Source: Lysobacteraceae bacterium (GTDB lineage Bacteria; Pseudomonadota; Gammaproteobacteria; Xanthomonadales; Xanthomonadaceae). From it: a stretch of DNA of 64,000 nt. This document shows, one piece after another, positions 1-64,000 of the stretch. Position 1 is the first letter of the stretch, and each line of letters opens with the position of its first letter. The DNA is taken from NCBI GenBank assembly GCA_003241895.1, contig QBLY01000004.1, positions 102,210 through 166,209 of the forward strand. The letters run 5' to 3'. The position numbers and the translations under genes were made by a program. The notes below the pieces were generated by a model. It searched no databases, was not told where the DNA came from, and worked only from the letters and a program-made list of their open reading frames with translations.

Positions 1-1
1 C

Positions 2-322
2 GGTGACCTGTCGTTCGGCTGCACCGGTCTCGCAGGCCTGCGCAACGGGCTGCAGATCTTCCCCGGCGGCATGCCGGTGTATCGCGGCAGCGTGCTGGTG
101 GGCGCCATCGGCGTGTCGGGCGACGGCGTGGACCAGGACGACATGGTCGCGTTCCTGGGCGTGGCCAATGCCGGCACTGCGCTTGGCGGCAGCATCGGCC
201 ACGCCCCGTCGGCGCGGCGCGCCGACACCCTGGTGCCGCAGGGCGCGCGCCTGCGCTACGTGCAGTGTCCGCAGGCGCCGTTCATCGACTCCGCCGAACA
301 GAACGTGTGCGCGGGGCTCTGA
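2..322 (+). CDS. GlcG/HbpS-family heme-binding protein, C-terminal part (5'-partial, runs off the window)
   Basis: Frame open from base 2: ...NGLQIFPGGMPVYRGSVLVGAIGVSGDGVDQDD..., matching the GG.P...G.IGVSG signature of GlcG/HbpS; stop TGA at 320-322, 4 nt before the next ATG. Confidence 0.75.
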   Translation, partial: GDLSFGCTGLAGLRNGLQIFPGGMPVYRGSVLVGAIGVSGDGVDQDDMVAFLGVANAGTALGGSIGHAPSARRADTLVPQGARLRYVQCPQAPFIDSAEQNVCAGL

Positions 323-326
323 GGCC

Positions 327-2162
327 ATGACCCGCGCCCACCGCCACGCCCTGACGCCACGCCGCCGCGCAGGGGCCTGGCTGCTGCTCGCGGTGCTGCC
401 GCTGGCGACCATGGCGCAGGACCAGCCGGCGCAGGAGCCGGCGCAGGAGCCGGCGCAGGAGCCGGCGCAGGACCAGGACGCCGAGGGCGTGGTGCGGCAG
501 CGCCCGCAGGGCCGCCCGCTGGACTACCCGCTGCCGGACATCGACCCGGCGCGCGTGTCGCCGCCGCAAGCCGCCGTGCGCCGCGAGACCCTGCCGGTGC
601 CGGACCGCTGGCGCATCATGGAAAGCCTGGGCGCCGAACGCCGGTGGTGGGACCCGTACAACCCCAACGTGCTCAAGGGCGACCTGCCATTCGAGCCGTT
701 CAAGCGCTGGGGCAACGACTGGTTCCTGGTGCTCACGGGCGTGTCGGACACGCTGGTCGAAGCACGCCGGCTGCCGACGCCGGTCGGTGCACAGTCCAGC
801 GAACGTCCCGGTTCGCTCGACGTCTTCGGGCAGGGCCGGCAGTCCACTTTCAACCAGAACCTGATCGTCGCCGCGGCCGTGATCAAGGGCAACACCACCT
901 TCAAGCCACCCGACTACGAGTTCCGCGTGGCCCTGGCGATCAACTACAACCGAAGCCAAGCCCAGGAAGTGCGGGTGCTGCGGCTGGACCCCGGCGACGG
1001 GCGCGTTCGCATCGACCAGCACGTCGGGCTGCAGGAATTGTTCTACGACAAGCACCTGCGCAATGTCTCGGACCGCTACGATTTCGACAGCCTGCGCGTG
1101 GGCGTGCAGCCGTTCATATCGGATTTCCGCGGCTTCGTGCTGCAGGACAACGCCTTCGGGGTGCGGGTGTTCGGCACCCGCGACAACAATCGCTGGCAGT
1201 ACAACGTGGCGTGGCTGCGGCGCATGGAGAAGGACACCAACAGCGGGCTCAACGACGCCGGGGTGTCGCTGCGCCGCGACGACACGCTGGCCTTCAACCT
1301 CTACCGGCAGGACTTCCCGGTGCTGGGCCACACCACCCAGCTCACCGTGATGCACAACGACAACCGCGAGGGTGGCCGGGTGCTGCGCAACAGCAACGGC
1401 TTCCAGGAGCGCCCCGCCATCCTCGGCGACGCGCGCGGACACGATTACCGCGTCACCTACCTGGGGCTGAGCGGCGATGGCCACTTCGGGCGCTGGAACC
1501 TCAGCTCTTCGCTTTACGCCGCGCTGGGCCGCGACGAGCGCCACCCGCTGGCGCAGCGCGAGAACCGCATCGAGGCCTACTTCGGTGCCGCCGAACTGTC
1601 CCGCGACTTCGACTGGCTGCGCGTGCGCGCCACGGCCATCGCCGCCAGCGGCGATGAGAACCCGTTCGACGGCCGCGCCACCGGTTTCGACGCCATCATG
1701 GAGAATCCGCAGATCGCCGGCGCCGACACCAGCTTCTGGATCCGCCAGGCGGTGCCCCTGGTGGGCGGTGGCGGCGTGGCGCTGTCGGGCCGCAATGGCC
1801 TGCTGCCCAGCCTGCGCTCGTCCAAGGAGCTGGGCCAGTCGAACTTCGTCAATCCCGGGCTGACCCTGTTCGGAATGGGTGCGGACGTGGACGTGTCGCC
1901 ACAGGTGCGCGTGGTCGGCAACCTGGCCAAGCTTGATTTCGTCAACACGTCTTCCCTGTCGGTGCTGCGCGGCCAGGGCGCGATCAGCCGCGATATCGGC
2001 GTGGACCTGTCCGCCGGCGTGCAGTACCGGCCGCATATGAACCAGAACCTGGTGTTCAACGCCTCCGCCGCCGCGCTGTTCCCGGGCAAGGGCTTCCGCC
2101 AACTGTATGCCGAACGCGGCACCCAATACTCACTGCTGCTCAACCTGGTGCTGACCTACTGA
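327..2162 (+). CDS. Outer-membrane beta-barrel protein (alginate-export/porin-like), about 611 aa
   Basis: ATG at 327 inside ORF 3..2162; signal-peptide-like N-terminus (WLLLAVLPLATMA-QD); many alternating amphipathic strands; C-terminus YSLLLNLVLTY ends in an aromatic residue as in BAM substrates. Confidence 0.75.
   Translation: MTRAHRHALTPRRRAGAWLLLAVLPLATMAQDQPAQEPAQEPAQEPAQDQDAEGVVRQRPQGRPLDYPLPDIDPARVSPPQAAVRRETLPVPDRWRIMESLGAERRWWDPYNPNVLKGDLPFEPFKRWGNDWFLVLTGVSDTLVEARRLPTPVGAQSSERPGSLDVFGQGRQSTFNQNLIVAAAVIKGNTTFKPPDYEFRVALAINYNRSQAQEVRVLRLDPGDGRVRIDQHVGLQELFYDKHLRNVSDRYDFDSLRVGVQPFISDFRGFVLQDNAFGVRVFGTRDNNRWQYNVAWLRRMEKDTNSGLNDAGVSLRRDDTLAFNLYRQDFPVLGHTTQLTVMHNDNREGGRVLRNSNGFQERPAILGDARGHDYRVTYLGLSGDGHFGRWNLSSSLYAALGRDERHPLAQRENRIEAYFGAAELSRDFDWLRVRATAIAASGDENPFDGRATGFDAIMENPQIAGADTSFWIRQAVPLVGGGGVALSGRNGLLPSLRSSKELGQSNFVNPGLTLFGMGADVDVSPQVRVVGNLAKLDFVNTSSLSVLRGQGAISRDIGVDLSAGVQYRPHMNQNLVFNASAAALFPGKGFRQLYAERGTQYSLLLNLVLTY
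425..472 (+). repeat. In-frame 12-bp tandem repeat (GCCGGCGCAGGA)x4 encoding a PAQE linker
   Basis: Four exact copies read directly, just after the predicted signal peptide. Confidence 0.95.
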
Positions 2163-5100
2163 TGGCCATTCCAAGCCGACGCCTGCTGAGCCTGATCATG
2201 GTCGGGTGCCTGATGGCGGGCGGCCTGGCCGCGGTGATCGCCGCCGACAAATCGGTGCCGGTGGCCCGGCAGTACGTGATGCATGCGCCGGCGCCGGTGG
2301 CGCAGACGCGCATCGAGGCCAGCGCCAAGTCGGATGGCTGCCAAAGCTGCCACGCCACGCCCGACCACGCGACCATGCACCAGAACCCGGCCGTCATCCT
2401 GGGCTGCACCGACTGCCACGGCGGCAATCCGCAGGTGGCGCAGCCGGCCGGCAGCGTGTATCGGGGCGATGGCCACGCCGCTTACGTCGTGGCCATGGAG
2501 AAGGCGCACGTGCTGCCGCGCTACCCGGCGGACTGGCACGCACCGTCGTCGGCCAATCCCGCGCGCAGCTACACCCTGCTCAATCGCGAAGCGCCGGAGT
2601 TCGTGCGCTTCGTGAACCCCGGCGACCTGCGCGTAGCGCGCTTTTCCTGCGGCGCCTGCCACCTGCCGATCATCCAGGCCAGCGAACGCAGCCTGATGGC
2701 CACCAGCGCGATGTTCTGGGGCGGCGCCGCATACAACAACGGCATCCTTCCCTACAAACGCTACCTGCTGGGCGAGTCCTACACCGCCGACGGCCAGCCG
2801 GCCCTGCTCAAGGCGCCGGTGCCGGTGGACGAACACATGGTGGCCAAGGGCCTGCTGCCGCAGCTGCTGCCCCTGCCGGCCTGGGAAACGGTGCCGCCGG
2901 CGGATGTATTCCGGGTCTTCGAACGCGGCGGACGCGTGATACCGACGCAGTTCCCGGAAGTGGGTTTGCCCAACGTCACCGGGCAGATCCAGCGCCTGGA
3001 CGAACCCGGCCGCCCGGACATCCGCCAGTCCAACCGCGGCCCCGGCACCGGCAGCCGCATCGCGGTGCCGCTGATCAACATCACCAAGACGCGGCTCAAC
3101 GATCCGCACCTGTGGTTCCTGGGCACCAACGAGCAGCCCGGCGACTATCGCTCCTCGGGCTGCACCGCCTGCCATACGCCCTATGCCAACGACCGCGACC
3201 CGCGGCACTCCGGGCCGTACGCCTCGGCCGGGCACCAGGGCCAGAGCCAGAGCGCCGACCCGACCATCCCGCGCGGGGAATCCGGGCATCCGATCAAGCA
3301 TGCGTTCACCCGCGCGATTCCCTCGTCGCAGTGCATGACCTGCCACATGCACCAGCCCAACATCTTCGTCAACAGCTACTTCGGCTACACCATGTGGGAC
3401 TACGAGTCCGACGCCGAGGCGATGTGGCCCAAGCAGCAGCGCTACCCGACCGATTCGGAGATGCGCGAGATATTGGACCGCAACCCCGAGGGGGCCGCGG
3501 TGCGCGGCAACTGGAGCGACCCGGCATTCCTGCGCCAGGTGTCGGAGCTCAATCCCCAGCTCAAGGACACCCAGTTCGCCGACTACCACGGCCACGGCTG
3601 GAACTTCCGCGCGGTGTTCAAGCGCGCACGCGACGGCACCCTGCTCGACAAGGACGGCCTGGAAGTCGCCGACACCGACCCGGAGCGCTTCAAGAAAGCC
3701 GTGCACCTGAGCTCGTCGCACCTGGACGCGGGCATGCACTGCGTGGACTGCCACTTCGGCCAGGACACGCACGGCAACGGCCACATCTACGGCGAAGTGG
3801 CCGCCGCCATCGAGATCGGCTGCAAGGACTGCCACGGCACCACGCGCGAGTACCCCAGCCTGTTCACGTCCGGCCCCGCCGCCGGCCCCCAGGGCACCGA
3901 CCTGAAGCTGCTGCGCACGCCCGATGGCGGCCGCCGCTTCGAATGGCGCGAGGGCCAGCTGTTCCAGCGCTCGGCGGTAACGCCCGGGCTGGAGTGGGAG
4001 ATGAGCCTGGTCAAGGACGCGGTGACGCCAGGCAACGCCCACTACAACGCGAAGGCGGCGCGCGCCAAGACCATGAGCTCGGGCGCCGCCGGACGCATCG
4101 ACGGCGCCTGGGGTGCCGCGGTGGCCCCGTCCGACTACGCCCACGGCGACGACGAGATGACCTGCCACTCCTGCCACACCTCGTGGACCACCAGCTGCTC
4201 GGGCTGCCACCTGCCGATCGAGGCCAACTGGAAGACCGAGCGCCTGCACTACGAGGGCGGCGAGACGCGCAACTACGCCACCTACAACCCGCAGGTGGTG
4301 CGCGACGACGTGTTCTCCTTGGGCCGTACCGGCACCATCTCGGGCAGTAAGATCACACCGGTGCGCTCGAGTTCGGCCCTGGTGCTTTCGTCCACCAACG
4401 CCAACCGTGAACGCATCTACGTGCAGCAGGCGCCGGTCTCCGCCAGCGGATTCTCCAGCCAGGCCTTCGCGCCGCACTACCCGCACACCGAACGCAAGAC
4501 CGAAACCAAGACCTGCACTGACTGCCACGTCTCGGAAGCCAACGACAACAACGCCATCCTGGCGCAGCTGATGCTGCAGGGAACCAACTTCGTCAACTTC
4601 ATCGGCCTGCATGCCTGGGTGGGCGAAGAAGAAGGCATCAGCGCAGTGCAGGTAACCGAGTGGGATGAACCGCAGGCGGTGATCGGCAGCTACCTGCAGC
4701 GTTACGCCTACCCGGATTGGCATGCCGCGCACTTGGCGCGCGGCCGCGAGCTGGCGGTGGCCACCGGCCACGCCACGAACGGCCAGGCGCGCTGCGTCGC
4801 GGTGCGCGGCGAGTATCTGTTCGTGGCCGAGGGCAAGGGCGGCATGCGCGTCTACGACGTGGCCTCGGTGGCCAACAAGGGCGTGTCCCAGCGCATCGTC
4901 AGCGCGCCGTTCTCGCCGCTGGGCCAGGACACGCACGTGCCCAGCCGCGATGCCACCTGCGTGGCCCTGCCCACCAACCAGCCCATCGCCCCGCTGCGCA
5001 ACCAGGGCGAGCTGATGCGCGTGACAAACCAGGAACAGCCCTTCCACCCGATCTACCACTACGCCTTCGTGGTGGATGCGCGCGAGGGCCTGATCCTGGT

Positions 5101-5956
5101 GGACGTGGACACGCTGGCCGACGGCGAACCGCGCAACAATTTCCTGAAGCGCGCGCTCACCTGGGACGGCGACGGCGTGCTGGCCGGCGCGCGCCACGTC
5201 ACTGTCGGCGGCCACTTCCTCTACATCGCCGCCGATGCCGGCCTGGTGGTGGTGGACGTGGACACGCCGCTGTCGCCGCGGGTCGCCGCCGTGCTGCCGA
5301 TGCGCGACGTGCGCGCCACGGCGCTGCAGTTCCGCTACCTGTTCGTGACCAGTGGCGCAGGACTGCAGGTGGTGGACGTGACCCACCCGGCCACGCCCCG
5401 GCGGGTGCCGGGCGCGAACGTGGCGCTGGACGACGCGCACGGCATCTACGTGGCGCGTACCTACGCCTATGTCGCTGCGGGCCGGCAGGGCCTGGCCATC
5501 ATCAACGTCGAGCGGCCGGAGCAGCCGCGCCTGCTGACGCTGTTCACTGCAGGCGGCAAGCTCGATGACGCCCGCGACGTGGTGGTGGGCTCCACCAACG
5601 CCTCGCTGTTCGCCTACGTTGCCGATGGTCGCAACGGCCTGAAGGTGGTGCAGCTCACCGCGCCCGACACCCAGCCCAAGTTCTATGGCTTCTCGCCCGA
5701 GCCGCGGCCGCAGCTGGTGGCCTGGCGCGGCACCGACTCGCCGGCGCTTTCGCTGGCCAAGGGCCTGGACCGCGACCGCGCAGTGGACGAAACCGGCGGC
5801 CAGATCGCGGTGTTCGGCCGCATTGGTTCGCGGCCGCTCAATGCCGATGAAGTGAAGAAGTTCTTCCTCAATCCTGACGGCAGCCCGTGGACCGTCCTCG
5901 ATTGGGACCCGGGCACGCCACGCTCGCCCGCCAACGCCGCCGGGAGCCCGCCATGA
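2162..5956 (+). CDS. Decaheme c-type cytochrome fused to C-terminal LVIVD repeats, 1264 aa
   Basis: 10 CxxCH motifs counted (CQSCH, CTDCH, CGACH, CTACH, CMTCH, CVDCH, CKDCH, CHSCH, CSGCH, CTDCH); N-terminal signal peptide; repeats LILVDVDT, LVVVDVDT, LQVVDVTH, LAIINVER, LKVVQLT; TGATG overlap with the upstream gene. Confidence 0.9.
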   Translation: MAIPSRRLLSLIMVGCLMAGGLAAVIAADKSVPVARQYVMHAPAPVAQTRIEASAKSDGCQSCHATPDHATMHQNPAVILGCTDCHGGNPQVAQPAGSVYRGDGHAAYVVAMEKAHVLPRYPADWHAPSSANPARSYTLLNREAPEFVRFVNPGDLRVARFSCGACHLPIIQASERSLMATSAMFWGGAAYNNGILPYKRYLLGESYTADGQPALLKAPVPVDEHMVAKGLLPQLLPLPAWETVPPADVFRVFERGGRVIPTQFPEVGLPNVTGQIQRLDEPGRPDIRQSNRGPGTGSRIAVPLINITKTRLNDPHLWFLGTNEQPGDYRSSGCTACHTPYANDRDPRHSGPYASAGHQGQSQSADPTIPRGESGHPIKHAFTRAIPSSQCMTCHMHQPNIFVNSYFGYTMWDYESDAEAMWPKQQRYPTDSEMREILDRNPEGAAVRGNWSDPAFLRQVSELNPQLKDTQFADYHGHGWNFRAVFKRARDGTLLDKDGLEVADTDPERFKKAVHLSSSHLDAGMHCVDCHFGQDTHGNGHIYGEVAAAIEIGCKDCHGTTREYPSLFTSGPAAGPQGTDLKLLRTPDGGRRFEWREGQLFQRSAVTPGLEWEMSLVKDAVTPGNAHYNAKAARAKTMSSGAAGRIDGAWGAAVAPSDYAHGDDEMTCHSCHTSWTTSCSGCHLPIEANWKTERLHYEGGETRNYATYNPQVVRDDVFSLGRTGTISGSKITPVRSSSALVLSSTNANRERIYVQQAPVSASGFSSQAFAPHYPHTERKTETKTCTDCHVSEANDNNAILAQLMLQGTNFVNFIGLHAWVGEEEGISAVQVTEWDEPQAVIGSYLQRYAYPDWHAAHLARGRELAVATGHATNGQARCVAVRGEYLFVAEGKGGMRVYDVASVANKGVSQRIVSAPFSPLGQDTHVPSRDATCVALPTNQPIAPLRNQGELMRVTNQEQPFHPIYHYAFVVDAREGLILVDVDTLADGEPRNNFLKRALTWDGDGVLAGARHVTVGGHFLYIAADAGLVVVDVDTPLSPRVAAVLPMRDVRATALQFRYLFVTSGAGLQVVDVTHPATPRRVPGANVALDDAHGIYVARTYAYVAAGRQGLAIINVERPEQPRLLTLFTAGGKLDDARDVVVGSTNASLFAYVADGRNGLKVVQLTAPDTQPKFYGFSPEPRPQLVAWRGTDSPALSLAKGLDRDRAVDETGGQIAVFGRIGSRPLNADEVKKFFLNPDGSPWTVLDWDPGTPRSPANAAGSPP

Positions 5957-7284
5957 ACCGCCTCTTGCGCCGACTTTCCCCGGCCCTGCTGCTGTGCGCA
6001 AGCCAAGCCTGGGCGCAGGCGGCGGCGCCGCTGCCCTACCAGTCCACTGACCAGTCGCTGGGCACGGTGAACTGCGCCAACAGCCTGTGCCACGGCTCGA
6101 TCACGCCCTGGCATGAATCACCGGTGCTGCGCAACGAGTACGTCACCTGGTCGCGGCTGGACAAACATGCGCGGGCCTACCGCGTGCTGCACAACGAGCG
6201 CTCGCGCACCATCGTCCGCAATCTCGGGCTGCCCACGCCGGCGCACGAAACCAAGCTGTGCCTGGACTGCCACGCGCACAACGTCCCCGAGGCGCAGCGT
6301 GGCGAACGCTTCAACCTGTCCGACGGCGTCACCTGCGAGGCCTGCCACGGCCCGGCGGAGCGATGGATCCAGTCACATGTCGAACCCGGCGCCAGCCATG
6401 CCGGCAATCTCGACCGGGGCCTGTACCCGACCAGCGATGCCGACAGCCGCGCCAAGCTGTGCCTGTCGTGCCACTGGGGCAACCAGGACAAGTTGGTGAA
6501 CCACCGGCTGATGGGCGCAGGCCATCCGCGCATGAGCTTCGAGCTGGAAACCTTCACCGCCATCGCACCGGCCCACTTCCGCGTGGACGCCGACTACCTG
6601 GCCCGCAAGCCCGCCGTGGACGGGGTGAAGGTATGGGCCATCGGCCAGGCGCTGGCGGTGCAGGAAATGATGGACCTGCTGGTGGACCCCAAGCGTGGCC
6701 GCGACGGCCTGTTCCCCGAGCTGGTGCTGTTCGACTGCCACGCCTGCCACCACCCGATGTCGCAGGCGAAGTGGCAGCCGCGTGGGCAGTTCGGTGCACA
6801 TGCGGGGCCCGGCACGGTCCGGCTGAACGACTCGGGCATGCTGATGCTGCGGGCGGTGGCCCGCGAAGTGGATCCGGCGCTGGGCCTGCGCGTGGGCCGG
6901 CAGGTGTCGCGCCTGCACCTGGCCGTCGCCGGCCAGGGCGACGCCATCGCCGAAGCGCGGGCGCTCAAGCGCCTGGCGGCCGAAGTGGCGCTGCGCATCG
7001 ACACCCACGCGTTCTCCGCCGCATCGCCCGGCCACATCGCGCTGGCGCTGGTGGACGAAGGACTGGCGGGCGGCTACGCCGACTACGCCGGCGCCGAACA
7101 GGCGGCGATGGCGATCGGCAGCGTCGTGGACCACATGCACAAGCGCGGCCTGGCCGCCCCGGCCGGCGCGCTCAACGCCGCATTGGAACGCCTCAACGCC
7201 GCGCTGGCGGACGACGAGGCATACCGTCCGGCCCAATTCCAGCAGCGCCTGCGCGAGATGCGCGCGCTGCTGGTCGCGAAATGA
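5953..7284 (+). CDS. Multiheme c-type cytochrome (c554/c552-like N-domain plus helical C-domain), 443 aa
   Basis: ATGA overlap at 5953-5956; signal peptide (…ASQAWA-Q); CLDCH, CEACH, CLSCH, CHACH plus atypical CANSLCH. Confidence 0.85.
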   Translation: MNRLLRRLSPALLLCASQAWAQAAAPLPYQSTDQSLGTVNCANSLCHGSITPWHESPVLRNEYVTWSRLDKHARAYRVLHNERSRTIVRNLGLPTPAHETKLCLDCHAHNVPEAQRGERFNLSDGVTCEACHGPAERWIQSHVEPGASHAGNLDRGLYPTSDADSRAKLCLSCHWGNQDKLVNHRLMGAGHPRMSFELETFTAIAPAHFRVDADYLARKPAVDGVKVWAIGQALAVQEMMDLLVDPKRGRDGLFPELVLFDCHACHHPMSQAKWQPRGQFGAHAGPGTVRLNDSGMLMLRAVAREVDPALGLRVGRQVSRLHLAVAGQGDAIAEARALKRLAAEVALRIDTHAFSAASPGHIALALVDEGLAGGYADYAGAEQAAMAIGSVVDHMHKRGLAAPAGALNAALERLNAALADDEAYRPAQFQQRLREMRALLVAK

Positions 7285-7312
7285 CCCTGCAGATGCCCTG
7301 GAGAAAACCAGC

Positions 7313-9733
7313 ATGAGCGGCAAGTTCCGGATCGCCATCATCGGCTCGGGGCCCGCGGGCCTGTCGGCCGCTGCCCACGCGGCCGAGCTCGGGCTTTCGC
7401 ACGTGCTGCTCGAGGCCGAGAAGCACGCATCCAATACGCTTTTCAAGTACCAGAAAGGCAAGCACGTGATGGCCGAGCCGGGCGTTCTGCCGCTGCGAAG
7501 CCCGCTGGCGTTCGAGGCCGGCACGCGCGAGAGCATCCTCGAGGGCTGGAACCAGTCGCTGCACCAGCACCAGGTCAACGTGCGCTATGGCGCCAATGTC
7601 ACTGGCGTCTCGGGGCAGCGCGGCGATTTCCAGATCACGCTGGCCGACGGCGGCACCGTGCAGGCCGAGACCGTGGTCCTGGCGATCGGCCTGCAGGGCA
7701 ACATCCGCAAGTTCGGGGTGCCCGGCGAAGACCTGCCCAACGTGCAGTACCAGCTCGACGACCCAGATGAATACAGCGCAGAGACCATCGTGGTGGTCGG
7801 CGGCGGCGACGCCGGCATCGAGAACGCGCTGGCGCTGACCGCCGGAAACCGCGTCTTCTTGATCAACCGCGAGGAGGAGTTCAACCGCTGCAAGGAAGGC
7901 AACCTGGGCCTGCTGAAGGCGGCGATCGCTGACGGCCGGATCGAGCCGCGCTCGAGCACGGCGGCGCAACGCATCGAGACCCAGGCCGAGGGCGAGCTGC
8001 CGCTGTGCTTCGTGGCGCGCACGCCCAAGGGCGAGGAGCGCATACCCTGCCACCGGGTCATCGGGCGATTGGGCGCCAGCCCGCCGCGAGCTTTGGTGGA
8101 AAGCTTCGGCGTGGTGTTCCCCAACAAGGACCGGGACGCCGTGCCCGCGGTGTCCGACCACTACGAATCCAACGTGCCCGGGATCTACATCATCGGCGCA
8201 CTGGGCGGCTACCCGCTGATCAAGCAGGCGCTCAACCAGGGTTACGAGGTGGTCGAGTACATCCTGGGCAACCCGGTGGAACCGGCGGACGAGCCGCTGC
8301 TCAAGGCCAAGTTCGCCGCCTACCGGGGCGCAGCCACGGTCAGCGAGGCGATCGCCCGGATACAGGCCGCGGTGCCGCTGCTGTCGGGCCTGACCACGCT
8401 GCAGCTGCGGGAGTTCCTGCTCGACAGCGAGATCCACCTGCCCCGGGACGGCGAGACGGTGTTCCTGCGCAACGACTACACCAACTCGCTGTACTGCATC
8501 GTCGAAGGCGAAGTGTCGGTGCTGCCCGAGCTGGTGGACGACGACGAACGCCGCATCCGGCTCGGCACGGGCGCTTTCTTTGGCGAGATGGGGCTGATCT
8601 CGGGCCGCCGGCGCAATGCCTCGGTGGTGGCCGGGCCCGGCTGCATGCTGGTGGAGACGCCGCGCCGGTCGATGCTCAAGCTGCTGGGCTCGGTGGCGTC
8701 GGTCAAGCGCATCCTGGACCAGGAATCGGTTCAGCGCGCGGTGCAGGCGTTCCTGGGCGTGCAGGTGTCCGACACCGAGCTGCATTTCCTGGCCCAGGGC
8801 GCCGAGATCCGCAGTTACGCCGCCGGACAGGTGCTGTTCGAACAGGGCCAACAAGCCGACGGGCTGTACCTGATCCGACGCGGCTCGGTGACCATCTCGC
8901 GGCTTCTCGGTGGCCGGGAAATCGTGCTGTCGTACGTGGCGGCCGGTAACTACGTGGGCGAAATGGCGCTTATTTCCAGCGCGCCGCGTTCGGCCACGGT
9001 GCGCGCGGCGGTGGCTACCGAGGCCGTGGTGCTGACGTCGGCGCGGGTGAAGCGGGTGCTGGCGGGCAACGAAAGCCTGCGCGCCGAAGTGGACGCGATG
9101 GCGCTGGGCCGAATGCAGGACAACCTGGGCATGGAGCAGGACGCAGCGCCCGGCGACCTGATCAACTTCCTGATGAAGCAGGGCCTCGGTGAAGCCACCG
9201 ACGTGCTGCTGATAGACGCGTCGCTGTGCGTTCGCTGCGACAACTGCGAGAAGGCGTGCGCCGACACCCACGGCGGCACCTCGCGCCTGGACCGCGAGGC
9301 CGGCCCCACCTTCGCCCAGATCCACGTGCCCACCTCCTGCCGGCACTGCGAACATCCGCACTGCATGAAGGACTGCCCGCCCGACGCCATCCACCGCTCC
9401 CGCGACGGCGAGGTGTTCATCAGCGACAGCTGCATCGGCTGCGGCAACTGCGAGCGCAACTGCCCCTACGGCGTTATCCGGATGGCGCCCGTACAGGGCG
9501 AACGCCGCGGTGGCGGCCTGCTGTCTTGGCTGCTGCTGGGCCTGGGCGACGAACCGGGCACCGAACCCAAGGCCGTGCCTGACGCCAAGACCAAGAAGGT
9601 CGCGGTGAAGTGCGACATGTGCAAGGACCTGCCCGCCGGTCCCGCCTGCGTGCGCAGCTGCCCCACCGGCGCGGCCATCCGCACCACGCCCGAGCGCTTC
9701 CTGGACTTCGCCGCGCAGCGCGAGGCGCGCTAG
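7313..9733 (+). CDS. FAD-dependent pyridine nucleotide-disulfide oxidoreductase / 2x cyclic-nucleotide-binding / 4Fe-4S polyferredoxin fusion, 806 aa
   Basis: GSGPAG and GGGDAG Rossmann motifs; two cNMP cassettes (FFGEMGLISGRRRNASV, YVGEMALISSAPRSATV); four Cys groups CVRCDNCEKAC, CRHCEHPHCMKDCP, CIGCGNCERNCP, CDMC...CVRSCP as in DmsB/NrfC. Confidence 0.9.
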   Translation: MSGKFRIAIIGSGPAGLSAAAHAAELGLSHVLLEAEKHASNTLFKYQKGKHVMAEPGVLPLRSPLAFEAGTRESILEGWNQSLHQHQVNVRYGANVTGVSGQRGDFQITLADGGTVQAETVVLAIGLQGNIRKFGVPGEDLPNVQYQLDDPDEYSAETIVVVGGGDAGIENALALTAGNRVFLINREEEFNRCKEGNLGLLKAAIADGRIEPRSSTAAQRIETQAEGELPLCFVARTPKGEERIPCHRVIGRLGASPPRALVESFGVVFPNKDRDAVPAVSDHYESNVPGIYIIGALGGYPLIKQALNQGYEVVEYILGNPVEPADEPLLKAKFAAYRGAATVSEAIARIQAAVPLLSGLTTLQLREFLLDSEIHLPRDGETVFLRNDYTNSLYCIVEGEVSVLPELVDDDERRIRLGTGAFFGEMGLISGRRRNASVVAGPGCMLVETPRRSMLKLLGSVASVKRILDQESVQRAVQAFLGVQVSDTELHFLAQGAEIRSYAAGQVLFEQGQQADGLYLIRRGSVTISRLLGGREIVLSYVAAGNYVGEMALISSAPRSATVRAAVATEAVVLTSARVKRVLAGNESLRAEVDAMALGRMQDNLGMEQDAAPGDLINFLMKQGLGEATDVLLIDASLCVRCDNCEKACADTHGGTSRLDREAGPTFAQIHVPTSCRHCEHPHCMKDCPPDAIHRSRDGEVFISDSCIGCGNCERNCPYGVIRMAPVQGERRGGGLLSWLLLGLGDEPGTEPKAVPDAKTKKVAVKCDMCKDLPAGPACVRSCPTGAAIRTTPERFLDFAAQREAR

Positions 9734-12700
9734 ACCGGGTTGTCGCCCGCCTCACGGGCCGGCCGGCGGCGCGCGGCCTTGGGCTTGGGCTTGGGCTTGG
9801 GCTTGGGGGATTGGTCGCCAGGTGCGGGCGCGGGGAGCGCTGTCGCCAGGGGCTCGGGCACGTCGCGCACGTGGATGTCCAACTGCGGGTAAGCGAAGGC
9901 GATGCCGCTCTCATCGAAAAGCTCGATCAGGCGCGTGTTGATCTCGTCGCGCACCGCCAACCGGTCACCAAAGGTGCCCACGAAGATGCGCAGCTCGAAC
10001 TCGAGCGTACTGGCGCCGAAGTTCAGCAGCCAGCTGGTGGGCGGCCGATCAGACAGCACCCGCGGGTTTTCCGCGGCGGCCTGCTGCAGCAGGCGATGCA
10101 CCAGCTTGGGGTCGGTGCCGTAGTCCACGCCGACCGCGATGGTGATGCGGGTGGCTTCGTCGCTCAGCGTCCAGTTCACCAGCTGGCCGGTGATGAAGGT
10201 CTTGTTGGGTACCACGATTTCCTTGTTGTCGAAGTCCAGCAAAGTGGTCGCGCGCGTGCGGATGCGCGTCACGGTGCCGTCGAGATTGTTCACCGTGATC
10301 ACGTCGCCCACCCGGAACGGCCGCTCGAACAGCAGGATCAGGCCAGAGACGAAGTTGGCGAAGATCTCCTGCAGGCCGAAACCCAGGCCCACCGTCAGCG
10401 CCGCCGCCATCCACTGCAGCTGGCCCCAGCGCAGGCCCAACAGGCCCACGCCGACCACCACGCCCACCAGCACGATGACGTAACGCGACACGCTGGTGAT
10501 GGCATAGCGCGAGGCCGCGTCGATGTTCACTTTCGACAGCAGCCCGATCTCGATCAGGCCCGGCAGGTTGCGTGCAGCCACCACGGTGAACGCCAGAACC
10601 AGCATCCCCAACATCACCGCCATCAGCGTCACCGGTACCTGGACGTCAATGCCGTCCAATCCGGTCTCGGTGCTCGACCACAGCGCGAACTCGTCAAACC
10701 GCGCGAAGGCGGGCAGCACGCCGGACCAGACCCAAGCCAGCCCCACTACCAGCAGGGTCAAGGTGATGGCGCGAAGCAGGCTGCGGGTATGCGCATTGAC
10801 CTTTTCCAGCGTGAGCGCGTCTTCCGATTCCGCTGCGATCGCCTCGCCACCGTCGACGCTCTCGCCGCCGCCCTCGGCCAAGGCCTGGGCCTCGGCCTCG
10901 CGTCGCTGCTCGAGCCGACGCAGGGCCAGCCGCCGCTCGCCGAGCACGAACCAGCGCAACAGCATGCCGCGCACCACGGCTACCGCCGTCACCATGCCGA
11001 CGCTGGCGAACATCGCGTTGAACACCATGCCGGCCGAGTAGACATAGCCGTCCATCGCCAGCACCGCGCAGGCGATCAGTGCAAACGGCAGCAGTACGCG
11101 CAGCGTCCGGCGCCGCCGGGACGGCTCGACGCTGGCGCCGCGCCGGTGCGTGAGCTGGTCCGGAGCCAGCACGCGCCACAGCATCCACGCGCTGAGCAGC
11201 GAGGCCGCGACCATCGCCACACGGGCCTGCACTGCGATGGCAAGCTCCTGGTTGCGCAGGAAGGCCAGCGAGGCGATCAGGAACAGCGGCAGCAACCCCG
11301 CCATCAGGCGCGGCGTCCAACGGGCCAGCGCCTCGCGCCGCGGCCGGCTCCAGCGGAAGTGCGCGTGCGCCAAGCCGCGCTCGCGCACCAGCCAGCGCAG
11401 GAACGCCAGGGTGAATGCGGGCATCGCGACGCTGGCGAGGGCCCGGCCCAGCGAATCGCTGTACTTGCCGGGCGTGCCCAGGTCCTGCAGCAGCGTGCCC
11501 GCCACCAGCAGGGCCAAAGCCCATGGCAGCGCCGCCACGATGGTCCAGCCCAGGGCCAGCAGGGTCGGGCGCAGGCGTACTTCCCGCTTCGCCGGCGCCA
11601 GCGCATCCAGTCGGCTGCGCGCACGGTGCTGCAGCACCAGCAGCGCCAGCACCAGCACCACGCCGGCCACGGGACCCCACGGCGACTGCTGGAACGAGCG
11701 CTGCGCCAGCTCGAAGGTGGTCGCCAGGCGCGACGGCTTCACCAGGTCGTGCAGTCCCGCGGGAACCCTGGCCAACCACGCGCTGCCCACGGGGGGATGG
11801 CTGCGGATCCACAGCAGGTGTCGATCCAGCGTCTGGCGCAGCTGGAGGTTGGCTTGAATACGGGCCTTGAGGCTGCGCTCGCTCTGTTCGAGCGCGCTGA
11901 CGTGGCGCCACATCAGCGGTTCCAGCCGGTCAGTGAGGTCCAGGCGCTCGCGCAGAAGGTCTTCGAGCAGGTTGGGCTGCGCTTCTTCGCGGGCCTGCCC
12001 GTCCTCGTCCACACCCGGCGCACCGTCGTGCAGACGCTCGGCGGCGCGGGCGGGATCGCCCAGTTCGCGCTGGGTTTCGTTCAGGCCGATCATGCGCAGG
12101 CGCAGTTCGCCCAAGGTCTGTTCGACCTCGGCCAGCTCCTTGTCCAGCACGGCTTCGGGCTCAAGGCGCCGCAGTTCCGCCCACAGCCAGTTGCCGACCT
12201 CTTCGCTGCGGCCACCCAGCTCCACGCGCGCGAGGCTGTCGCGCAACCCGGCCAGGTCGCGTGCCAGGGCTTCGTCCTGCCGGCCCACGTAACGCCGGCG
12301 GTCGGCGAGACTTTCGTTGGTCTGGACCATTTCGTTGGCCAGCGCTACGTTCCCGACGGCTGCGCTGGCCACCAGCGGTGCCTGCGCGGCGTACGCCTTG
12401 GCGCGCTCGGTGACCGCTCCGGCGAGCTGTTCAAGCTCTTCGCGACCGAGGGCGGCGATGCGCTCCTGCAGCAGCGCCAGCCGGGGCGTGCGCAGGCCCA
12501 GGTCGTGCCGCAGGGTGCGCAGCTCCAGCTCCAACAGCCGCTGGCGGGTGCCGGCCAGGTCCTGTTGGTCCTGGCGCAGCGCCAGATCCGCCATGACCTG
12601 GCGACGCTCGGCGGCGTTGCGCTGGCGACGCGCCTGGGTGAGCTTCTCCGGCTCGCCGTCGGTGGCGGCCACGGTAGCGGCGAGTTCGTCCGCGCGACGC

Positions 12701-13185
12701 TGCAGGTCGGCGATCGCTCCTTCAGGCCCGATGGTCTGCCCCAGCGACCGCGACAGGTCGGACGTTACGGCTTCGATGCGCTCGCGCAGCTGGCCGATGG
12801 CGGTCCGCTCCTGCTCGAGCGAGGCCTCAAGCGTTTCGATATTGGTGGTGCGCGGCAGCTTCGCGCGCCAGTCGGCCAGGGACTTGCGCGGATCCGCAGC
12901 CAGCCGGGCTTCCAGCGCCGCGGTACGCGCCGGGGCGCTGGCGGCTTCGGTGCGCAGCGCTTCGCGCCGCTTTTCCAAGATGCGCGACTCCTCCTCGGCG
13001 GTGGCCGCGGCTTGGGTCAACTCCGCCAGCACTTTCTCCTGCGCATTCGCATCGCCGCTTCCGCTCGAGCCGCCCAGCCCCAACGGCAGCGAGGCCAGTG
13101 CGATGGACGGCGGCAGGCACGCGACCAGGGCGCAAAGCGCCGCGGTCCGGCAGAAGGTCACGAAGTAACGGGAGGGGATGCGCAT
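9730..13185 (-). CDS. MscK-like large mechanosensitive channel (MscS family), 1151 aa
   Basis: Signal peptide, long coiled-coil periplasmic region, many TM helices, MscS signature [29 protein letters not shown]. Confidence 0.9.
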
Positions 13186-13256
13186 GGCGCAAGGCTAGCC
13201 CTGACGGGCGCAGGCGGCAATTCGCCGCCTTCACGCCGCTCTGGGACAATGCCGGC

Positions 13257-14069
13257 ATGCCCGAACTGCCCGAAGTCGAAACCACCCGCCGCGGCTTGGC
13301 GCCCCACGTCGAAGGCCGCACGGTGACCGGGGTGGTGCTGCGGCGGCCCGACCTGCGCTGGCCGATTCCGCCCGAGGTGGGGGCGTTGCTGCCCGGCCAG
13401 CGCGTGCTGGGCGTGCGCCGGCGGGCGAAGTACCTGCTGCTGGACACCGCGCCGGGCAGCGCGCTGCTGCACCTGGGCATGTCCGGCATGCTGCGCGTAT
13501 TGCCGGCCGCCACCCCGGTGCAAACCCACGACCACGTGGACATCGCGCTCGATTCGGCCTGCGTGCTGCGCTTCACCGACCCGCGCCGCTTTGGCTGCCT
13601 GCTCTGGCAGCCCGCCGGGGAAACCCACGACCTGCTCCAGCACCTGGGCCCGGAGCCGCTGTCGGAGGACTTCGACGCGGAATATCTCTACCAGCGAAGC
13701 CGCGGCCGCAAGGCCCCCATCAAGGCCTTCCTGATGGACCAGGCCGTGGTGGTGGGCGTGGGCAACATCTACGCCGCCGAAAGCCTGTTCCGCGCCGGCA
13801 TCGCCCCGCGGCGCGCCGCCGGGTCGGTCAGCCGCGAGCGCTACGTCCGGCTGGTGGCGGCGGTGAAGACCATCCTGGCCCACGCCATCACCCGCGGCGG
13901 CACCACCCTGCGCGACTTCCTGAACCCCGACGGCGCGCCGGGCTATTTCGAACAGGAGCTGTTCGTCTACGGCCGCGAAGGCGAGCCCTGCAGGACCTGT
14001 GGCCGCACCCTCCGCGACGGCCGCATGGGCAACCGGGCCACCGCCTGGTGCGCCGGCTGCCAGCGGTGA
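13257..14069 (+). CDS. mutM: Formamidopyrimidine-DNA glycosylase
   Basis: [10 protein letters not shown]-terminus, HLGMSG, GVGNIYA, C-terminal Zn finger CRTC...CAGCQ. Confidence 0.97.
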
Positions 14070-14187
14070 CGTGATCCCGGCGCGTCCGGCGCCGGCCAAC
14101 GCCGCGGCGCCCAGGACCCCGATCACGCCTACTGGCCGCAATGCAGCTATATTGGTGCCATCCCGCGCAGACGGGACCCGGGGACCC

Positions 14188-14746
14188 ATGAACGAAACGG
14201 CGGACATCACCCAGTGGCTCAGTGCCGCGCGCGGGGGCGACAAATCGGCGCTGGACCGCGTGCTGGCGACCCTGTATCGCGAGCTGCATGGCGCGGCGCC
14301 AGCTGGGCGGCCAGCAGAACGGCCACACGCTCGACACCACCGCCCTGGTCCACGAGGCCTACCTCAAGCTGGCCGGCCGCGCCGAAGCCGAGTTCGAGGA
14401 CCGCGCGCACTTCTTCGCCTATGCCGCCAGCGCCATGCGCTCGGTGGTGGTGGACTACGCGCGCCAGCGCATGGCCGTGAAGCGCGGCGGCGACCTGCAC
14501 CGGGTCACCGACCTGCCCGAGGATGCCGGCGGCGGCATGCGCCTGGACGAGGACATGCTGGGCCTGGACGTGGCCCTGAACAAGCTGCACGACCTGGACC
14601 AGCGCCTGGCCCAGGTGGTGGAAATGCGCTATTTCGCCGGCCTGTCCGAGACCGAGATCGCCGGCCTGCTCAAGCGCTCCGAGCGCAGCGTCCGGCGCGA
14701 CTGGCAGAAGGCCCGCATGTTCCTGCTGGCCGCGCTGCAGGGCTGA
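14188..14746 (+). pseudogene. ECF RNA polymerase sigma factor (Ser/Thr-kinase-associated type), frameshifted near 14287/14288
   Basis: Frame 1 from ATG 14188 gives MNETADITQWLSAARGGDKSALDRVLATLYREL; frame 2 continues MARRQL...HTLDTTALVHEAYLKL...YFAGLSETEIA...RSVRRDWQKARMFL. The homology switches frame at GAGCTGC|ATGGCG. May be a real lesion or an assembly error. Confidence 0.85.
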
Positions 14747-14761
14747 CGCCGGGGCCTCCCC

Positions 14762-17575
14762 GTGGACCCTGAACGCTGGAACCGGCTGTCCACCCTGCTC
14801 GACGAGCTGCTTGAGCTTGATCCGCCGGTGCGCGCCCGTCGCCTGGCCGAGATAGTGGGCGTGGACGCCGGGCTGGGCGACGAGCTGCAGCGGATGATGT
14901 CGCTCGAGGACGAGCGGCCCGACTTCCTGTCCCAGTCGGTGGTGGACGCGGCGGTGTTCGCGCCGCAGCCGGGCCAGTCCATCGGGCCCTACAAGCTCGA
15001 GACCCCGATCGGTGAAGGCGGCATGGGCCAGGTCTGGCTCGCCATCCGTGACGACGGCCTGTACCACCGGCGCGTGGCCTTGAAGCTGCTGCGCCCGGGC
15101 CTGGGCGATGCCGGCCTGCGCACGCGCTTCACCCGCGAACGGCAGATCCTGGCCCGCCTGGGCCACGCCCATATCGCCCGCCTGCTCGATGCCGGCGTCA
15201 GCAGCGACGGCCAGCCCTACCTGGCGCTGGACTACGTGCAGGGCGAACCCATCACCGACTACGCGCGCAAGCTGTCGCTGCACCCGCACGATCGCCTGCG
15301 CCTGTTCCTGCAGGTGTGCGCGGCGGTAAGCCACGCACACGCCAACCTGGTGGTGCACCGCGACCTCAAGCCGTCCAACATCATGGTGACGCCGGCCGGC
15401 GAGGTCTGCCTGCTGGACTTCGGCATCGCCAAGCTGCTGGACGAATCCGCCGACGGCAACGACGTCATCACCGGTACCGGCACGCGCGCGTTCACCCTGC
15501 ACTACGCCGCGCCCGAGCAGCTGCGCAACGGCGTCATCACCACCATGACCGACGTCTATTCGCTGGGCGTGGTGCTCTATGAACTGCTGGTGGGACGCAA
15601 GCCCTACGACCCAGCCCGAGCCAGCGACGCGGCCTGGGAAGAGGCGATCCTCACGGGCGACGCGGTGCGTCCGTCGGTGGCGGCGCAGCGCCTGGCCCGC
15701 GAGAACGGCACGCCGCATCCGCGCCGGCTGGCGTCGGAGCTGGCCGGCGACCTCGACAACATCCTGCTCAAGGCCTTGGCCAAGGCGCCCGAAGACCGCT
15801 ACGTTTCGGTGGAGGCGATGGCGCAGGACCTGCGCCGGCACCTGGGCGGCAAGCCGGTACTGGCCCGGGCACAAAGCCTTGGCTACCGCACCCAGAAGTT
15901 CGTAAGCCGCAATTCGGTGGGCTTGATCGTGGCCATTTCCGTGGTGGGCCTGATGGTGACGGCGCTGGGCTTCATGTACTGGCAGGCCAGCAAGGCCATC
16001 GTCGAGGCGCAGCGCGCGCAGGCGATGCAGGACTTCGTGGTGGCGCTGTTCGAGAACACCGACCAGGCCGGCAGCGGCGAAGGCCTGGACGTGCGCCTGC
16101 TGCTGGACGCCGGCGTGCGACGCGCCGACACCGAGCTGATCAGCCAGCCGCAGGCGCGCGCCGAGCTGCTGGGCCTGGTGGTGCGGCTGCGCCAGGGCCT
16201 GGGCGACGACCGCCAGGCGCTGGACCTGCTGGACCGCCAGTCGCAGGTGCTGGCCGCGCTGGCGGGTGAAGCGCCGGCGCGCATCGGCATCGAGTCAGCC
16301 GCACTGCGCGGCCGCAGCCTGCGCGCGCTCGGCCAGCCCGAGGTTTGCGTGCGGGCGCTGGCGCCCTGGATGCCGGTCAGCGAACAGCAGGCGTCCGAAC
16401 AGCCGCGCACGGTGTCGGAATTCCTGTCGCAGTTGGGCCGCTGCCATCGCCAGCTGGGCGGCCTGGACGTGGCGCGCGACCTGTTCGGCAAGGCCCTCGC
16501 GATGCGCAGCGGCCTGGCCGACAGCAAGGCGCTGCAGGCCGAAAGCCAGACCGACCTGGCCGGCGTGCTGGCCGATGAAGGCCGCCACGCCCAGGCCATC
16601 ACCGCCATTCGCGACGCGCTGACGCTGCTGCGCGAAAGCGGCGGCGACCGCAATGCCCTGGGCGTGGAAATCTGGCGCGACCTGGGCAACCTGCACCGCA
16701 TGGTCGGCGACCCGCTGGAAAGCGAAGCCTCGTATCGCCAGGCGCTGGAAATCGCCCTCAACCGCTTTGGCCCCAGCCATCCCGCCAGCACCAGCGTGCA
16801 GCGGCCGCTGGGCGCGATCCTGATCGAAGCGGGCAAGCTGACCGAAGCCGAGCGGCTGCTGCGCCAGGCGCACGAGCGGTTGCTGGTGCGCTTTGGCCCC
16901 GAGCATGCCGAAGTCGCGGCGTCCTGGCAGACGCTCGGCCAGCTGGCTCTCGAACAGGGCCAGCTGGCCCAGGCTCAGGACGCACTGCAGCGCAGCCTGC
17001 AGCTGCGCCGGCGCAGCAACGACCTGGGCGCACGCGGCTCGGTGCTTTGCGACCTGGCGCGTACGCGCCTGGCCCTGGGCCAGGCCGAAAGCGCCGAGCT
17101 GCTGGGGCATGAATGCCTGCAGCAGGCGATGGCCTTCGACCCGGTGCTGGCGGCCCGATCCGAACGCCTGCTCGCCGAGGTCGCACGCGTCCAAGGCAAC
17201 CCGCAGGCCGCCGCGGCGCTGCTGGCATCGGCCAGACAGCGCCTGCTGGCCGCGGGCATCGATCCGGCGTCACGGGCGCTGGCCGTCATCCAGCTGGCGA
17301 ATGCGCGCCTGCTGATCGACGGCGGCGACCTTGGCCAGGCACGCGCCGCGCTGGACACCCTGCAGGCACAGCCGCAGCGGCGCGGCATCGAATGGGACGA
17401 CGTGGCCTGGCGCACCGATGCGCTGGGGGCTCGCCTGCTGTGCCGGCAGGGCAAGGCCGATGATGGCCGCGTCCTGGCCACCGCGGCGGTGGCCGCCGCC
17501 ACCGCACGCCAACCCGAGCGCCAACGCACGCTCGATGAAATCGCCGAGATCTCCAGCCCCTGCGGCCGCGGCTAG
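14762..17575 (+). CDS. Hanks-type Ser/Thr protein kinase with one TM helix and C-terminal TPR region, 937 aa
   Basis: [32 protein letters not shown] motifs; TM segment [22 protein letters not shown]; TPR-like repeats; GTG start 15 nt after the sigma stop. Confidence 0.93.
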
Positions 17576-18207
17576 TCGCCGCTCTTGCCCAGCGGCAGCT
17601 GCGGCTGCTGCAGGTCGATCACACCCTCGCCGGCCATGACCTTCTTGAACTCGCCGCGGCTCACCGACACGTAGCGCTCGTTGCCGCCGATCTCCACCTG
17701 CGGGCCATCGGACAGCGCGTGGCCGTGTTCGTCCACGCGCAGCACCATGGTGGCCTTGCGCCCGGTGTGGCAGATGGTCTTTATCTCCACCAGGTTGTCG
17801 GCCCAGGCCAGCAGGTACTGGCTGCCTTCGAACAGCTCGCCGCGGAAATCAGTGCGCAGGCCATAGGCCAGCACCGGCACGCCCAGGCGGTCGACGATCT
17901 CGCTGAGCTGCCAGACCTGCGCCTTGCCCAGGAACTGCGCCTCGTCCACCAGCACGCAGTGCAGCGGGCCTTTGACGGCGATGTCGGCGGCCGCCAGGGC
18001 CTGCAGGTCGTCGTCGCGGCCGAAGAGGGTGCCGCGGGCCTTGAGGCCGATGCGCGACGCCACCACGCCCTCGCCGAAGCGGTCGTCGAGCTGCGGGGTG
18101 AGTATGAGCGTGCGCATGCCGCGCTCGTGGTAGTTGTGCGCGCTCTGCAGCAGGGTGGTGGTCTTCCCGGCGTTCATCGCCGAGTAGTAGAAATAGAGCT
18201 TGGCCAA
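17572..18207 (-). CDS. tdk: Thymidine kinase
   Basis: (M)[39 protein letters not shown]; TTG start at 18207 chosen, alternative ATG at 18237. Confidence 0.95.
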
Positions 18208-18286
18208 GGCGGTTTCCGGCGAACGGGGTGCCGCCATTATCGCCGGGCCGGGGCCTCCGTGGGGGCCGCGACCCGGCGCGGGGCGG

Positions 18287-19045
18287 TCAGCGCGGGCTGT
18301 CGTCCTGGTCTTCGCTCTCGGGGCTGGCGTCCGCGGGCACGGTGAGCTCGCCCACCGACTGCAGCTCGCCGATGTCCACGCTGCCTTCGCCGAACTCCTT
18401 CCAGTCACCGTCCTGCATGCGCAGGTACAGGTTGGTGTTCCAGAACTTCTCGTCGTAGAAAGCCGAGCCGTCGATGTTGCGCGAGCCGTTGGGGCCCGGG
18501 ATGGAGATCTTGAGGTTGCCGACGAAGCCGGTGCGGCTGCCGGTGACCTTGCGCTTGCCTTGGCGCAGCTTCTGGTCCAGGCGGGGCCTGGCGGCGCTGT
18601 CGGAGTACTGGGCGTGGAGTTCGTCGCCGATCTCCAGCGCGCGCGTACGCTCGGCCTCGGTCATCTCGCCCCAGTACTTCTCGCGCTGCACCAACATCAT
18701 TTTGTAGGCACGCTCGGACGCCAGGTCCATCCAGACGTACGCGGCCGGGCGATCGACCGCCGCGCCCTGACCCTTCCACAGCATCTCGGCGATCATGCCC
18801 TGCGAGGGCTTGTCGGCGTAGCGGGCGGCGCGGCGGAAATAGACCATCGCGTCGACGTAGTTTTCCTTGCGGTACTCCGCCAGGCCCAGCAGGCGGAAGC
18901 GCAGGTCGGGGTGGTAGCTGAGGAATCCCGACGAGGTCATCACCAGTTCGTCGGTGCTGACGGGCGCTGCGCCCACGGCCGGTGCGGGCATCGGCAGCAC
19001 GAAGGCAAGGCCGAGGGTGAGCAACAGGGGGCGAACAAGCTTCAT
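18287..19045 (-). CDS. Exported Sel1-like repeat protein, about 252 aa
   Basis: Signal peptide [17 protein letters not shown]; Sel1-type segment [37 protein letters not shown]. Confidence 0.7.
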
Positions 19046-19115
19046 TGGTGGCTCCGGGCCAGTGGGGGCAGCGTGACTATAGTGGGGATGGCGCGTGACG
19101 GTAATCGGTCGCAAG

Positions 19116-19829
19116 TCACGGTGGTGCGACGGGCGTGGTCCATCCCAGCAGCGCCATCGCCAACTCCCACTCGCGGTCGCCCGGCGCGCAGACGCTGAGC
19201 AGGCGGCCATCGTCGGGGTGCGGGAACGACAGCTGCCAGGCGTGCAGCAGCATGCGGTGCACCCCGCGCATGCGGAACGCCTGGTTGTGGCGACCGTCGC
19301 CGTGGCTGGAGTCGCCGATCATGTGGTGGTGGATGTGCTTGAGGTGGCGACGGATCTGCCGGAAGCGCCCCGTCTGCGGCGTGCAGCGCAGCAGCGCGTA
19401 GCGCGACGTCGGGTGCTGCGCGCTGGGGATGTCTAGCTCGGCCGTGGCAAGCACGCGGTAAGCGGTGGTCGCGGGCTTCTTCTGCGGCTTGCCCGGGCCG
19501 CCGTCCAGCGGGTGGTCGATCAGGCCTTCGCCGGGCTCGGGCCAGCCGCGGCACACGGCCAGGTAATCCTTGCGGAAGGCCTGCGACATCAGGCTCTTGC
19601 CCAGCGCCGACGCCGTGTCGCGGTCGAAGGCCAGCAGCAGGCATCCGCTGGTGGCGCGGTCCAGCCGGTGCACCAGGAACACCGGTTTGCCGAACTGTTC
19701 GCGCAGGCGGTCGGCGGCGAAGTCGGTTTCACCGCGGGCCAGCGCGCTGTCGTGCACCATCAGGCCGGCGGGTTTGTTCACCACGGCCAGGCGCTGGTCG
19801 GCGAACAGGATGTCGAGGGCGAGGGTCAC
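19116..19829 (-). CDS. truC: RluA-family pseudouridine synthase, TruC-like
   Basis: VVNKPAGLMVH, HRLDRATSG catalytic motif, TGRFRQIRRHLKHIHH, GDSSHGD. Confidence 0.85.
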   Translation of the reverse strand: MTLALDILFADQRLAVVNKPAGLMVHDSALARGETDFAADRLREQFGKPVFLVHRLDRATSGCLLLAFDRDTASALGKSLMSQAFRKDYLAVCRGWPEPGEGLIDHPLDGGPGKPQKKPATTAYRVLATAELDIPSAQHPTSRYALLRCTPQTGRFRQIRRHLKHIHHHMIGDSSHGDGRHNQAFRMRGVHRMLLHAWQLSFPHPDDGRLLSVCAPGDREWELAMALLGWTTPVAPP

Positions 19830-20036
19830 GTGCGGCCAGGGCGGGGAGCGGGCGGCGATTCTCTCACGGCGCTGCGGTCGCGGGCCCCGCAGCGGAAGGA
19901 CGCGGCGCCTTCGGGCGAACGTCGAGCGGTTCTCTTACACGCCACCCTCACGCCGCGACGGCCGGAACGCTGGCGATGGCTGCGATGAATCGGCATCCTT
20001 GGGCTCGGTCCGGGGAATGGACCGCGTCCTGTCCTG

Positions 20037-22826
20037 ATGGAGCCCTTCATGTCGATCCGTTCGCTTGCCCCGCTGCTGGGCACCCTGCTGCTGACCTTTT
20101 CGCTGGCCGCGCCGGTGCGCGCGCAGCCTGCCGCGCCACCCAAGGGCGCGGTCGAAGTCGCGTCCGTCGAAGGCATCACCGAATACCGGCTTGAAAACGG
20201 CCTGCGCGTGCTGCTGTTCCCCGACGCCACCAAGCCCACGGTCACGGTGAACCTCACCTACCTGGTGGGTTCGCGCCACGAGAACTACGGCGAAACGGGC
20301 ATGGCCCACCTGCTTGAGCACCTGCTGTTCAAAGGCACGCCCGACAACGACGACATCCCCGGTGAAATGCGCCGTCGCGGCATCCGCTACAACGCCAGCA
20401 CCTGGGTGGACCGCACCAACTACTTCGGCAGCTTCGCCGCCGGCGAAGACAACCTCGACTGGCTGCTGTCGCTGGAAGCCGACCGCATGGTGAACTCGCA
20501 CGTGCGCCGCGCCGACCTCGACAGCGAGATGACGGTGGTCCGCAACGAGATGGAATCGGGCGAAACCAACCCGGTGCGCGTGCTGCTGCAGCGCATGTCG
20601 GCCACGGCCTACCTGTGGCACAACTACGGCAAGTCCACCATCGGCGCCCGCTCGGACGTGGAAAACATGCCGATCGAGCGGCTGCAGGCCTTCTACCGCA
20701 CGCACTACCGCCCCGACAACGCCACCCTGCTGGTGGCCGGCCGCATCGACCCGGCGCAGACGCTGGCCAAGGTGGTGGCCGCCTTCGGTCCGCTCAAGCG
20801 CCCGGCCGAGCCGGTGCAGGCCACCTACACGCAGGAACCCGTGCAGGACGGCGAACGCGAAGTGGTGGTGCGCCGCGTCGGCGACACGCGCCTGATCGGC
20901 CTGAACTACCACCTGCCGGCCGCAGCCCATCCCGACAGCGCGCCGCTGGAAGTGCTGGGCCAGGTGCTGGGCGACACGCCCGGCGGCCGCCTGCACAAGG
21001 CGCTGGTCGAACCCGGCCTGGTGACGTCGGTGAGCGCCAGCGCCTGGCAGCTGGCCGAACCCGGCACCATGCTGATGCTGGCCCAGCTGCCGCGCGACGG
21101 GGACGACGAAGCCGTCGCCGCCGAACTGATCAAGCAGGTGGAAACCGCCACCGCCACGCCCTTCACCGCCGATGAAGTGGCCAAGGCCAAGACCCAGCTG
21201 CTCAAGGACGCCGAGCTGCTGTTCAACGACGCCAACGCCACCGCCACGGCGCTGTCCGAGGCCATCGCCTCGGGCGACTGGCGCCTGTTCTTCCTGCACC
21301 GCGACCGCATCGAGGCGGTGACCGCCGACGACGTCATGCGCGTCGCCAAGGCCTACCTCAAGCCCAGCAACCGCACGCTGGCGCGCTTCATTCCCACCGA
21401 CGCGCCCGATCGCGCCGAAATCCCGGCCACGCCGGACGTGGCCGCGCTGGTGGCCAATTACAAGGGACGCGCGGCCGTGGCCGCGGGCGAGGCTTTCGAT
21501 CCCACGCCCGCGAACATCGACAGCCGCACCGTCGTGTCCAAGCTGGCCAACGGCACCGAACTGGCGCTGCTGGCCAAGCAAACGCGCGGCGACACGGTGT
21601 CGATCAGCATGGCGCTGCGCTTCGGCGGCCTGGACGACGTGATGGACCGCGAGGGGGCGGCCAGCCTTGCCGCGGCCATGCTTTCACGCGGAACGAAGTC
21701 GATGAGCCGCGAACAGATCAGCCGCCGCCTGGACGACCTGAAGGCCCGGTTGAACATCAACGGCTCCGCCCAGTCCGTGGCCGTGGGCGCCAGCACCACG
21801 CGCGAACACCTGCCCGAAGTGGTGGCCCTGATCGCGGAAATGCTCAAGACCCCGTCTTTCCCCGAGACCGAGTTCGAGCAGCTGCGCGGGCAGTTCATCA
21901 CCGGCATCGAATCACAGCGCAGCGAGCCGCAGTCGGTGGTGGGGCTCGCCAGCAGGCGTCACTTCGGCAAGCAGTGGCCCAAGGGCCACCCCTACTACGC
22001 CGCCACCGTCGAAGAGGCCTTGGGTGATCTCAGGCGCGTGACGCTTTCCGAACTGCGCACCTACCACGCGGCGTTCTATGGCGCGGGCAATGGCGACATC
22101 GCGGTGGTCGGTGATTTCGACCCGGCGCAGGTCGCGGCGCTGATGCAGCAGCACTTCGGCGACTGGACGTCGGCCAAGGCCTTCGAGCGCATCCCGATGC
22201 CGGTCGCCAACGCGCCGGTGGTGGTGCAGATGGACGAAACGCCGGACAAGGCCAATGCCGTCATCCTGCAGTTCGCCCAGTTCCCGGTGTCCGATTCGCA
22301 CCCCGACTACGCGGCGCTGGTGGTGGCCAACAACATCTTCGGCGGCGGCGGCATGAAGTCGCGCCTGGGCGATCGCGTACGCCAGACGGATGGCCTGAGC
22401 TACTCGGTCGGCTCGGGCTTCAACGCCGGCATCCAGGACGAAGCCGCCAGCCAGCAGCTGTTCGCCATCGCCGCGCCGGAGAACATCGCCAAGGTGAAGC
22501 AGGCCTTCGCCGAGGAAATGGCGCGCCTGGTGAAGGACGGCGTCACCGGGGCCGAACTCAAGGACGCGGTGGACGGCATCCTCAAGGGCCGGGTGCTGGG
22601 CCGCGCCGAGGACGGCGCCCTGGCCGGCCAGCTGCGCAGCAACCTCTACTACGACCGCACGCTGGCCTGGAGCGCCGAGCTCGAGGCGAAGATGGCGGCG
22701 CTGACCAAGGCCGACGTGGACGCGGCCATCCGCAGGCACTTCGGCACCGCCGGCTACTCGGTGTTCGCCGCCGGCGATTTCGCCAAGGTCGCCGCCGCAC
22801 AGCCCGAGGCCGCCACCACGCCCTGA
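20037..22826 (+). CDS. Exported M16 family zinc protease (pitrilysin/PqqL-like), about 925 aa
   Basis: HxxEH motif GMAHLLEHLLFKG, NASTWVDRTNY, four-domain length, signal peptide; start may be 20049. Confidence 0.92.
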   Translation: MEPFMSIRSLAPLLGTLLLTFSLAAPVRAQPAAPPKGAVEVASVEGITEYRLENGLRVLLFPDATKPTVTVNLTYLVGSRHENYGETGMAHLLEHLLFKGTPDNDDIPGEMRRRGIRYNASTWVDRTNYFGSFAAGEDNLDWLLSLEADRMVNSHVRRADLDSEMTVVRNEMESGETNPVRVLLQRMSATAYLWHNYGKSTIGARSDVENMPIERLQAFYRTHYRPDNATLLVAGRIDPAQTLAKVVAAFGPLKRPAEPVQATYTQEPVQDGEREVVVRRVGDTRLIGLNYHLPAAAHPDSAPLEVLGQVLGDTPGGRLHKALVEPGLVTSVSASAWQLAEPGTMLMLAQLPRDGDDEAVAAELIKQVETATATPFTADEVAKAKTQLLKDAELLFNDANATATALSEAIASGDWRLFFLHRDRIEAVTADDVMRVAKAYLKPSNRTLARFIPTDAPDRAEIPATPDVAALVANYKGRAAVAAGEAFDPTPANIDSRTVVSKLANGTELALLAKQTRGDTVSISMALRFGGLDDVMDREGAASLAAAMLSRGTKSMSREQISRRLDDLKARLNINGSAQSVAVGASTTREHLPEVVALIAEMLKTPSFPETEFEQLRGQFITGIESQRSEPQSVVGLASRRHFGKQWPKGHPYYAATVEEALGDLRRVTLSELRTYHAAFYGAGNGDIAVVGDFDPAQVAALMQQHFGDWTSAKAFERIPMPVANAPVVVQMDETPDKANAVILQFAQFPVSDSHPDYAALVVANNIFGGGGMKSRLGDRVRQTDGLSYSVGSGFNAGIQDEAASQQLFAIAAPENIAKVKQAFAEEMARLVKDGVTGAELKDAVDGILKGRVLGRAEDGALAGQLRSNLYYDRTLAWSAELEAKMAALTKADVDAAIRRHFGTAGYSVFAAGDFAKVAAAQPEAATTP

Positions 22827-22851
22827 GCCCGCGCAGCTTCCAGCGCAACGA

Positions 22852-22882
22852 AAAGGCCCCGCTCAGGCGGGGCCTTTGTTTT
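22852..22882. terminator. Bidirectional intrinsic terminator
   Basis: AAAGGCCCCGC-TCAG-GCGGGGCCTTT hairpin with an A-run before and a T-rich run after, between convergent genes. Confidence 0.85.
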
Positions 22883-22920
22883 CAACGCGTCTGGACGAGG
22901 GACTTCAGGCAAGCCGGCCC

Positions 22921-24543
22921 TCAGCTGAAGACGCCGTCGTACTGCTTGCGCAGCTCGGCCTTCTGGACCTTGCCCGTGCCGCCCACGGGCAGGGACTCTA
23001 CGAACACCACGTCGTCGGGCACCCACCACTTGGCCACGCGCTCGGACAGGAAGGCCAGGATCTCGTCCTTCCCCAGCGACTGCCCCGGGCGGCGCACGAT
23101 GAACAGCAGCGGGCGCTCTTCCCACTTGGGATGCTTCACGCCGATCACCGCGGCCATGGCCACGTCGGGGTGGCCCATGGCGGCGTTTTCCAGGTCGATG
23201 GAGCTGATCCATTCGCCGCCGGTCTTGATGACGTCCTTGGTACGGTCGCGGATCTGCATGATGCCGCCGGGCTCGATGGTGGCGATGTCGCCGGTGGGGA
23301 ACCAGCCGTCCACCAGCGGCGACGCTTCGCCCTTGTAGTAGCCGCTGGCGATCCACTGCCCGCGCACCAGCAGCTCGCCCTGCGAGGTGCCGTCGCGCGG
23401 CAGGGTGGCGCCGTTCTCGTCCACCACCTTGATCTCGACCCCGAACAGCGACTTGCCCTGGCGCGCGACGATGGCGTGCTGCTCGGCCGGCGGCAGCAGC
23501 TCGTTCTCCGGCGTCAGGCAGCCGATGGTGGCCACCGCCGTGGTTTCGGTCATGCCCCAGCCGTGGCGGACTTCCACGCCGTATTTTTCGGCGAACTTGG
23601 CGATCAACGCGGCCGGCATGGCCGAACCGCCCACGGTGGTGCGGCGCATGGTGCTGAAGCGCAGCCCGTGCTGTTCGACGTGCTGCAGCAGGCCCAGCCA
23701 GATGATCGGCACGCCCGCCGTTACCGTGACGCGTTCAGCCTCCATCAGTTCATGCAGGCTGGCGCCGTCCAGGCGCGGGCCCGGCAGCACCAGGCGCGCG
23801 CCGGCGATCGGCGCGCCGTAGGGAATGCACCAGGCGTTGATATGGAACATGGGCACCACCGGCAGCACGGTGTCCTTGGGCGACAGCGACATCACGCCGG
23901 GCAGGCAGCCCGACAGCGCGTTTAGCACGATCGCGCGGTGCGAATACAGCACGCCCTTGGGATGGCCGGTGGTGCCCGACGTGTAGCACAGCGCCGCGCC
24001 GGTGCGTTCGTCGAAATCGGGCCAGTCGAAGCGGTCGTCGTGGGCCGCGATCAGGTCCTCGTAGCACAGCACGTTGGCCACGCCGTCCACGGCAACGGTG
24101 TTGTCGCCGTCGCTCAGGCACACCCAGGCCTTCACCTTCGGGCAGTGCGCGGCGATGCCCTTCACCAGCGGCGCGAAGGTGGTGTCGAACAGCACCACCT
24201 CGTCGTCGGCGTGGTTGATGATGTAGACCAGCTGCTGTGCCTGCAGGCGCGGGTTGCAGGTGTGCATCACCATGCCGCTGCCCGAGACGGCGAAGTAGGC
24301 CTCGAGGTGGCGGTGGTTGTTCCAGGCGATCGAGCCGACGGCGCTGCCCGGCCCCAGCCCCAGCGCCTTGAGCGCGTTGGCCAGCTGGCGCGAGCGCACG
24401 GCGCAGTCGGCATAGGTGTAGCGGAACAGCGGACCGTGGGTTTCGCGCGACACCACGTCCACGCTGCCGAACTGCGCCGCGGCGTGTTCGATGATCCCCG
24501 AGATCAGCAGGGGGCGGTCCATCATCTGGCCGGGCTGGAACAT
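22921..24543 (-). CDS. Acyl-CoA synthetase (long-chain fatty acid / 3-methylmercaptopropionate-CoA ligase DmdB-like)
   Basis: GQMMDRPLLISGIIEHAA N-terminus, YTSGTTGHPKG AMP-binding motif, GWGMTE, TGD, DRTKDVIKTGGEWISS, GKVQK. Confidence 0.88.
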   Translation of the reverse strand: MFQPGQMMDRPLLISGIIEHAAAQFGSVDVVSRETHGPLFRYTYADCAVRSRQLANALKALGLGPGSAVGSIAWNNHRHLEAYFAVSGSGMVMHTCNPRLQAQQLVYIINHADDEVVLFDTTFAPLVKGIAAHCPKVKAWVCLSDGDNTVAVDGVANVLCYEDLIAAHDDRFDWPDFDERTGAALCYTSGTTGHPKGVLYSHRAIVLNALSGCLPGVMSLSPKDTVLPVVPMFHINAWCIPYGAPIAGARLVLPGPRLDGASLHELMEAERVTVTAGVPIIWLGLLQHVEQHGLRFSTMRRTTVGGSAMPAALIAKFAEKYGVEVRHGWGMTETTAVATIGCLTPENELLPPAEQHAIVARQGKSLFGVEIKVVDENGATLPRDGTSQGELLVRGQWIASGYYKGEASPLVDGWFPTGDIATIEPGGIMQIRDRTKDVIKTGGEWISSIDLENAAMGHPDVAMAAVIGVKHPKWEERPLLFIVRRPGQSLGKDEILAFLSERVAKWWVPDDVVFVESLPVGGTGKVQKAELRKQYDGVFS

Positions 24544-24664
24544 TCGGGCAACTCCTGGGGCGTCATGGCGTCGCCGGACAACGTGCGCTGGCGCGCCTGG
24601 CGGTGTCAAGGCGCGCGGCGTAGGCGTTGCCTGAAGAAGGCCTCGGGGCGCGAGCCCCGCTTCG

Positions 24665-26356
24665 TCAGCGGCGCGGCCAGGCCGCCAGGAAGGCGCCGAA
24701 GGCGCCGAGGCTGGCGATACCGGCCGCCGCAGGGATGCCGAACATGCGCGGCCCGCCCGCATCCAGCCCCACCAGCACCGCCGCCACCACCATCAGCCCG
24801 GTGCCCAGGATGGCGTACACGGTCTGGCGCTGGCCGGCCTTGGAAATGCGCGCCAGCTCGGCCAGGTCTTCGCTGCGCATGTGGATGCTGTGCTGGCCGC
24901 GCACCTGCTGGGCCAGGAAATCGTGCAGCAGGCGCGGCATGTCGGGGGCGTGCGTGATCAGCTCGGGCAGGCGCTTGCGGAATTCCTCGCCCAGGCGCGC
25001 GGGGCTGTAGCGATCGCGCAGGATGCGTTCGAGCACCGGGCGCGCTTCGGCCCAGATGTCGAGCTTGGGGTCGAGCTGGCGGCCCACGCCTTCGATGTTG
25101 AGCAGGGTTTTTTGCAGCAGGATCAGCTGGGGCTGCAGGGTGAGCTCGTAGCGCTGGGCGGTCTTGAACAGCTTCACCAGCACCTCGCCCAGCGATATCT
25201 CGCTCAGCGGACGGGTGAAGTAGGGCTCGCAGACCGAGCGCGTTGCGGCCTCGAGTTCATCGATGCGGATGTGCGAAGGCATCCAGCCCGCCTCGATGTG
25301 CAGTTCGGCGATGCGGCGGTAGTCGCGCTGGAAGATCGCCATGAAGTTCTCGGCCAGGTAGTACTGGTCGCGGCGGTCGAGCTGGCCGACGATGCCGAAA
25401 TCGATGGCGATGAAGCGCGGGTTTTCCTTGCGGTCGGCGTCCACCCAGATGTTGCCGGCGTGGGCGTCGGCGTGGAAGAAGTTGTCGCGGAACACCTGGG
25501 TGTAGAACACGCGCACGCCCTTGGCCGCCAGCGCCTTGCGGTTGATGCCGGCGGCGTCCAGCGCGGCCACGTCGTCGGACGGGATGCCGCGCACCCGCTC
25601 CATGGTCAGCACGGTTTCGGTGCTGTAGTCCCAGAACACCTCGGGCACGTACAGGTCGTCGCTGCCCAGCCAGGTGCGGCGCATCTGGCTGGCGTTGGCG
25701 CCTTCGCGCTGCAGGTCGAGTTCGGCGAACAGCGTGGCCTCGATCTGCGACACCACGTCCTGGGCGCGCAGCTTCTCGGCGTTGGGATGGTGGCGGTCGG
25801 CCAGCGAGGCCAGCGTGCGCAGCAGGGCGATGTCGGCATTGATGCGCTTGCGGATGTCCGGGCGCAGCACCTTGACCACCACTTCGCGGCCGTCGTGCAG
25901 GCGCGCCGCGTGCACCTGGGCGATGGACGCCGAGGCCAGCGGGATGAGTTCGAACTCCGAATAAACCGCCGACACCGGCTGGCCGAGCGCCGCCTCGATG
26001 GCGGCCTGCGCCTGTTCGCCGGGGAACGGCGCCACGCGGTCCTGCAGCAGGGTGAGTTCCTGTGCGATGTCATTGGGCAACAGGTCGCGGCGCGTGGACA
26101 GCACCTGGCCGAACTTCACGAAGATCGGGCCCAGCTCCTGCAGCGCCAGGCGCAGGCGCTGGCCGCGCGGAAGCTCGCCGGCGCCGCTGCGGCGCGGGGT
26201 GATGGGCTTGAGCAGCCACAGCCAGCGGCCAAGGACCGTGGGCTTGAGGAAATCGTCCAGCCGGTGCCGCAGCAGCACGCGGGCAATGCCGACCGCGCGC
26301 AGCGTGGACGTGACGCCGCGCGAACCGCCGCGCACCAGGTCCACGGTGGTGCTCAT
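24665..26356 (-). CDS. ubiB: Ubiquinone biosynthesis kinase-like protein UbiB
   Basis: [49 protein letters not shown]; ATGA-coupled to ubiJ. Confidence 0.95.
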
Positions 26357-26991
26357 GCGGCGGGCCCCGGATCGAGCCGGCCAAAGCGGGCGGCCAGGCG
26401 TTCGGCGCGGTCGCGCAGGTCGTCCACGTCGTCATGGAAGGCGGCCAGCTCGGCCTTGCCGACGATGTCGCGGGACTCTTCGGTGAGGTAGTCGGCGGCG
26501 TCGCGGCTGAAACCCTTGGCGAAGCCGGCGCCCGCCTGGAAGGCTTCGCGCAGCACGCGCGACACCTGCGGGCCGATGATCGGACCCAGCAAGTCGGCGA
26601 AAGGTTTGTCCCAGTCGGGGTCGAACGATTGCGCCAGGTGCTGCACGGTGCGGGCCAGTTCGGCGTCGCCGTTGATGCGCACCTTGCCCACCGGCGGCGC
26701 GCCGGGCGTGCGCAGGAAGGGCAACTGCGACAGCACGCCGGAGATCGTGGCGCGGATGCCCAGGTCGGGTTCATCGGTGGACGGACCCACCTTCAGGCGG
26801 CCATCGGCCACGGTGATGTCCAGGGCAACCGGCGGGGCCTCCAGGGCCAGGCCGATACGACGACCGCCCAGGCGCGCGAGCGCCTGGGCGGTGTCGGGAT
26901 CCAACGCCACGAGCCGGTTCAAGGCCTGTTCCAGCGCACGGCCAGCCAGGGGCTTGAGGGCATCGAAGGGAGAAGCGGCACGGTCCGTCAT
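26353..26991 (-). CDS. ubiJ: Ubiquinone biosynthesis accessory factor UbiJ (SCP2 domain)
   Basis: [22 protein letters not shown] motif, coiled-coil tail; directly upstream of ubiB. Confidence 0.88.
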
Positions 26992-27053
26992 GCCGCCATT
27001 CTAACGGGGTGGCGTGAAGGATCGGCTAGTTGGGAGCCGGCGCGAACGCCGAC

Positions 27054-27206
27054 CTATCCCTTCTTGAGGAAGGAAACGACCGCAAGGATCAGGAAGACCA
27101 CGAACAGGACCTTGGCAATGGTGGCTGCCATGCCCGCAAGTGAGCCGAAGCCGAGGACCGCCGCGATGATGGCGACGACGAGGAATACCAGCGCGTAATG
27201 GAGCAT
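27054..27206 (-). CDS. DUF1328/UPF0391 small membrane protein, 50 aa (not in the supplied ORF track)
   Basis: Hand translation [50 protein letters not shown]; strong RBS AAGGAG upstream. Confidence 0.92.
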
Positions 27207-27345
27207 GGATGCTCTCCTTTTTTGGGGCGCCTGCGGCGCCGGATGGCGGCAGGCAAGATGAAACTAACCCCGGCAACCTGACTCGCCCCTGACACCCGGC
27301 CGCGGGTTTAGCGATCCGTTCAGAAAAGTGAGCGTGGGGACCGGT

Positions 27346-28341
27346 TCACCGCGCCGACCACCATTGGGCCAGCCGCCGCAGGCCTTCGGCCGTGGACACC
27401 GCGGGCACGTAGCCGAAGTCGCGCCGGGCGGCCGAGATGTCGTACCAGTGCGGGGTGGACAGCTGCTCGGCCAGGAAGCGGGTCATGGGCGGCTCGCCGC
27501 CCAAGCGCAGGATGCGCCAGACCACTTCCAGCACCGCACCGGCCGCATACGCCACCGGGTACGGGACGCTCGCCTGCACGGGCGGAACGCCGGCGGCGGC
27601 CAGCATGTCGTTGACGATCTGTCGCACCGGCCGGGGTTCACCGTTGGAAATGAAGTACGCCTTGCCGGCGCAGGCGGCGCCGGGCCGCAGCGCGGCGAAG
27701 GCATCCAGGTGCGCCTGGGCGGCGTTGTCGATGTAGGTCGTGTCCATGCGGTTGTGGCCGCCGGCGATGAAGCGCAGTCGCCCCGCGTTCGCGCGCTCCA
27801 CCAGACGCGGCAGCAGCTGGGTGTCGCCCGGCCCCCAGATCAGGCGCGGGCGCAGGGCCACGGTGGCCAGCGCGGCGTCGTTGGCGGCGAGCACTTCCTG
27901 CTCGGCGATCAGTTTGGTGGCCGGGTAAGGCGCCTTGAAATGCTCGCCGTAGGGCGTGTTGGCCTCGTTGCCGCCTTGCACCGGCGTGCGGCCGCTGTGG
28001 GTGACGCTGGGCGTGGACGTGTAGACCAGCCGGCCGATACCGTGCGCACGCATCGCCGCCAGCACGCTGCGGGTGCCGACCACGTTGGCGTTGAAATAGC
28101 TGGCGTGGCTGCCCCAGGCGCCGGCTTTGGCGGCATTGTGGAAGATGGCCTCCTGGCCGGCGAACGCGGCGTGCACGGCGGCGGCATCGGCCAGGTCGCC
28201 GCGCACCTGGCGCACGCCCATCGCCTCGAGCGCCGGCGAGAAGCTGCGCTGGAAGCTGCTCACCTCATGCCCCTGCGCCACCAGCGCCCGGCACAGCGCC
28301 TGCCCCAGGAACCCCGCCCCGCCGGTTACCAGCACCTTCAT
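27346..28341 (-). CDS. oleD: 2-alkyl-3-oxoalkanoate reductase OleD
   Basis: [43 protein letters not shown]; ATGA-coupled to oleC. Confidence 0.9.
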
Positions 28342-29993
28342 GCCGGGCTCCGGGACTGGGCCCAGACGGCGAGCTGTTCGCGGCCGATCTTGGCGTTGTG
28401 GCGGATGTCCACCGGGAAGCCCGGGTGCACCAGGAAGGTTTCGATGCGGGCGGTATGCACGAAGCCCAGGCCCTGGCGCCGCAGCTGTTCGATCACGCGC
28501 GGATGTTCGGAGCGCGGCAGGCCGGCGCGCATTTCCACGCACAGCACCGGCCGCTGGCGCCCGGGCTCACCCACGCCCACCAGCGCCGTGCGCGCCACGT
28601 CGGGGTGGGTGTTGAACACCGGCTCCACCTGTTCGGTGTACAGGCCACCCAGTCCGGTGCGCACCCGGTGCGACTTGCGGCCGCAGAACCACAGCCGGCC
28701 CTGCGCATCCAGCCGACCCAGGTCGCCCATGCGGTGCACGATGCGCACGCTGCCGTCGGCCAGCGTTTCGCGGATCTTCGCCAGCACGGTGGCCTGGGGA
28801 CGGTTGAAGTATTCGTCGGTGACGGTGGGCCCGGCGACGGTGATTTCGCCGATGGCCTCGGCGCCCAACTCCACTACGTCCTTCCAGTCGGCGATGGCGT
28901 CGTCGCTGATGGCGATCAGGCGTACGTCGTTCGGCGGCACCGGGCGGCCGACGCAAGTGCCGGCGCCCTGTTCGGTGGCTTCGCGGGTGGCCTGCAGTTC
29001 GCGGCCTTCGATCACCGCCACGGGCAGGCATTCGGTGGCGCCGTAGGGCGTCCAGAACTGCGCCGATTCGGGCAGCAGCTGGCGCATCTTCGCCACCACG
29101 TCGGCCGGCACCGGCGCACCGGCCGACGTGACGCGGCGCAGGCCCGGCAGCGGCGCGCCGTGGTCGGCCAGCACGCGCATCAGGGCCGGCGAGCCGAACA
29201 GCTGGTCCACGCCGAAGGCCTCGATGGCGTGCAGCAGCTTGCGCGGATCGGCCTTCGCGGGCTGCGTGGGGTCCATGTCGGGGATGATCGAGCTCACGCC
29301 CAGCGCCGGATCGAACAGCGCGAACGGCGGGAAGGTCGGCAGGTCCACGCCGCCGGGCGCGATGCCGAAGGCGTCGCGCAGCATGTCCACCTGCGCCACG
29401 AAATGGCGATGGCGATACACCACGCCCTTGGGCACGCCGGTGGATCCGGAGGTGAACAGGATGGCGGCCACGTCGTCGGGCCGGGTATCGGCCAGCTGCG
29501 GGCCAGCGCCCTGGCCCGCGGCCTCGACCTGCGCCAGGCCCACGCCGCCCCAGAACCAGCGGCGCCCCGCCGTGACAACGGTGGTTGCGCTGCGCGCCCA
29601 GCCCAGCACCAGGCGCGCAACCTGCGCCAGCGGGATGCCGATGAAGGCCTGCGGCGCGGCTTCGTCCAGGCATTGTTTCAGCGCGCGCTTGTCGATGCCC
29701 GGGTCCACCAGCACCGGCACGGCGCCGGCCTTGAACAGCGCGAACATCAGCAGGAAAAACTCGGGCGACGGCCGCACCATCACCACGGCGCGGGTGCCGC
29801 GCACGATGCCGTGGCGGGCAAAGCCGGCCGCCAGCGCGTCCGATCGCTGGTCGAGTTCGCGGTAGGTCAGCGTGACGTCATAGCGCGCCAGGCCACCGGC
29901 GCCGCGCGAGCCGGGGCAGCGCATCGCGATGCGGTCGGGCGACTGCGCGGCCAGGCGCGGCAGCGCGGCGGCGATATTGCAGGTGTCGGTCAT
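28338..29993 (-). CDS. oleC: Olefin beta-lactone synthetase OleC
   Basis: [16 protein letters not shown]-terminus, [34 protein letters not shown]. Confidence 0.92.
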
Positions 29994-30017
29994 ACGCCAG
30001 CCGCGGCCGCAGGCCGG

Positions 30018-30950
30018 TCAGTCGAGCAGGTTGCGGTCGAGGAAATCGCGAATGCGCGGCACCAGCACGGCGTGCTTGTCTTCCAGAACGTAGTGGCCGG
30101 CATCTTCGTAGATCTGCTTCTCGGCCTTGGGCAGCGCGGTTTCGAAACCCTTGAGGAAATGCTGGTCGAACACGAAGTCCTTCAGGCCCCAGCCGATGAA
30201 GGCCGGGCGGTTGCCGAACTCGGGCAGCCGGCGGCCGGCGTCCTCCACCAGGTCCCAGGCGCGGTCACCTTGCTTGAGCGGGATGTCCTGCACGAAGCGC
30301 ACGGTGGAAATGCGGTTGGCCCAGCTGTCGTAGGGCGCCAGCAGCGCACTTTTCACGGCCGGGTCGAGCTTGGTGACCACGCCGTCGGTGGCCGCGCCGG
30401 ACGCGAACGCATTGGCGCCGCGGATCAGCCACTCGCCCAGCGCCCAGTTGCGGCCCAGCTTGAGCTGCCAGGGCAGCGGCTTGTCGGGCGGCAGCGGGAA
30501 GGCGCTGGTATTGAGGACGACCAGGCGTTTCACGCGCGCGGCGTGCTTGAGCGCCCAGCCGAAGCCGATCATGCCGCCCCAGTCGTGCACGGCCAGGGTG
30601 ATGTTGTCGCCCAGGCCCAGATGGTCGAGCAGCCGGTCCAGGTCCTGCACGCGGTTGCGCAGCGTATAGCCGTAGTCGGCGTCGGCGGGCTTGTCCGACA
30701 GGCCCATGCCGATGTGGTCGGGCACGATGCAGCGGTAGTCGTCGCGCAGGCCCAGCACCAGGTGGCGCCAGTAGTACGACCACGACGGGTTGCCGTGCAG
30801 CATCACCACCGGGTCGCCCTCGCCCTCGTCCAAGTAGGACTGCGTGAGCCCGTTGGGGTGCATGAAGGACTTCGGGGTGAAGGGATAGTCCGGGAACGGA
30901 CCCTTGGCGAGGACGCGGGCCTGTTCGGCGCTGAGGGTGGTCGGGTTCAT
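30018..30950 (-). CDS. oleB: Beta-lactone decarboxylase OleB (haloalkane dehalogenase-like alpha/beta hydrolase)
   Basis: MLHGNPSWSYYW, PDHIGMGLSDKP, HDWGG nucleophile, AGHYVLEDK; directly upstream of oleC. Confidence 0.9.
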   Translation of the reverse strand: MNPTTLSAEQARVLAKGPFPDYPFTPKSFMHPNGLTQSYLDEGEGDPVVMLHGNPSWSYYWRHLVLGLRDDYRCIVPDHIGMGLSDKPADADYGYTLRNRVQDLDRLLDHLGLGDNITLAVHDWGGMIGFGWALKHAARVKRLVVLNTSAFPLPPDKPLPWQLKLGRNWALGEWLIRGANAFASGAATDGVVTKLDPAVKSALLAPYDSWANRISTVRFVQDIPLKQGDRAWDLVEDAGRRLPEFGNRPAFIGWGLKDFVFDQHFLKGFETALPKAEKQIYEDAGHYVLEDKHAVLVPRIRDFLDRNLLD

Positions 30951-31070
30951 GGGGCGGGATTCTACGCGAGCACGCCGGGCCACCACCAAACCCCGGGGCC
31001 CAGCCCACAGACGCGCCCCCTGCCCAATGGGTATGGTGGTGGGCACCCCGAGCCGCCCGGAGCCCCCCGA

Positions 31071-32300
31071 ATGAAACGCCGCTTTGTCTTGGTCGCCGCG
31101 CTGGTGATTGCCCTGGGCGCCGTGGGGTGGGTGGTGGTGCAGAAGCTGCGGGGCCCGGCGATGGACGGTTACCAGGTGGTCTCGCGCCCGCTGGTGCAGA
31201 CGGTGGTGGCCACGGGTCGGGTGGTGGCCGTGTCGCGCGCGCAGGTGGGCAGCCCCATCACCGGCGTGCTGCTGGAGCGGCGGGTGCAGGAAGGCGACGC
31301 CGTGAAGCCCGGAGACGTACTGGCCGTGCTGCGCGCGGACGACCTGGAGGCCGCCGCGCGCGAAGCCGAAGCCGCCCTGGCCCAGCTGCAGCAATCCACC
31401 CGGCCGCAGGCACAGGCTGCGCTGCGCGAGGCAGAGGCCCGGCTGGCGCAGGCCAACCGAGAAGCCACCCGCCGCCGCGACCTGTTCCAGCGCCAGCTGA
31501 TCGCCCGCGAAGCGATGGAACAGGCGGTGCAAGCCGAAACCATCGCCCGCTCGGCCGCCGAGCAGGCGCGCCTGGCCGCCAGTTCGCTGGCCGCGGGCAA
31601 CCCGAACGAAGCCGCGGCGCGCGCCCGCGTGGCGACCGCCCAGGCGCAGCTGGCCAAGACCATCATCCGCGCCGAAGTGGCCGGCACCGTGCTTACCCGA
31701 AACGCCGAGCCCGGCGACCTGGTGCAGCCGGGCCGCATCCTGTTCGAGATCGCCCGCGCCGGCGCCACCGAAGTGCTGGTGCCGCTGGACGAGAAAAACC
31801 TGCAGGTGCTGGCGCTCGGCCAGCCGGCGATGTGCATCGCCGACGCCTACCCGTCGCGGCCGTTCCCGGCGCAGGTGAGCTTCATCGCGCCCAGCGTGGA
31901 CCCGCAGCGCGGCTCGGTGGACATCCGCCTGACCGTGATGCCGGTGCCCGATTTCCTGCGCCAGGACATGACCGTGTCGGTGAACGTGGAAACCGGGCGC
32001 CGCGACAGCGCCGTGGTGGTGCCCAATGACGCGCTGGGCCAGGTCCAGGGCGACCGCGCCGAGCTGTGGCTGGTGGCCGAGGGCCGCGCCACGCGCCGCC
32101 AGGTGACGCTGGGCCTGCGCGGCCTGGCCCTGACCGAGATCACCCAGGGCCTGAAGCCCGGCGATTGGATACTGGCCGACGCCAAGGCACCGGTCGAAGA
32201 GGGCAGCCGCGCCCGCGTCAAGACCGGCACTGTCCCCGCCGATGCCACCGACACCTCCGATCCGGCCACGCGCAAAGAAACGCCGGCCAAGTTCGACTGA
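31071..32300 (+). CDS. Efflux membrane-fusion (HlyD/MacA-like) periplasmic adaptor
   Basis: N-terminal TM, lipoyl halves VGSPITG...VQEGDAVKPGDVL and IRAEVAGTVL...GDLV, helical hairpin. Confidence 0.9.
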   Translation: MKRRFVLVAALVIALGAVGWVVVQKLRGPAMDGYQVVSRPLVQTVVATGRVVAVSRAQVGSPITGVLLERRVQEGDAVKPGDVLAVLRADDLEAAAREAEAALAQLQQSTRPQAQAALREAEARLAQANREATRRRDLFQRQLIAREAMEQAVQAETIARSAAEQARLAASSLAAGNPNEAAARARVATAQAQLAKTIIRAEVAGTVLTRNAEPGDLVQPGRILFEIARAGATEVLVPLDEKNLQVLALGQPAMCIADAYPSRPFPAQVSFIAPSVDPQRGSVDIRLTVMPVPDFLRQDMTVSVNVETGRRDSAVVVPNDALGQVQGDRAELWLVAEGRATRRQVTLGLRGLALTEITQGLKPGDWILADAKAPVEEGSRARVKTGTVPADATDTSDPATRKETPAKFD

Positions 32301-32305
32301 CGCCG

Positions 32306-33500
32306 ATGTGGATCGAGTGGACCATCGCCACCAAGTTCCTGCGCGAGGGCAAGGCGCAGAGCACCCTCATCCTGGTAGGCATCGGGGTGGGCGTGGCGGT
32401 GATCGTGTTCCTGACCGCGCTGATCACCGGCCTGCAGGACAACATCATCCAGCGCACGCTGGGCACCCAGGCGCACATCAAGGTGCAGCCTACCGACGAG
32501 GCCAACCGCATCCTGCCGCCTGCGGACGGCAGCGTGCAGCTGGTGCTGGAGAACAAGCGCGCCCAGCGCCTGCGTTCGATCAACAACTGGCAGCAGGTGC
32601 GCGACGTGCTGGACACGCTGCCGCAGGTGACGGCCGTTTCGCCGGTGATCTCGGGCCCGGCGTTCGCGCGCCGCGGCGAGGCGCTGGAATCGGTGGCGCT
32701 GGTGGGCATCGACGCCGAGCGCTACCAGCGCATCATCCCGATCCAGGACGACGTGATCGCCGGCGTGTTCCGCATCGGCGCCGGCGACACGGTGATCGGC
32801 AAGCAGCTGGCGGCCGACCTGGGCCTGCGGGTGGGCGACAAGCTGCGGCTCGACGGCGGCCAGGGCCGCGAAAGCGTGGTGCACGTCGCCGGCATCTTCG
32901 AGCTGGGCGTGCGCGAACTGGACGCACGCTACGTGTACCTGGACATGAAACAAGCGCAGTCGCTGCTCAACCTGCCGGGCGCGGCCACGATCATCGACGT
33001 GACGGTGGACGACATTTTCCAGGCCCAGCCGGTTGCTGCGCGCATCGCCCGGCTCACCGGGCTGAAGGCCGAAAGCTGGATGGAAACCAACGGCCAGCTG
33101 ATGAACGCGCTGCGCTCACAAAGCCTGTCCACCCAGATGATCAGCGTGTTTGTGGCGCTGAGCGTGGCCCTGGGCATCGCCAGCGTGCTGTCGGTGAGCG
33201 TGGTGCAGCGCACGCGTGAGATCGGCATCCTGCGCGCCATGGGCACCACGCGCCAGCAGATGCTGCGGGTGTTCCTGGTGCAGGGCGCGCTGTTCGGGCT
33301 GGCCGGTTCGCTGGTGGGCGGGGTGGCGGGGTATGCCCTGGTGGGCGCATTCAACAACTTCGGGCCGAAACTGTTTTTCATACCGGTGAACCCGTGGCTG
33401 CTGGTGGGAGCAGCGGTACTGGCCACGGTGACCGGCATCGTGTCTGCGGCGATCCCGGCGCGGCGCGCCGCCGGCCTGGACCCGGTGGAGGCCATCCGCC

Positions 33501-33508
<8 letters not shown>
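32306..33508 (+). CDS. ABC transporter permease (MacB/LolE/FtsX family)
   Basis: QSTLILVGIGVGVAVI, QRTREIGILRAMG, ARRAAGLDPVEAIR. Confidence 0.92.
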
Positions 33509-34217
<709 letters not shown>

Positions 34218-34255
34218 TGCCCCCAGCAGCGCGAAGAACGGCATAAAGAACCGCA

Positions 34256-34345
34256 TAAAGAACGGGGTCAGGTTCACTTATCGGGGAAGCGCTCCGGCGG
34301 TTTGCCGTGACCGGTCCCGATAAGTGAACCTGACCCCGTTCTTTA
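34256..34345. repeat. Perfect 30-bp inverted repeat (REP/MITE-like), preceded by degenerate 12-bp tandem units at 34233-34268
   Basis: TAAAGAACGGGGTCAGGTTCACTTATCGGG (34256-34285) and its exact reverse complement (34316-34345), 30-nt spacer; the right arm contains the TAA stop of the convergent OYE gene. Confidence 0.92.
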
Positions 34346-35461
34346 CGCGGTGCCGCCGCTCTTCACCAGCAGCTTGGCGAACTGCCGCGGCTGCGAGCGC
34401 AGGTACTGCGGCGGCGCGCTGACCGACGCGCCCAGGTGCGCGGCCGCGTGCCAGGGCCAGCGCGGGTTGTAGAGCATGCCGCGCGCCAGCGCGACCATAT
34501 CCGCGTCGCCGGTGGCGACGATGGCCTCGGCGTGGTCGAAGTCGGTGATCATGCCCACTGCCACCACGGGGATGCCGACCGCCTGCTTCACCGCGCGCGC
34601 CAGCGGCACCTGGTAGCCCGGACCGACCGGGATGGCCTGCGCGGGATGCAGGCCGCCGCTGGAGACGTTGATGGCCGCGCAGCCGCGCGCCTCGAGCGCG
34701 TTCGAGAACGCCACCGTCTGTTCGATGTCCCAGCCGCCCGGCACCCAGTCGGTGCCCGACAGGCGCACGCTGACCGGGCGCTCGGCCGGGAAGGCGGCGC
34801 GCACGGCGTCGAACACTTCCAGCGGGAAGCGCATGCGGTTCTCGAGCGAGCCGCCGTACTCATCGTCGCGGTGGTTGGACAGCGGCGACAGGAATTCGTG
34901 CAGCAGGTAGCCGTGCGCGGCGTGGACCTGGATGGCGTCGATGCCCAGCCTCGCCGAGCGCTGCGCGGCGTTCGCGAAGGCGTCGCGCACCGCGTCCATG
35001 CCTTCGCGCGTCAGTGCGGTGGGCGCGTGGTCGGCATCGTTGAACGGCAGCGCCGAGGGCGCGACGGTTTGCCAGCCGTGGGCATGGTCCGGCGCAAATT
35101 GCTTGCCGCCCTGCCACGGCAGGTCGGTGGAGGCCTTGCGGCCGGCGTGCGCCAGCTGGATGGCGATGGGCATGGCCGACCAGCGACGGATGCCGTTGAG
35201 CACCGTAGCCATCGCCGCTTCCGTGGCGTCATCCCACAGGCCGACGTCGCCGTAGGAAATGCGGCCCTCGGGCAGCACGGCCGTGGCCTCGATGGTGAGC
35301 AGCGCCGCGCCCGACTGCGACAGCTGCCCCAGGTGGATCAGGTGCCAGTCGGTCATGCCTCCGTCCACGGCCGAGTACTGGCACATGGGCGCGATGACGA
35401 TGCGGTTGGCGAGCAGCAGGGAGCCGACGCTGATCGGCTCGAAAAGTTGGGGCGTGCTCAT
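34343..35461 (-). CDS. NADH:flavin oxidoreductase / old yellow enzyme (YqjM/NamA-like)
   Basis: [48 protein letters not shown]; ATGA-coupled to the LLM gene. Confidence 0.93.
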
Positions 35462-36450
35462 GAGGTCCAGGCTTCCATGGTCAGTTCGAACGAGCGCACG
35501 CGCTGGGCGTGGTCGAAGATGTTGGCGGTCAGCAGGAGTTCGTCGGGGCGATGCCGTTCGACGAAGGCCTGCATCGCCGCGCGCACCGTGGCCGGCGAGC
35601 CCACGGCGCGGCAGGCCAGCGCGCTGTCGATCATGTGCTTCTCGGCGGGCATGCAGTAGTCGTTGATGGCGGCGGCGCTTTCCAGCGGGGGCGGCACCAG
35701 GCCGGGCCGGCCGCGGCGCAGGTTCACGAAGGCCTGCTGCTGGGTGGTGAACAGGCGCGCGGCTTCGTCGTCGGTGTCGGCCGTGACCACGTTCAGCGCC
35801 AGCATCACGTGCGGCTGCGCCAGCCTTGCGGACGGTTTGAACTCGCGGTGGTAAACCGCCAGCGCCTGGTCCAGCGCATCGGGCGCGAAGTGCGAGGCGA
35901 ACGCATAGGGCAGGCCCAGCGCCGCGGCCAGCCGCGCGCCGAACAGGCTCGAACCCAGGATCCAGGCTTCGATGTCCACGCCCGCGCCAGGCACCGCCTG
36001 CACGGCCTGGCCCGGCTGCGCGGGTTCGAAGTAGCGCAGCAGCTCGACCACGTCGGACGGGAATTCCTCGGCGTTGGCGTAGTAGCGCCGCAGCGCCTGC
36101 GCCGCGGCCTGGTCGGTGCCGGGCGCGCGGCCCAGGCCCAGGTCGATGCGGCCCGGGTACAGGCAGCCCAGCGTGCCGAACGCCTCGGCCGCCTGCAGCG
36201 GCGAATGGTTGGGCAGCATGATGCCGCCGGCGCCGACGCGGATGGTCTGGGTGCCGCCCGCGACATGCCCGACCAGAACCGCGGTGGCCGCACTGGCGAT
36301 GCCGGGCATGTTGTGGTGTTCGGCCAACCAGTAGCGCCGATAGCCCGCTCGTTCGCCGGCGCGCGCAAGGTCGAGCGCATTGGCGAAGGTCTGCGCCGGC
36401 GTGCTGCCCACGGTGACGGGGGCGAGGTCGAGGATGGAGAGCGGAGTCAT
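35458..36450 (-). CDS. LLM-class (luciferase-like) flavin-dependent monooxygenase, YhbW-like
   Basis: [49 protein letters not shown]. Confidence 0.92.
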
Positions 36451-36741
36451 GGGCGCGCCACGGAGAGGTTCCCCTTGAGATGGGGTTCAGGACGGGCCTG
36501 TACAAGACGCCCGGAGCGCATGGATAGCCACAGTCCTTGCCAACCGATGCTTCTGACGCGACGCGCGTTTCGATCGTGCTTGATGAAACACAAGGCGCGA
36601 GGTCCATCCAAGGTCAGGCGGGTGAAAATCGTTGGTGCGGACGCGCGAATCCGCAGCTTCGCACAGCCGCGAAACGCGCCCTTGATTTCCATAATCGGCG
36701 CGTGCGATTGTCGGCCAGGAACGGACTGGAGAGACGTCATA

Positions 36742-38490
36742 ATGAAGACGGCGGGTTGGCGCAGGTATGCGCCGCACGCGGCGGGCTCGATCGTGCTGGC
36801 GTTCCTTGTCGCATGCACCGGAGCGCCCCGGCATTCTGATGCACCCAGCCACGTCGGCGCCGCGAAGGGCGAGGCCATGGTGGCAGCGGCCGATCCGCTG
36901 GCCGTGGACGCCGGACTGGAAATGCTGCGCGCGGGCGGCAGCGCCATTGATGCGGCGATCGCGGTCGAGCTGACGCTGGGATTGGTGGAGCCGGAATCGT
37001 CGGGGCTGGGGGGCGGCGGTTTCCTGATCCACTTCACTGCGAACACCGAGGCGATGGACGCCTACGATGGCCGCGAGTGGGCGCCTGCGGGCGCTGGCGC
37101 GGACCTGTTCATGCAGGATGGAACGGCGCTGCCGTTTGAGCTGGCGCAGGCCAGCGGCAAATCCATCGGCACGCCTGCGCTGATTCCGATGTTGAAGCTG
37201 GCGCACCAGCAGCACGGAAAGCTGCCGTGGGCCAGGCTGTTCGAGCCGGCGATCAGGCTGGCGGAAAATGGCTTCGTGGTCGGGCCGCGCCTGAGCCGAA
37301 GCCTTGCCGGCAACAAGGCCATCTTCGAGGCCGACCAACAGGCGCGGGCGATCTATCTCGACGCTTCGGGCACGCCTTGGCCGCAGGGGCACCTGCTGAA
37401 GAACCCCGAATACGCCCGCACGCTGCGCGCCATTGCATCCGACGGGCCGCGCGCGCTCACACAAGGCGCCATTGCGGACAGCATCGTGGCTGCAGCCCAG
37501 CGCCAGCCGCGCGCGGGAACACTGACGTTGGCGGACCTGCAGGCCTATCAGCCGCGGCGGCTTGATCCGCTCTGCGCGCCGTACCGGGTCTATCGCGTCT
37601 GCACGATGCCTTCGCCCAGTTCGGCCAACGCGATGCTGTCGATCCTGGGTCTTTACGAACGTGCGCGACCCCAACCGGAGGGTCCGCGCAATGTGCAGGA
37701 CTGGGCGGCGTATGTTTGGGCGAGCCGTCTTTCCTATGTCGACCGCGATCACTACATGGCGGATGACCGCTTCGTGCCGGCGCCGACCCGAGAGCTGATC
37801 GCCCCGGCCTATCTCGACAGCCGCGCGAAGCTGATCGACCTGGCACAGGGCTCCGCCACCGTGCCCGTTGGCGCGCCTGCGGGAGAGGCCTTGCGCAATC
37901 GCTGGGGCAGCGAGGCGATGCAGGAACATGGCACCACGCATCTTTCCGTCGTGGACCACGCCGGCAATGCCGTGTCGCTGACGGCGACCATTGAATCCGA
38001 GTATGGCTCGCATCGCATGGCGGGCGGCTTCTGGCTCAACAACCAGTTGACGGATTTCTCGCTTGAGCCGGTGATCGATGGAAAGCCGGTGGCCAATGCG
38101 GTCGCGCCGCGCAAGGCACCGCGTTCGTCCATGTCGCCAGCGATCATCACCGACAGGGACGGCAGGCTGGTGATGGTGGTCGGCTCGATGGGCGGCAGCA
38201 CGATCATCGCTTCGGTCTCGCGCACGATCATCGGAGTGCTGGACTGGAAGCAGACGCCGCAGGAAGCGGTCGGCACGGCGGCTGTCTTCGCGCGCACGCC
38301 CGACATTTCGTTCGAAACGTCACGCCTGCCGGAGGCAACGGCCGATGCGCTGCGCGCACTGGGCTGGCGCATGGTGCCCGAGGACCTTCACAGCGGCACG
38401 CATGTGATCCAGGTGACGCCGCAAGGGCTGGTCGGCGGCGCCGATCCGCGCGAAGAGGGCAAGGCCGTGGCGCTGCCGGCGGCACGTTAG
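36742..38490 (+). CDS. Gamma-glutamyltransferase family protein, probable lipoprotein
   Basis: Lipobox-like LVAC, EPESSGLGGG, DGRE, autocleavage Thr in GTTHLSVVD, LNNQLTDFS, PRSSMSP. Confidence 0.92.
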   Translation: MKTAGWRRYAPHAAGSIVLAFLVACTGAPRHSDAPSHVGAAKGEAMVAAADPLAVDAGLEMLRAGGSAIDAAIAVELTLGLVEPESSGLGGGGFLIHFTANTEAMDAYDGREWAPAGAGADLFMQDGTALPFELAQASGKSIGTPALIPMLKLAHQQHGKLPWARLFEPAIRLAENGFVVGPRLSRSLAGNKAIFEADQQARAIYLDASGTPWPQGHLLKNPEYARTLRAIASDGPRALTQGAIADSIVAAAQRQPRAGTLTLADLQAYQPRRLDPLCAPYRVYRVCTMPSPSSANAMLSILGLYERARPQPEGPRNVQDWAAYVWASRLSYVDRDHYMADDRFVPAPTRELIAPAYLDSRAKLIDLAQGSATVPVGAPAGEALRNRWGSEAMQEHGTTHLSVVDHAGNAVSLTATIESEYGSHRMAGGFWLNNQLTDFSLEPVIDGKPVANAVAPRKAPRSSMSPAIITDRDGRLVMVVGSMGGSTIIASVSRTIIGVLDWKQTPQEAVGTAAVFARTPDISFETSRLPEATADALRALGWRMVPEDLHSGTHVIQVTPQGLVGGADPREEGKAVALPAAR

Positions 38491-38527
38491 GGTTCGGAGC
38501 CAGCAGTCGGACAACGCCCGCACGCGC

Positions 38528-38947
38528 CTACCCCCGAAACGTCTGCAGGTGCACGCTGGTTTCGCTGGCGCTGACGCCTTCGATGCCGCGGATGCGCTCA
38601 AGCGTGGCCGACAGCTCGGCCAGGCTGGCCACCCGAAGTTCCGCCAGCAGGTCCCAGCGGCCATTGGTGTCGTACAGCGCGGCGATGCCGGGCTCGCCCA
38701 GCAGCGCACGGATGACATGGTGCTGGTTGCCCTCCACCGCGATGGCGGTCCAGGCGCGGATTTCATCGGGCGTGGCGTCGGGGCGCAGGCGCAGGGTGTA
38801 GCCGGCGATCACGCCGTCGCGCTGCAGCCGGGCCATGCGGTTGGTGACGGTGCCGCGCGACACCCCCAAGGCCTTGGCCAGGTCGGCCACGGCGGCGCGG
38901 GCGTCGTGGCGGAGTTTGGCGATCAGGCGGTGGTCCAGGTCGTCCAT
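38528..38947 (-). CDS. Lrp/AsnC family transcriptional regulator
   Basis: MDDLDHRLIAKLRHDAR, HTH region, GRWDLLAEL; divergent from the ornithine cyclodeaminase gene. Confidence 0.93.
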   Translation of the reverse strand: MDDLDHRLIAKLRHDARAAVADLAKALGVSRGTVTNRMARLQRDGVIAGYTLRLRPDATPDEIRAWTAIAVEGNQHHVIRALLGEPGIAALYDTNGRWDLLAELRVASLAELSATLERIRGIEGVSASETSVHLQTFRG

Positions 38948-39079
38948 TTGATCATTCCGGCAGCCGAGTCTGACTATTTAGCAGCTATTTGCTTATTAAG
39001 TGACATCTTTGCCGTTTCGCACTGCCGCCTGTCCCGGGAAAATAGGGTTTACCGAAACCCCATCTTCCGGAGACCCACC

Positions 39080-40126
39080 ATGGCCATGACCCAGCTGACC
39101 ACTCAAGACCTGACCCGCATCGTCGCCGCCCACGGCCTGCCGACCCTGCTTGGCCGCCTGGTGGACTACCTGGAGGCCGACTTCCGCCGCTGGCCGGACT
39201 TCGACAAGAGCGCGCGCACCGCCGCCCATTCCGACGTGGGCGTGATCGAGCTGATGCCGATCTCCGACGCCAGGGACTTCAGCTTCAAGTACGTCAACGG
39301 CCACCCGGGCAATACCCGCCTGGGCCTGAGCACGGTGGTTGCCTTCGGCGTGCTGGCCGACATGGAAACCGGCATGCCCAGCCTGATCAGCGAACTCACC
39401 CTGACCACCGCCCTGCGCACCGCCGCCACCTCGGTGATGGCGGCCAAGCTGCTGGCGCGCAAGGACGCCAAGACCATGGCCCTGATCGGCAACGGCGCCC
39501 AGAGCGAATTCCAGGCGCTGGCCTTCCACCACCTGCTGGGCATCACCGAGGTGCGCGTGTACGACGTCGACCCGGCCGCCACCGACAAGCTGGTGCGCAA
39601 CCTGGCCGCGGCCGCGCCCGCCCTGCGCGTGGTGCGCAGCGCCGGCGTCGCCCAGGCCGTGCGCGGCGCCGACATCGTCACCACCGTCACCGCCGACAAG
39701 GCCAACGCCGACATCCTCACGCCCGAGATGATCGAGCCGGGCATGCACATCAACGGCGTCGGCGGCGACTGCCCCGGCAAGACCGAACTGGCCACCGGCG
39801 TGGTGGACATGGCGTCGGTGTTCGTGGAGTTCGAGCCGCAGTCGCGCATCGAGGGCGAGCTGCAGCAGATGCCCGCCGGTTTCCCGGTGACCGAACTGTG
39901 GCGCGTGCTGACCGTGCAGGCCGCCGGCCGCCGCAACGCGGCCGAAGTCACGCTGTTCGATTCGGTGGGCTTCGCGTTGGAGGACTATTCGGCGCTGCGC
40001 CTGGTGCGCGACTGCGCCAAGGAGCTGGGCCTGGGCCATGAGTCGGGGCTGGTCCCCAACCTGCGTGATCCGAAGGATTTGTTTGGTGAGTTGGCGGCGG
40101 GGCGCGGGATCCAGAAAGCCGCCTGA
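39080..40126 (+). CDS. ocd: Ornithine cyclodeaminase
   Basis: GVIELMP, FKYVNGHPGN, LTTALRTAATS, IGNGAQSEFQ, GGDCPGKTEL, FDSVGFALED. Confidence 0.92.
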   Translation: MAMTQLTTQDLTRIVAAHGLPTLLGRLVDYLEADFRRWPDFDKSARTAAHSDVGVIELMPISDARDFSFKYVNGHPGNTRLGLSTVVAFGVLADMETGMPSLISELTLTTALRTAATSVMAAKLLARKDAKTMALIGNGAQSEFQALAFHHLLGITEVRVYDVDPAATDKLVRNLAAAAPALRVVRSAGVAQAVRGADIVTTVTADKANADILTPEMIEPGMHINGVGGDCPGKTELATGVVDMASVFVEFEPQSRIEGELQQMPAGFPVTELWRVLTVQAAGRRNAAEVTLFDSVGFALEDYSALRLVRDCAKELGLGHESGLVPNLRDPKDLFGELAAGRGIQKAA

Positions 40127-40227
40127 AGAGGCTGCCCCAAGGGGCGGGTCGAATGGCCCGCCTGGCTGTGTGCGAGTTCCGAGGATATTGCCCTACCGTG
40201 CCCGTTTAGGTTGCTCAGCCCGCTGGT

Positions 40228-40265
40228 GTTGACCGGCTCGAATCGGCCAGGAGCGGCCGTTCAAC
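40228..40265 (-). repeat. Bulged hairpin repeat, copy overlapping attC R'
   Basis: Minus strand GTTGAACGGCCGCTCCTGGCCGATTCGAGCCGGTCAAC; 9/10 terminal stem; core GCCGCTCCTGGCCG shared with 43523-43538 and 36712-36726. Confidence 0.65.
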
Positions 40266-40315
40266 GCCTTGGGCTAAGCCCCGCCGTAGGCGTCACCTTG
40301 AATCAGTTGTTAGGC
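40259..40315 (-). mobile_element. Integron attC site (57 bp)
   Basis: Minus strand GCCTAAC-AACTG-ATTCAAGG-TGACGCCTACGGCGGG-GCTTAGC-CCAAGGC-GTTGAAC; R'' fits RYYYAAC, R' fits GTTRRRY, L boxes and central hairpin present; the TAA stop of the upstream gene lies inside R''. Confidence 0.8.
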
Positions 40316-40900
40316 ACGAGCGGGTTCGGCAACACGCCTGAACTCCCGCATTGCCATAACCACGAGCGCGATGCCTGACACCCCAGTTCCAACCAGCGCC
40401 CAGCTCGGCGATTCGCCTCGCACCAGGGCGAGAACTGCCCCGCCGCCAAGAAGCGTAGCCCACGGCATGCCGACAACGGCCAGACCGGCGCCAATGTACT
40501 GTCGCTGACGGAAGAGGTGAACCAGCGCTTGGGCTATCAGAACCACAGCGAGGCTAGCCACCGAGATGTTTATTACGGCCAAGCCCTGCGAAGCGGGGAG
40601 GCCAGCCGGGCGCCCGGATTCACCAGTAACTGCCAACGTGATGATGGCGATGCCAAGAAGCAGCATGCCGGGCCATGTCCAGACGGGGTGGGCGGTGCTG
40701 CAAGGCTGCTCCTCCTGAAGGTCGATTAGCTTGGCCCCGTAGGTGGCCGCGAGGCATACGGCTGTGCCCAGAGATGCAACTCCTTCTGCCTCAACACGCT
40801 GAACAGTGCGGAGGCTCAAGCCGGATGCGACGGCGAGTTGATCTTGAGACCACCCTCGCTCGGTGCGCAGGCGACGTACGGTAGAGGACGAGATCTTCAT
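40310..40900 (-). CDS. XRE-family HTH regulator with C-terminal multi-TM domain (cassette-borne)
   Basis: VRRLRTERGWSQDQLAVASGLSLRTVQRVE HTH, followed by about four hydrophobic helices; GGAG precedes ATG 40900 (alternative ATG 40912). Confidence 0.85.
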   Translation of the reverse strand: MKISSSTVRRLRTERGWSQDQLAVASGLSLRTVQRVEAEGVASLGTAVCLAATYGAKLIDLQEEQPCSTAHPVWTWPGMLLLGIAIITLAVTGESGRPAGLPASQGLAVINISVASLAVVLIAQALVHLFRQRQYIGAGLAVVGMPWATLLGGGAVLALVRGESPSWALVGTGVSGIALVVMAMREFRRVAEPARA

Positions 40901-41233
40901 TTCATGCTCCATGGCAATGCTCCCGAGGCTGTTGGACCCTTTGGAGCGTGCGACCTAGGCCAATCTATCGTTACGACAAACTCCTGCCATCACCCGCCAA
41001 TTGGCCGCCAATCAGTTCTACCGGAACCAGACTAACGAACATACGGGCATCAACGTCCGGCTTTACATCTGAACAGTGCGACGCCTTTTTCCCCGCAACG
41101 CGTTGATTTTTAGCGAGCTTAGGCCGGCCTTGTCCGGCAATCAATCCCATAGAACCCCAGACGGCCTCAGCCTGTCGAGATCAGCCGTCTTACGGCCAAT
41201 TCCAATGGGAAACCATGGCGATCAACTGGATCG

Positions 41234-41267
41234 CGACCGGCTGCTTTGGGTCGAAAGGGCCTGGTCG
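41234..41267 (+). repeat. Bulged hairpin repeat, copy downstream of the PAP2 gene
   Basis: CGACCGGCTGCTTTGGGTCGAAAGGGCCTGGTCG; first 20 nt match 43441-43460 at 19/20. Confidence 0.75.
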
Positions 41268-41360
41268 GCTGTCAGCCCATGGCGATGGTTCAACGTCGAG
41301 ATGAGGGGGCTCCGAAATTGTTCGGAGGGTGCCACAAGCGTAGTTCTTGGGACCGCTGAT

Positions 41361-42356
41361 TTACCGGCGCGCGGGGTCGAGCGCAGACGCCGGAGGATAC
41401 AGTCCCAGAGCCTGCGCAAGCCACACCGCGCCCAGGATGGATGCCGGGAAGCCCAAAGCTGCAAACAAGTAGCTGACGCCATGGCCGTCAGGCCAGCCTC
41501 CGAGCTCGTGCAGCTGCCCAAGCAGCCACCCCGTGCCCGTGACGAACGCCACCGCGGCCACGACGCGCAGTGCGCGCCGGGCAGGCGGGGCGGCATCCAG
41601 CGGCCATCCACGCCATTCGAACCAGCCGATACAGGCCAACGCGCCTGCGACGCTCCCGGCCTGATAAGGGTCAAGGGGAGCCACCATCAAGGACAGCCCG
41701 CAGAGCGCCATCGCCACCATGGCGGCGAAGAACCAAGCCCGACCTGCGCGGACCCCTCCGGCCTGGGTCATGCGCATCAGCAAGACTGCCGCGCCGGCCG
41801 CGGCGGCGCCTGCAGCCAGTCCTCCCAGCACATCGGCAAGGAAATGCCGCCCCAGGTACAGGCGCGACAGGGCGATCAACAGCGGCCAGGCCAACAGGAG
41901 CCAAGCCCAGCGCCGTCGCTGCAGCGCGAACAGGCCTATCAGTGCGAAGGCCCAGACACTCGCACCCGCCACATGACCGCTGAGGAAACCGTAATCGTGA
42001 TCACCGGTGCCGCGTGCGGCGGCAATGCCGGCCTCCGACGGCAGTCCCCAGAACGTCTTCGCGGCGCCGTCGGCGACCAGATAATTACCTTCACGACCCT
42101 TGTCCAGAACCCTGGCGTCCACCTCGCTGGGACGCGGCAGCGCGAAGCCCTGCTTGACCGTGTCTGTGACCATGCCCGCCAGCACCAGCGCCAGCATGAC
42201 GCCCAGCATGGGCCGCAACCGGAACCCGAAGGCCAGAACCAGCAGCACCATGGAATAGACCCACGAGCGGCCGGCTTCCGACACCACCTGCATCCAAGCC
42301 AAGACCCACGGCGAATCGAACTGCTGCAGCCAAAGGTTGGTGTCCACTTCAAACAT
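41361..42356 (-). CDS. PAP2-family membrane phosphatase
   Basis: K...RP (KQGFALPRP), GFLSGH, SRLYLGRHFLADVLGG motifs; multiple TM helices; GGAG RBS. Confidence 0.85.
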   Translation of the reverse strand: MFEVDTNLWLQQFDSPWVLAWMQVVSEAGRSWVYSMVLLVLAFGFRLRPMLGVMLALVLAGMVTDTVKQGFALPRPSEVDARVLDKGREGNYLVADGAAKTFWGLPSEAGIAAARGTGDHDYGFLSGHVAGASVWAFALIGLFALQRRRWAWLLLAWPLLIALSRLYLGRHFLADVLGGLAAGAAAAGAAVLLMRMTQAGGVRAGRAWFFAAMVAMALCGLSLMVAPLDPYQAGSVAGALACIGWFEWRGWPLDAAPPARRALRVVAAVAFVTGTGWLLGQLHELGGWPDGHGVSYLFAALGFPASILGAVWLAQALGLYPPASALDPARR

Positions 42357-42419
42357 GGGGCACTCCGCGACGTTCAAGGGCGCACAGTGTCCCCGTCGGG
42401 TGCCACTTTGCCACGCGCA

Positions 42420-42448
42420 CAGTGACAGGGCGATGGCCCGCAGTGACA
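42420..42448 (+). promoter_or_regulatory. Putative LytTR operator: CAGTGACA direct repeat with 21-bp period
   Basis: CAGTGACA at 42420-42427 and 42441-42448 in the PAP2/LytTR divergent intergenic region. Confidence 0.55.
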
Positions 42449-42492
42449 AGCGGCGACCTCGGCGGGACGAGAGGCCGGGCTAGAATCCCGCG

Positions 42493-43374
42493 ATGGGATT
42501 GAGCGACGCAACGACACCGCCCGCGCAAGCGGATTTCTGGAGCCGCCACCTGCCATGGCGTCGCCCCATTGAACTTGCGGGCTGGCTGTTGGCCTTCGGT
42601 GGAGGCGCACTGGCCAACGTCATGCTTCGCATGATCGATGCCCGGCGTGACGGTGGCCAAGCCGAAACCTGGAAGTACGTGACTTGGGAGGGCAGTTCCG
42701 CCTTGGCCTCGCTGGCACTACTTCCGCTGTTGTTGTGGCTGTGCAACCGATGGCCGCTGCACCTGGAAAACTGGCTCCGGAGATTGCCGCTCTACGTGGC
42801 CGCAAGCCTGGCTTGGTCTGTGCTGCATGTGGTCGCCATGGTAGGAGTCCGCATGCTGGTGTACCCCACCCAGGGCGACACCTACGAATTCGACTGGATC
42901 ACGGGACTTCCGTACGAGTACCTCAAGGATGCCAGGACCTTCGGACTGGTCGTGATGTTGACCCACGGCTATCACTGGCTCTGGCGGCGTTTGCAGGGAG
43001 AGATCCATCTGCTGGATGCGCCGGACCACGGCATCCCGCCGCAGGCGCGCGGCGAGCCGGAACGCTTCCTGGTGCGCAAACTGGGCCGCGAGTTCCTGGT
43101 CAGCACCCACGATATCGAGTGGCTGCAGGCTTCCGGCAACTACGTCAACCTCCGCGTCGCCGGACGCGACTACCCGCTCCGTATCACGATGGCGGCGATC
43201 GAAGCTCGGCTGCAGGTCGCTGGTTTCGTCCGTGTCCACCGCAGCTACATCGTGAACCTGGACTGCCTGGCATCCATCGAACCGACCGACAGCGGCGATG
43301 CCTTGTTGCGTATGAAATCCGGCGACTTCATACCATGCAGCCGTCGCTACCGAGACCGGCTTCGCGGCAGTTAG
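42493..43374 (+). CDS. Membrane-anchored LytTR-family DNA-binding regulator
   Basis: About four N-terminal TM helices; C-terminal IEWLQASGNYVNL...FVRVHRSYIVN...IPCSRRY LytTR domain; no receiver domain. Confidence 0.9.
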   Translation: MGLSDATTPPAQADFWSRHLPWRRPIELAGWLLAFGGGALANVMLRMIDARRDGGQAETWKYVTWEGSSALASLALLPLLLWLCNRWPLHLENWLRRLPLYVAASLAWSVLHVVAMVGVRMLVYPTQGDTYEFDWITGLPYEYLKDARTFGLVVMLTHGYHWLWRRLQGEIHLLDAPDHGIPPQARGEPERFLVRKLGREFLVSTHDIEWLQASGNYVNLRVAGRDYPLRITMAAIEARLQVAGFVRVHRSYIVNLDCLASIEPTDSGDALLRMKSGDFIPCSRRYRDRLRGS

Positions 43375-43440
43375 AGAATGAAATCCGTTCGAAAGTGCCT
43401 GCCACGAACCGTTCCGAGTCCGAGCTGGGGTGACCGCCAT

Positions 43441-43540
43441 CGACCGGCCGCTTTGGGTCGGCAAGCGCCTGTCGCATCTATTTCCTCGGGGTCGAGAAGC
43501 GCCTGTCGCAATTGGCTCCTCGCGGCCAGGAGCGGACGGA
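43441..43540. repeat. Cluster of three hairpin-repeat units (two direct with 34-bp period, third inverted)
   Basis: AAGCGCCTGTCGCA at 43463-43476 and 43497-43510, each preceded by GGGTCG; inverted unit core CGGCCAGGAGCGGAC at 43523-43537. Confidence 0.75.
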
Positions 43541-43610
43541 CACCGGATTGGAAGCCTGACTGCGATTCTTCTCCAGCACGGAAACCCTGCATGTGTGATC
43601 CAGCGGCCCC

Positions 43611-43643
43611 GGCGGGTCGGTTTCGAAAGAAAACCGACCCGCC
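43611..43643. repeat. 13-bp perfect stem hairpin (terminator-like or REP-like)
   Basis: GGCGGGTCGGTTT-CGAAAGA-AAACCGACCCGCC; no clear U-tract; a related GGCGGGTC hairpin lies at 40143-40162. Confidence 0.7.
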
Positions 43644-43682
43644 GCCCCCCGGACTTGAGGAGATGGCTTGGGCGCGGTGGGG

Positions 43683-44141
43683 CTACTCCTTCCCCGTCAT
43701 CGGCACGGGGTCATAATCCGGGGTGTCGAGCGCATTCAGCGGTGCCGTCACCTTGTAAGGCACGCCGATCTGGCGGTTAACGGCAAAGAAAGTCAGCGTT
43801 TGATCCAGGATCGACGGGACGGTGATCAGGTCAAGTTCCGGAAGGCCGAAACCGCGCAGCCCATATGCGGCGTCGGGTGAAACGATCCCCGGTGCCTCGG
43901 CCGCGTGCCGCGCGCGATACCATTCGGAAAATCGGGCGGGATCCTCAATCACGGTATAGGTTTGCTGCTGCGCAAGGTGATTGACGGCCTGGGCACACAG
44001 CAACGCCTGGTCGGGCGCGCAAATCCAAGAGGCAAGCCCCATCAATTCGGGTGCTGATTGCACTGGCGTCCCGTCCACATAGATCGCGGGGGCCCCATCA
44101 TCGGCGTAGCCCAACGAGATTTCAGGAAGATCGATTGTCAT
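43683..44141 (-). CDS. Hypothetical protein, 152 aa
   Basis: RBS AAGGAG, protein-like composition (MTIDLPEISLGYADDGAPAIYVDG...), atypical codon usage; no family recognised. Confidence 0.7.
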   Translation of the reverse strand: MTIDLPEISLGYADDGAPAIYVDGTPVQSAPELMGLASWICAPDQALLCAQAVNHLAQQQTYTVIEDPARFSEWYRARHAAEAPGIVSPDAAYGLRGFGLPELDLITVPSILDQTLTFFAVNRQIGVPYKVTAPLNALDTPDYDPVPMTGKE

Positions 44142-44362
44142 CGTTCGCAACTCCTTGTCGTGTTCTGGAAGGCGGCTTTCGTTGGGTGATATCCATGCCC
44201 TTGTCGACCCAAGTCTTGCGCGCCATTGGGGATAAATAACCCGGTGGATCCGTCCGCCACCACATGACGGCTGCACAGTGTTCCGCCCGGCCTCATCGCC
44301 GCCTGTCGGCGTTTGTCAGCGCCAGCAGCTGAGTCGTTTCAAGTTTGCGATGTCCGCGGTCT

Positions 44363-45287
44363 TCAAAGCGGCTGCGTGCCCTCGCCCAGGATTTCGAGAT
44401 ACGCCTGGTAGACGTAAACGCGATGGCGCCGCTGGCCGGTCAGCTCGTTCACGATCCCCATTTCCGCCAGGGTGGATATCGCAGAACGAATGGTGGGAGC
44501 GCTCATCGCCACATGCGGACGAACCTGGGCCACGCCCGACACGACCCGTCGCGCCAACTGGTCGAAGACCAGACCGACGCTGCCGGCGCGCGCGCCCAGT
44601 CCGCCGATGCGGGCACGGTCGGCGGCCAACAGCGCGAGGAGGCGCTGGGCAGTGTCCACCGCTTGCGTGGCCGTTTCGGCCACACCGTCCAGGAAAAAGC
44701 CCAGCCAGCCCTCCCAGTCGCCTTGGGTGCGCACGGCGTTGAGGCGCTCGTAGTACTCCGCGCGGTGTTGCTTGAAGTGCAGGCTCAGGTAAAGGCCGGG
44801 TTCGCGCAGCACGCCCTCCACGCAAAGGATCAGCGCGATCAGCAGGCGGCCCAGGCGACCATTGCCGTCCTTGAAGGGATGGATGGTTTCGAACTGCACG
44901 TGGGCCAATGCCGCCTTGATCAAGGGGGGCGCTTGATCGGATGGCAGGTGCAGATAGTTTTCCAAAGCCCCCAGCAGCGCCGCCAGCGCATCCGGCGGCG
45001 GCGGCACGAAGTGCGCGGTCGCTGGAGTCCTGCCGCCCACCCACACTTGTCCAGAACGGACTTCACCCGGCTGGCTGGAAGCGCCGCGGCCGCCCTGCAG
45101 CAGCAGGGCGTGCATCTCGCGAATCAGGCGCAGGGACAGCGGGAAATCGTCTTGGCGCAGCCGCCTGAAGCCATGGTTGAGTGCCGCAAGGTAGTTCGAG
45201 ACTTCCTCCACGTCGTCCACGGGCACGCCGGGCGCCTCGTTCAGTTCGTACAGCAGCAGATCGGCCAGGGACGACTGCGTTCCTTCA
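44363..45287 (-). pseudogene. Fic-family protein, 5'-truncated
   Basis: Intact Fic motif HPFKDGNGRLGR and C-terminal HTH-like tail, but homology starts abruptly at EGTQSSLADLL. The usual preceding ...EA..SS.IEG segment and N-domain are absent, and the called GTG start lies inside a repeat. Confidence 0.75.
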
Positions 45288-45306
45288 AAAGGATTGACTG
45301 GGCGGG

Positions 45307-45345
45307 CCCTCACCCCGGCCCTCTCCCGCTTTGCGGGAGAGGGAG
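45307..45345. repeat. CCCTCACCCC..CCCTCTCCC-type REP-like palindrome
   Basis: CCCTCACCCCGGCCCTCTCCCGC-TTT-GCGGGAGAGGG with an 11-bp perfect stem, immediately downstream of the oleA stop. Confidence 0.8.
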
Positions 45346-45353
45346 CAAAGCAG

Positions 45354-46370
45354 CTACCAGACGACTTCGGCCATCGAGCAGTTCAGCCCCGAGCCGATGC
45401 CCAGCAGGGCCACGCGGTCGCCCTTCTTGAGGCGGCCCATTTCCCGCAGCTTGCTCAGCACGATCGGCACCGAGGCCGGGCCGATGTTGCCGTGCTCGGC
45501 GAAGATGGTGAGCACTTTCTTGGGGTCGATGCCGAAGGCCTTGATCATGGCCTGGGTATGGACCTGGCTGACCTGGTGCACCACGAACTCATCGAGCTCG
45601 TCCACCACCCAGCCCAGCGCCTGGCGGGCCGAGGCGAAGGTGAGCGTGGCCAGCTTCAGGCCTTCGATCAGCAGCATGCGGGTGTCGGTGACCATGCGAT
45701 CGAGGTTGCCGCGGCACAGCGTGTTCCACTGCGTGGCGGCCTTGGTGACGCCGCCGCGGTAGCGCGGGGCGTCGGGCGTGAGCTCGCTGCGGCTGAGCAC
45801 CATCGCGGCCGCGCCGCAGCCCAGGGTAAGGGTGGCGAGCTCGTTGCGGAACTGTTCCTCGGTGACGTTCGGGCCAAGCATGCGCTCAAGGGTTTTCTTG
45901 TACGCGAGGTTGGCGGTTTCGCCGTCGACGATCAGCGCGTAGTCGATTTCGCCGCGCTCGATCATGCGGCTGGCGATGTCCATGCCGTTGAGGAAGGCCA
46001 GGCAGGCATTGGCCACGTCGAAGTTCTGGCAGTTCTCGCCCATGCCCAGGTTGCCGGCGACGATGGACGCCGTGGACGGCTCCAGGTAGTCGCGGCTCAC
46101 CGAGGTGTTCACCAGCAGGCCGATCTTGCTGCGGTCAACGCCGGCGTCGGCCAGCGCCTTCTCGGCGGCCAGGGTGGCGGCGTCGCTGGCCTGGGTCTCG
46201 TCGTCCCAGAGGCGGCGGGCCATGATGCCGGCGATGTCCTGCAGCACATCGGTCTTGATGCCCAGCCGATCCATGGTGGGCTTGAGCTGGGCGTTGATGT
46301 CCGCCGAGCTCAGGCGGTGCGGCGCATCGATATGCGCAAGGCCGGCGATGGAAACGTGCTGGAACAACAT
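45354..46370 (-). CDS. oleA: Acyl-CoA:acyl-CoA alkyltransferase OleA
   Basis: MLFQHVSIAGLAHIDAP N-terminus, YLEPSTAS (Glu), NACLAF (Cys), ATLTLGCGA, HQVS (His), GNIGPASVP, GIGSGLNC; 338 aa. Confidence 0.93.
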   Translation of the reverse strand: MLFQHVSIAGLAHIDAPHRLSSADINAQLKPTMDRLGIKTDVLQDIAGIMARRLWDDETQASDAATLAAEKALADAGVDRSKIGLLVNTSVSRDYLEPSTASIVAGNLGMGENCQNFDVANACLAFLNGMDIASRMIERGEIDYALIVDGETANLAYKKTLERMLGPNVTEEQFRNELATLTLGCGAAAMVLSRSELTPDAPRYRGGVTKAATQWNTLCRGNLDRMVTDTRMLLIEGLKLATLTFASARQALGWVVDELDEFVVHQVSQVHTQAMIKAFGIDPKKVLTIFAEHGNIGPASVPIVLSKLREMGRLKKGDRVALLGIGSGLNCSMAEVVW

Positions 46371-46470
46371 GGACGGGTTCGCCTGAGGGGAAACCCGTCA
46401 AAGTTACTCGTTTCGGGCCCCCGCCTCAACATGTGGCGGCGCCCGGATGTGAAGAAACGGGGTCTGGGCC

Positions 46471-46863
46471 TCAGTCCTGGATGGGGTAGGTCTCGGCCGC
46501 ACCGTCGCTGGCGGGCTTGGCGGCCGGGGCGCGGCCCACGGTGGCGCCGGCGCCGCAGCGGTAGGCCAAGAAGCGCTGTTCGCCGTCTGTGGGCTCGCCC
46601 TTGGGCTGCACGGTGTCGGCCTGCAGGCCCGGGGCTTCGTTGCGGGCCAGGGTCTCGAGCTCGTCGCGCACCCGCAGCTCGTTGCGCTCGTAGGGGCCCA
46701 GGCTGTCCTTGACGGACACGGAGATTTCGCCGCGCTTTTCGCAGGCGCCCAGGGTCTCGGTGGCACCGGCCACGCGCACCTGCTTGCCGCCCTCGGCCAT
46801 CTTCACGAAGGTGCAGCCGCCCAGCGAGGCGGCGATGACGGCACAAAACAACAGCTGGCGCAT
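46471..46863 (-). CDS. DUF4156-like lipoprotein
   Basis: Lipobox LGGC; C...GEISVSVKD...ELETLARNEA...ADTVQP...AYRC pattern. Confidence 0.7.
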   Translation of the reverse strand: MRQLLFCAVIAASLGGCTFVKMAEGGKQVRVAGATETLGACEKRGEISVSVKDSLGPYERNELRVRDELETLARNEAPGLQADTVQPKGEPTDGEQRFLAYRCGAGATVGRAPAAKPASDGAAETYPIQD

Positions 46864-46937
46864 GGCGCTTCCTTGAAAAAAGAACACGGGCGGGATTGTC
46901 GCCCCGCCCGTGCTGAACCGGCAATGAGTACGAGCGC

Positions 46938-49823
46938 TTACTGCGCGCTCGCCGCCGGCTTGGCCGCGACGGGTTTGCCGTCGGCGTCCACCACGCTGAC
47001 CTCGCCGATGTCCAGGGCGCGGATGCCGGCCTCGATCTTCGACAGGTCGCCCACGATGACCCAGGTCAACGCATCGGGCTTGATGGTGCGCGCCTGGGCC
47101 TGGACGAGGGCCGGGGTGAGCGCTTCGATCCTGGCGCGGCGCTGCTCGACGTAGTCGTCCGGGCGGCTGAAGCGGACGATGCCGCCGATGGCCGCCATCA
47201 CCGAACCCGCTGTCTCGTAGGAGCCCGGCAGGCTGCGGATCTCGTTGGCCTGGATCTTGGCCACTTCCACGGCGGTCGCCGGCTCGGTGCCATTGGCATA
47301 CGCGGTGATCTCGCGCTGCAGTTCGGCGATGGACTCGCTGGTCTTGTCGATCTGCACGTTGGCGTAAGCGCCCCACGGACGCTGGCCCTTGGCACTTTGC
47401 AGGAAACTGTAGCTGCCGTACGCCCAGCCCTTGTCCTCGCGCAGGTTCATGTTCAGGCGCGAAGTGAACTCGCCACCCAGCACCGAATTGGCGATCTCAA
47501 GCTCGGTGGCGTTCGCATCCATCGTGGATGGCGCCAGCTGCCCGACGAAAACGGTGGCCTGGATGGCGCCGGGCTGGTCAACCAGATAGACGCTGGGCTT
47601 CGACGGCAGCGAGACCGTCGGGATGACGATCGGCGCCGGCGCAGCGCCCTTGCCCTCCCAGGTGCCCAGGTGCCTTTCAAGCACGGGCAGGATATCGGCC
47701 AGCGTCGTGTCCCCGGTGACGATCAGCGTGGCGCCCTCCGGACGGATCCAGGCGTCATGGAACGCGACCAGGTCGGCGCGCGTCAGCGACGCGATGGATT
47801 CCTCGCTGCCCGTGCCGGTGAACGGGATGGCATACGGGTGGCCCGCCCCGTACAGCAGCGGCGGCAGCAGGCGCTGCGACGCCGCGTTCGGACGCGCCTT
47901 CTCCTGCCTGATTGCGGCGATCCAGGCCTGGCGGACCCGCTCGATTTCCTTTTCGTCGAAACGCGGCTGGCGCAGCATCTGCGCGTACAGCGCAACCGAA
48001 GCGTCGAGGTTTTCCTTCAGCGCCGACAGGAAGGCGCTGCCGCCGTCGAGCGAGGCGCCGGCGCCGATATTGGCGCCGAGGCTTTCGGCGCGGTCGCCGA
48101 ACGACAGCGCGTCGAGATCGCCCGCGCCTTCATCGAGCATGCCGAAGGTGAAGCTGGACGTGCCCAGCTTGCGGCCGACGTCGGCGGAATAGCCGCCCGG
48201 CAGCTCCAGGCTCATCGCCACCACCGGCACGTCGTGGCGCTCGGCCAGGATGACGTTGATGCCGTTGCTGAGCTTGCCGCGGTGCAGGACGGGGAAGGAC
48301 AGGCCCGGGAACTCGGTGGTCTGCGGCACGCCCTTGCTGCGGTCCACGTCGGTGGCGACGGTGGTGTACTTGGGGTTGGCCGCCGGCACGGGAGCCATGT
48401 CCGGGTGCGACTTGGATTCTTCTTCCACCGTGGCCACGCGCTCGCCCGGGACGTACACGATGGTGTGATCGCCGCGCGCGAGCCACTTCCTGCCGGCCGC
48501 GGTGATGTCGGCGGCGGTGGCGTTTTCGATCACGTCCAGGCTCCCGCGGAAGCAGCCCGGATCGCCGCTGAACACGGCGCATTCGGCCAAGGCATCGGCC
48601 TTGCCGCCGAAGCCGCCGATACGCTCGATGCCGCGGATGAAGCCGGCCTTGAACACGGTGCGGGCCTGCTCGAGCTCCGAAGCCGTCGGGCCGTCCGCGA
48701 GCAGCTTGGCCATTTCCTCATCCAGCGCCTTCTCGACGGTGGCCACGTCCACGCCCTGCTTCACGTCCACCTGGATGAAGAACAGGCCACCCAGCAGGTT
48801 CGGCCAGGCCGCCGTGGAAACGTTGTCAGCCAGCTTGTCCTGGAAGACCAGGCGCTTGTCCAGGCGCGAGCTGCGCGAGCCGCCCAGCACCTGCGACAGC
48901 AGCTGCAGGCGCTCGACGTCGGCCTGGCCGTACTCGGCGGTGTTCCACGCGCGGTAGATGCGGGCCTGCGGCACCTTGTCGGTCATGGTTTCGCGGGTGG
49001 ACGCGGTGCGCGGCGCCGGGTCGACCCCGGGCTGGGTCATGGTCGGGCCGGCGGGGATGTCGCCGAAGAAACGGGTGGCTTTTTCCCTTGCGGTGGCGAC
49101 GTCGATGTCGCCGGCCAGCACCAGCACCGCGTTGTTGGGGCCGTACCAGGTCTTGAAGAAACGCTTCACGTCGTCGAGCGAAGCGGCGTCGAGATCGCTC
49201 ATGGAACCGATGACCGACCAGCTGTAGGGATGGCCCGCGGGATAGCTGGCCTTGAGCAGGCGATCGTAGAACTGGCCGTAGGGCTGGTTTTCACCCTGGC
49301 GCTTTTCGTTCTTCACTACGCCTCGCTGCTCGTCCAGCAGCTCCTGCGTAACGGCACCGACGAAGTGGCCCATGCGGTCCGACTCCATCCACAGCGCCAT
49401 GTCCAGCGCGGTGGTGGGCACGTTCTGGAAGTAGTTGGTGCGGTCGGAGCTGGTGGTGCCGTTCTGGCTGGTGGCACCGGCCAGTTCGAACGGACCGAAG
49501 TATTCGTCCGGGTAGTTCTCGCTGCCCTGGAACATCAGGTGCTCGAACAGGTGCGCGAAGCCCGTGCGGCCGGGCAGTTCGTTCTTCGAGCCCACGTGGT
49601 ACCAGACGTTCACCGCGACGATGGGCGCCTTGCGGTCCGTGTGCACGATCACGCGCAGGCCGTTGGGCAGGGTGAACTGTTCGAAGGCGATGTCGGCGCG
49701 CGCGGCGGCGGGGGCCGCCGTCTGGGCCTGGGCAGGCGGGGCATGCAGCGGCGAGAAGCCAGCGAGGGCCAAGCCAAGGGCCAAGGCGATGGCGCTGGCG
49801 CGCGGGCGACGGATCGAGGTCAT
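46938..49823 (-). CDS. Second exported M16 family zinc protease, about 961 aa
   Basis: GFAHLFEHLMFQGS, NGTTSSDRTNY, SRLNMNLREDKGWAYG; signal peptide. Confidence 0.92.
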   Translation of the reverse strand: MTSIRRPRASAIALALGLALAGFSPLHAPPAQAQTAAPAAARADIAFEQFTLPNGLRVIVHTDRKAPIVAVNVWYHVGSKNELPGRTGFAHLFEHLMFQGSENYPDEYFGPFELAGATSQNGTTSSDRTNYFQNVPTTALDMALWMESDRMGHFVGAVTQELLDEQRGVVKNEKRQGENQPYGQFYDRLLKASYPAGHPYSWSVIGSMSDLDAASLDDVKRFFKTWYGPNNAVLVLAGDIDVATAREKATRFFGDIPAGPTMTQPGVDPAPRTASTRETMTDKVPQARIYRAWNTAEYGQADVERLQLLSQVLGGSRSSRLDKRLVFQDKLADNVSTAAWPNLLGGLFFIQVDVKQGVDVATVEKALDEEMAKLLADGPTASELEQARTVFKAGFIRGIERIGGFGGKADALAECAVFSGDPGCFRGSLDVIENATAADITAAGRKWLARGDHTIVYVPGERVATVEEESKSHPDMAPVPAANPKYTTVATDVDRSKGVPQTTEFPGLSFPVLHRGKLSNGINVILAERHDVPVVAMSLELPGGYSADVGRKLGTSSFTFGMLDEGAGDLDALSFGDRAESLGANIGAGASLDGGSAFLSALKENLDASVALYAQMLRQPRFDEKEIERVRQAWIAAIRQEKARPNAASQRLLPPLLYGAGHPYAIPFTGTGSEESIASLTRADLVAFHDAWIRPEGATLIVTGDTTLADILPVLERHLGTWEGKGAAPAPIVIPTVSLPSKPSVYLVDQPGAIQATVFVGQLAPSTMDANATELEIANSVLGGEFTSRLNMNLREDKGWAYGSYSFLQSAKGQRPWGAYANVQIDKTSESIAELQREITAYANGTEPATAVEVAKIQANEIRSLPGSYETAGSVMAAIGGIVRFSRPDDYVEQRRARIEALTPALVQAQARTIKPDALTWVIVGDLSKIEAGIRALDIGEVSVVDADGKPVAAKPAASAQ

Positions 49824-49919
49824 TCGGGGTACCTTGCAGGGACTTCCGGACATGCCGGGGGACCCGAATCCTAGCCTGCATTGACGGCCCATACACTAGG
49901 CCAAAGGCCATAGTCGACC

Positions 49920-50633
49920 ATGCACAAAACCTCATCTCATCGCGCGCTCGTCACGGGCGCAAACCGCGGGCTCGGACTGGAATTCGTCCGGCAACTGTTG
50001 GCCCGCGGTGGTCGGGTGGTGGCAGGTTGCCGCAGCCCGGCCGGTGCGGATGCGCTGCAATCGCTGGCGGCCGCGCATCCGGGCAGGCTGCACGTACTGA
50101 CGCTTTCGGTGGACTCGGACGCCAGCCGCCTGGCGTTCGCACGCGAAGTCGCGGATCTGTTCGAGGGCCTGGACCTTCTGGTGAACAACGCCGGCATGCT
50201 GGCCTCGCGCGAGCAGTTCGGTGAGCTCGACGGCCAGGTGCTCGAGAAGACGCTGGCTACCAACACGGTCGCGCCCCTGATGCTGGTGCAGGCCCTGGCG
50301 CCGCTGCTGCAGCGCGGTGCGCGCCCTCGCGTGCTCAACATCAGCTCGGCGCTGGGCTCCATCGCGCGCGCCGATGGGTTCTACACACCCACCTACCGCA
50401 TCAGCAAGGCCGGCCTGAACATGGCGGGCGTGATGATGGCCCACGCACTCAACCCGTCGGGCATCGGCGTCATCACCGCCAGCCCGGGCTGGGTGAAAAC
50501 CGACATGGGCGGTGGCGACGCGCCGCTCAGCCCCGACGAGTCCGTCGCCAGCCTGCTGCGCCTGGTGGACGAACTGCCCGGCGTTCCCGCCGGCGAGTTC
50601 CTCGACCGCACCGGGGAGCCGCTGCCATGGTGA
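49920..50633 (+). CDS. Short-chain dehydrogenase, CsgA/C-factor-like
   Basis: TGANRGLG, NNAG, NISS, YRISK, PGWVKTDMGG. Confidence 0.92.
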   Translation: MHKTSSHRALVTGANRGLGLEFVRQLLARGGRVVAGCRSPAGADALQSLAAAHPGRLHVLTLSVDSDASRLAFAREVADLFEGLDLLVNNAGMLASREQFGELDGQVLEKTLATNTVAPLMLVQALAPLLQRGARPRVLNISSALGSIARADGFYTPTYRISKAGLNMAGVMMAHALNPSGIGVITASPGWVKTDMGGGDAPLSPDESVASLLRLVDELPGVPAGEFLDRTGEPLPW

Positions 50634-51406
50634 TCCGACTTGTTGCCGCAGTGCTGGTCCTGGCGGCGCTGCCGGCGCAGGCGGCGCTGACGTTCGAAGA
50701 GGGCGTGGCGCGCGACCCGGACAGCAGCAGCCTGCTTTACCGCGAACAGCACCTGGTGCGTCGCATGGATGGCAAGCCGACCGAGCGCCTGGTGATCTAT
50801 CGCTGCGCCGACGGCACGCCGTTTGCGCGCAAGCGCGTCGACTACCGGCGGTCGGTGCAGGCGCCCGAGTTCAGCTTCGAGGACGTGCGCCTGGGCTATG
50901 GCGAAGGCCTGCGCCGCGCGCAGGGCATCGACACGGTCTGGGTGCGCGACAGCCGCAGCGCCAGTGAGCGCAGCGCGGCGCTGGATGATCCGGCGGCGCG
51001 GCTGGTGGCCGATGCGGGCTTCGACGAATTCATCCGCCGGCAGTGGACGCCGCTGGTGGCGGGCAGCTCGGTGCCGCTTCGGTTCGCGGTGCCGTCGCGG
51101 CTGCAGACGCTGGGGTTCAAGGTGAACCGGCAGGCTTCGCTGCAGGTGGGCGGGGAGCCGGCGGAATTGTTCCGGCTCAAGCTGGGCGGGATCCTGGGCT
51201 GGATCGCACCGTCCATCGACGTCGCTTACGGCCGCGACAGCCGCCGGCTGCTGCGCTTCGAGGGCTTGAGCAACCTGCGCACGGACGACGGCCGCTCCCA
51301 GCTGGTGGCCCGCATCGAGTTCCCGACCCCCGCCGTGGCGGCCGCCGAAAGCCAGTGGCGCACGGCCGAGCGCCAGCCGCTGTCGGGCTGCCGCGTCCGC
51401 GCCTGA
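50627..51406 (+). CDS. Exported hypothetical protein, 259 aa
   Basis: Signal peptide (…LPAQA-A), overlap with the SDR stop, beta-rich composition; no family recognised with confidence. Confidence 0.7.
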   Translation: MVIRLVAAVLVLAALPAQAALTFEEGVARDPDSSSLLYREQHLVRRMDGKPTERLVIYRCADGTPFARKRVDYRRSVQAPEFSFEDVRLGYGEGLRRAQGIDTVWVRDSRSASERSAALDDPAARLVADAGFDEFIRRQWTPLVAGSSVPLRFAVPSRLQTLGFKVNRQASLQVGGEPAELFRLKLGGILGWIAPSIDVAYGRDSRRLLRFEGLSNLRTDDGRSQLVARIEFPTPAVAAAESQWRTAERQPLSGCRVRA

Positions 51407-51463
51407 GGGCGGACACCAGCGGATTCGCTGCGCGATCCCAATCGCCGCGGCGATAATGGCGGG

Positions 51464-51937
51464 ATGATCAACGTCATCCTGTTCGAGCCCGAGATCCCGC
51501 CCAATACCGGGAACATCATCCGCCTGTGCGCCAACACCGGTGCGGGGCTGCACCTGGTTGAGCCGCTGGGCTTCGACCTGGACGACGCGAAACTGCGCCG
51601 CGCCGGACTCGACTACCACGAGGCCGCGCGCGTGCACCGGCACGCATCGCTGGACGACTGCATGGCTTTCCTCGGCCAGCCCCGGCTGTTTGCATTCAGC
51701 GCGCGTTCGGAAAAAAGATTCGACCTCGTGGCCTATGCGCGCAATGACGCGCTGCTGTTCGGACCCGAGACGCGCGGGCTTCCCGACGCCGTGCTTTCCC
51801 GCGTGCCCGGGCCGCAGCAGCTGCAGCTGCCGATGCGCGCGGGGCAGCGCAGCCTGAATCTTTCCAATGCCGTGGCGGTTGCCGTGTTCGAGGCATGGCG
51901 ACAGTTCGATTACGACGGCGCCAGGCTCCATGACTGA
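51464..51937 (+). CDS. trmL: tRNA (cytidine/uridine-34 2'-O)-methyltransferase TrmL
   Basis: LFEPEIPPNTGNIIRLCAN, LRRAGLDYHE, FGPETRGL, RSLNLSNAVAV. Confidence 0.96.
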   Translation: MINVILFEPEIPPNTGNIIRLCANTGAGLHLVEPLGFDLDDAKLRRAGLDYHEAARVHRHASLDDCMAFLGQPRLFAFSARSEKRFDLVAYARNDALLFGPETRGLPDAVLSRVPGPQQLQLPMRAGQRSLNLSNAVAVAVFEAWRQFDYDGARLHD

Positions 51938-52047
51938 TGACACGGTGCGGCAGAAAAAGGCGTTTCGTTAATCGTGCGTTAGGTTGCGATCCCCATACTG
52001 CCGCCTGCCCAGACCCTTGGGCGACCCCACAAAAAAGGATCCACACC

Positions 52048-52605
52048 ATGAAACGCTCCCTTATTGCCCTGGCCCTCGTTGCCCTGCTGCCCCTGTCCGC
52101 CCACGCTGACGACAAGCTCAGCTACACCTTCGTCGAAGGCGACTACCTCTCGACCAACTCCGACGGCGGCCTCGACGGCAACGGCTTCGGCCTGCGCGGT
52201 TCCTACGAGTTCGGTGATTCCGGCTTCTACGGCTTCGGCGGCTATTCGAAGGTCGACCTCGACGGCACCAGCATCAACGCCGACACCACGGACCTCGGCC
52301 TGGGCTATGCCCACTCGATCTCCGACAACGCCGACCTGATCGCCGAGATCGCGCACACGCGTTCGGACCTCGATATCGTCAAGCTCGACGGCTTCCGCAC
52401 CTCGGTTGGCGTGCGCGGTTCGTTCAGCGACAAGCTGGAAGGCTCGCTGAAGGCCAACTACTACGACGGCAATGACTTCAACGGCGACTTCAGCGGCACC
52501 GTCGGCATGCAGTACAAGTTCACCCCGACCTGGGGCGTTACCGGTGACGCCGAGTTCGGCGACAACGGCGAGGTCTACACGATCGGCCTGCGCGCCAGCT
52601 ACTGA
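52048..52605 (+). CDS. Ax21/Omp1X-family small outer-membrane beta-barrel
   Basis: MKRSLIALAL signal peptide, LSYTFVEGDY, C-terminal YTIGLRASY; RBS AAGGA. Confidence 0.8.
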   Translation: MKRSLIALALVALLPLSAHADDKLSYTFVEGDYLSTNSDGGLDGNGFGLRGSYEFGDSGFYGFGGYSKVDLDGTSINADTTDLGLGYAHSISDNADLIAEIAHTRSDLDIVKLDGFRTSVGVRGSFSDKLEGSLKANYYDGNDFNGDFSGTVGMQYKFTPTWGVTGDAEFGDNGEVYTIGLRASY

Positions 52606-52627
52606 TCCATCGCGCCACGCAAAAAGG

Positions 52628-52660
52628 AAGCCCGGCTCCGGCCGGGCTTTTCTTTGGTTT
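52628..52660 (+). terminator. Intrinsic terminator (likely bidirectional)
   Basis: AAGCCCGGC-TCCG-GCCGGGCTT followed by TTCTTTGGTTT; A-run upstream. Confidence 0.85.
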
Positions 52661-52681
52661 CGCTTTGCCGGCTGCCACGCT

Positions 52682-53710
52682 TCAGGGTTCGAAGAGGCCT
52701 TGCGGATATTCAGGTTTCTGCTCGCGCGAAAGCAGCATCTTCAGCCCTTCGGCCGGCGTGATTTCCTCGTGCAGCACGCGGTGCACCAGGTGGGAGATGG
52801 GCAGCTCGATGCCGTGGCGGTCGGCCAGGCGCATCACTTCGTCGGCCGTCTGCACCGACTCCACCACCTGGCCGATGGCGGCCACCGCTTCCTTGATGGA
52901 CTGGCCGCGGCCCAGGGCCAGGCCCAGCCGGCGGTTGCGCGACAGATCGCCGGTGCAGGTCAGCACCAGGTCTCCCAGCCCCGCCAGGCCCATCAGGGTT
53001 TCCGCGCGGCCGCCCAGCGCCACGTTCAGGCGCAGCATTTCGTTCAGGCCGCGGGTGATCAGGCCGGCGCGGGCGTTGAGCCCCAGCTGCATGCCGTCGG
53101 CCACGCCGGTGGCCACCGCCAGGACGTTCTTCATGGCGCCGCCCAGCTCGGCGCCCAGCATGTCGTTACCGGTGTAAGCGCGGAAGGTCGGCCCGTGCAG
53201 CGCGTCGGCAACCAGGCCGTTGAAGGCCTCGTCGTCCGAATGCACCGTGACGGCCGTGGGCAGCCCCTGCGCCACTTCCTTGGCAAACGAAGGGCCGGTG
53301 ACCACGGCCAGCGGCACCGCTTCGCCCAGCATCTGCGCCGCCACTTCATGCAGGAAACGGCCCGAACCGGGCTCGAAACCCTTCGTGGCCCACGCCACGC
53401 CGGCATGGGCGCGGCGCAACGGCGCCAGCGCATGCAGGGTTTGTGCAAAGGCGTGGCTGGGCGTCACCACCAGCACCAGGTCGGCGCCTGACACCGCCCG
53501 GGCCAGGTCGCCGGTGGCGACCAGCGACTCGGGCAGCGGGATGCCCGGCAGGTAGCGGGTGTTCTCGTGGACGCTGTTGATGGACCCGACCTGGTCCGCG
53601 TCGCGGCCCCAGATCGTGGTCCGGTAGCCGTTGCGCGCGATCAGCGACGCCAAAGCCGTGCCCCAGGACCCGGTCCCGAGGACGGCGATGGACGGCTTGT
53701 CGGTGCTCAC
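52682..53710 (-). CDS. gpsA: NAD(P)H-dependent glycerol-3-phosphate dehydrogenase
   Basis: [47 protein letters not shown]; GTG start. Confidence 0.96.
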
Positions 53711-53726
53711 CCGCGCTTGGCCAGGA

Positions 53727-54215
53727 TCAGGCGTTGCCGATCTCGGCGGGCGCAGCGCCCTGCTCGGCGCGACGACGCAGGCCTTCGGCGTAAAGCGCTT
53801 CGAAATTGATCGGCTGCAGGTAGAACGGCGGGAAACCGCCCTGCGCAACCAGGTCGCCCAGGAACTGGCGGGCATACGGGAACAGCACGTTCGGGCAGTA
53901 CGTGCCCAGCATCATGTCCAGCGTGCGGTCGTCGAAGCCGGCGAGGGCGAACAGGCCCGCCTGCTGGATCTCGGCCAGGTAGACGGTCTTGTCGGCCAGC
54001 TTGCAGGTCAGCGTGATGCCCAGGACCACTTCGAACAGGCCCTCGCCAACGCGGCCGACCTTCTGGTTGAGGTTGAGTTCAAGCTGCGGCTGACCCGGCT
54101 CGCTGAAGACCTGGGGCGCGCCCGGCACTTCGAAGGACACGTCCTTGACGTAGATCTTCTGGATCGAGAACTGCGCCTGGTCGGCGCCTTCGGCGCCATT
54201 GTTCTGCTCGGCCAT
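53727..54215 (-). CDS. secB: Protein-export chaperone SecB
   Basis: [46 protein letters not shown]. Confidence 0.97.
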
Positions 54216-54277
54216 TACGGCAACTCCATTGTTGGATCGTGGGGATGAGCCGGCGATTATCGCACGCCGGCGTGAAC

Positions 54278-54709
54278 TCAGGCCTTGCCCTTGGCCAGCG
54301 GCAGGCTGGCGCCGGTCCAGGCGCCGATGCCGCCGTCGAGCACGCTGACCTTCTTGAAGCCGGCCTTCACCAGCTTCTGGGCCGTGCCCGAGGCGGTGGC
54401 GCCAACGGCGCACACCAGCACCACTGGCGACTCCTTGGATTTGGCCAGCAGCTTGCCCTCGGGATCGACCTGGCTGGGCAGCAGGTGCCTGGAGCCGATG
54501 ATGTGGCCCTTCTCGAAGTCACCCAGGCCGCGCAGGTCCACCACCAGGGCGTTCTCGCGGTTGATCAGTTCGGTGAGCTGGGCCGGGCTGACGCCCTTGA
54601 AGCCGCGGAACAGCCGCATGACCTCGGTAACCACCAGCGCCAGCGTCAGGCCGGCGAGCACGAGGGACAGCATCAGGTTCTGTTGGGCGAATTCGAGCAG
54701 GCGATCCAT
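54278..54709 (-). CDS. Rhodanese-like membrane-anchored protein (YibN-like)
   Basis: N-terminal [25 protein letters not shown]; upstream of secB. Confidence 0.88.
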
Positions 54710-54777
54710 GGCGGGCGGGTGGTTCCTACGGCGGGGCCGGCATTATGGGCGCCGCCGGGGCCGCGGGCCAAGCATGA

Positions 54778-55197
54778 TCAGCGGGCGTCGAGGTCCGGCA
54801 GGCCGCTCACCAGCCACCAGCGCTTGGCCTGGGCGTCCCAGCGCCACTGCTGGCGGTCGGTGATGATGCGCTCGACCTGGGTGTTCTTGTTGACCAGGCG
54901 CAGCTCGACCACCTGTTCATACCGGCCTTCGCCCGGCTCGGAGGCGGACTTCACTTCGTAGCCGGCCACCTGGAACTGCTTGTACCGTTCGGACTCCAGG
55001 TCGGTCATCGGCCTGGTGCGGAGGGTTTCCGGGTCCACGAAGGCCAGGGCGGCGTTGAAGTCGCTCCAGCGCACGGCACTGACGTAGCTGTACAGGGCCT
55101 GGTCGCGCGGATTGCGCTGGGCCCCCATCGAACCGCAGGCCGTCAGCAGCAGCAGGGCCAGGACCGGGGCGAACACGCGCAGGGGTTTGCTGTTCAT
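54778..55197 (-). CDS. Hypothetical lipoprotein (NTF2/SnoaL-like fold possible)
   Basis: Lipobox LTAC; YVSAVRWSDF...WRWD...WWL pattern; fold assignment is an impression only. Confidence 0.7.
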   Translation of the reverse strand: MNSKPLRVFAPVLALLLLTACGSMGAQRNPRDQALYSYVSAVRWSDFNAALAFVDPETLRTRPMTDLESERYKQFQVAGYEVKSASEPGEGRYEQVVELRLVNKNTQVERIITDRQQWRWDAQAKRWWLVSGLPDLDAR

Positions 55198-55229
55198 GGC
55201 CGCATTATGCACAAAGGCGGCAGCGTGTC

Positions 55230-55679
55230 TCAGGCTGGGCGCAGCGCGGCGAAACGGCCGCTGAGCTCGGCCACCACGTTGCCTTCGGGGTCGTGCAGGG
55301 TGGCCAGCATGGCGGCGCGGGCGCGGCCGCGGGCGCGCAGGCTGCGCAGGAAGGCGGTCCAGTCCACGTCGGGCTCGAACCGCGCCTGGGCCTCGAGGTC
55401 GGCGTAAAGCGGCTTGAGGTAGCGCACGTGGCTGTCGGCCACGTAGACCTCGCAGGGCAGGCCTTCGGCTTCCAGCTTCAGGGTCAGCAGGCCCCAGGCG
55501 GCCAGGGTCATGACGCCGGCCATGCTGCCGCCGAACGCGCAGCCCTTGTCGTTGACGTTGGCCGCCAGCGGCGCGCTGAGCGCAAGCACGTCGTCGCCAT
55601 GGAACACGGCCTTGACCTGCATGGCCGCCACGGGCGGCATGGCCAGGTAGTGGGCGTTGAGTGCGTCGAGTCCTTTCAT
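55230..55679 (-). CDS. YiiD C-terminal-like hotdog-fold thioesterase
   Basis: APLAANVNDKGCAFGGS, VYVADSHVRYLKP. Confidence 0.85.
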   Translation of the reverse strand: MKGLDALNAHYLAMPPVAAMQVKAVFHGDDVLALSAPLAANVNDKGCAFGGSMAGVMTLAAWGLLTLKLEAEGLPCEVYVADSHVRYLKPLYADLEAQARFEPDVDWTAFLRSLRARGRARAAMLATLHDPEGNVVAELSGRFAALRPA

Positions 55680-55718
55680 GCGGTGCTGTCTTCCCGGGGG
55701 TGTGCCAAGCTGCGCGCC

Positions 55719-56507
55719 ATGGACAAGGCAGGGTCGGCGCCAACATTGGCGGGATGGTACGTCATCTCGCTGCGCCCTTCGGGCGGCCACGCGCCGGTGC
55801 GCCGTGCGGCCGCGGCGCTGGGTGCGCGCCTGCTGCCTGTCTCTACGCTCAAGCTGGTGCCGGTGGATGCAGGCCCGGCGCTGGCGGCGGCGCTGGCGAG
55901 CCCATGGGTGGTTTTCACCAGTCCGGCCGCCGTCGCTTTCGCCCAGGAAGCGCAGGGCGTGCAGACGCTGCGCGCGCGTGCCGGCCAGCGTTGGCTGGCG
56001 GTGGGCAGCGGCACCGCCATGGCGCTGCGCAGCGCCGGCATCGCCGAAGTCGCCATTCCCGAACGCCGTGCCGACTCCGAGGGCCTGCTGGCACGGCCCG
56101 AACTGCAGTCGCTGCCGGGCATCGACGTCGGCCTGGTCACGGCGCCGGGCGGTCGCGGCCTGATCGGCGAGACGCTGGCGCAGCGTGGCGCCCGGGTGCA
56201 CCTGGCGGCGGTTTATCGGCGCACGGCGATCACGCCGTCGCCGGCCCGCCTCCGGCGGCTGGACGATTTGCCCGGCATGAGCGCGCTGCTGGTCAGCAGC
56301 GCCGAGGCCTTTGATGGCCTATGGTCGCGACTGCCGCCGCCCGCGCGTGCGCGGCTGGCGGCAAGGCCGGTCGTGGCCAGCAGCCCCAGGCTTGCGGCGA
56401 TGCTGGCGGCGCTGGGCTTTGCGGCGATCGTGCTGGCGCAGGGCGCGAGCCCTTCGCGCCTGCTGGCGGCGCTGGCCGCAGATGTCGGCTCGGGGCGCTT
56501 CCGGTAG
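55719..56507 (+). CDS. hemD: Uroporphyrinogen-III synthase
   Basis: VISLRP, VVFTSPAAV, AVGSGTA, SEGLL, AVYRR, SSAE. Confidence 0.9.
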   Translation: MDKAGSAPTLAGWYVISLRPSGGHAPVRRAAAALGARLLPVSTLKLVPVDAGPALAAALASPWVVFTSPAAVAFAQEAQGVQTLRARAGQRWLAVGSGTAMALRSAGIAEVAIPERRADSEGLLARPELQSLPGIDVGLVTAPGGRGLIGETLAQRGARVHLAAVYRRTAITPSPARLRRLDDLPGMSALLVSSAEAFDGLWSRLPPPARARLAARPVVASSPRLAAMLAALGFAAIVLAQGASPSRLLAALAADVGSGRFR

Positions 56508-56539
56508 AATTGACGCCTGTTTCGCGTTCTCTTCGGGTA

Positions 56540-57556
56540 ATGGACACCGTGCTCGAGCAATCACCCGATTCCCCCCCGCCGCGCCGCGCCTTTGGCGCCC
56601 TCGGATGGCTGCTGGCGCTCGCCGTGCTGGCGGCCGGCGGCTATGGCGCCTGGCGCGGCTGGCAGCTGCTGACGCCGGTGGCCCAGGACGGTCCCGACCT
56701 CAGTCCCGAAGCGCTTGATACGCGCTTGCTGGACGCCGAGCAGACCGTCATCACCCTGCGCCGCACGCAGCAAACCCTCGACCAGCGCCTCACCGACACC
56801 ACGGCGCGCACCGGCCTGCTGCGTGACGAAGTGCTGGGCGTGGGCCAGCGTGCCGCCATCCTCGAAGACAGCCTGCGCGAACTTTCGGCCCAGGCCGGCG
56901 AAGGCCGCGAAGCGCTGCGGCTGGACGAAGCCGAACTGCTGTTGAGCCTGGCGCAGGCGCGGCTGGGCATCGCCGGCGACCTGGAAGGCGCCATCCGCGC
57001 CACCGCGCTGGCGCGTGAAGTGCTCGAGCCGATGACCGACCCGCAGTTCATCAACCTGCGCCAGACCCTGGGCCAGGAACTGGCGACCCTGCGCGCACTG
57101 CCGGCCGACCCGCGAACCCTGGCCGCCGGCGAGCTCGACGCCCTGGAGTCCGTCCTGCCCCGCCTGGCCAGCCGGGCGCCGGGCGCCCCCAGCGCCGCCG
57201 GCGGGCAACGCCCAGGCTGGCAGCGCGTGATGGATGCCGTGGTGCAGGTGCGGCCCAGCAGCAGCCAGGACCTGATTTCACCGTCCGACCGAGCCACCGG
57301 CGAAGCCGCCCTGGGCCTGGACCTGGCGCTGGCGCGCACCGCGCTGGACCGCCGCGATGAAGCCACCTTCCGCGCCAGCCTGCAGCGCGTGGACGGGTGG
57401 CTGCAGCGGCTGTATGCCGACGACGCCACGCTGCGCGAGCGGCGCGAACGGCTGGCCACGCTCGGAGTGCTGGCCCTGGCGCCCGACCTGCCGATGCAGG
57501 GCGCCAGCCTGCAGCAGCTGCGCGACCTGCGCCGCAGCCGGAACGCCAGGCCGTGA
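56540..57556 (+). CDS. hemX: HemX-like membrane-anchored protein
   Basis: Single TM, coiled coil, EAELLL.LA..RL...GD..GA; lies between hemD and hemY. Confidence 0.75.
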   Translation: MDTVLEQSPDSPPPRRAFGALGWLLALAVLAAGGYGAWRGWQLLTPVAQDGPDLSPEALDTRLLDAEQTVITLRRTQQTLDQRLTDTTARTGLLRDEVLGVGQRAAILEDSLRELSAQAGEGREALRLDEAELLLSLAQARLGIAGDLEGAIRATALAREVLEPMTDPQFINLRQTLGQELATLRALPADPRTLAAGELDALESVLPRLASRAPGAPSAAGGQRPGWQRVMDAVVQVRPSSSQDLISPSDRATGEAALGLDLALARTALDRRDEATFRASLQRVDGWLQRLYADDATLRERRERLATLGVLALAPDLPMQGASLQQLRDLRRSRNARP

Positions 57557-58797
57557 ACCTCTACCGCAACCTGCTCTGGTGGCTGGCGCTGGCCGCACTG
57601 GGTGCGCTGGGGTGGAGCTGGTTCGCGCAGGACATGGGCGACGTGGTGGTGCGCTTCCGCGGCCTGACCTACACCACCACGCTGGCCTACCTGGTCCTTG
57701 CCTGGGGCCTGCTTTGGTTCTCACTGTGGGGGCTGTGGTGGCTGCTGCAGCTGCCGATCCAGGCGTGGCGCCGGCACGCGCGCCAGCAGGCCCGCAACCG
57801 CCTGGTCAGCGGCCTGGAGGCCTTGCACCAGGGCCGCTGGCAGCGCGCCGAATCCCTGCTGGCCAAGGCGGCGCAGGATGGAGTAGTGCGCACGCCGGCG
57901 CTGTTGGCGGCGCGCCGTGCGGCCCTGGCCGCGGGCAATGTCGAAGGCGCCGCCCTGCACCAGGCCGCCCTGCTGGCACACGATGCGTCCAGCGCCGCGC
58001 TTGAACAGGCCGTGACGCTGTCCGGGCTGGGCCGGCACGACGACGCCCTGGCCGCACTCGCCACCCTCGCCAACCCGCTGCCACCGCGGGCCCTGCTGAT
58101 GCAGGCGCGCGCGCTGGCGGCCACGGACCGGGCGCAGGACGCCTTTGCCCAGCTCAATACGCTGCGACGGGAACAGGCACTGCCGCCTGAGCAGCTCGCG
58201 GCACTGGAGCTGGACCTGGCCGCGGCCGCGCTGGACCAAGCCCAGGCCGACACCCTGCTCCAGCGCTGGAACGCGCATCCGCTGCGGCTGCAGCAGGCGC
58301 CTGCCGTGGCCGCCGCCTTCGCGCTGCGGGCCACCGCGGTGGGCTTCGAGAAACAGGGTGCGCAGGCGCTGGCCGACGCCATCGACGCGCACTGGGACGA
58401 AGCCCTGGTGGCGCTGTACGGCCGCCTGCCCGCCAGGCCGGATACGCCCCGCCTGGACCACGCGCAAACCTGGCTGCCGGCACACGGCAACAGCCCGGCG
58501 CTGCTGGCCACGCTGGGCCGGCTGTATTTCCAGCACCAGCAGTGGGCCAAGGCCGAAAGCTACCTGCATCGCGCCTTGGCGCAGGGCGCGGGGGCCGAAG
58601 CTTGGGAGGCGCTGGGCGACACGCTGGCCGCGCAAAACGACAGCGCGCGGGCCTCGCTGGCCTACGCCAACGCCCTTCGCATTGGCCGCAGCGAAACCAT
58701 CCTGGTGCTCGACGGCCGCAGCCTGCGCGAACAGATCGCCGACCAGGCCGTCCCCGAACTACGCAACGAACACGGCATCCCCCTGCTGCCCCGCTGA
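57553..58797 (+). CDS. hemY: HemY-like TPR membrane protein
   Basis: GTGA overlap, two N-terminal TMs, GL.AL..GRW.RAE, LGRL...QQWAKA..YL..AL. Confidence 0.8.
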   Translation: MNLYRNLLWWLALAALGALGWSWFAQDMGDVVVRFRGLTYTTTLAYLVLAWGLLWFSLWGLWWLLQLPIQAWRRHARQQARNRLVSGLEALHQGRWQRAESLLAKAAQDGVVRTPALLAARRAALAAGNVEGAALHQAALLAHDASSAALEQAVTLSGLGRHDDALAALATLANPLPPRALLMQARALAATDRAQDAFAQLNTLRREQALPPEQLAALELDLAAAALDQAQADTLLQRWNAHPLRLQQAPAVAAAFALRATAVGFEKQGAQALADAIDAHWDEALVALYGRLPARPDTPRLDHAQTWLPAHGNSPALLATLGRLYFQHQQWAKAESYLHRALAQGAGAEAWEALGDTLAAQNDSARASLAYANALRIGRSETILVLDGRSLREQIADQAVPELRNEHGIPLLPR

Positions 58798-58823
58798 AAG
58801 AACGGGGCGAGGTTCTTTCAGCG
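58792..58823. repeat. 12-bp perfect hairpin spanning both stop codons of convergent genes
   Basis: CGCTGAAAGAAC-GGGGCGAG-GTTCTTTCAGCG; shares AAAGAACGGGGnnAGGTTC with the 34256 element. Confidence 0.85.
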
Positions 58824-60095
58824 TTCGACGATGGCGGCGACGCCCATGCCGCCGGCGGTGCAGATCGAGATCAGGACGCGGCCGGAGCCTTTTTCCTTGA
58901 GCAGCTTGGCGGCGGTGGCGACGATGCGCGCGCCGGTGGCGGCGAACGGATGGCCCAGCGCCAGCGAACTGCCGACCACGTTGAGCTTGCTGCGGTCGAT
59001 GCTGCCCAGGGCGCCGTCGGCGCCGAGTTTGGCCTTGCAGAACGCTTCGTCTTCCCAGGCCTTCAGGGTGCACAGCACCTGGGCCGCGAAGGCTTCGTGG
59101 ATCTCGTAGAAATCGAAGTCCTGCAGCGTGAGATTGTTGCGCTTGAGCAGCTGCGCCACGGCCCAGGCCGGCGCCATCAGCAGGCCTTCGCCGTGCACGA
59201 AGTCCACCGCGGCCACTTGGGCATCCACCAGCCAGGCCTGGACCTCGAGGTCGTGGGCTTTGGCCCAGTCTTCCGACGCCAGCAGGGCGGCCGAAGCGCC
59301 GTCGGTAAGCGGGGTGGAGTTGCCCGCGGTCAACGTGCCCTGGCCCGAGGTCTTGTCGAAGGCGGGCTTGAGCGTGGCGAGCTTTTCCACCGAGGTGTCG
59401 GGGCGCAGGATGTTGTCGCGCTCCAGGCCCCGGAACGGCACCACCAGGTCGTCATAGAAACCGCGCTCGTAGGCGGCGGCGGCGTTCTTGTGCGACGCGG
59501 CGGCCAGCGCATCCTGCGCCTCGCGCGGGATCTGCCACTCCTTGGCCATCAGTTCGCAGTGTTCGCCCATGGACTTGCCGGTGCGCGGCTCGCCCACGCC
59601 CGGGAACTCGGGCTTGAATTCCTTGAACGAGAAACCCTTGAACGCCTTGAGGCGGGCGCCGAAGCTGCGCGCCATGTTCGCGTCCAGCAGGCGCCGGCGC
59701 AGGCGCTTGTTCACCACGATCGGCACGTCGGACGTGGTGTCCGAACCGCCGCCGATGCCGGCCTCGATCTGGCCCAGGGCGATCTTGTTGGCCACCAGCA
59801 CCACCGTGTCCAGGCCGGTGCCGCAGGCGCGCTGGACCGTGATGCCCGGGGTGGCGGGCGACAGGCCGGACGACAGGGCGGCTTCGCGGCCCAGGTTCCA
59901 GTCGCTGCTGTGCTTGAGCACCGCGCCCATGGCCACTTCGCCCAGCACCTCGCCATGCAGCTTGAACTTTTCCACCAGTGCGCCCAGCGTCTTGATCGAC
60001 ATGCCCAGGTTGCCCACGTCGTGGTACGCCGTGTTGTTGCGGCAGAAGGGGATGCGGACGCCGCCAATGATGGCGACTCGACGGGTGGGCAACAT
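58818..60095 (-). CDS. Acetyl-CoA C-acyltransferase (thiolase, FadI-like)
   Basis: GGVRIPF, RACGTGL, NSTPLTDGAS, HEAFAAQ, GHPFAATG, ICTAGG; RBS AGGAG before ATG 60095. Confidence 0.93.
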   Translation of the reverse strand: MLPTRRVAIIGGVRIPFCRNNTAYHDVGNLGMSIKTLGALVEKFKLHGEVLGEVAMGAVLKHSSDWNLGREAALSSGLSPATPGITVQRACGTGLDTVVLVANKIALGQIEAGIGGGSDTTSDVPIVVNKRLRRRLLDANMARSFGARLKAFKGFSFKEFKPEFPGVGEPRTGKSMGEHCELMAKEWQIPREAQDALAAASHKNAAAAYERGFYDDLVVPFRGLERDNILRPDTSVEKLATLKPAFDKTSGQGTLTAGNSTPLTDGASAALLASEDWAKAHDLEVQAWLVDAQVAAVDFVHGEGLLMAPAWAVAQLLKRNNLTLQDFDFYEIHEAFAAQVLCTLKAWEDEAFCKAKLGADGALGSIDRSKLNVVGSSLALGHPFAATGARIVATAAKLLKEKGSGRVLISICTAGGMGVAAIVER

Positions 60096-60163
60096 CGGCT
60101 TCACTCCTGACGGTAACGGTACGCGGGTATGATGGGATGATAACCCGACGCCACCGTATGCTC

Positions 60164-61039
60164 ATGCAAAAACCCTCCCTCAGCTGCCTGGGCGCCTTCG
60201 CCATTGAACTCTCGCCCGGCGCCGACGTGGGCCAGGCCGTGCTGTCTCCAGAGGCGGCCGGGGCGCTGGCGGTGCTGGTGGCGCGCGATTTGGGCAAGCT
60301 CGTGCCCGAAGCGGCGGCGCTGGACCTGGGGCTGGTGGCGGCGCTTTTCGACCCGGTGGAGCTGCTGCGCCCGGGCTATCCGCTGCATGCCGAACTTGAA
60401 CGCCTGGTGGCGCGCGTTCCGGGCGCCGCCGGTGGCCGCGTGGTCGGCTTCGGCGCCGGGCCCGAAGGCCTGCCCGGCGCGCTCAAGCCGGCGCCGGCGC
60501 ACGCCCAGGGCCCGCTGCGCCTGCTGCCGCTGCTGGTGCGCGGCGACGCCGCCGCCATCGCGAAGGTCGGTGACCGCATGGAAGAGGTGCTGCTGGACAC
60601 CGGCATGGCCGGCGCCGATACGGCGCTGCTGGCGCAGGAAGGCTTCGCCACCCGGGTCGAGCACGCGCGCCTGCTCACCCTCAACGACCTTGCCGCGATG
60701 ATGGCCCTGCAGTACGAACACGCCGGGCTGGCACCGCTGTGGCCGCTGGTGGAGGCGGCGCTGCTGTCGCCCGGCCAGGAACAATGGCTCGATGCGCCGC
60801 CCGAGCCCCTGGCGCGCTACGCCACCGGCGAAGTGCGCCTGGCCATGCTCGACATCGACGCCTGGGCCGAAGGTGGCTTCGCCCCGGCCGGCCTGGATGC
60901 CGACCGCCTGCCGCGCGCGTTCGAGCATTTCCAGATCCGCCAGCGCCAGCTGGCCGCGGTGCTGGAAGCCCACGGCATCCCGGTGACGTTCGACCATTGC
61001 CCGGCGGGCGTCGATCCACGCAGCGTGCTGCGGGCCTGA
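60164..61039 (+). CDS. Hypothetical protein, about 291 aa
   Basis: Strong GC3-biased ORF filling the gap between the thiolase and patatin genes; start uncertain (60137/60158/60164). Confidence 0.7.
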   Translation: MQKPSLSCLGAFAIELSPGADVGQAVLSPEAAGALAVLVARDLGKLVPEAAALDLGLVAALFDPVELLRPGYPLHAELERLVARVPGAAGGRVVGFGAGPEGLPGALKPAPAHAQGPLRLLPLLVRGDAAAIAKVGDRMEEVLLDTGMAGADTALLAQEGFATRVEHARLLTLNDLAAMMALQYEHAGLAPLWPLVEAALLSPGQEQWLDAPPEPLARYATGEVRLAMLDIDAWAEGGFAPAGLDADRLPRAFEHFQIRQRQLAAVLEAHGIPVTFDHCPAGVDPRSVLRA

Positions 61040-61118
61040 ACCCCGTCCCGCGCGAGGCATCGCGCAGGTAGTGGCGGCGCCGCACATGGTCGACAATGCG
61101 GCATCCCTGGAGTCCGCC

Positions 61119-63356
61119 ATGCATCCCGCCGTTCGCCCGTTCGCCCCCTTGATCGCGGTGGCCCTGTCTTTGGTCCTGCCCATGCAGGCCGCGGCGCAAA
61201 CCGGCAACGAGTGCGGCGTGCGTGCCGCCGGCGACACCCGGCCGCGCATCGGCCTGGTGCTGGGCGGCGGCGGCGCCCGCGGCTTCGCCCACGTGAGCGT
61301 GCTCAAGGAGCTCGAACGCAAGCGCATCCCGGTGGACTGTATCGCCGGCACCAGCATGGGCGCCCTGGTCGGCGGCCTCTACGCCTCGGGCCTTTCGGCC
61401 ACTGACGTCGAACGTGAGATGCGCGCGCTGGACTGGCCGCGCTTGTTCAACGACCGCCTGGATCGCCCGCAGCGCACCTTCCGCCGCAAGCGCGACGACG
61501 ACCTGGCGCTGATCCCGGCCAAGCCCGGCATCGGCAGCGAAGGCCTGAAGATCGCACCCGGCGTGCTGTCGGGCGAACGCGCGCTGCTGCTGCTTGAACG
61601 GCTGACCCAACCGGTGGCGGTGCGCAGCAATTTCAACGACCTGCCAATCCCGTTCCGGGCCGTCGCCACCGACCTCAACACCGGGCAGGCCGTGGTGCTG
61701 GGCAGCGGCAACCTGGCGCTGGCGATGCGAGCCAGCCTGTCCATCCCCGGCATCCTGAAACCGGTGATCCTGGACGATCGCGTGCTGGTGGACGGCGGCC
61801 TGGCCAACCAGGTGCCGGTGGACGTGGTGCGGGCGATGGGCGCCGACGTCGTGATAGCGGTGGACGTGGGCACGCCGCTGGCGACGCTGGACGAAAGCGC
61901 CGGGCTGTTCGACATCATCGACCAGATCAGCAGCTTCATGACCGTGGGCAGCGCCCGCAGCCAGGTGGAGACGCTGGGACCGGACGATTTCCTGATCCTG
62001 CCGCCCTTGGGCAACCAGGTGTCCACCTCGGACTTCGACAAGCTCGACCTGGCGATGAAGATCGGCGAGCAGGGCATGGAAGCCATGGGACCGCGGCTGG
62101 CGGCGCTGGCGATCGCGCGCGGCGACTTCAAAGAGGTCGTTGCCGCGCGTCCCAAGCCGTCGGACACGGTCCCGGTGATTGATTTCGTGCGCCTGGACAA
62201 CCGCAGCCGCTACTCCGACGAGTACCTGCTTTCGCGCATCGACATCGCCCCGGGCCAGCCGCTGGACACCGAGGGGCTGCAGGAAAACCTGCAGCGTATC
62301 TATGGCTTCGACACGCTCGACCTGGTGACCTATCGGCTGGTGGAGGAAGACGGCAGCACCGGCGTGGTGGTGAGCGTGGTGCCCCACAGCTACGGTCCGA
62401 ACTATCTTGAAACCGGGCTGAGCCTGTATTCGGACTTCAACGGCGATTTCTTCGTGAACCTGCGCCTGGGCGTGCTGCGCGCACCGGTGAACCCGATCGG
62501 CGGCGAGCTGCGCGGCCTGCTGCAGATCGGCGACGAGCCGGGCCTGCTGCTGGACTACTACCAGCCGCTGGGCACCGACAGCGACTACTTCACCAACGCC
62601 TCGCTGAGCTACGAAAGCCCGAAGTTCCGCCTGTTCGACGACAACGGCCAGCGGCTGGCCAACTACCGCGCCCCCAGCTGGGGCGGCGAGCTGGTGCTGG
62701 GCCGTGAGTTCGGCAATTACGGCGCGGCCACGCTGGGCCTGCGCCGCCGCGCCGGCAGGGCGGCACTGGACGTTGGCGACCCGATCCTCGACGGCCTGAA
62801 GTACGACATCGGCGAGGCCGAGTTCGCACTCACCTTCGACCGCATCGACAACAGCTACATCCCGCGCGCCGGCACGCTGGCCACGCTGAGCCACGTGGTG
62901 TCGCGTCCGTCATTGGGCGCCGACGTCGGCTTCCAGCAGACCAACCTGGACGTGCTTCACGCGCAAGCCATCGGCAAGCACTCGGGATTCGCCGGCCTGC
63001 GCTACCACGCCTCCAGCGACGACCCGGTGCCGATCCAGAGCCTGTTCCTGATCGGCGGCCTGACCCGCTTCGCCGGCTACCGGCCCACCGAGCGCGCCGT
63101 GCCCAACTACGCCCTGGCCTACGGCGGCTACACCTACGAACTGGGCCGGGTGCTCAGCCGTTCGGCCGTGCTGGGCGGCACGCTGGAGTACGGGCGCATC
63201 TGGAACACTGGCCAGAACTTCGACGACGGCGAAGACGAACTGCACGCCAGCGTGTACTTCGGCTTCGACTCGTGGCTGGGCCCGCTGCAGTTGGGCTACG
63301 GACTGCGCGAGGGCGGCGAAGGTATCTTCCTGCTCGAGCTGGGCCGCAAGCGCTGA
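61119..63356 (+). CDS. Patatin-like phospholipase with POTRA and beta-barrel (PlpD / type Vd-like)
   Basis: GGGGARG, GTSMG, DGG motifs; signal peptide; C-terminal beta-strands (…GPLQLGYG…FLLELGRKR). Confidence 0.9.
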   Translation: MHPAVRPFAPLIAVALSLVLPMQAAAQTGNECGVRAAGDTRPRIGLVLGGGGARGFAHVSVLKELERKRIPVDCIAGTSMGALVGGLYASGLSATDVEREMRALDWPRLFNDRLDRPQRTFRRKRDDDLALIPAKPGIGSEGLKIAPGVLSGERALLLLERLTQPVAVRSNFNDLPIPFRAVATDLNTGQAVVLGSGNLALAMRASLSIPGILKPVILDDRVLVDGGLANQVPVDVVRAMGADVVIAVDVGTPLATLDESAGLFDIIDQISSFMTVGSARSQVETLGPDDFLILPPLGNQVSTSDFDKLDLAMKIGEQGMEAMGPRLAALAIARGDFKEVVAARPKPSDTVPVIDFVRLDNRSRYSDEYLLSRIDIAPGQPLDTEGLQENLQRIYGFDTLDLVTYRLVEEDGSTGVVVSVVPHSYGPNYLETGLSLYSDFNGDFFVNLRLGVLRAPVNPIGGELRGLLQIGDEPGLLLDYYQPLGTDSDYFTNASLSYESPKFRLFDDNGQRLANYRAPSWGGELVLGREFGNYGAATLGLRRRAGRAALDVGDPILDGLKYDIGEAEFALTFDRIDNSYIPRAGTLATLSHVVSRPSLGADVGFQQTNLDVLHAQAIGKHSGFAGLRYHASSDDPVPIQSLFLIGGLTRFAGYRPTERAVPNYALAYGGYTYELGRVLSRSAVLGGTLEYGRIWNTGQNFDDGEDELHASVYFGFDSWLGPLQLGYGLREGGEGIFLLELGRKR

Positions 63357-63363
63357 GCCTGCC

Positions 63364-64000
63364 TCAGGCGCCCGGGCCCCAGTAACCCAGCGCGCGCCGT
63401 ATCTGCAGGCCGCGCAGGAAGGCGCCGAACGGCCGTCGCCGCAGCGGCCCCAGCGCGCCGGCCAGCAGCGCGCCGGTCGCCGCCAGCACGCGCACGGACG
63501 ACTGCCCGTCGCGGTACGGATGGATCTGGTCGGCATACGCGGCGATGGCCGCCTGCAGCGCGGCATTGGGCGCGAAGGCGCGCGCCAGCATCGCAGGCAA
63601 CTTGGCCGGGTCGTCGAAATCGATCATGTGCGGCTTGGGCGCGCGGTTTCGGAAGGTCACCACCGGCTTTCGCTGCACCACGAACTCCGACACCACCGAC
63701 GTGGTGTCGGCCAGCAGCACGTCGGCGGCGCGCTGGGCGCTTACCAACTGCTCGGTCTCGAAGAACGCCGCGTTCGGGCCGGCCAGCGCGCGGTAGCGTT
63801 CGAACAGGGCCGGCGCGCACTTGGGATGCAGGGTGAGCAGCCAGTAGCGGTCGCCACGCGCCACTTCAGCGGCAATCACGTCAAACAGATGTGGCGCCGC
63901 GCTGAGCCGCTCGGTGAACGTGGACGCAAACATCACGATCGGCCGGCCCCGGGCCGGCGCGCGCAGCGACTGCGTGGCTGCGTCCTCATCGCCAAACAGC
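63364..64000 (-). CDS. CDP-glycerol glycerophosphotransferase (TagB/TagF-like GT-B) family protein, 5'-partial
   Basis: Frame open to the window edge; FASTF, LHPK, ADVLLADTTSVVSEF...KPVV, HPYRDGQSS.RVL. Confidence 0.7.
   Translation of the reverse strand, partial: LFGDEDAATQSLRAPARGRPIVMFASTFTERLSAAPHLFDVIAAEVARGDRYWLLTLHPKCAPALFERYRALAGPNAAFFETEQLVSAQRAADVLLADTTSVVSEFVVQRKPVVTFRNRAPKPHMIDFDDPAKLPAMLARAFAPNAALQAAIAAYADQIHPYRDGQSSVRVLAATGALLAGALGPLRRRPFGAFLRGLQIRRALGYWGPGA

What the first reader, a model, noticed from the sequence alone, without database searches (positions are those of the whole stretch)
2..9733. Uncharacterised envelope-spanning redox operon: heme-binding protein, beta-barrel, two multiheme cytochromes and a cNMP-binding flavo-Fe-S protein
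Seen: five co-oriented genes with gaps of 4 nt, -1 (TGATG), -4 (ATGA) and 28 nt. They encode a GlcG/HbpS-like protein, an OM barrel, a 10-heme and a 4-5-heme exported cytochrome (14-15 heme sites in total), and a cytoplasmic FAD/cNMP/4x[4Fe-4S] protein. Known: barrel-plus-decaheme pairs (MtrAB, PioAB, MtoAB) form trans-outer-membrane electron conduits, but these proteins do not resemble them in size or architecture. Inference: one system may link outer-membrane or periplasmic heme chemistry to cytoplasmic NAD(P)H under cyclic-nucleotide control. I recognise no named pathway with this composition, and it is unexpected in a heterotrophic Xanthomonadaceae-like host. The operon continues upstream of the window.
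Basis: partly seen in the sequence, partly recalled or inferred. Interest (0 to 1): 0.88.

Follow-up and report, generated by a model that had tools for sequence, protein, structure and literature searches.

The report
Widespread seven-gene envelope electron-transfer operon
The five genes are real and are the downstream part of a seven-gene operon, found in hundreds of proteobacterial species but never characterised, that most likely carries electrons from cytoplasmic NAD(P)H across the inner membrane to 25 periplasmic hemes docked at an outer-membrane barrel.

Summary
In detail: five co-oriented genes, the stated junctions, 10 + 5 c-heme sites and 16 Fe-S cysteines. The window is from an Arenimonas-like genome.

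A 98%-identical contig supplies the missing upstream part:
- a 5-TM protein with four invariant membrane histidines, a di-heme cytochrome b signature
- an FHA–TM–decaheme cytochrome

At least 584 species genomes carry the large cytochrome, with strict synteny around it. The flavo-Fe-S/cNMP gene always travels with the cluster, in either of two positions. In one distant variant its FAD and Fe-S parts (no cNMP domains) are fused to the FHA-cytochrome.

The barrel model is an 18-strand, AlgE-like fold, not MtrB-like. An Mtr-type cytochrome-in-porin conduit is therefore unlikely.

Best reading: cNMP-gated NAD(P)H → FAD → 4×[4Fe-4S] → 2 heme b → 25 heme c, ending at a decaheme–β-propeller protein beside the barrel. 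The terminal substrate is unknown.

Two preprints describe parts or siblings of this layout, the ptd operon and the FHA-nonaheme cytochrome of Ferrigenium. Both say function unknown. I rate it a new variant of a barely described kind.

The parts
2..322 (+). C-terminal 106 residues of gene C: a ~630-aa outer-membrane-type lipoprotein with repeated HbpS-like/DUF336 domains. Its first ~525 residues lie upstream of the window.
   Evidence: Pfam HbpS-like, E 8e-8. The full gene in L001 6293-8185 has HbpS-like E 7e-22 in 3 stretches. A lipobox is present in 49/59 homologues. PDB sequence relatives are EfgA, the PduO C-terminal domain and a putative extracellular heme-binding protein.
327..2162 (+). 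Gene D: outer-membrane barrel protein of 611 aa. It has a signal peptide, a conserved proline-rich periplasmic extension (aa ~31-125) and an 18-strand barrel (aa 132-610, nt ~720-2159). A conserved loop at aa 456-507 is modelled with low confidence.
   Evidence: AF2 model, pLDDT 64 overall and 78-90 in the strands, with 18 long strands. Foldseek best hit is AlgE, E 8e-16, TM 0.65-0.68. The C-terminal residue is F or Y in every homologue listed. The gene lies upstream of E on the same strand in 54/54 loci. No Pfam or NCBIfam family matches.
2162..4711 (+). Gene E, N-terminal part: signal peptide plus a decaheme c-type cytochrome domain (aa 1-850).
   Evidence: 10 CxxCH are invariant in 81/82 homologues, with at least 11 further invariant His. 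Identity is 60-74% across proteobacterial classes. There is no PDB relative by sequence. The profile search gives only marginal matches to NrfA and NrfB, E about 0.01. ExtM is matched only at motif level, 74 bits against a cut-off of 800.
4712..5956 (+). Gene E, C-terminal part: LVIVD-repeat beta-propeller domain (aa ~851-1264).
   Evidence: Pfam LVIVD, E 1e-20. In distant members the conserved residues are D/E/N/R/K and none is an invariant His or Cys. Some distant family members lack this domain (822-aa P0161).
5953..7284 (+). Gene F: exported pentaheme c-type cytochrome of 443 aa (4 CxxCH plus 1 CX4CH).
   Evidence: All five motifs and five distal His are invariant in 47/47 homologues. Pfam Cytochrome_C554, E 9e-9. 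It directly follows E in 37/72 loci and is present in 48/72.
7313..8287 (+). Gene G, domain 1: FAD and NAD(P)H-binding domain of the thioredoxin-reductase-like ferredoxin-NADP reductase type. It has no redox-active CxxC.
   Evidence: Pfam Pyr_redox_2/3, E about 1e-26 to 1e-28. PDB relatives are 2zbw, 5ygq (FNR) and YpdA/Bdr. Both dinucleotide motifs are conserved, and the only conserved Cys lie in the Fe-S domain. There is no signal peptide.
8375..9112 (+). Gene G, domains 2-3: tandem cyclic-nucleotide-binding domains.
   Evidence: Pfam cNMP_binding, E 1.4e-35, 2 stretches. The tandem arrangement aligns to PKA regulatory subunit and PKG. The phosphate-binding-cassette motifs FGE...R.AT are conserved in both domains.
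9206..9733 (+). Gene G, domain 4: HycB/FdnH/NrfC-type ferredoxin domain with four [4Fe-4S] sites.
   Evidence: 16 Cys are invariant in 53/53 homologues. PDB relatives are HycB3/4, FHL subunit 2, NrfC and FdnH.

Best explanation
The window holds the downstream 4.2 genes of a seven-gene operon. I label the genes A to G, in the order they have here.

- **A** is a 5-TM di-heme cytochrome b.
- **B** is an FHA–TM–decaheme cytochrome c.
- **C** is an outer-membrane lipoprotein with HbpS-like/DUF336 domains.
- **D** is an 18-strand AlgE-like outer-membrane barrel.
- **E** is a decaheme cytochrome with a beta-propeller.
- **F** is a pentaheme cytochrome.
- **G** is a cytoplasmic protein with FAD/NAD(P)H, two cNMP and four [4Fe-4S] domains.

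**Proposed mechanism.**
1. G oxidises NAD(P)H, and cyclic-nucleotide binding gates it allosterically.
2. Electrons pass from FAD through the four Fe-S clusters to the cytoplasmic-side heme of A (His92/His264).
3. They cross the membrane to A's periplasmic-side heme (His106/His278).
4. They enter the ten hemes of membrane-anchored B, then F, then E.
5. E sits at the inner face of the outer membrane with D and C.

The barrel is too narrow to hold a cytochrome. D is more likely a dedicated channel or anchor that brings a soluble oxidant to E, or threads the lipoprotein C. It is less likely an Mtr-type sheath.

**Shown:** the gene content, the cofactor motifs and their invariance, the synteny, the B::G fusion, the barrel fold class, and transcription of relatives.

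**Inferred:** b-heme binding, the G–A docking, the direction of flow, the order B to F to E, and the role of D. The terminal substrate is unknown.
For: **Operon completion.** A 98%-identical contig (L001) gives A, B and the full-length C upstream of the window.

**Distribution and synteny.**
- At least 584 species genomes carry E.
- The order A-B-C-D-E is essentially fixed.
- G is present in 39/39 fully covered loci. It sits after F in 16, directly before A in 16 and nearby in 7.

**Rosetta-stone fusion.** In the distant variant L083 one 1233-aa protein is FHA×3–TM–9 CxxCH–TM–Fer4–Pyr_redox. It matches both B and G. An A homologue sits beside it (E 7e-33, four His kept), followed by C, D and E homologues.

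**Gene A.**
- Its only conserved His are 92, 106, 116, 264 and 278 (58-59/59).
- Two pairs are 14 residues apart, on TM3 and TM5, at matching membrane depths.
- 44/50 homologues hit Pfam PF01292 (prokaryotic cytochrome b561, best E 6e-8).
- 20/50 hit Ferric_reduct weakly.

**Gene G.** The Fe-S domain is of the FdnH/HycB type, which in formate dehydrogenase-N feeds a PF01292 cytochrome b (plus established knowledge of 1kqf). G has no signal peptide and keeps the FAD, NAD(P)H and cNMP motifs.

**Heme ligation.** All 25 c-heme motifs are invariant. The numbers of invariant non-motif His match or exceed the heme counts (10, 5 and at least 11), which is compatible with bis-His ligation.

**Transcription.** Soil and sediment metatranscriptome contigs of roughly 87-90%-identical relatives run across the g2/g3, g3/g4 and g4/g5 junctions.

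**Literature.** A Ferrigenium preprint finds the TM protein, FHA-nonaheme cytochrome and [4Fe-4S] protein adjacent and expressed. The ptd preprint lists a parallel set of parts.

**Energetics (inference).** Outward flow from NAD(P)H is downhill and is helped by the membrane potential.
Against: - No biochemical datum exists for any component.
- The model of gene A found no significant structural relative, and its Pfam matches are below or near threshold.
- PF01292 proteins usually react with quinones. The quinone pool, rather than G, could be the donor.
- The barrel model has moderate confidence (pLDDT 64). Two conserved regions (aa 31-125 and 456-507) are unmodelled. A different oligomeric or partner-induced state cannot be excluded.
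- The location of E, periplasmic or surface, is untested.
- F and C are absent from some loci, so they are not obligatory links.
- The FHA domain's canonical phosphothreonine-binding Ser is poorly conserved.
- The L083 fusion lacks cNMP domains.
Confidence: 0.55

Rival explanations
1. Quinol-fed inner-membrane module of the CbcL/CymA type. A plus B oxidise quinol and pass electrons to the periplasmic cytochromes for anaerobic or micro-oxic respiration. G is a regulator or side input, not the main donor.
For: A belongs to the PF01292/FdnI/HydC-like clan, whose members bind quinones. Geobacter CbcL is a fusion of such a di-heme b domain with a nonaheme cytochrome c (my knowledge). The Ferrigenium authors favour a link to quinone. 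The invariant fifth His116 at the periplasmic edge of TM4 could belong to a quinone site.
Against: G is retained next to A-B in 39/39 covered loci, in two independent arrangements, and its FAD and Fe-S parts are fused to B in L083. A four-cluster Fe-S wire plus an NAD(P)H flavoprotein is an electron-transfer device, not a typical sensor. His116 is not kept in the distant L083 homologue.
Confidence: 0.2
2. A true trans-outer-membrane porin–cytochrome conduit, functionally like MtrCAB/PioAB. A cytochrome (F, or part of E) sits inside barrel D and E is extracellular, reducing minerals or electrodes.
For: The barrel gene is tightly coupled to the decaheme gene. They overlap as TGATG in this window, and gaps are short in most loci. 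The cluster holds 25 c-hemes. ccm genes are adjacent in several loci. The ptd authors propose a porin–cytochrome complex.
Against: The barrel model has 18 strands and is closest to AlgE, OccD and sugar porins. MtrB is not among the top 50 hits. There is no MtrB_PioB Pfam match. F and E score far below the MtrA/DmsE and MtrC family cut-offs. E is not a lipoprotein, with a lipobox-like motif in only 8/82 homologues. E's 60-74% identity across classes is unlike the fast-evolving surface cytochromes (inference). The hosts are mostly aerobes.
Confidence: 0.15
3. Inward electron uptake. The system oxidises an external or periplasmic donor such as Fe(II) and passes the electrons inward to quinone or NAD(P)+.
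For: The A-B-G module occurs, and is expressed, in the Fe(II) oxidiser Ferrigenium.
Against: Reducing NAD(P)+ from c-type hemes is strongly uphill, and inward electron movement works against the membrane potential (established bioenergetics). Most hosts are heterotrophs or methanotrophs, not lithotrophic iron oxidisers.
Confidence: 0.07
4. Not one system. G, and perhaps C, are merely neighbours of a periplasmic cytochrome operon.
For: In L002, G lies 8.4 kb away from F. C and F are missing from some loci.
Against: G is in 39/39 covered loci. The two arrangements keep it adjacent to A or to F. The B::G fusion exists. Metatranscriptome contigs span the F/G junction.
Confidence: 0.03

Closest known systems
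ptdABCDEFG putative operon of marine Alphaproteobacteria UBA11136 and others (bioRxiv 10.1101/2023.11.21.568154; function 'completely unknown')
   Same: By the authors' description the parts list runs in parallel. It has a FAD/NAD(P) oxidoreductase and a cNMP-binding 4Fe-4S protein, which together correspond to G. It has a ferric-reductase-like TM protein (A) and a periplasmic decaheme (B). It has a tetraheme by CxxCH count (F has 4 CxxCH), a porin, and a terminal multiheme protein with a beta-rich C-terminal domain. The accession order in their Table S7 gives porin–tetraheme–decaheme–TM–cNMP/FeS–FAD.
   Different: In Ptd the terminal protein is an NrfA-family pentaheme with a beta-sandwich, not a 1264-aa decaheme with an LVIVD propeller. 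No HbpS-like lipoprotein and no FHA domain are mentioned. The flavoprotein and the cNMP/Fe-S protein are separate genes. Homology could not be tested because no Ptd sequences were at hand.
TM protein + FHA-nonaheme cytochrome + [4Fe-4S] protein of Ferrigenium straubiae (bioRxiv 10.64898/2026.01.22.701106, section 6.3.2)
   Same: It has the same three-part inner-membrane module: a 5-TM protein, a single-TM cytochrome with a cytosolic FHA domain, and a cytosolic Fe-S protein. The genes are adjacent and expressed. The authors state that the function is unknown.
   Different: No barrel, propeller cytochrome or lipoprotein is reported there. That cytochrome has nine hemes, not ten. The authors found no redox motif in the TM protein, whereas four invariant His and PF01292 matches are found here.
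Formate dehydrogenase-N FdnH/FdnI and related four-cluster Fe-S subunit + PF01292 di-heme cytochrome b pairs; Geobacter CbcL; NOX/ferric-reductase and Fre–MsrQ systems
   Same: A four-[4Fe-4S] ferredoxin-like domain is paired with a di-heme transmembrane cytochrome b. As in CbcL, the b-type domain is coupled to a 9-10-heme cytochrome c. As in NOX and MsrQ, a cytoplasmic NAD(P)H flavoprotein is coupled to two stacked b hemes that carry electrons outward.
   Different: Here the Fe-S domain is cytoplasmic, so the orientation is opposite to Fdn-N. The His pattern is 2+2 on TM3 and TM5 rather than the FdnI pattern. The parts are separate polypeptides. cNMP and FHA regulatory domains are added. No quinone site has been identified.
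MtrCAB / PioAB / MtoAB porin–cytochrome conduits
   Same: An outer-membrane barrel gene is adjacent to decaheme cytochrome genes, and the cluster is heme-rich.
   Different: The barrel has 18 strands and is AlgE-like, not the 26-28 strands of MtrB/PioB. The cytochromes are not MtrA/DmsE or MtrC/OmcA family members. The large cytochrome is not a lipoprotein and carries a propeller.
Geobacter extHIJKLMNOPQS cluster (PMC5877670)
   Same: It combines a small porin-like barrel that is not of the Pcc type, several multiheme cytochromes and an inner-membrane cytochrome b. It is linked to reduction of soluble oxyanions (selenite, tellurite) rather than minerals. ExtM is the best NCBIfam match of E.
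   Different: The ExtM match is only 74 bits against a cut-off of 800. The ext cluster has a Rieske protein and a rhodanese, and no flavo-Fe-S/cNMP protein, FHA domain, propeller or HbpS-like protein.

Membership tests
MtrAB/PioAB-type porin–cytochrome conduit | 26-28-strand MtrB/PioB-family barrel (Pfam PF11854) wide enough to sheath a decaheme | tested here: not met
   No Pfam match. The AF2 model has 18 strands. Foldseek's top hits are AlgE, OccD/K and sugar porins, and MtrB is not in the top 50.
MtrAB/PioAB-type porin–cytochrome conduit | MtrA/DmsE-family periplasmic decaheme (TIGR03508) and MtrC/OmcA-family surface lipoprotein (TIGR03507) | tested here: not met
   g4 scores 21.9 bits against a cut-off of 192 and 19.2 against 209. 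g3 matches neither family. g3 lacks a conserved lipobox.
Di-heme transmembrane cytochrome b (Pfam PF01292 / 2-heme cytochrome clan) | Four conserved membrane-embedded His forming two bis-His sites at two membrane depths | tested here: met
   His92, His106, His264 and His278 are present in 58-59/59 homologues. The spacing is 14 residues on TM3 and on TM5, with matching depth. They are kept in the distant L083 homologue.
Di-heme transmembrane cytochrome b (Pfam PF01292 / 2-heme cytochrome clan) | Significant sequence or structure match to the family | tested here: inconclusive
   44/50 homologues hit PF01292 at E<=0.1, best 5.7e-8. The L001 protein itself has no hit. The fold search and the PDB profile search found nothing significant.
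Thioredoxin-reductase-like ferredoxin-NAD(P)+ reductase | Two dinucleotide-binding motifs, and no redox-active CxxC disulfide | tested here: met
   GSGPAG and GAGDA motifs are conserved. No conserved Cys lies outside the Fe-S domain. PDB matches are 2zbw, 5ygq and YpdA at about 1e-10 to 1e-11. NCBIfam equivalog cut-offs are not reached, so this is a family-level assignment only.
HycB/FdnH/NrfC-type four-cluster ferredoxin | Sixteen Cys in four [4Fe-4S] motifs | tested here: met
   All 16 are invariant in 53 homologues. PDB hits are HycB3/4, FHL subunit 2, NrfC and FdnH.
Cyclic-nucleotide-binding domain (PF00027) | Beta-roll with a phosphate-binding cassette (G-E ... R-x-A) | tested here: met
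   E 1.4e-35, two domains. The FGE...RR.AT and GEMAL...R.AT motifs are conserved. Which nucleotide binds is not testable here.
FHA domain (PF00498) on the upstream decaheme | Fold match plus the phosphothreonine-binding Arg/Ser/His/Asn residues | tested here: inconclusive
   Pfam 34.8 bits, above the cut-off of 20.7. G-R and H-A are conserved, but the canonical Ser and the N-G motif are poorly conserved.
ptdABCDEFG operon | Sequence homology of each component to PtdA-G | not testable with these tools
   Only accession numbers and descriptions were available. The composition matches for four components. It differs for the terminal cytochrome and for the lipoprotein.
Geobacter ExtM (NCBIfam NF040943 equivalog) | Score of at least 800 bits over the full model | tested here: not met
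   73.9 bits. The best stretch covers 48 residues.
AlgE-type alginate export barrel (Pfam PF13372) | Sequence family membership | tested here: not met
   The likeness is in fold only, at 11-13% identity. There is no Pfam hit and no alginate genes are nearby.

The most novel reading that the evidence does not exclude
This is a NOX-like, quinone-independent electron-export machine. Cytoplasmic NAD(P)H is oxidised by a cNMP-gated flavo-Fe-S protein. The electrons cross the inner membrane through a split di-heme cytochrome b into a 25-heme periplasmic wire that ends at a decaheme–propeller enzyme beside a dedicated outer-membrane channel. The whole system is additionally controlled by phospho-Ser/Thr signalling through the FHA domain, PP2C and the kinase neighbours. 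It is widespread in aerobic Proteobacteria. It could be the unknown enzyme system behind extracellular reduction chemistry of heterotrophs, such as metal or oxyanion reduction or superoxide production.
Probability: 0.3. Interest if true: 0.9.

Novelty: new variant of a known kind. Interest (0 to 1): 0.72.

Why it matters
- **Scale.** More than 8000 protein clusters in public data match each of the two proteins D and E, and at least 584 species genomes carry E. It is 60-74% identical across proteobacterial classes. Yet every copy that carries a name is annotated 'hypothetical', and no component has been studied.
- **Mechanism.** If the proposed path is right, it would be a direct, regulated wire from the cytoplasmic pyridine-nucleotide pool to the periplasm or outer membrane, bypassing quinones. 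That design is known from eukaryotic NADPH oxidases and from MsrQ, but has not been joined to multiheme cytochromes.
- **Ecology.** The cluster occurs in ordinary aerobic soil, freshwater, marine and mat bacteria and in methanotrophs. It could explain redox activities of 'non-electroactive' heterotrophs.
- **Tractability.** Cultured carriers make it directly testable: Limnobacter alexandrii LZ-4, Stagnimonas aquatica THS-13, Spectribacter acetivorans P385 and Fontimonas sp.

Tried and rejected
- **PDB sequence and profile searches.** g2 and g3 gave no match and g4 only marginal ones (E 0.08 and above) by single sequence. The g3 profile gave E about 0.01 to NrfA and NrfB. The gene A profile gave nothing.
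- **Fold search with the gene A model.** No hit below E 0.1. Cytochrome b561 appears only at E about 4, so it does not count as evidence.
- **The Uet cluster of Tenderia.** It was the only paper pairing 'LVIVD' with 'multiheme', and it is a different system.
- **The MHCscan survey paper.** It does not mention this cluster's features.
- **Search for recurrent nucleotide cyclases.** None was found. The recurrent neighbours are ccmA/B/I in 5-11 loci, and PP2C plus a double-FHA protein in 4-6 loci.
- **RNA evidence from the same organism.** The only RNA run of the source mat sample held nothing. Evidence comes only from relatives roughly 87-90% identical in soil and sediment metatranscriptomes, where DNA carry-over cannot be excluded.
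- **Full-length g3 for the representative search.** It exceeded the 1200-aa limit, so the heme domain alone was used. That gave 624 clusters at E<=1e-30.
- **Structure of g3.** Not predicted.

Full report
**1. Observation**

The five genes are present as described.

| Gene | Coordinates | Junction to the next gene |
|---|---|---|
| g1 (partial) | 2-322 | 4-nt gap |
| g2 | 327-2162 | TGATG overlap |
| g3 | 2162-5956 | ATGA overlap |
| g4 | 5953-7284 | 28-nt gap with a GGAGAA ribosome-binding site |
| g5 | 7313-9733 | – |

- g3 has ten CxxCH sites. g4 has four CxxCH plus one CX4CH.
- g5 has sixteen cysteines in four Fe-S motifs, two dinucleotide-binding motifs and two cNMP-binding domains.
- All of these sites are invariant in 82, 47 and 53 homologues taken from other genomes.
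- Base composition is flat at 68-72% G+C, so nothing suggests a recent insertion.
- Downstream, an MscK-like channel gene converges on g5 and ends the operon.

**2. What lies upstream**

A JGI metagenome contig whose g3 protein is 98% identical to the window's (L001) supplies the rest of the operon.

- **Gene A** is 286 aa with five transmembrane helices and no Pfam hit.
- **Gene B** is 560 aa: a cytoplasmic FHA domain, one TM helix and ten CxxCH.
- **Gene C** is 630 aa: a lipoprotein signal, a Gly/Pro linker and HbpS-like/DUF336 repeats.

**3. Distribution and synteny**

- E and D each have more than 8000 database relatives. Every one that carries a name is 'hypothetical'.
- The heme domain of E defines 624 clusters at 50% identity with E<=1e-30.
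- A scan of one genome per species found at least 584 carriers.
  - The MAGs are labelled Arenimonas (93% identity, so the window is Arenimonas-like), Burkholderiales, Rhodoferax, Usitatibacter, Silanimonas, Dokdonella, Nevskia, Methylobacter, Methylococcus, Rhodospirillaceae, Acetobacteraceae and a few Acidobacteriota.
  - The cultured strains are Limnobacter alexandrii, Stagnimonas aquatica, Spectribacter acetivorans and a Fontimonas sp..
- Of 54 loci with enough upstream DNA, D is present in 54, A in 52, B in 51 and C in 50.
- G is in all 39 loci covered on both sides. It follows F in the Arenimonas/Burkholderiales type, or directly precedes A in most other Gamma- and Alphaproteobacteria.
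- F follows E in about half of the loci. C is missing from a few.
- The genes therefore travel together, and G keeps company with the cluster through a rearrangement.

**4. A natural fusion**

A distant relative of E lacks the propeller (822 aa, 36% identity). It sits in a cluster with this order:

1. an A homologue (E 7e-33 to my A profile, all four TM histidines kept)
2. one 1233-aa protein made of three FHA domains, a TM helix, nine CxxCH, a second hydrophobic helix, a 4Fe-4S domain and a Pyr_redox flavoprotein domain
3. an HbpS-like lipoprotein
4. a D homologue (44% identity)
5. the cytochrome itself

B and G are thus one polypeptide there. This argues strongly that they work in one complex here.

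**5. Gene A as the membrane crossing**

- Across 59 homologues at 35-55% identity, the only conserved histidines are 92, 106, 116, 264 and 278.
- By the positive-inside rule the N-terminus is cytoplasmic.
  - His92 and His264 lie about 8 residues into TM3 and TM5.
  - His106 and His278 lie about 22 residues in.
  - These are two bis-His sites stacked across the bilayer.
- 44 of 50 homologues give sub-threshold to significant hits to Pfam PF01292 (prokaryotic cytochrome b561/FdnI/HydC family, best 5.7e-8). 20 hit Ferric_reduct weakly and 16 hit DUF4405.
- The AlphaFold model (pLDDT 72) found no significant structural neighbour. The case therefore rests on sequence.
- The ptd preprint independently calls its counterpart 'ferric reductase-like'.

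**6. Gene G**

- The N-terminal domain resembles TrxR-like ferredoxin-NADP reductases and YpdA, and has no redox-active disulfide.
- The middle is a PKA-R/PKG-like tandem of cNMP-binding domains with conserved phosphate-binding cassettes.
- The C-terminus is a HycB/FdnH/NrfC-type four-cluster ferredoxin.
- FdnH-type subunits are the known partners of PF01292 cytochromes b in formate dehydrogenase-N (established knowledge).
- G has no export signal, so it would dock on the cytoplasmic face. That may be on the 115-residue cytoplasmic loop of A or on the FHA domain of B (inference).

**7. The barrel**

- With a 56-sequence alignment, AlphaFold gives 18 long strands (aa 132-610) with pLDDT about 80-88.
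- A conserved N-terminal extension and a conserved loop at 456-507 are poorly modelled.
- Foldseek places it with AlgE (E 8e-16, TM 0.65-0.68), then OccD/K and sugar porins. MtrB is absent from the top 50.
- Every homologue listed ends in F or Y.
- An 18-strand pore cannot sheath a decaheme protein as the 26-strand MtrB does (established knowledge of 6R2Q).
- D more probably does one of three things. It may admit a soluble substrate, anchor E at the outer membrane, or let the linker of lipoprotein C pass.
- The precedent is the Geobacter ext cluster. There a small porin-like protein and periplasmic multiheme cytochromes serve oxyanion reduction. ExtM is also the best, though weak, NCBIfam match of E.

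**8. The cytochromes**

- B has ten invariant non-motif histidines for ten hemes. F has five for five. E has at least eleven for ten.
- Those counts are compatible with bis-His electron-transfer hemes throughout.
- E has no solved relative, and its profile gives only marginal matches.
- The propeller keeps acidic, amide and basic residues. It has no invariant His or Cys across distant members, so a His/Cys-bound metal centre is unlikely.
- E's very high conservation suggests a constrained enzyme or a multi-partner hub rather than a surface 'wire' (inference).

**9. Regulation and expression**

- G carries the cNMP domains and B carries an FHA domain.
- In four to six gammaproteobacterial loci a PP2C phosphatase and a double-FHA protein follow F on the same strand.
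- In this genome an ECF sigma factor and a Ser/Thr kinase lie 3-4 genes downstream.
- ccmA/B/I genes adjoin the cluster in several Burkholderiales loci.
- Metatranscriptome contigs from soils and sediment, roughly 87-90% identical to the window, span the D/E, E/F and F/G junctions. This is consistent with co-transcription in relatives.

**10. Mechanism and rivals**

I favour NAD(P)H → FAD → 4×[4Fe-4S] (G) → 2 heme b (A) → 10 heme c (B) → 5 (F) → 10 (E), at or through D and C (confidence 0.55).

- Outward flow is thermodynamically natural and inward flow to NAD(P)+ is not.
- The main rival is a quinol-fed, CbcL-like input in which G is ancillary (0.2).
- An Mtr-like outer-membrane conduit is less likely because of the barrel size (0.15).
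- The terminal reaction is unknown. A soluble oxidant reaching E through D is my working guess.

**11. Comparison and novelty**

- Two preprints touch this system.
  - The Ferrigenium study describes the TM/FHA-nonaheme/[4Fe-4S] trio as new and of unknown function.
  - The ODZ study names a ptdABCDEFG operon with a parallel parts list, whose function 'remains completely unknown'.
- Neither describes the HbpS-like lipoprotein, the AlgE-like barrel or the decaheme–propeller protein.
- Neither reports the His signature of A, the B::G fusion or the breadth of distribution.
- I rate this a new variant of a barely described kind, built from familiar modules in an unfamiliar combination.

Noticed in passing
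window 426-473: The signal-proximal linker of barrel protein D contains an in-frame PAQE tandem repeat (PAQEPAQEPAQEPAQD). The related contig L001 lacks it (603 aa against 611 aa). It looks like a length-polymorphic, low-complexity spacer.
   Followed up: no
window 9730-13185 (-): An MscK/MscS-type mechanosensitive channel gene of 1151 aa converges on g5, and the two stop codons overlap by 4 nt. Its C-terminus carries a (PK)n repeat, [10 protein letters not shown].
   Followed up: no
window ~13254-14069 (+) and downstream; L001 21084-23795: mutM/fpg is followed by an ECF sigma factor and a 937-aa Ser/Thr kinase with TPR repeats. A kinase this close to an operon whose decaheme carries an FHA domain may be a regulatory link, or coincidence.
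   Followed up: partly
L083 793-4494: A single 1233-aa protein fuses three FHA domains, a TM helix, nine c-heme sites, a second TM helix, a 4Fe-4S domain and a circularly rearranged flavoprotein domain. As a polypeptide it would have to cross the membrane twice, with c-hemes outside and Fe-S/FAD inside.
   Followed up: partly
PP2C: L036 19329-20216 (-), L040 9648-10745, L048 12750-13508, L050 15174-16013, L058 15423-16277, L072 15056-15844; double-FHA: L045 15119-16033, L050 16056-17039, L058 16389-17330, L072 15747-16748: A PP2C phosphatase gene lies near the cluster in six loci. In L040, L048, L050, L058 and L072 it directly follows the pentaheme gene on the same strand. A two-FHA-domain protein gene follows in four loci, suggesting phospho-Ser/Thr control of the system in some lineages.
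   Followed up: partly
L026 5791-6240, L029, L035, L042, L069 (between genes B and C): Alphaproteobacterial versions carry an extra conserved ORF of ~150-215 aa with a signal-like N-terminus and no Pfam match, between the decaheme and the lipoprotein genes.
   Followed up: no
L028 (contig CAMCQE010000013): A MAG labelled Klebsiella pneumoniae carries the full cluster at 66% identity to the window's large cytochrome. This is out of keeping with that species and suggests a mislabelled or contaminated bin.
   Followed up: no
L002 15343-23609: In one 6.8-Mb genome an 8.4-kb insert separates gene F from gene G. The insert holds a PIN toxin pair, a GntR regulator, an amino-acid ABC transporter and a PAS-GGDEF protein. 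The flavoprotein gene can therefore be displaced yet retained.
   Followed up: no

What the first reader, a model, noticed from the sequence alone, without database searches (positions are those of the whole stretch)
7313..9733. Cyclic-nucleotide-gated electron-transfer fusion: TrxR-like FAD/NAD(P)H module lacking CxxC, two intact cNMP domains and a DmsB-like four-cluster ferredoxin
Seen: both cNMP domains keep the phosphate-binding cassette (GE...R-x-A). The flavin module has both Rossmann motifs but I find no redox-active CxxC in it. The C-terminus has 16 Cys in the NrfC/DmsB spacing, with a hydrophobic insert (GLLSWLLLGLG) inside the ferredoxin domain. Known: CxxC-less TrxR-fold enzymes include ferredoxin-NADP+ reductases. 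Inference: an intramolecular NAD(P)H-to-FAD-to-Fe-S wire whose two halves are coupled by cAMP/cGMP binding. The insert could provide membrane contact.
Basis: partly seen in the sequence, partly recalled or inferred. Interest (0 to 1): 0.75.

Follow-up and report, generated by a model that had tools for sequence, protein, structure and literature searches.

The report
Cyclic-nucleotide-linked NAD(P)H head of cytochrome conduit
The gene is real and reads as described (flavin reductase, two cyclic-nucleotide sensors, four iron-sulfur clusters), but it is not a stand-alone enzyme: across hundreds of bacterial species it sits with a membrane cytochrome-b-like protein and multihaem cytochromes, so it is most likely the signal-controlled cytoplasmic entry point of an uncharacterised electron path out of the cell.

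Summary
Window 7313-9733 (+) encodes an 806-aa cytoplasmic protein. It has a TrxR/YpdA-fold FAD/NAD(P)H module with both Rossmann motifs and no CxxC. It has two cNMP-binding domains with canonical phosphate-binding cassettes. It ends in a HycB/NrfC-type domain with 16 invariant Cys and a conserved short hydrophobic helix.

The family is large: at least 594 species genomes and thousands of protein clusters. Sources name it only generically, and I found no functional study.

The context is new relative to the finding. In 56 of 59 informative loci the gene is linked to the same partners:
- a 5-TM protein with two invariant His pairs (H-x13-H), a candidate dihaem b;
- a decahaem cytochrome with a cytoplasmic FHA domain and one TM helix.

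Most loci also carry an HbpS-like lipoprotein, an outer-membrane protein, a decahaem/LVIVD protein and a c554-like pentahaem. The window holds the last of these genes; its start cuts the operon. One genome fuses the target to the b-type protein, and one protein fuses two FHA domains to the target. Class III cyclase-domain genes (CHASE2-linked in the two examined) lie beside the gene in 6 of 83 loci.

Best reading: a cNMP-controlled NAD(P)H to FAD to Fe-S input module that feeds a transmembrane and trans-envelope haem chain. It works like NOX or Tmc but is not a member of either. Gating and flow direction are inferred, not shown.

The parts
1..323 (+). 3' end of the HbpS/GlcG-like lipoprotein gene of the same operon, cut by the window start (frame 2)
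   Evidence: Frame-2 translation ends ...GAIGVSGDGVDQDDMVAFLG...CAGL*. The homologous 600-654 aa HbpS-like gene precedes the OM protein gene in L001, L004, L005, L086 and L087.
327..2162 (+). Candidate outer-membrane beta-barrel protein (about 611 aa, signal peptide, ends ...LVLTY)
   Evidence: No Pfam or NCBIfam hit. 7969 homologues, all 'hypothetical'. Syntenic in most loci. The barrel is inferred from the signal peptide, the lack of TM segments and the C-terminal aromatic residue.
2162..5956 (+). 1264-aa decahaem c-type cytochrome with C-terminal LVIVD beta-propeller repeats; N-terminal signal or possible lipobox (IMVGC)
   Evidence: 10 CxxCH motifs. LVIVD 1.1e-20 and Cytochrome_C7. Weak ExtM hit, 73.9 bits against a cut-off of 800.
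5953..7284 (+). about 444-aa periplasmic cytochrome c554-like protein (4 CxxCH + 1 CxxxxCH), signal peptide
   Evidence: Cytochrome_C554 1.8e-08. Haem motifs. Lies immediately upstream of the target in 32 of 83 loci.
7300..7305 (+). Shine-Dalgarno-like GGAGAA; the 28-nt gap to the upstream stop (TGA 7282-7284) suggests co-transcription
   Evidence: Sequence read.
7313..9733 (+). Target gene: 806-aa FAD/NAD(P)H - 2x cNMP - 4x[4Fe-4S] protein, cytoplasmic (no signal peptide, no TM)
7313..8347 (+). TrxR/YpdA-fold flavin module (res 1-345): GSGPAG and GGGDAG Rossmann motifs, conserved NR..F.R.K after the second, no CxxC
   Evidence: Pfam. TIGR04018 YpdA 115.8 bits against cut-off 339.9. Foldseek top hit 7a7b, TM (target-normalised) 0.82, then TrxR-type FNRs 2zbw/3ab1/6gar/3lzw. 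Column counts.
8390..8722 (+). cNMP-binding domain A (res about 360-470); phosphate-binding cassette FGEMGLISGRRRNASV at nt 8579-8626
   Evidence: Pfam cNMP_binding. PKA-R/PKG matches. G424 52/52, E425 51/52, R434 38/52.
8750..9112 (+). cNMP-binding domain B (res about 480-600); phosphate-binding cassette VGEMALISSAPRSATV at nt 8954-9001
   Evidence: Pfam best stretch 500-584. CRP/PKA matches. G549 49/52, E550 38/52, R559 41/52.
9200..9712 (+). Four-cluster ferredoxin domain (res 630-800), 16 invariant Cys in four groups
   Evidence: Fer4_11/7/9. HycB4 7qv7_B 7.5e-15, ArrB 6cz7_B, HycB 7z0s_B, PsrB 2vpw_B, FdnH 1kqf_B. Invariance in A1 and A3.
9488..9607 (+). Insert between Cys groups III and IV (res 726-765) with the hydrophobic helix GLLSWLLLGLG (735-745): candidate docking patch for membrane or the b-type partner
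   Evidence: Conserved and hydrophobic or amphipathic in all 52 sequences. AF2 helix 736-742 at pLDDT about 65. Too short for a TM span.
9730..13185 (-). Convergent mscK-like mechanosensitive channel gene whose stop overlaps the target's stop; marks the end of the operon (not part of the system)
   Evidence: MscK NF008438 3.8e-179. The same neighbour is found in L086. Downstream genes differ in other lineages.

Best explanation
The gene encodes the cytoplasmic electron-input subunit of a conserved, uncharacterised envelope-spanning redox system.

Shown:
- The protein has a CxxC-less TrxR/YpdA-fold FAD/NAD(P)H module, two cNMP-binding domains with intact cassettes, and a 16-Cys four-cluster ferredoxin domain with a conserved hydrophobic helix.
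- It is cytoplasmic (no signal peptide, no TM segment).
- Its gene is almost always linked to a 5-TM protein carrying two invariant H-x13-H pairs and to a decahaem cytochrome that has a cytoplasmic FHA domain and one TM helix.
- It is usually also linked to an HbpS-like lipoprotein, an outer-membrane protein, a decahaem/LVIVD protein and a c554-like pentahaem.
- Fusions target+b-type protein and FHA+target exist.

Inferred:
- NAD(P)H reduces FAD, and electrons pass through the four [4Fe-4S] clusters.
- The Fe-S domain docks, through its hydrophobic helix, on the cytoplasmic face of the b-type protein.
- Two b haems (H92/H264 on the inner side, H106/H278 on the outer side) carry electrons across the inner membrane to the FHA-decahaem.
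- From there they reach the periplasmic pentahaem and, through the outer-membrane protein, the surface decahaem/LVIVD protein and an external or periplasmic acceptor.
- Outward flow is favoured both by redox potential and by membrane potential, and it would waste reducing power. That rationalises a switch.
- The switch: cAMP or cGMP binding to the tandem CNB domains, placed between flavin and clusters, changes the flavin-to-cluster geometry and so opens or closes the wire. In some lineages the signal would come from an adjacent CHASE2 class III cyclase.
For: Architecture and motifs.

Fold: AF2 model with pLDDT 85.8 and pTM 0.77. Nearest folds are YpdA/Bdr and TrxR-type FNRs.

Synteny:
- The same gene set is found in L001, L002, L004, L005, L086 and L087.
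- Of 59 loci with at least 2 kb on both sides, 56 show order A (c554-like gene then target) or order B (target then b-type gene).
- In order B, 28 of 28 loci with enough flank have the FHA-decahaem next.
- A minimal three-gene module occurs in 8 of 24 loci, for example a 1.69-Mb Methylophilaceae genome.
- The triad persists at 33% identity in Simiduia agarivorans.

b-type partner:
- 5 TM segments.
- Invariant H92, H106, H116, H264 and H278.
- Weak PF01292/DUF4405 hits.

FHA-decahaem: FHA domain plus one TM helix plus 10 CxxCH motifs.

Fusions:
- P0243 is target + b-type protein (4e-68 against P0391). It lies inside a 44.5-kb contig and is followed by the FHA/YscD-like multihaem gene.
- P0255 is 2x FHA + target.

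cNMP link: canonical cassettes. Class III cyclase-domain genes lie within about 3 kb in 6 of 83 loci from at least 4 lineages; Pfam confirms CHASE2-cyclases in L065 and L053 and a cyclase without CHASE2 in L075.
Against: There is no experimental or expression evidence. Only DNA metagenome runs hold the sequence.

The b-type nature of the TM partner rests on His spacing and sub-threshold Pfam hits. Its AF2 model is poor (pLDDT 70.6) and Foldseek found nothing. A PDB profile search was also empty.

Cassette arginines are missing in many distant members that keep the same gene triad. The conserved function therefore does not require canonical cNMP binding.

No cyclase gene is in the window.

Each fusion protein is a single cluster representative. 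A sequencing or assembly error cannot be excluded.

Three informative loci (L007, L073, L075) carry the gene without the partners nearby.
Confidence: 0.55

Rival explanations
1. The machine is the same, but the CNB domains are not cyclic-nucleotide switches. They serve as a rigid linker or dimerisation scaffold, or they bind another ligand, and the enzyme is constitutive or regulated otherwise (for example through the FHA domain and a Ser/Thr kinase).
For: In about a quarter of a diverse sample the key Arg, and often the Glu, of one or both cassettes is lost, while the architecture, all 16 Cys and the gene triad persist. An FHA domain with the usual GR...S..H residues is always present in the partner cytochrome. 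An ECF sigma / Ser-Thr kinase pair lies 4.5 kb away in the window. Most loci, including the window, have no adjacent cyclase.
Against: In the window's clade, which is the bulk of the family, both cassettes are fully canonical and under strong conservation: G424, E425, R432-434, G549, E550 and R559 are invariant in 27 sequences at 63-93% identity. Cyclase-domain genes adjoin the gene in several unrelated lineages.
Confidence: 0.22
2. Electrons flow inward. Periplasmic or extracellular donors such as Fe(II), reduced cytochromes or cathodes feed the haem chain. The target then works as a ferredoxin:NAD(P)+ reductase that makes NAD(P)H for lithotrophs.
For: Carriers include Gallionella and Sideroxydans MAGs (L037, L047, L050). 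TrxR-type FNRs are reversible, and inward transmembrane complexes of this layout (Tmc/Hmc of sulfate reducers) are known (own knowledge).
Against: Moving electrons from c-type haems to NAD(P)+ is uphill in redox potential. Moving them from the positive to the negative side of the membrane is also uphill electrically, and no energy-coupling subunit is in the operon (inference from the gene content). Most carriers are heterotrophs or methylotrophs: Arenimonas, Lysobacterales, Limnobacter, Methylophilaceae, Simiduia.
Confidence: 0.1
3. The b-type protein and FHA-decahaem form a quinol:cytochrome c oxidoreductase, like a split CbcL. The target merely feeds or senses the quinone site (NAD(P)H:quinone reductase, as Fe-S to haem b to quinone in FdnGHI), or acts as a redox/cNMP sensor that regulates the conduit rather than carrying the bulk current.
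For: The weak Pfam hits of the TM protein are to PF01292, the FdnI/HyaC quinone-reactive cytochrome b family. The four-cluster domain resembles FdnH, which docks on FdnI.
Against: No quinone-site motif could be tested. The in-frame fusion target+b-type protein and the strict one-to-one linkage argue for a stoichiometric subunit but do not tell the acceptor. A pure sensor would not need four clusters and a full NAD(P)H/FAD module.
Confidence: 0.1
4. One reading: a soluble, self-contained cNMP-gated diaphorase or ferredoxin-like reductase whose acceptor is a soluble cytoplasmic molecule. On this view the cytochrome neighbours are coincidental.
For: A few loci have the gene without the partners nearby (L007, L073, L075). 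A lineage with a split gene sits among two-component genes.
Against: Linkage is seen in 56 of 59 informative loci across Alpha-, Beta- and Gammaproteobacteria and Acidobacteriota-labelled MAGs, in two gene orders. The triad is retained at 33% identity. Fusions with both partners exist.
Confidence: 0.03

Closest known systems
[quoted passage not shown]
   Same: The local gene order is the same: small multihaem, then cNMP/Fe-S protein, then haem-type TM protein, then decahaem (PtdD-E-F-G against c554-like, target, b-type, FHA-decahaem). A porin is present. The distribution across Proteobacteria and other phyla is similar. The NCBI name given for PtdE-like proteins matches the name given to the target family.
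   Different: Ptd has a pentahaem NrfA-like PtdA and a separate flavohaemoprotein-like PtdC. It does not mention an HbpS-like protein or an LVIVD decahaem. It was described from marine and saline taxa. The FAD module, the 16-Cys (four-cluster) count, the FHA domain and the hydrophobic insert are not described there. Sequence identity between PtdE and the target could not be tested because the accessions were not retrievable.
NADPH oxidase / ferric reductase superfamily and the two-component Fre-MsrQ system (PMC5676040, PMC11031084, PMC12525009)
   Same: It would work alike: cytoplasmic NAD(P)H to flavin to two stacked b haems held by two His pairs on two TM helices, then to an acceptor on the outer face. 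Control of an otherwise wasteful outward electron flow is also shared.
   Different: There is no Pfam Ferric_reduct hit. The dehydrogenase has the TrxR fold, not the FNR-superfamily fold. Four [4Fe-4S] clusters are interposed. The acceptor is a multihaem c chain, not O2 or MsrP. Regulation would be by CNB domains. It is not a member.
Tmc/Hmc transmembrane redox complexes of sulfate reducers, and FdnGHI / CbcL (own knowledge)
   Same: The layout is periplasmic multihaem cytochrome c, membrane cytochrome b, cytoplasmic (Tmc/Hmc) or membrane-docked (FdnH) Fe-S protein. A four-cluster protein docks on a dihaem b.
   Different: The cytoplasmic subunit there is HdrD-like (CCG domains), not a flavin/NAD(P)H enzyme. 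Those complexes have no CNB or FHA domains and no outer-membrane extension. FdnH is periplasmic and Tat-exported.
TrxR-type ferredoxin-NADP+ reductases (B. subtilis YumC 3lzw, C. tepidum 3ab1, T. thermophilus 2zbw, B. cereus FNR1/2) and YpdA/Bdr (7a7b, 7a76)
   Same: The flavin module has the same two-Rossmann fold without the CxxC disulfide. These are the nearest structures by Foldseek and by sequence.
   Different: The NCBIfam score is far below the family cut-off (115.8 against 339.9). YpdA's active-site Cys (own knowledge) is Ala here (GSGPAG). The ferredoxin partner is fused in cis behind two CNB domains.
AegA/YgfT/GltD-like NAD(P)H-flavin enzymes with an N-terminal HycB-like four-cluster domain
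   Same: A pyridine-nucleotide flavoenzyme is fused to a HycB-like multi-cluster ferredoxin domain. AegA is among the best NCBIfam hits for residues 632-801.
   Different: The domain order is reversed, the flavin module is GltD-type, and there are no CNB domains. The score is 67 against a cut-off of 1003.
CNB-domain-regulated proteins (PKA-R, PKG, CRP, Mt-Pat acetyltransferase, family 2B encapsulin shell)
   Same: Tandem CNB domains with canonical cassettes. The best PDB hits are PKA-R and PKG tandem domains. NCBIfam hits include CRP, Pat and encapsulin 2B.
   Different: The output is neither a kinase, a DNA-binding domain nor an acetyltransferase, but an electron-transfer chain. I found no characterised cNMP-regulated oxidoreductase in the searches run.

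Membership tests
Thioredoxin-disulfide reductase (TIGR01292) | Redox-active CxxC (CATC) in the NADPH domain | tested here: not met
   No C-x2-C in residues 1-630. The only partly conserved Cys (193, 246) are replaced by Ala, Val or Thr in many homologues.
Thioredoxin-disulfide reductase (TIGR01292) | Whole-protein score above the curated cut-off | tested here: not met
   62.9 bits against a cut-off of 343.45.
YpdA/Bdr bacillithiol disulfide reductase (TIGR04018) | Score above the curated cut-off | tested here: not met
   115.8 bits against a cut-off of 339.9, although it is the nearest fold (7a7b, TM 0.82).
YpdA/Bdr bacillithiol disulfide reductase (TIGR04018) | Conserved Cys in the first glycine-rich motif (GGGPCG; own knowledge) | tested here: not met
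   The motif is GSGPAG or GSGPSG in all 52 aligned sequences.
TrxR-type ferredoxin-NADP+ reductase | Two Rossmann motifs, TrxR fold, no CxxC | tested here: met
   GSGPAG and GGGDAG motifs. Foldseek hits 2zbw, 3ab1, 6gar and 3lzw at E about 1e-21 to 1e-22. No CxxC.
TrxR-type ferredoxin-NADP+ reductase | C-terminal subdomain with an aromatic residue stacking on the FAD; homodimer; measured Fd:NADP+ activity | not testable with these tools
Cyclic nucleotide-binding domain (PF00027) | Beta-roll with phosphate-binding cassette G-E-x-A/G-L...R-x-A-[ST] | tested here: met
   Two stretches, 121.5 bits against a cut-off of 27.5. Cassettes at 423-438 and 548-563 with Gly, Glu, Arg, Ala and Ser/Thr in place.
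Cyclic nucleotide-binding domain (PF00027) | Actual binding of cAMP or cGMP | not testable with these tools
   Requires ITC or a fluorescence assay. Adjacent cyclase-domain genes in 6 of 83 loci are only circumstantial.
Four-cluster ferredoxin of the DmsB/NrfC/HycB type (PF13247) | Sixteen Cys in four groups, groups II-IV ending in CP | tested here: met
   Cys 639-649, 676-688, 707-717 and 767-783, all invariant. Aligned over 632-795 to HycB4, ArrB and HycB.
DmsB / NrfC / FdnH orthologues (periplasmic, Tat-dependent) | Equivalog score; export with a Tat partner or signal; molybdoenzyme or NrfD partner | tested here: not met
   DmsB 55.1 against 214.1 and NrfC 40.2 against 377.6. The N-terminus is a Rossmann strand, not a signal. 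No molybdopterin or NrfD gene is in the operon.
Ptd operon (PtdE) | cNMP + 4Fe-4S protein encoded between a small multihaem cytochrome and a haem-type TM protein followed by a decahaem | tested here: inconclusive
   The gene order matches in order-B loci and, after rotation, in the window. PtdE sequences could not be obtained for comparison.
NOX / ferric reductase domain superfamily | Six-TM ferric-reductase domain (PF01794) with an FNR-type FAD/NADPH domain | tested here: not met
   The partner has 5 predicted TM segments and only sub-threshold PF01292/DUF4405 hits. The flavin module has the TrxR fold. The two H-x13-H pairs are analogous only.
MtrCAB-type porin-cytochrome conduit | MtrA/DmsE-family decahaem, MtrB porin, MtrC/OmcA lipoprotein above family cut-offs | tested here: not met
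   Only weak hits: DmsE family 22-23 bits against 192, OmcA/MtrC 19-22 against 209. The OM protein has no family hit.

The most novel reading that the evidence does not exclude
A second-messenger-gated, quinone-independent 'bacterial NOX-like' electron export machine. cAMP or cGMP, in some lineages made by an adjacent CHASE2 cyclase that senses the outside, would open a direct path. The path runs NAD(P)H to FAD to 4x[4Fe-4S] to dihaem b to FHA-decahaem, and then, in the full seven-gene form, through an outer-membrane protein to a surface decahaem/beta-propeller.

This would give hundreds of ordinary aerobic heterotrophs, methylotrophs and iron oxidisers a switchable outlet for cytoplasmic reducing power. 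Possible uses are metal or humic reduction, iron acquisition, redox balancing or extracellular superoxide production. It would also be the first cyclic-nucleotide-regulated oxidoreductase.
Probability: 0.3. Interest if true: 0.85.

Novelty: new variant of a known kind. Interest (0 to 1): 0.64.

Why it matters
Known routes for extracellular electron transfer in Gram-negative bacteria start from the quinone pool (CymA, ImcH, CbcL). A route that starts directly from NAD(P)H through a flavin/Fe-S head and a dihaem b would be a different entry point, closer in logic to eukaryotic NADPH oxidases.

If cyclic nucleotides gate it, cNMP signalling would be tied to electron flow itself rather than to transcription or phosphorylation. 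I found no characterised example of that.

It occurs in groups not thought of as electroactive (Lysobacterales, Burkholderiales, Methylophilaceae, Limnobacter, Simiduia). Several carriers are cultured, so the hypothesis is directly testable.

Tried and rejected
(1) Structure of the b-type partner. AF2 on alignment A4 gave pLDDT 70.6, and Foldseek against PDB returned only non-significant helical bundles. A PDB profile search and NCBIfam were empty. The dihaem-b assignment therefore rests on His spacing, topology and sub-threshold Pfam hits.

(2) Flavin-less 'PtdE-like' forms. The representatives P0335 and P0356 (460-472 aa) looked like cNMP+Fe-S-only proteins. They sit at the very start of contigs of about 1.5-1.8 kb and are probably fragments. 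P0300 is the 3' part of a gene split inside the flavin module; a 233-aa Pyr_redox ORF lies directly upstream in 13 contigs. I do not claim a natural flavin-less form.

(3) Matching Ptd accessions. Cluster look-ups for ten divergent representatives showed none of the PtdE accessions of Table S7.

(4) Expression. Only DNA metagenome runs hold the sequence (microbial mat, sediment), and there are no RNA runs.

(5) Literature. Seven full-text searches found no functional study of this architecture or operon apart from the Ptd preprint. The Tenderiales uet cluster is a different system.

(6) Membership of TrxR, YpdA, DmsB, NrfC, MtrCAB and ExtM was rejected. All scores are far below the curated cut-offs and defining residues are absent.

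(7) A TM role for the insert was rejected on length and hydropathy.

(8) A cyclase or phosphodiesterase in the window was not found.

Full report
THE OBSERVATION

It starts at an ATG that follows GGAGAA (7300-7305), 28 nt after the stop of the upstream gene. Its codon-position GC (0.69/0.46/0.91) is that of real genes in this 70% GC window.

Pfam finds the following:
- Pyr_redox_2 and Pyr_redox_3 over residues 5-310 (E about 1e-26 to 1e-28).
- Two cNMP_binding stretches (1.4e-35).
- 4Fe-4S dicluster models over 671-787 (about 1e-11).

There is no C-x2-C in residues 1-630. The two Rossmann motifs are GSGPAG (11-16) and GGGDAG (163-168). The phosphate-binding cassettes read FGEMGLISGRRRNASV and VGEMALISSAPRSATV. 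The 16 C-terminal Cys fall into the four groups typical of DmsB/NrfC/HycB proteins. GLLSWLLLGLG lies between groups III and IV.

THE PROTEIN FAMILY

The protein belongs to a very large, tightly conserved family.
- More than 6800 hits were found. The best 120 are all about 800 aa, at 63-93% identity with about 100% coverage. Sources name them only 'cyclic nucleotide-binding domain-containing protein' or by COG strings.
- Against 50%-identity representatives there are 957 hits below 1e-30. Full-length members reach down to about 32% identity.
These include Lysobacterales (Arenimonas is closest, at 73-93%), Burkholderiales, Usitatibacter, Gallionella, Sideroxydans, Methylophilaceae, Alphaproteobacteria and some Acidobacteriota-labelled MAGs.
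- Cultured carriers are Limnobacter humi, Pseudomarimonas arenosa and Oceanibacterium hippocampi and Simiduia agarivorans.

In 52 sequences spanning 31-93% identity, all 16 Cys are invariant. C193 and C246 of the flavin module are not conserved, so there is no hidden redox cysteine.

The cassettes are invariant among close relatives but erode in distant ones. R434 is kept in 38 of 52 and R559 in 41 of 52. Several members below 45% identity have no Arg or Glu at all.

The insert is always present and always hydrophobic or amphipathic.

STRUCTURE

An AF2 model built on the 52-sequence alignment is confident (pLDDT 85.8, pTM 0.77). The insert is modelled as a short helix, 736-742, at lower confidence.

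Foldseek against PDB matches only the flavin module. The best hits are YpdA/Bdr (7a7b, target-normalised TM 0.82), followed by TrxR-type ferredoxin-NADP+ reductases. No solved structure has the whole architecture.

By sequence, the CNB pair resembles PKA-R/PKG tandems. The Fe-S domain resembles HycB3/4, ArrB, HycB, PsrB and FdnH.

Scores against every curated equivalog (TrxR, YpdA, DmsB, NrfC, AegA, CRP) are far below cut-off. The protein is a member of none of these families.

It has no signal peptide and no TM segment. The insert is about 11 residues long, too short to span a membrane.

The target is the last gene of a + strand run in the window:
- the 3' end of an HbpS/GlcG-like gene, cut by the window start;
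- a 611-aa secreted protein with no family hit, a candidate outer-membrane barrel (327-2162);
- a 1264-aa decahaem cytochrome with LVIVD repeats (2162-5956; 10 CxxCH);
- a c554-like pentahaem (5953-7284);
- the target.

A convergent mscK-like gene ends the run.

The closest relative with more flank (L086) shows the complete operon:
- a 286-aa membrane protein;
- an FHA-TM-decahaem (560 aa);
- an HbpS-like lipoprotein (628 aa);
- the OM protein;
- the decahaem/LVIVD protein;
- the c554-like protein;
- the target.

The same set is found in unrelated contigs with different flanks.

By tblastn over 83 loci there are two gene orders. In order A (32 loci) the c554-like gene is followed by the target. 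In order B (41 loci) the target is followed at once by the 286-aa membrane protein gene. Of the 59 loci with at least 2 kb on both sides, 56 show one of the two orders. In order B the FHA-decahaem follows in 28 of 28 loci with at least 4.5 kb of downstream flank.

Of the 24 order-B loci with at least 9.5 kb of downstream flank, 16 continue with the HbpS-like, OM and LVIVD-decahaem genes and 8 do not. The latter keep only a three-gene core. One example is a 1.69-Mb Methylophilaceae chromosome, where the core lies next to aa3 oxidase genes. The same triad is kept in Simiduia agarivorans at 33% identity.

THE PARTNERS

The 286-aa protein has five hydrophobic segments and invariant H92, H106, H116, H264 and H278. 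This gives two H-x13-H pairs on two TM helices.

By the positive-inside rule, H92 and H264 lie toward the cytoplasm and H106 and H278 toward the periplasm. That is the arrangement expected for two stacked b haems. A helical domain of about 110 residues would face the cytoplasm.

Pfam gives only sub-threshold hits to cytochrome b561/Ni_hydr_CYTB and DUF4405. The PDB, NCBIfam, AF2 and Foldseek attempts added nothing. The dihaem-b assignment is therefore an inference.

The FHA-decahaem has an N-terminal FHA domain, one TM helix (141-159) and ten CxxCH motifs. The FHA domain is thus cytoplasmic and the haems periplasmic.

FUSIONS

- P0243 (1110 aa) is the target fused in frame to the b-type protein (BLASTP 4e-68 against P0391). 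It lies in the middle of a 44.5-kb contig and is followed by the FHA/YscD-like multihaem gene.
- P0255 (1134 aa) carries two FHA domains in front of the target.

These fusions support physical association of the three proteins on the cytoplasmic face. The caveat is that each is a single representative.

THE LINK TO CYCLIC NUCLEOTIDES

No cyclase gene lies in the window.

In 6 of 83 loci a class III cyclase-domain gene lies within about 3 kb of the target. In Limnobacter humi (L065) and in L053 it is a CHASE2-sensor cyclase. The L056 and L057 hits have the same position and strand as in L. humi but were not examined by Pfam. The L075 cyclase has no CHASE2 hit and sits beside a hybrid histidine kinase; L055 was not examined. 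This is more than I would expect by chance for genes present a few times per genome, but it is anecdotal.

MECHANISM: WHAT IS SHOWN AND WHAT IS INFERRED

Shown: the architecture, the motifs, the cellular location, the linkage and the fusions.

Inferred:
- NAD(P)H reduces FAD. The conserved N185-R186...R192-x-K194 after the second Rossmann strand hints at a 2'-phosphate site, hence possibly NADPH.
- Electrons cross the four clusters.
- The Fe-S domain docks through its hydrophobic helix on the b-type protein.
- Two b haems take electrons across the inner membrane to the FHA-decahaem.
- In the full operon the chain continues through the pentahaem, the OM protein and the surface decahaem/LVIVD protein.

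Outward flow is downhill in redox potential and is helped by the membrane potential. It would therefore drain reducing power unless controlled. The tandem CNB domains sit exactly between the flavin and the clusters, where a lid or hinge movement on ligand binding could change the tunnelling distance. I put the whole statement at 0.55. The 'input module of the conduit' part taken alone is about 0.75, and the cNMP gating part taken alone is about 0.5.

RIVALS

- The CNB domains are structural or bind another ligand (0.22). This is supported by cassette loss in deep branches that keep the triad.
- Flow is inward, to make NAD(P)H (0.10). This is disfavoured energetically and by the lifestyles of most carriers.
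- The system is a quinone-loop or sensor version (0.10).
- The protein is a stand-alone soluble enzyme (0.03). This is contradicted by the linkage and the fusions.

COMPARISON WITH WHAT IS KNOWN

The only literature match is a preprint that names a ptdABCDEFG operon in marine bacteria. [quoted passage not shown] The authors call its function completely unknown.

The local order matches the core found here, so the two are probably versions of one system. I could not compare sequences, however.

In working principle the system resembles NOX and Fre-MsrQ (PMC5676040, PMC11031084, PMC12525009) and the Tmc/Hmc complexes (own knowledge). In parts it resembles TrxR-type FNR plus a HycB-like ferredoxin. 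It fails the membership tests for all of them.

VERDICT

I rate it a new variant of a known kind (transmembrane and porin-cytochrome redox systems), with interest 0.64.

Noticed in passing
window 14222-17575 (+): An ECF-type sigma factor gene (Sigma70_ECF 3.7e-37) is followed at once by a 937-aa Ser/Thr protein kinase with TPR repeats, 4.5 kb from the operon. An FHA (phosphothreonine-reader) domain is an invariant part of the operon's decahaem partner, so a kinase link is conceivable. I did not test whether this pair is syntenic elsewhere.
   Followed up: no
window 40000-46000: GC drops from about 0.69 to 0.64. ORFs here lack the high GC3 of the rest of the window. They include an HTH_3 regulator, a LytTR-domain protein and several ORFs with no family hit. 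This is possibly a horizontally acquired segment.
   Followed up: partly
window 9730-9733: The stop codons of the target (+) and of the convergent mscK-like gene (-) overlap by four bases, so there is no room for a terminator between them. The 1238-aa + strand ORF 9610-13326 is an antisense shadow of mscK, typical of high-GC DNA.
   Followed up: partly
L086 1-5418; L087 1-5047; L075 13016-13894: In the closest relative, a type II secretion operon (gspF-N) lies directly upstream of the cluster. In another lineage, cytochrome c maturation genes (ccmA-H) are divergent from it. A T2SS C gene follows the target in L075. In Shewanella, surface decahaem lipoproteins need the T2SS (own knowledge).
   Followed up: no
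L077 6231-14894: In a 1.69-Mb Methylophilaceae chromosome the system is reduced to three genes (target, b-type protein, FHA-decahaem). It sits divergently next to aa3-type cytochrome oxidase subunits I and II. This suggests a purely periplasmic acceptor in that organism.
   Followed up: partly
P0252 (1212 aa): This family member has long low-complexity or repeat-like insertions of about 400 residues inside the CNB region, while the flavin and Fe-S modules stay intact. Their meaning is unknown.
   Followed up: no
L090 4952-7349; L091 2859-5256: In one lineage the gene is split inside the flavin module into a 233-aa ORF and a 564-aa ORF two bases apart. This is seen on 13 contigs, among two-component system genes and without cytochrome neighbours. 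It may be a frameshifted pseudogene or a true split.
   Followed up: partly
L086 8110-9996 and window 1-323: The HbpS/GlcG-like protein of the operon has a lipoprotein-type signal (..LLYGC) and a large N-terminal part with no family hit. Its role in a cytochrome conduit is unexplained; haem handling or sensing are possibilities.
   Followed up: no
window 24665-26356 (-) and 26353-26991 (-): A UbiB-like ABC1 kinase gene is followed by an SCP2-domain gene, probably a ubiquinone biosynthesis pair (ubiB/ubiJ-like). This is ordinary and unrelated to the finding.
   Followed up: no

What the first reader, a model, noticed from the sequence alone, without database searches (positions are those of the whole stretch)
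36712..43540. Family of about 34-38 bp bulged-hairpin repeats marking the borders of accessory gene modules
Seen: a core of the form G[GT]C[CT]G[CT]T[CT][CT][GT]GG[CT]CG occurs at 36712-36726 (-, just upstream of ggt), 40228-40265 (-), 41234-41267 (+), 43441-43476 (+), a partial direct unit at 43477-43510 and an inverted one at 43511-43540. The best copies fold as imperfect stems with a bulge around a conserved TTGGGTCG or CCTGGCCG loop. All copies are intergenic and I noticed none in the housekeeping parts of the window. The two + copies enclose exactly the PAP2-LytTR divergon. Inference: these may be recombination or target sites of an unrecognised cassette-like mobilisation system, for example ssDNA hairpin sites for a Tyr recombinase or HUH enzyme acting in trans. 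I cannot name a described family for them.
Basis: partly seen in the sequence, partly recalled or inferred. Interest (0 to 1): 0.65.

Follow-up and report, generated by a model that had tools for sequence, protein, structure and literature searches.

The report
Hairpin repeats bounding integron-linked gene modules
The repeats are a real, apparently unnamed family of short DNA hairpins that sit at the edges of horizontally acquired gene modules and are physically joined to this bacterium's integron gene cassettes, so they probably act as recombination or landing sites, but no experiment or enzyme link shows this yet.

Summary
Five of the six listed copies belong to a repeat family with about 31 copies in this 3.1-Mb genome; the copy at 36712 is doubtful. 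All copies lie in about ten accessory islands.

- **Two arm types.** T1 is GAAC-GGCCGC-TCCTGGCCGA. T2 is GACC-GGCCGC-TTCGGGTCGG.
- **Bracketing rule.** Nine of nine modules carry one T2 and one T1, with the 5' ends facing the cargo.
- **Junction palindrome P.** Where modules abut, T1 and T2 form a 55-110-nt imperfect palindrome. It has a conserved outer stem, conserved mismatches and a variable, covarying inner stem, so its layout resembles attC.
- **Distribution.** P occurs in at least 120 metagenome contigs but in 0 of 400 sampled Pseudomonadota genomes.
- **No named family.** It matched no Rfam family, no plasmid sequence and not my attC model.

The repeats are tied to a known system, the integron:
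- The genome has two IntI genes.
- Four different upstream sequences, two of them clear attC sites, join T1 at the same nucleotide (G|TTGAAC).
- One intI-attI-cassette platform is itself a T2...T1 module.
- A relative carries a canonical attC array at the window's locus, and another relative has that site empty.
- A 627-bp module is duplicated, with breakpoints in the hairpin loops.

No dedicated recombinase was found. A passive role as REP- or MITE-like elements remains a serious rival.

The parts
36712..36726 (-). Doubtful half-site (GTCCGTTCCTGGCCG), 16 nt upstream of the ggt start codon
   Evidence: It matches the core only. It has no wider homologue in the genome and no hairpin. ggt itself is absent at this locus from five relatives.
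40204..40267 (-). T1 hairpin element: arm at 40244-40262, outer heptad GTTGAAC at 40259-40265, plus a conserved 3' extension (GAGCCGGTCAACACCAGCGGGC..CAACCTAAAC)
   Evidence: It is 90-93% identical to C5:46484-46547, which lies directly after the last cassette of the C5 integron, and to C52:14411-14465. It folds as a bulged hairpin.
40259..40315 (-). Canonical Xanthomonadales-type attC of the XRE cassette; its R' box GTTGAAC is also the outer edge of the T1 arm
   Evidence: It aligns with the genome's canonical attC sites. It is a weak hit of my attC covariance model (23.1 bits, E 0.1). R'' GCCTAAC contains the gene's stop codon.
40310..40912 (-). Cassette gene: HTH_3/XRE-family protein, 200 aa
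   Evidence: Pfam HTH_3 at 6.8e-7. It lies between a T1(-) arm and a T2(+) arm.
41053..41253 (+). 201-bp repeat that ends in the T2 arm
   Evidence: 96% identical to C2:30345-30544.
41234..41267 (+). T2 bulged hairpin (arm 41235-41253; GACCGGCTGCTTTGGGTCG + AAAGGGCCTGGTC)
   Evidence: -8.8 kcal/mol, z -1.6.
41361..43374 (.). Cargo module: PAP2 (41361-42356, -) and LytTR regulator (42493-43374, +)
   Evidence: Pfam. It is flanked by T2 arms at 41235 and 43442.
43438..43545 (+). Composite junction palindrome P: T2 hairpin (arm 43442-43460), 34-nt partial direct duplicate (43477-43510), inverted T1 hairpin (arm 43523-43541, - strand)
   Evidence: Positions 43489-43537 are 100% identical to the P element beside intI at C5:43710-43758.
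40127..45317 (.). Accessory insertion zone between the OCD stop and the oleA stop that contains all good copies
   Evidence: Absent from G014, where 116 bp join OCD to oleA. Replaced by a hydrolase gene plus four canonical attC cassettes in G022, and by other DNA in G016.

Best explanation
**What it is.** The repeats are folded-DNA boundary elements of gene cassettes in an integron-linked system.
- Each unit is a roughly 30-nt bulged hairpin whose conserved 5' arm comes in two types, T1 and T2.
- Every module carries one of each, with the 5' ends facing the cargo.
- Where two modules meet, T1 and T2 form a 55-110-nt imperfect palindrome (P), which occupies the position that attC holds in a classical cassette array.

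**Proposed mechanism.**
1. A tyrosine recombinase exchanges strands at these sites. The only candidates found are the genome's own integron integrases.
2. Canonical attC cassettes are inserted at the GTT on the outer edge of T1. This would be attI- or attG-like use of the site.
3. Modules bounded by T2...T1 are moved as units, with the crossover in or next to the conserved 'loop' sequence.

**Shown.**
- The family exists and has a consistent grammar.
- It sits at gain/loss breakpoints.
- It is joined at the same nucleotide to canonical attC sites.
- An integron platform lies inside one module.
- A module is duplicated, with breakpoints in the hairpin loops.
- The inner stem of P covaries.

**Inferred.**
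- That recombination is site-specific.
- That IntI is the enzyme.
- That single-stranded folding matters.
For: **Family and grammar.**
- About 31 copies lie in about 10 islands of lower GC3, 50-78% against about 90% in the flanks.
- Nine of nine bracketed modules carry one T2 and one T1 with the 5' ends inward. Four T1/T2 junctions form P.

**Link to integrons.**
- The genome has two IntI genes, scoring 469 and 380 bits against TIGR02249.
- The module C5:43753-46489 is intI + attI + four canonical cassettes, and T1 starts at the R' box after the last cassette.
- Four different upstream sequences are joined to T1 at the same point...GCG|TTGAAC-GRCYGCTCC. These are window 40265, C52:22481, C5:46488 and C11:54598. 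Two of them are clear attC sites.
- Three of the four junctions fit the published hot-spot consensus for attG sites, GWT plus CRGM at +6 to +9.
- The same attC-T1/P adjacency is seen in Stenotrophomonas acidaminiphila at an array end, in metagenome contigs L205 and L225, and in relative G022 with a T1-like hairpin 22 nt after the last attC.

**Breakpoints.**
- There are empty or alternative alleles at two loci.
- The duplicate C22:70097-70723 = C52:40461-41087 is identical from the loop of the left hairpin to the loop of the right one, while the outer stem halves differ.

**Structure.**
- On 34 metagenome copies the nested long-hairpin model has 12 pairs with changes on both sides. Its covariation score is 0.160 against a shuffled mean of 0.110, with 0 of 500 shuffles as high. 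Seven of the eight inner-stem pairs change on both sides.
- The T2-sense strand of one P folds 5.5 kcal/mol better than its complement. That is a strand asymmetry of the kind known for attC.

**Distribution.** The elements travel with mobile DNA: 1-4 copies per genome in scattered beta- and gammaproteobacteria, at least 120 metagenome contigs and 0 of 400 sampled Pseudomonadota genomes.
Against: - No IntI or other recombinase lies within the roughly 230 loci from other genomes and metagenomes that carry T1 or P.
- My attC covariance model does not hit any T/P element, but it is narrow, being built only from Xanthomonadales-type sites.
- The defining attC triplets AAC...GTT are present in only part of the copies. 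Many have ACC or AAT.
- A crude strict R''/R' scan found no enrichment of canonical attC near metagenome P elements (0.045 against 0.044 per kb).
- Array ends show a single arm plus a 'tail' repeat, not the full hybrid sites that a simple P x P crossover predicts.
- Only one duplicated module supports mobility.
- Hairpin stabilities are ordinary.
- The repeats are mixed with other repeat motifs ('tails', a 201-bp unit), as in passive mosaic elements.
Confidence: 0.42

Rival explanations
1. The repeats are passive mosaic elements of the REP/BIME/REPIN or MITE kind. They ride in horizontally transferred DNA and are common at module borders only because repeats are where illegitimate or short-homology recombination joins DNA segments. 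They have no dedicated enzyme. Any function would be structural, such as transcript ends or protein binding.
For: - They combine in a mosaic with other repeats: a 110-230-nt structured 'tail', a 201-bp unit and an X motif.
- The tail is multi-copy in several genomes of the genus.
- Inverted doublets that form a long hairpin are the REPIN layout.
- No recombinase is nearby in about 230 loci. Neighbours are ordinary genes such as ABC_sub_bind, methyltransferases and kinases.
- P usually lies shortly after an open reading frame on the same strand, at a median of 84 nt.
- Folding z-scores are ordinary.
Against: - Copy number is very low outside this genome (0-4), yet the sequence is conserved across classes. 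Classical REPs are the opposite.
- None lies in a core intergenic region of this genome.
- The strict T2/T1 pairing holds in 9 of 9 modules.
- Four different upstream sequences, two of them clear attC sites, are fused to T1 at one nucleotide.
- The RAYT-like gene has no such repeats at its flanks, and the REP-typical 5' GTAG is absent.
Confidence: 0.3
2. The arms are terminal inverted repeats of non-autonomous, cargo-carrying transposons. These would be moved in trans by a transposase that this genome lacks or has lost, for example an IS91/ISCR-type rolling-circle enzyme that uses GTTC/GAAC.
For: - Modules end in inverted arms; 12 of 16 positions are identical in the duplicated DUF6197 module.
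- The arms start with GAAC, which reads GTTC on the other strand.
- The genome's only Y2_Tnp (IS91-family) remnant stops about 20 nt before a T1 arm.
- In G022 two inverted tail-and-arm halves form a roughly 500-bp palindromic element at the site where this genome holds a 9-kb island between the arms.
Against: - There is no target-site duplication.
- The IS91 fragment is decayed and truncated by the junction, not bounded by it.
- No IS110 genes are present.
- No transposase clusters near T1 or P in other genomes.
- DDE families were not searched one by one.
Confidence: 0.12
3. The elements act as RNA. They would be 3'-end stem-loops that terminate or stabilise the transcripts of acquired genes, or a small structured RNA.
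For: - They usually lie downstream of co-oriented open reading frames.
- The stems covary.
- G-T pairs are common on one strand.
Against: - No Rfam family matches, even at E of 1 or less.
- There is no T-run after the hairpins.
- The arms are found on both sides of modules regardless of gene direction, for example around the PAP2-LytTR divergon and around intI.
- The nucleotide-precise fusions to attC and the breakpoints in the loops are DNA-level features.
Confidence: 0.1

Closest known systems
Integron attC sites and attC clusters without an integrase (CALIN; Cury et al. 2016, PMC4889954; Xanthomonadales-type attC, Ghaly et al. 2021, PMC8352920)
   Same: - Imperfect palindromes of 55-110 nt between co-oriented cassette genes.
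- Conserved outer parts, conserved mismatches and a variable, covarying central stem.
- One strand folds better than the other.
- They occur in arrays beside an intI and in arrays without an integrase.
- They are interleaved with true attC sites.
   Different: - The conserved sequence is different: GAAYGNCCGCT-CCTGGCCG...CGACCCR-AAGCGGNCRTTC.
- AAC/GTT core triplets are present in only some copies, and there is no unpaired 5-nt spacer.
- They are not detected by my attC model.
- Each module keeps one arm at each end, instead of a whole site at its 3' end.
attG / secondary sites of integron integrases (Loot et al., bioRxiv 10.1101/2022.09.11.507474) and attI
   Same: - Canonical attC cassettes are joined at a G|TT on the T1 edge.
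- Three of four junctions carry CGGC at +6 to +9, which fits GWT...CRGM.
- T1 follows the last cassette of an integron array, where the ancestral right half of attI is expected.
   Different: - attG sites are described as ubiquitous short duplex motifs without a conserved hairpin.
- Here a conserved 20-nt arm and hairpin lie to the right of the crossover.
- That same element is used repeatedly.
REP / BIME / REPIN elements with RAYT transposases
   Same: - Short GC-rich imperfect palindromes.
- Inverted doublets that form long hairpins.
- Mosaic combination with other motifs.
- An intergenic position after genes.
   Different: - Low copy number and cross-class distribution.
- Restricted to accessory DNA.
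- No GTAG.
- The genome's RAYT-like gene is not flanked by them.
pdif modules of Acinetobacter plasmids (XerC/D sites in alternating orientation around accessory genes; from my own knowledge)
   Same: Accessory modules are bracketed by inversely oriented recombination-site-like repeats, each with two inverted half-sites around a conserved spacer.
   Different: The sequence is unrelated to dif. No Xer link was tested here. The elements are chromosomal and lie beside integrons.

Membership tests
Integron attC | Inverse core sites R'' RYYYAAC and R' GTTRRRY at the two ends | tested here: not met
   Most arms read CTCGACC, GGATGAC or, in metagenomes, GAATGTC. AAC...GTT occurs only in a subset, for example C22:67856-67921 with CTTCAAC...GTTCGAG.
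Integron attC | Imperfect palindrome of about 55-140 nt with a variable central stem-loop | tested here: met
   P spans 36-65 nt between the anchors plus outer stems, and is up to 108 nt in the window. Seven of the eight inner-stem pairs change on both sides.
Integron attC | Detected by an attC covariance model | tested here: not met
   Model R1, built from 13 Xanthomonadales-type attC sites, finds 17 canonical sites in the genome but no T/P element at E of 1 or less. The model is narrow, and the IntegronFinder model was not available.
Integron attC | Strand asymmetry and extrahelical bases that mark the recombined strand | tested here: inconclusive
   The T1 and T2 middles differ at conserved positions. 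One strand of C22 P folds at -15.0 kcal/mol and the other at -9.5. Other copies show little difference.
Integron attC | Recombined by IntI | not testable with these tools
   There is only circumstantial evidence: two IntI genes and attC-T1 junctions.
attG/attI-like IntI target | G|WT at the crossover, with CRGM at +6 to +9 in hot spots | tested here: met
   G|TTGAACGGC is found in the window, C52 and C11. C5 has G|TTGAACGAC, which lacks the G at +8.
REP/REPIN-RAYT | Cognate RAYT gene flanked by the repeats, and a conserved 5' GTAG | tested here: not met
   The Y1_Tnp hit at C1:58994-59266 has no T-like flanks. The arms begin with GAAC or GACC.
REP/REPIN-RAYT | High-copy, lineage-specific intergenic repeat | tested here: not met
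   Background counts in 40 relatives, 1-4 copies in 16 carrier genomes and 0 of 400 sampled genomes.
MITE / TIR transposon | Terminal inverted repeats plus a target-site duplication and a cognate transposase | tested here: inconclusive
   Inverted arms are present, but no duplication is seen. IS110 is absent and IS91 is represented only by a decayed fragment. DDE families were not searched.
Rfam RNA families | Match to a curated covariance model | tested here: not met
   No relevant hit at E of 1 or less in the window or in seven loci that carry copies.

The most novel reading that the evidence does not exclude
T1/T2 hairpins and their junction palindrome P are the recombination sites of a widespread cassette system that has not been described. 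It would be either a second substrate class of integron integrases or the sites of another, trans-acting recombinase. This system would build integrase-less cassette arrays in chromosomes, carry defence genes, and move a whole integron platform (intI-attI-cassettes) as one of its modules.
Probability: 0.2. Interest if true: 0.8.

Novelty: new variant of a known kind. Interest (0 to 1): 0.55.

Why it matters
If these hairpins are true recombination sites, three things would follow:
- They would explain how integron cassettes and other accessory modules become established outside integrons, as solitary attC sites and integrase-less arrays. Here the modules include SIR2, Mrr-like and CBASS-like defence genes.
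- They would explain how an integron platform itself might be relocated.
- They would add a conserved site, easy to search for, to annotate cassette borders in soil and water bacteria. That includes the Xanthomonadales, which are thought to be a source of clinical resistance cassettes.

If they are only passive repeats, the finding is still a useful annotation of an unnamed repeat family, but an ordinary one.

Tried and rejected
- **Known RNA family:** no Rfam match.
- **Plasmid-borne element:** only the canonical attC part of a C52 copy matches plasmid integrons; the arm and tail do not.
- **Genus-wide REP:** rejected, because relatives show background counts.
- **High-copy REP in carrier genomes:** rejected.
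- **RAYT-mobilised REPIN:** the RAYT-like gene lacks these flanks.
- **IS110/IS1111 targeting or bridge-RNA ends:** there is no DEDD transposase in the genome.
- **Coding sequence:** copies differ by indels that are not multiples of three, and the flanks vary. The Streptomyces and other coding hits of the 20-mer are chance matches.
- **Canonical attC:** not hit by model R1.
- **My two home-made attC finders** were too insensitive to measure attC-P association in metagenomes. The 'no enrichment' result is therefore weak.
- **Recurrent neighbour gene in other genomes:** only common families came up. tblastn with both IntI proteins against all fetched loci found nothing.
- **The DUF6197 module in 400 genomes of the order:** no close copy.
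- **Exact-protein look-ups of the XRE and LytTR proteins** returned only short contigs that carry the same sequence and end near the repeats.


Full report
**1. Is it there?**

The window is C44:102210-166209 of a 3.10-Mb, 68% GC genome in 53 contigs. That pattern was fitted to those copies, so I also searched the whole genome.

- The core gives 25 hits. About 22 of them share flanks and cluster in C2, C5 (two places), C11, C19, C22, C44, C50 and C52.
- A 19-mer search that allowed mismatches brought the family to about 31 copies.
- Forty relatives and the backwards control show only background.
- The copy at 36712 shares only the core. It has no other homologue and does not fold, so I treat it as doubtful.
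- The other copies are as described, including the partial direct unit at 43477-43510 and the inverted unit at 43511-43540.
- Gene calls around them are supported by Pfam: ggt, Lrp/AsnC, OCD, XRE-HTH, PAP2, LytTR, Fic and oleA.
- Single hairpins fold only modestly better than shuffles (z about -1.5 to -2.1), and the 111-nt block does not.

**2. Anatomy**

There are two arm types:
- T1 is (T)TGAAC-GGCCGC-TCCTGGCCGA.
- T2 is CTCGACC-GGCCGC-TTCGGGTCGG.

Each arm is followed by a partly complementary closing half, which gives a bulged hairpin.

*Grammar.* I mapped arms against open reading frames in all clusters, and a consistent grammar appeared.
- Each gene module has one T2 and one T1, with the 5' ends facing the cargo. 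This holds in nine of nine cases. One is the window's XRE cassette, between T1(-) at 40244 and T2(+) at 41235.
- Where modules abut, T1 and T2 face each other and form an imperfect palindrome that I call P. Examples are C5:43706/43753, C5:91114/91154, C22:67860/67899 and window 43442/43523.
- Module genes have GC3 of 50-78%, against about 90% in flanking core genes.

*Tails.* At array ends, a single arm is followed outward by a 110-230-nt structured 'tail' repeat.

**3. The integron connection**

The genome has two integron integrases.

*The C5 integron.*
- intI lies at C5:43813-44751(-). It has an attI with GTTAGGC and an array of canonical, aadA-like attC sites to its right.
- Directly after the last cassette comes GCGTTGAAC-GACCGCTCCTGGCCGA, which is a T1 arm.
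- Directly after the intI stop codon comes a P element.
- The whole platform is therefore one T2...T1 module.

*The C31 integron.* It has a long canonical array that continues at the end of contig C5. It has no T elements.

*Ectopic attC sites.*
- A covariance model built from 13 canonical sites finds 17 attC sites in the genome.
- Two of these are ectopic: window 40259-40315 (weak, 23 bits) and C52:22422-22481. Both abut a T1 arm.
- The model finds none of the T/P elements.
- In four places, four different upstream sequences are joined to T1 at the same nucleotide, G|TTGAAC. Two of these upstream sequences are clear attC sites. One is the end of the C5 array. One follows a decayed IS91-family gene.
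- Three of the four junctions fit the hot-spot consensus reported for genomic IntI targets, GWT with CRGM at +6 to +9.

*Other genomes.* The same adjacency occurs elsewhere:
- at the end of an array in Stenotrophomonas acidaminiphila;
- in metagenome contigs L205 and L225;
- in relative G022.

**4. Breakpoints**

*The window locus.* Relatives have these states between OCD and oleA:
- G014: 116 bp, with no repeat.
- G022: a hydrolase gene plus four canonical attC cassettes, then a T1-like hairpin.
- G016: 4.1 kb of other DNA.
- This genome: 5.2 kb (40127-45317).

ggt is also absent from this locus in five relatives.

*The C52 locus.* A 9-kb island sits exactly between a T2(-) arm at 13478 and a T1(+) arm at 22478, each followed outward by a tail.
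- G013 has a 43-bp gap at this locus.
- G022 has two inverted tails with degenerate back-to-back arms and no cargo.

*The duplicated module.* A 627-bp module with one DUF6197 gene is present twice at 100% identity, at C22:70097-70723 and C52:40461-41087. Identity starts at the loop of the left hairpin and ends after the loop of the right one, while the outer stem halves differ. This is the only direct sign of movement, and it places the exchange in or beside the conserved 'loop'.

**5. Wider distribution and structure**

*Distribution.*
- The T1 20-mer occurs 1-4 times per genome in scattered beta- and gammaproteobacteria.
- It is found in 0 of 400 sampled Pseudomonadota genomes.
- The metagenome consensus is gaatGTCCGCT-CCTGGCCGA-AAGCGGAC-(variable)-GTCCGCTT-wCGACCCr-AAGCGGACattc.

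*Structure.* I compared two models on 34 equal-length copies.
- The nested long-hairpin model has a conserved outer stem, a mismatched middle formed by the two 'loop' motifs, and a variable inner stem. It has 12 pairs with changes on both sides and a covariation score of 0.160 (shuffled mean 0.110; 0 of 500 shuffles as high).
- The model of two local hairpins has 4 such pairs and a score of 0.092.
- Part of each stem was fixed by the search pattern, so only the free columns count.
- The T2-sense strand of one P folds 5.5 kcal/mol better than its complement.

The layout is therefore like attC, but the conserved sequence is not, and AAC/GTT is present in only some copies.

**6. Search for an enzyme**

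- No tyrosine recombinase or transposase recurs next to T1 or P in about 230 foreign loci. Recurrent neighbours are ordinary gene families.
- In this genome, IS110-family genes are absent.
- The RAYT-like gene has no T flanks.
- The only IS91-family sequence is a decayed fragment, cut off about 20 nt before a T1 arm.
- The two IntI proteins are therefore the only candidates found, and the case for them is circumstantial.

**7. Verdict**

The repeats are real, they mark module borders, and they are tied to integron cassettes. I favour the reading that they are cassette-boundary recombination or landing sites used in integron-type exchange (0.42). The rivals are:
- passive REP/MITE-like mosaic elements that merely collect at recombination joints (0.30);
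- the ends of non-autonomous transposons (0.12);
- RNA-level stem-loops (0.10).

I know of no described family that fits. Two literature searches found none.

Noticed in passing
G000 C5:37555-48208 (locus L010): A defence-type island built of T-bounded modules around an integron. In order: an SseB-like gene; a 1169-aa SIR2_2+DUF4020 protein; a 391-aa Mrr_cat-like nuclease; intI + attI + four cassettes, the first with a glyoxalase/bleomycin-resistance fold; then a CBASS-like pair of Cap15 receptor and SMODS cyclase.
   Followed up: partly
G000 C11:54309-54578 (locus L017:2310-2579): A decayed IS91-family (Y2_Tnp) transposase fragment with a TGA stop and frameshifts. Homology stops about 20 nt before the T1 arm at C11:54599.
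   Followed up: partly
G000 C52:13101-13478 and 22497-22724; relatives L279, L280, L281, L276: A 110-230-nt, strongly folding 'tail' repeat (GCGTGCGC...GCGCACGACATGGG ... CACACACAGGG-hairpin-CCCTGTGTGTG ... CACCGCAGCAAGGTCAA). It is multi-copy in several genomes of the genus. In G022, two inverted copies form a roughly 500-bp palindromic element. No Rfam match.
   Followed up: partly
window 36742-38490: The ggt gene is itself accessory. It is absent at this locus from five relatives, and G022 carries a peptidase-like gene in its place.
   Followed up: partly
window 34250-34351: A 36-nt inverted repeat, 97% complementary, with a 30-nt spacer, between convergent genes. It gives only a spurious miRNA hit in Rfam. 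It is unrelated in sequence to the T family.
   Followed up: no
G000 C31:1-1684 and C5:109700-117956: The second integron (intI at C31:743-1684) has its first attC at C31:77-136. Its array very probably continues on the end of contig C5, where at least 12 canonical attC sites lie on the minus strand. This implies that the two contigs are adjacent.
   Followed up: partly
locus L145 (G022:C77:26200-27550): A same-genus relative has an integrase-less array of four canonical attC cassettes at exactly the OCD-oleA site where this window has its insertion. The site is therefore a recurrent cassette hot spot in the genus.
   Followed up: partly
locus L205 (metagenome contig Ga0123337_10035769): A 3.6-kb contig that is a cassette array. 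attC-like sites and P elements alternate on one strand, and it includes a short ORF-less segment that consists of little more than P between two attC-like sites.
   Followed up: partly
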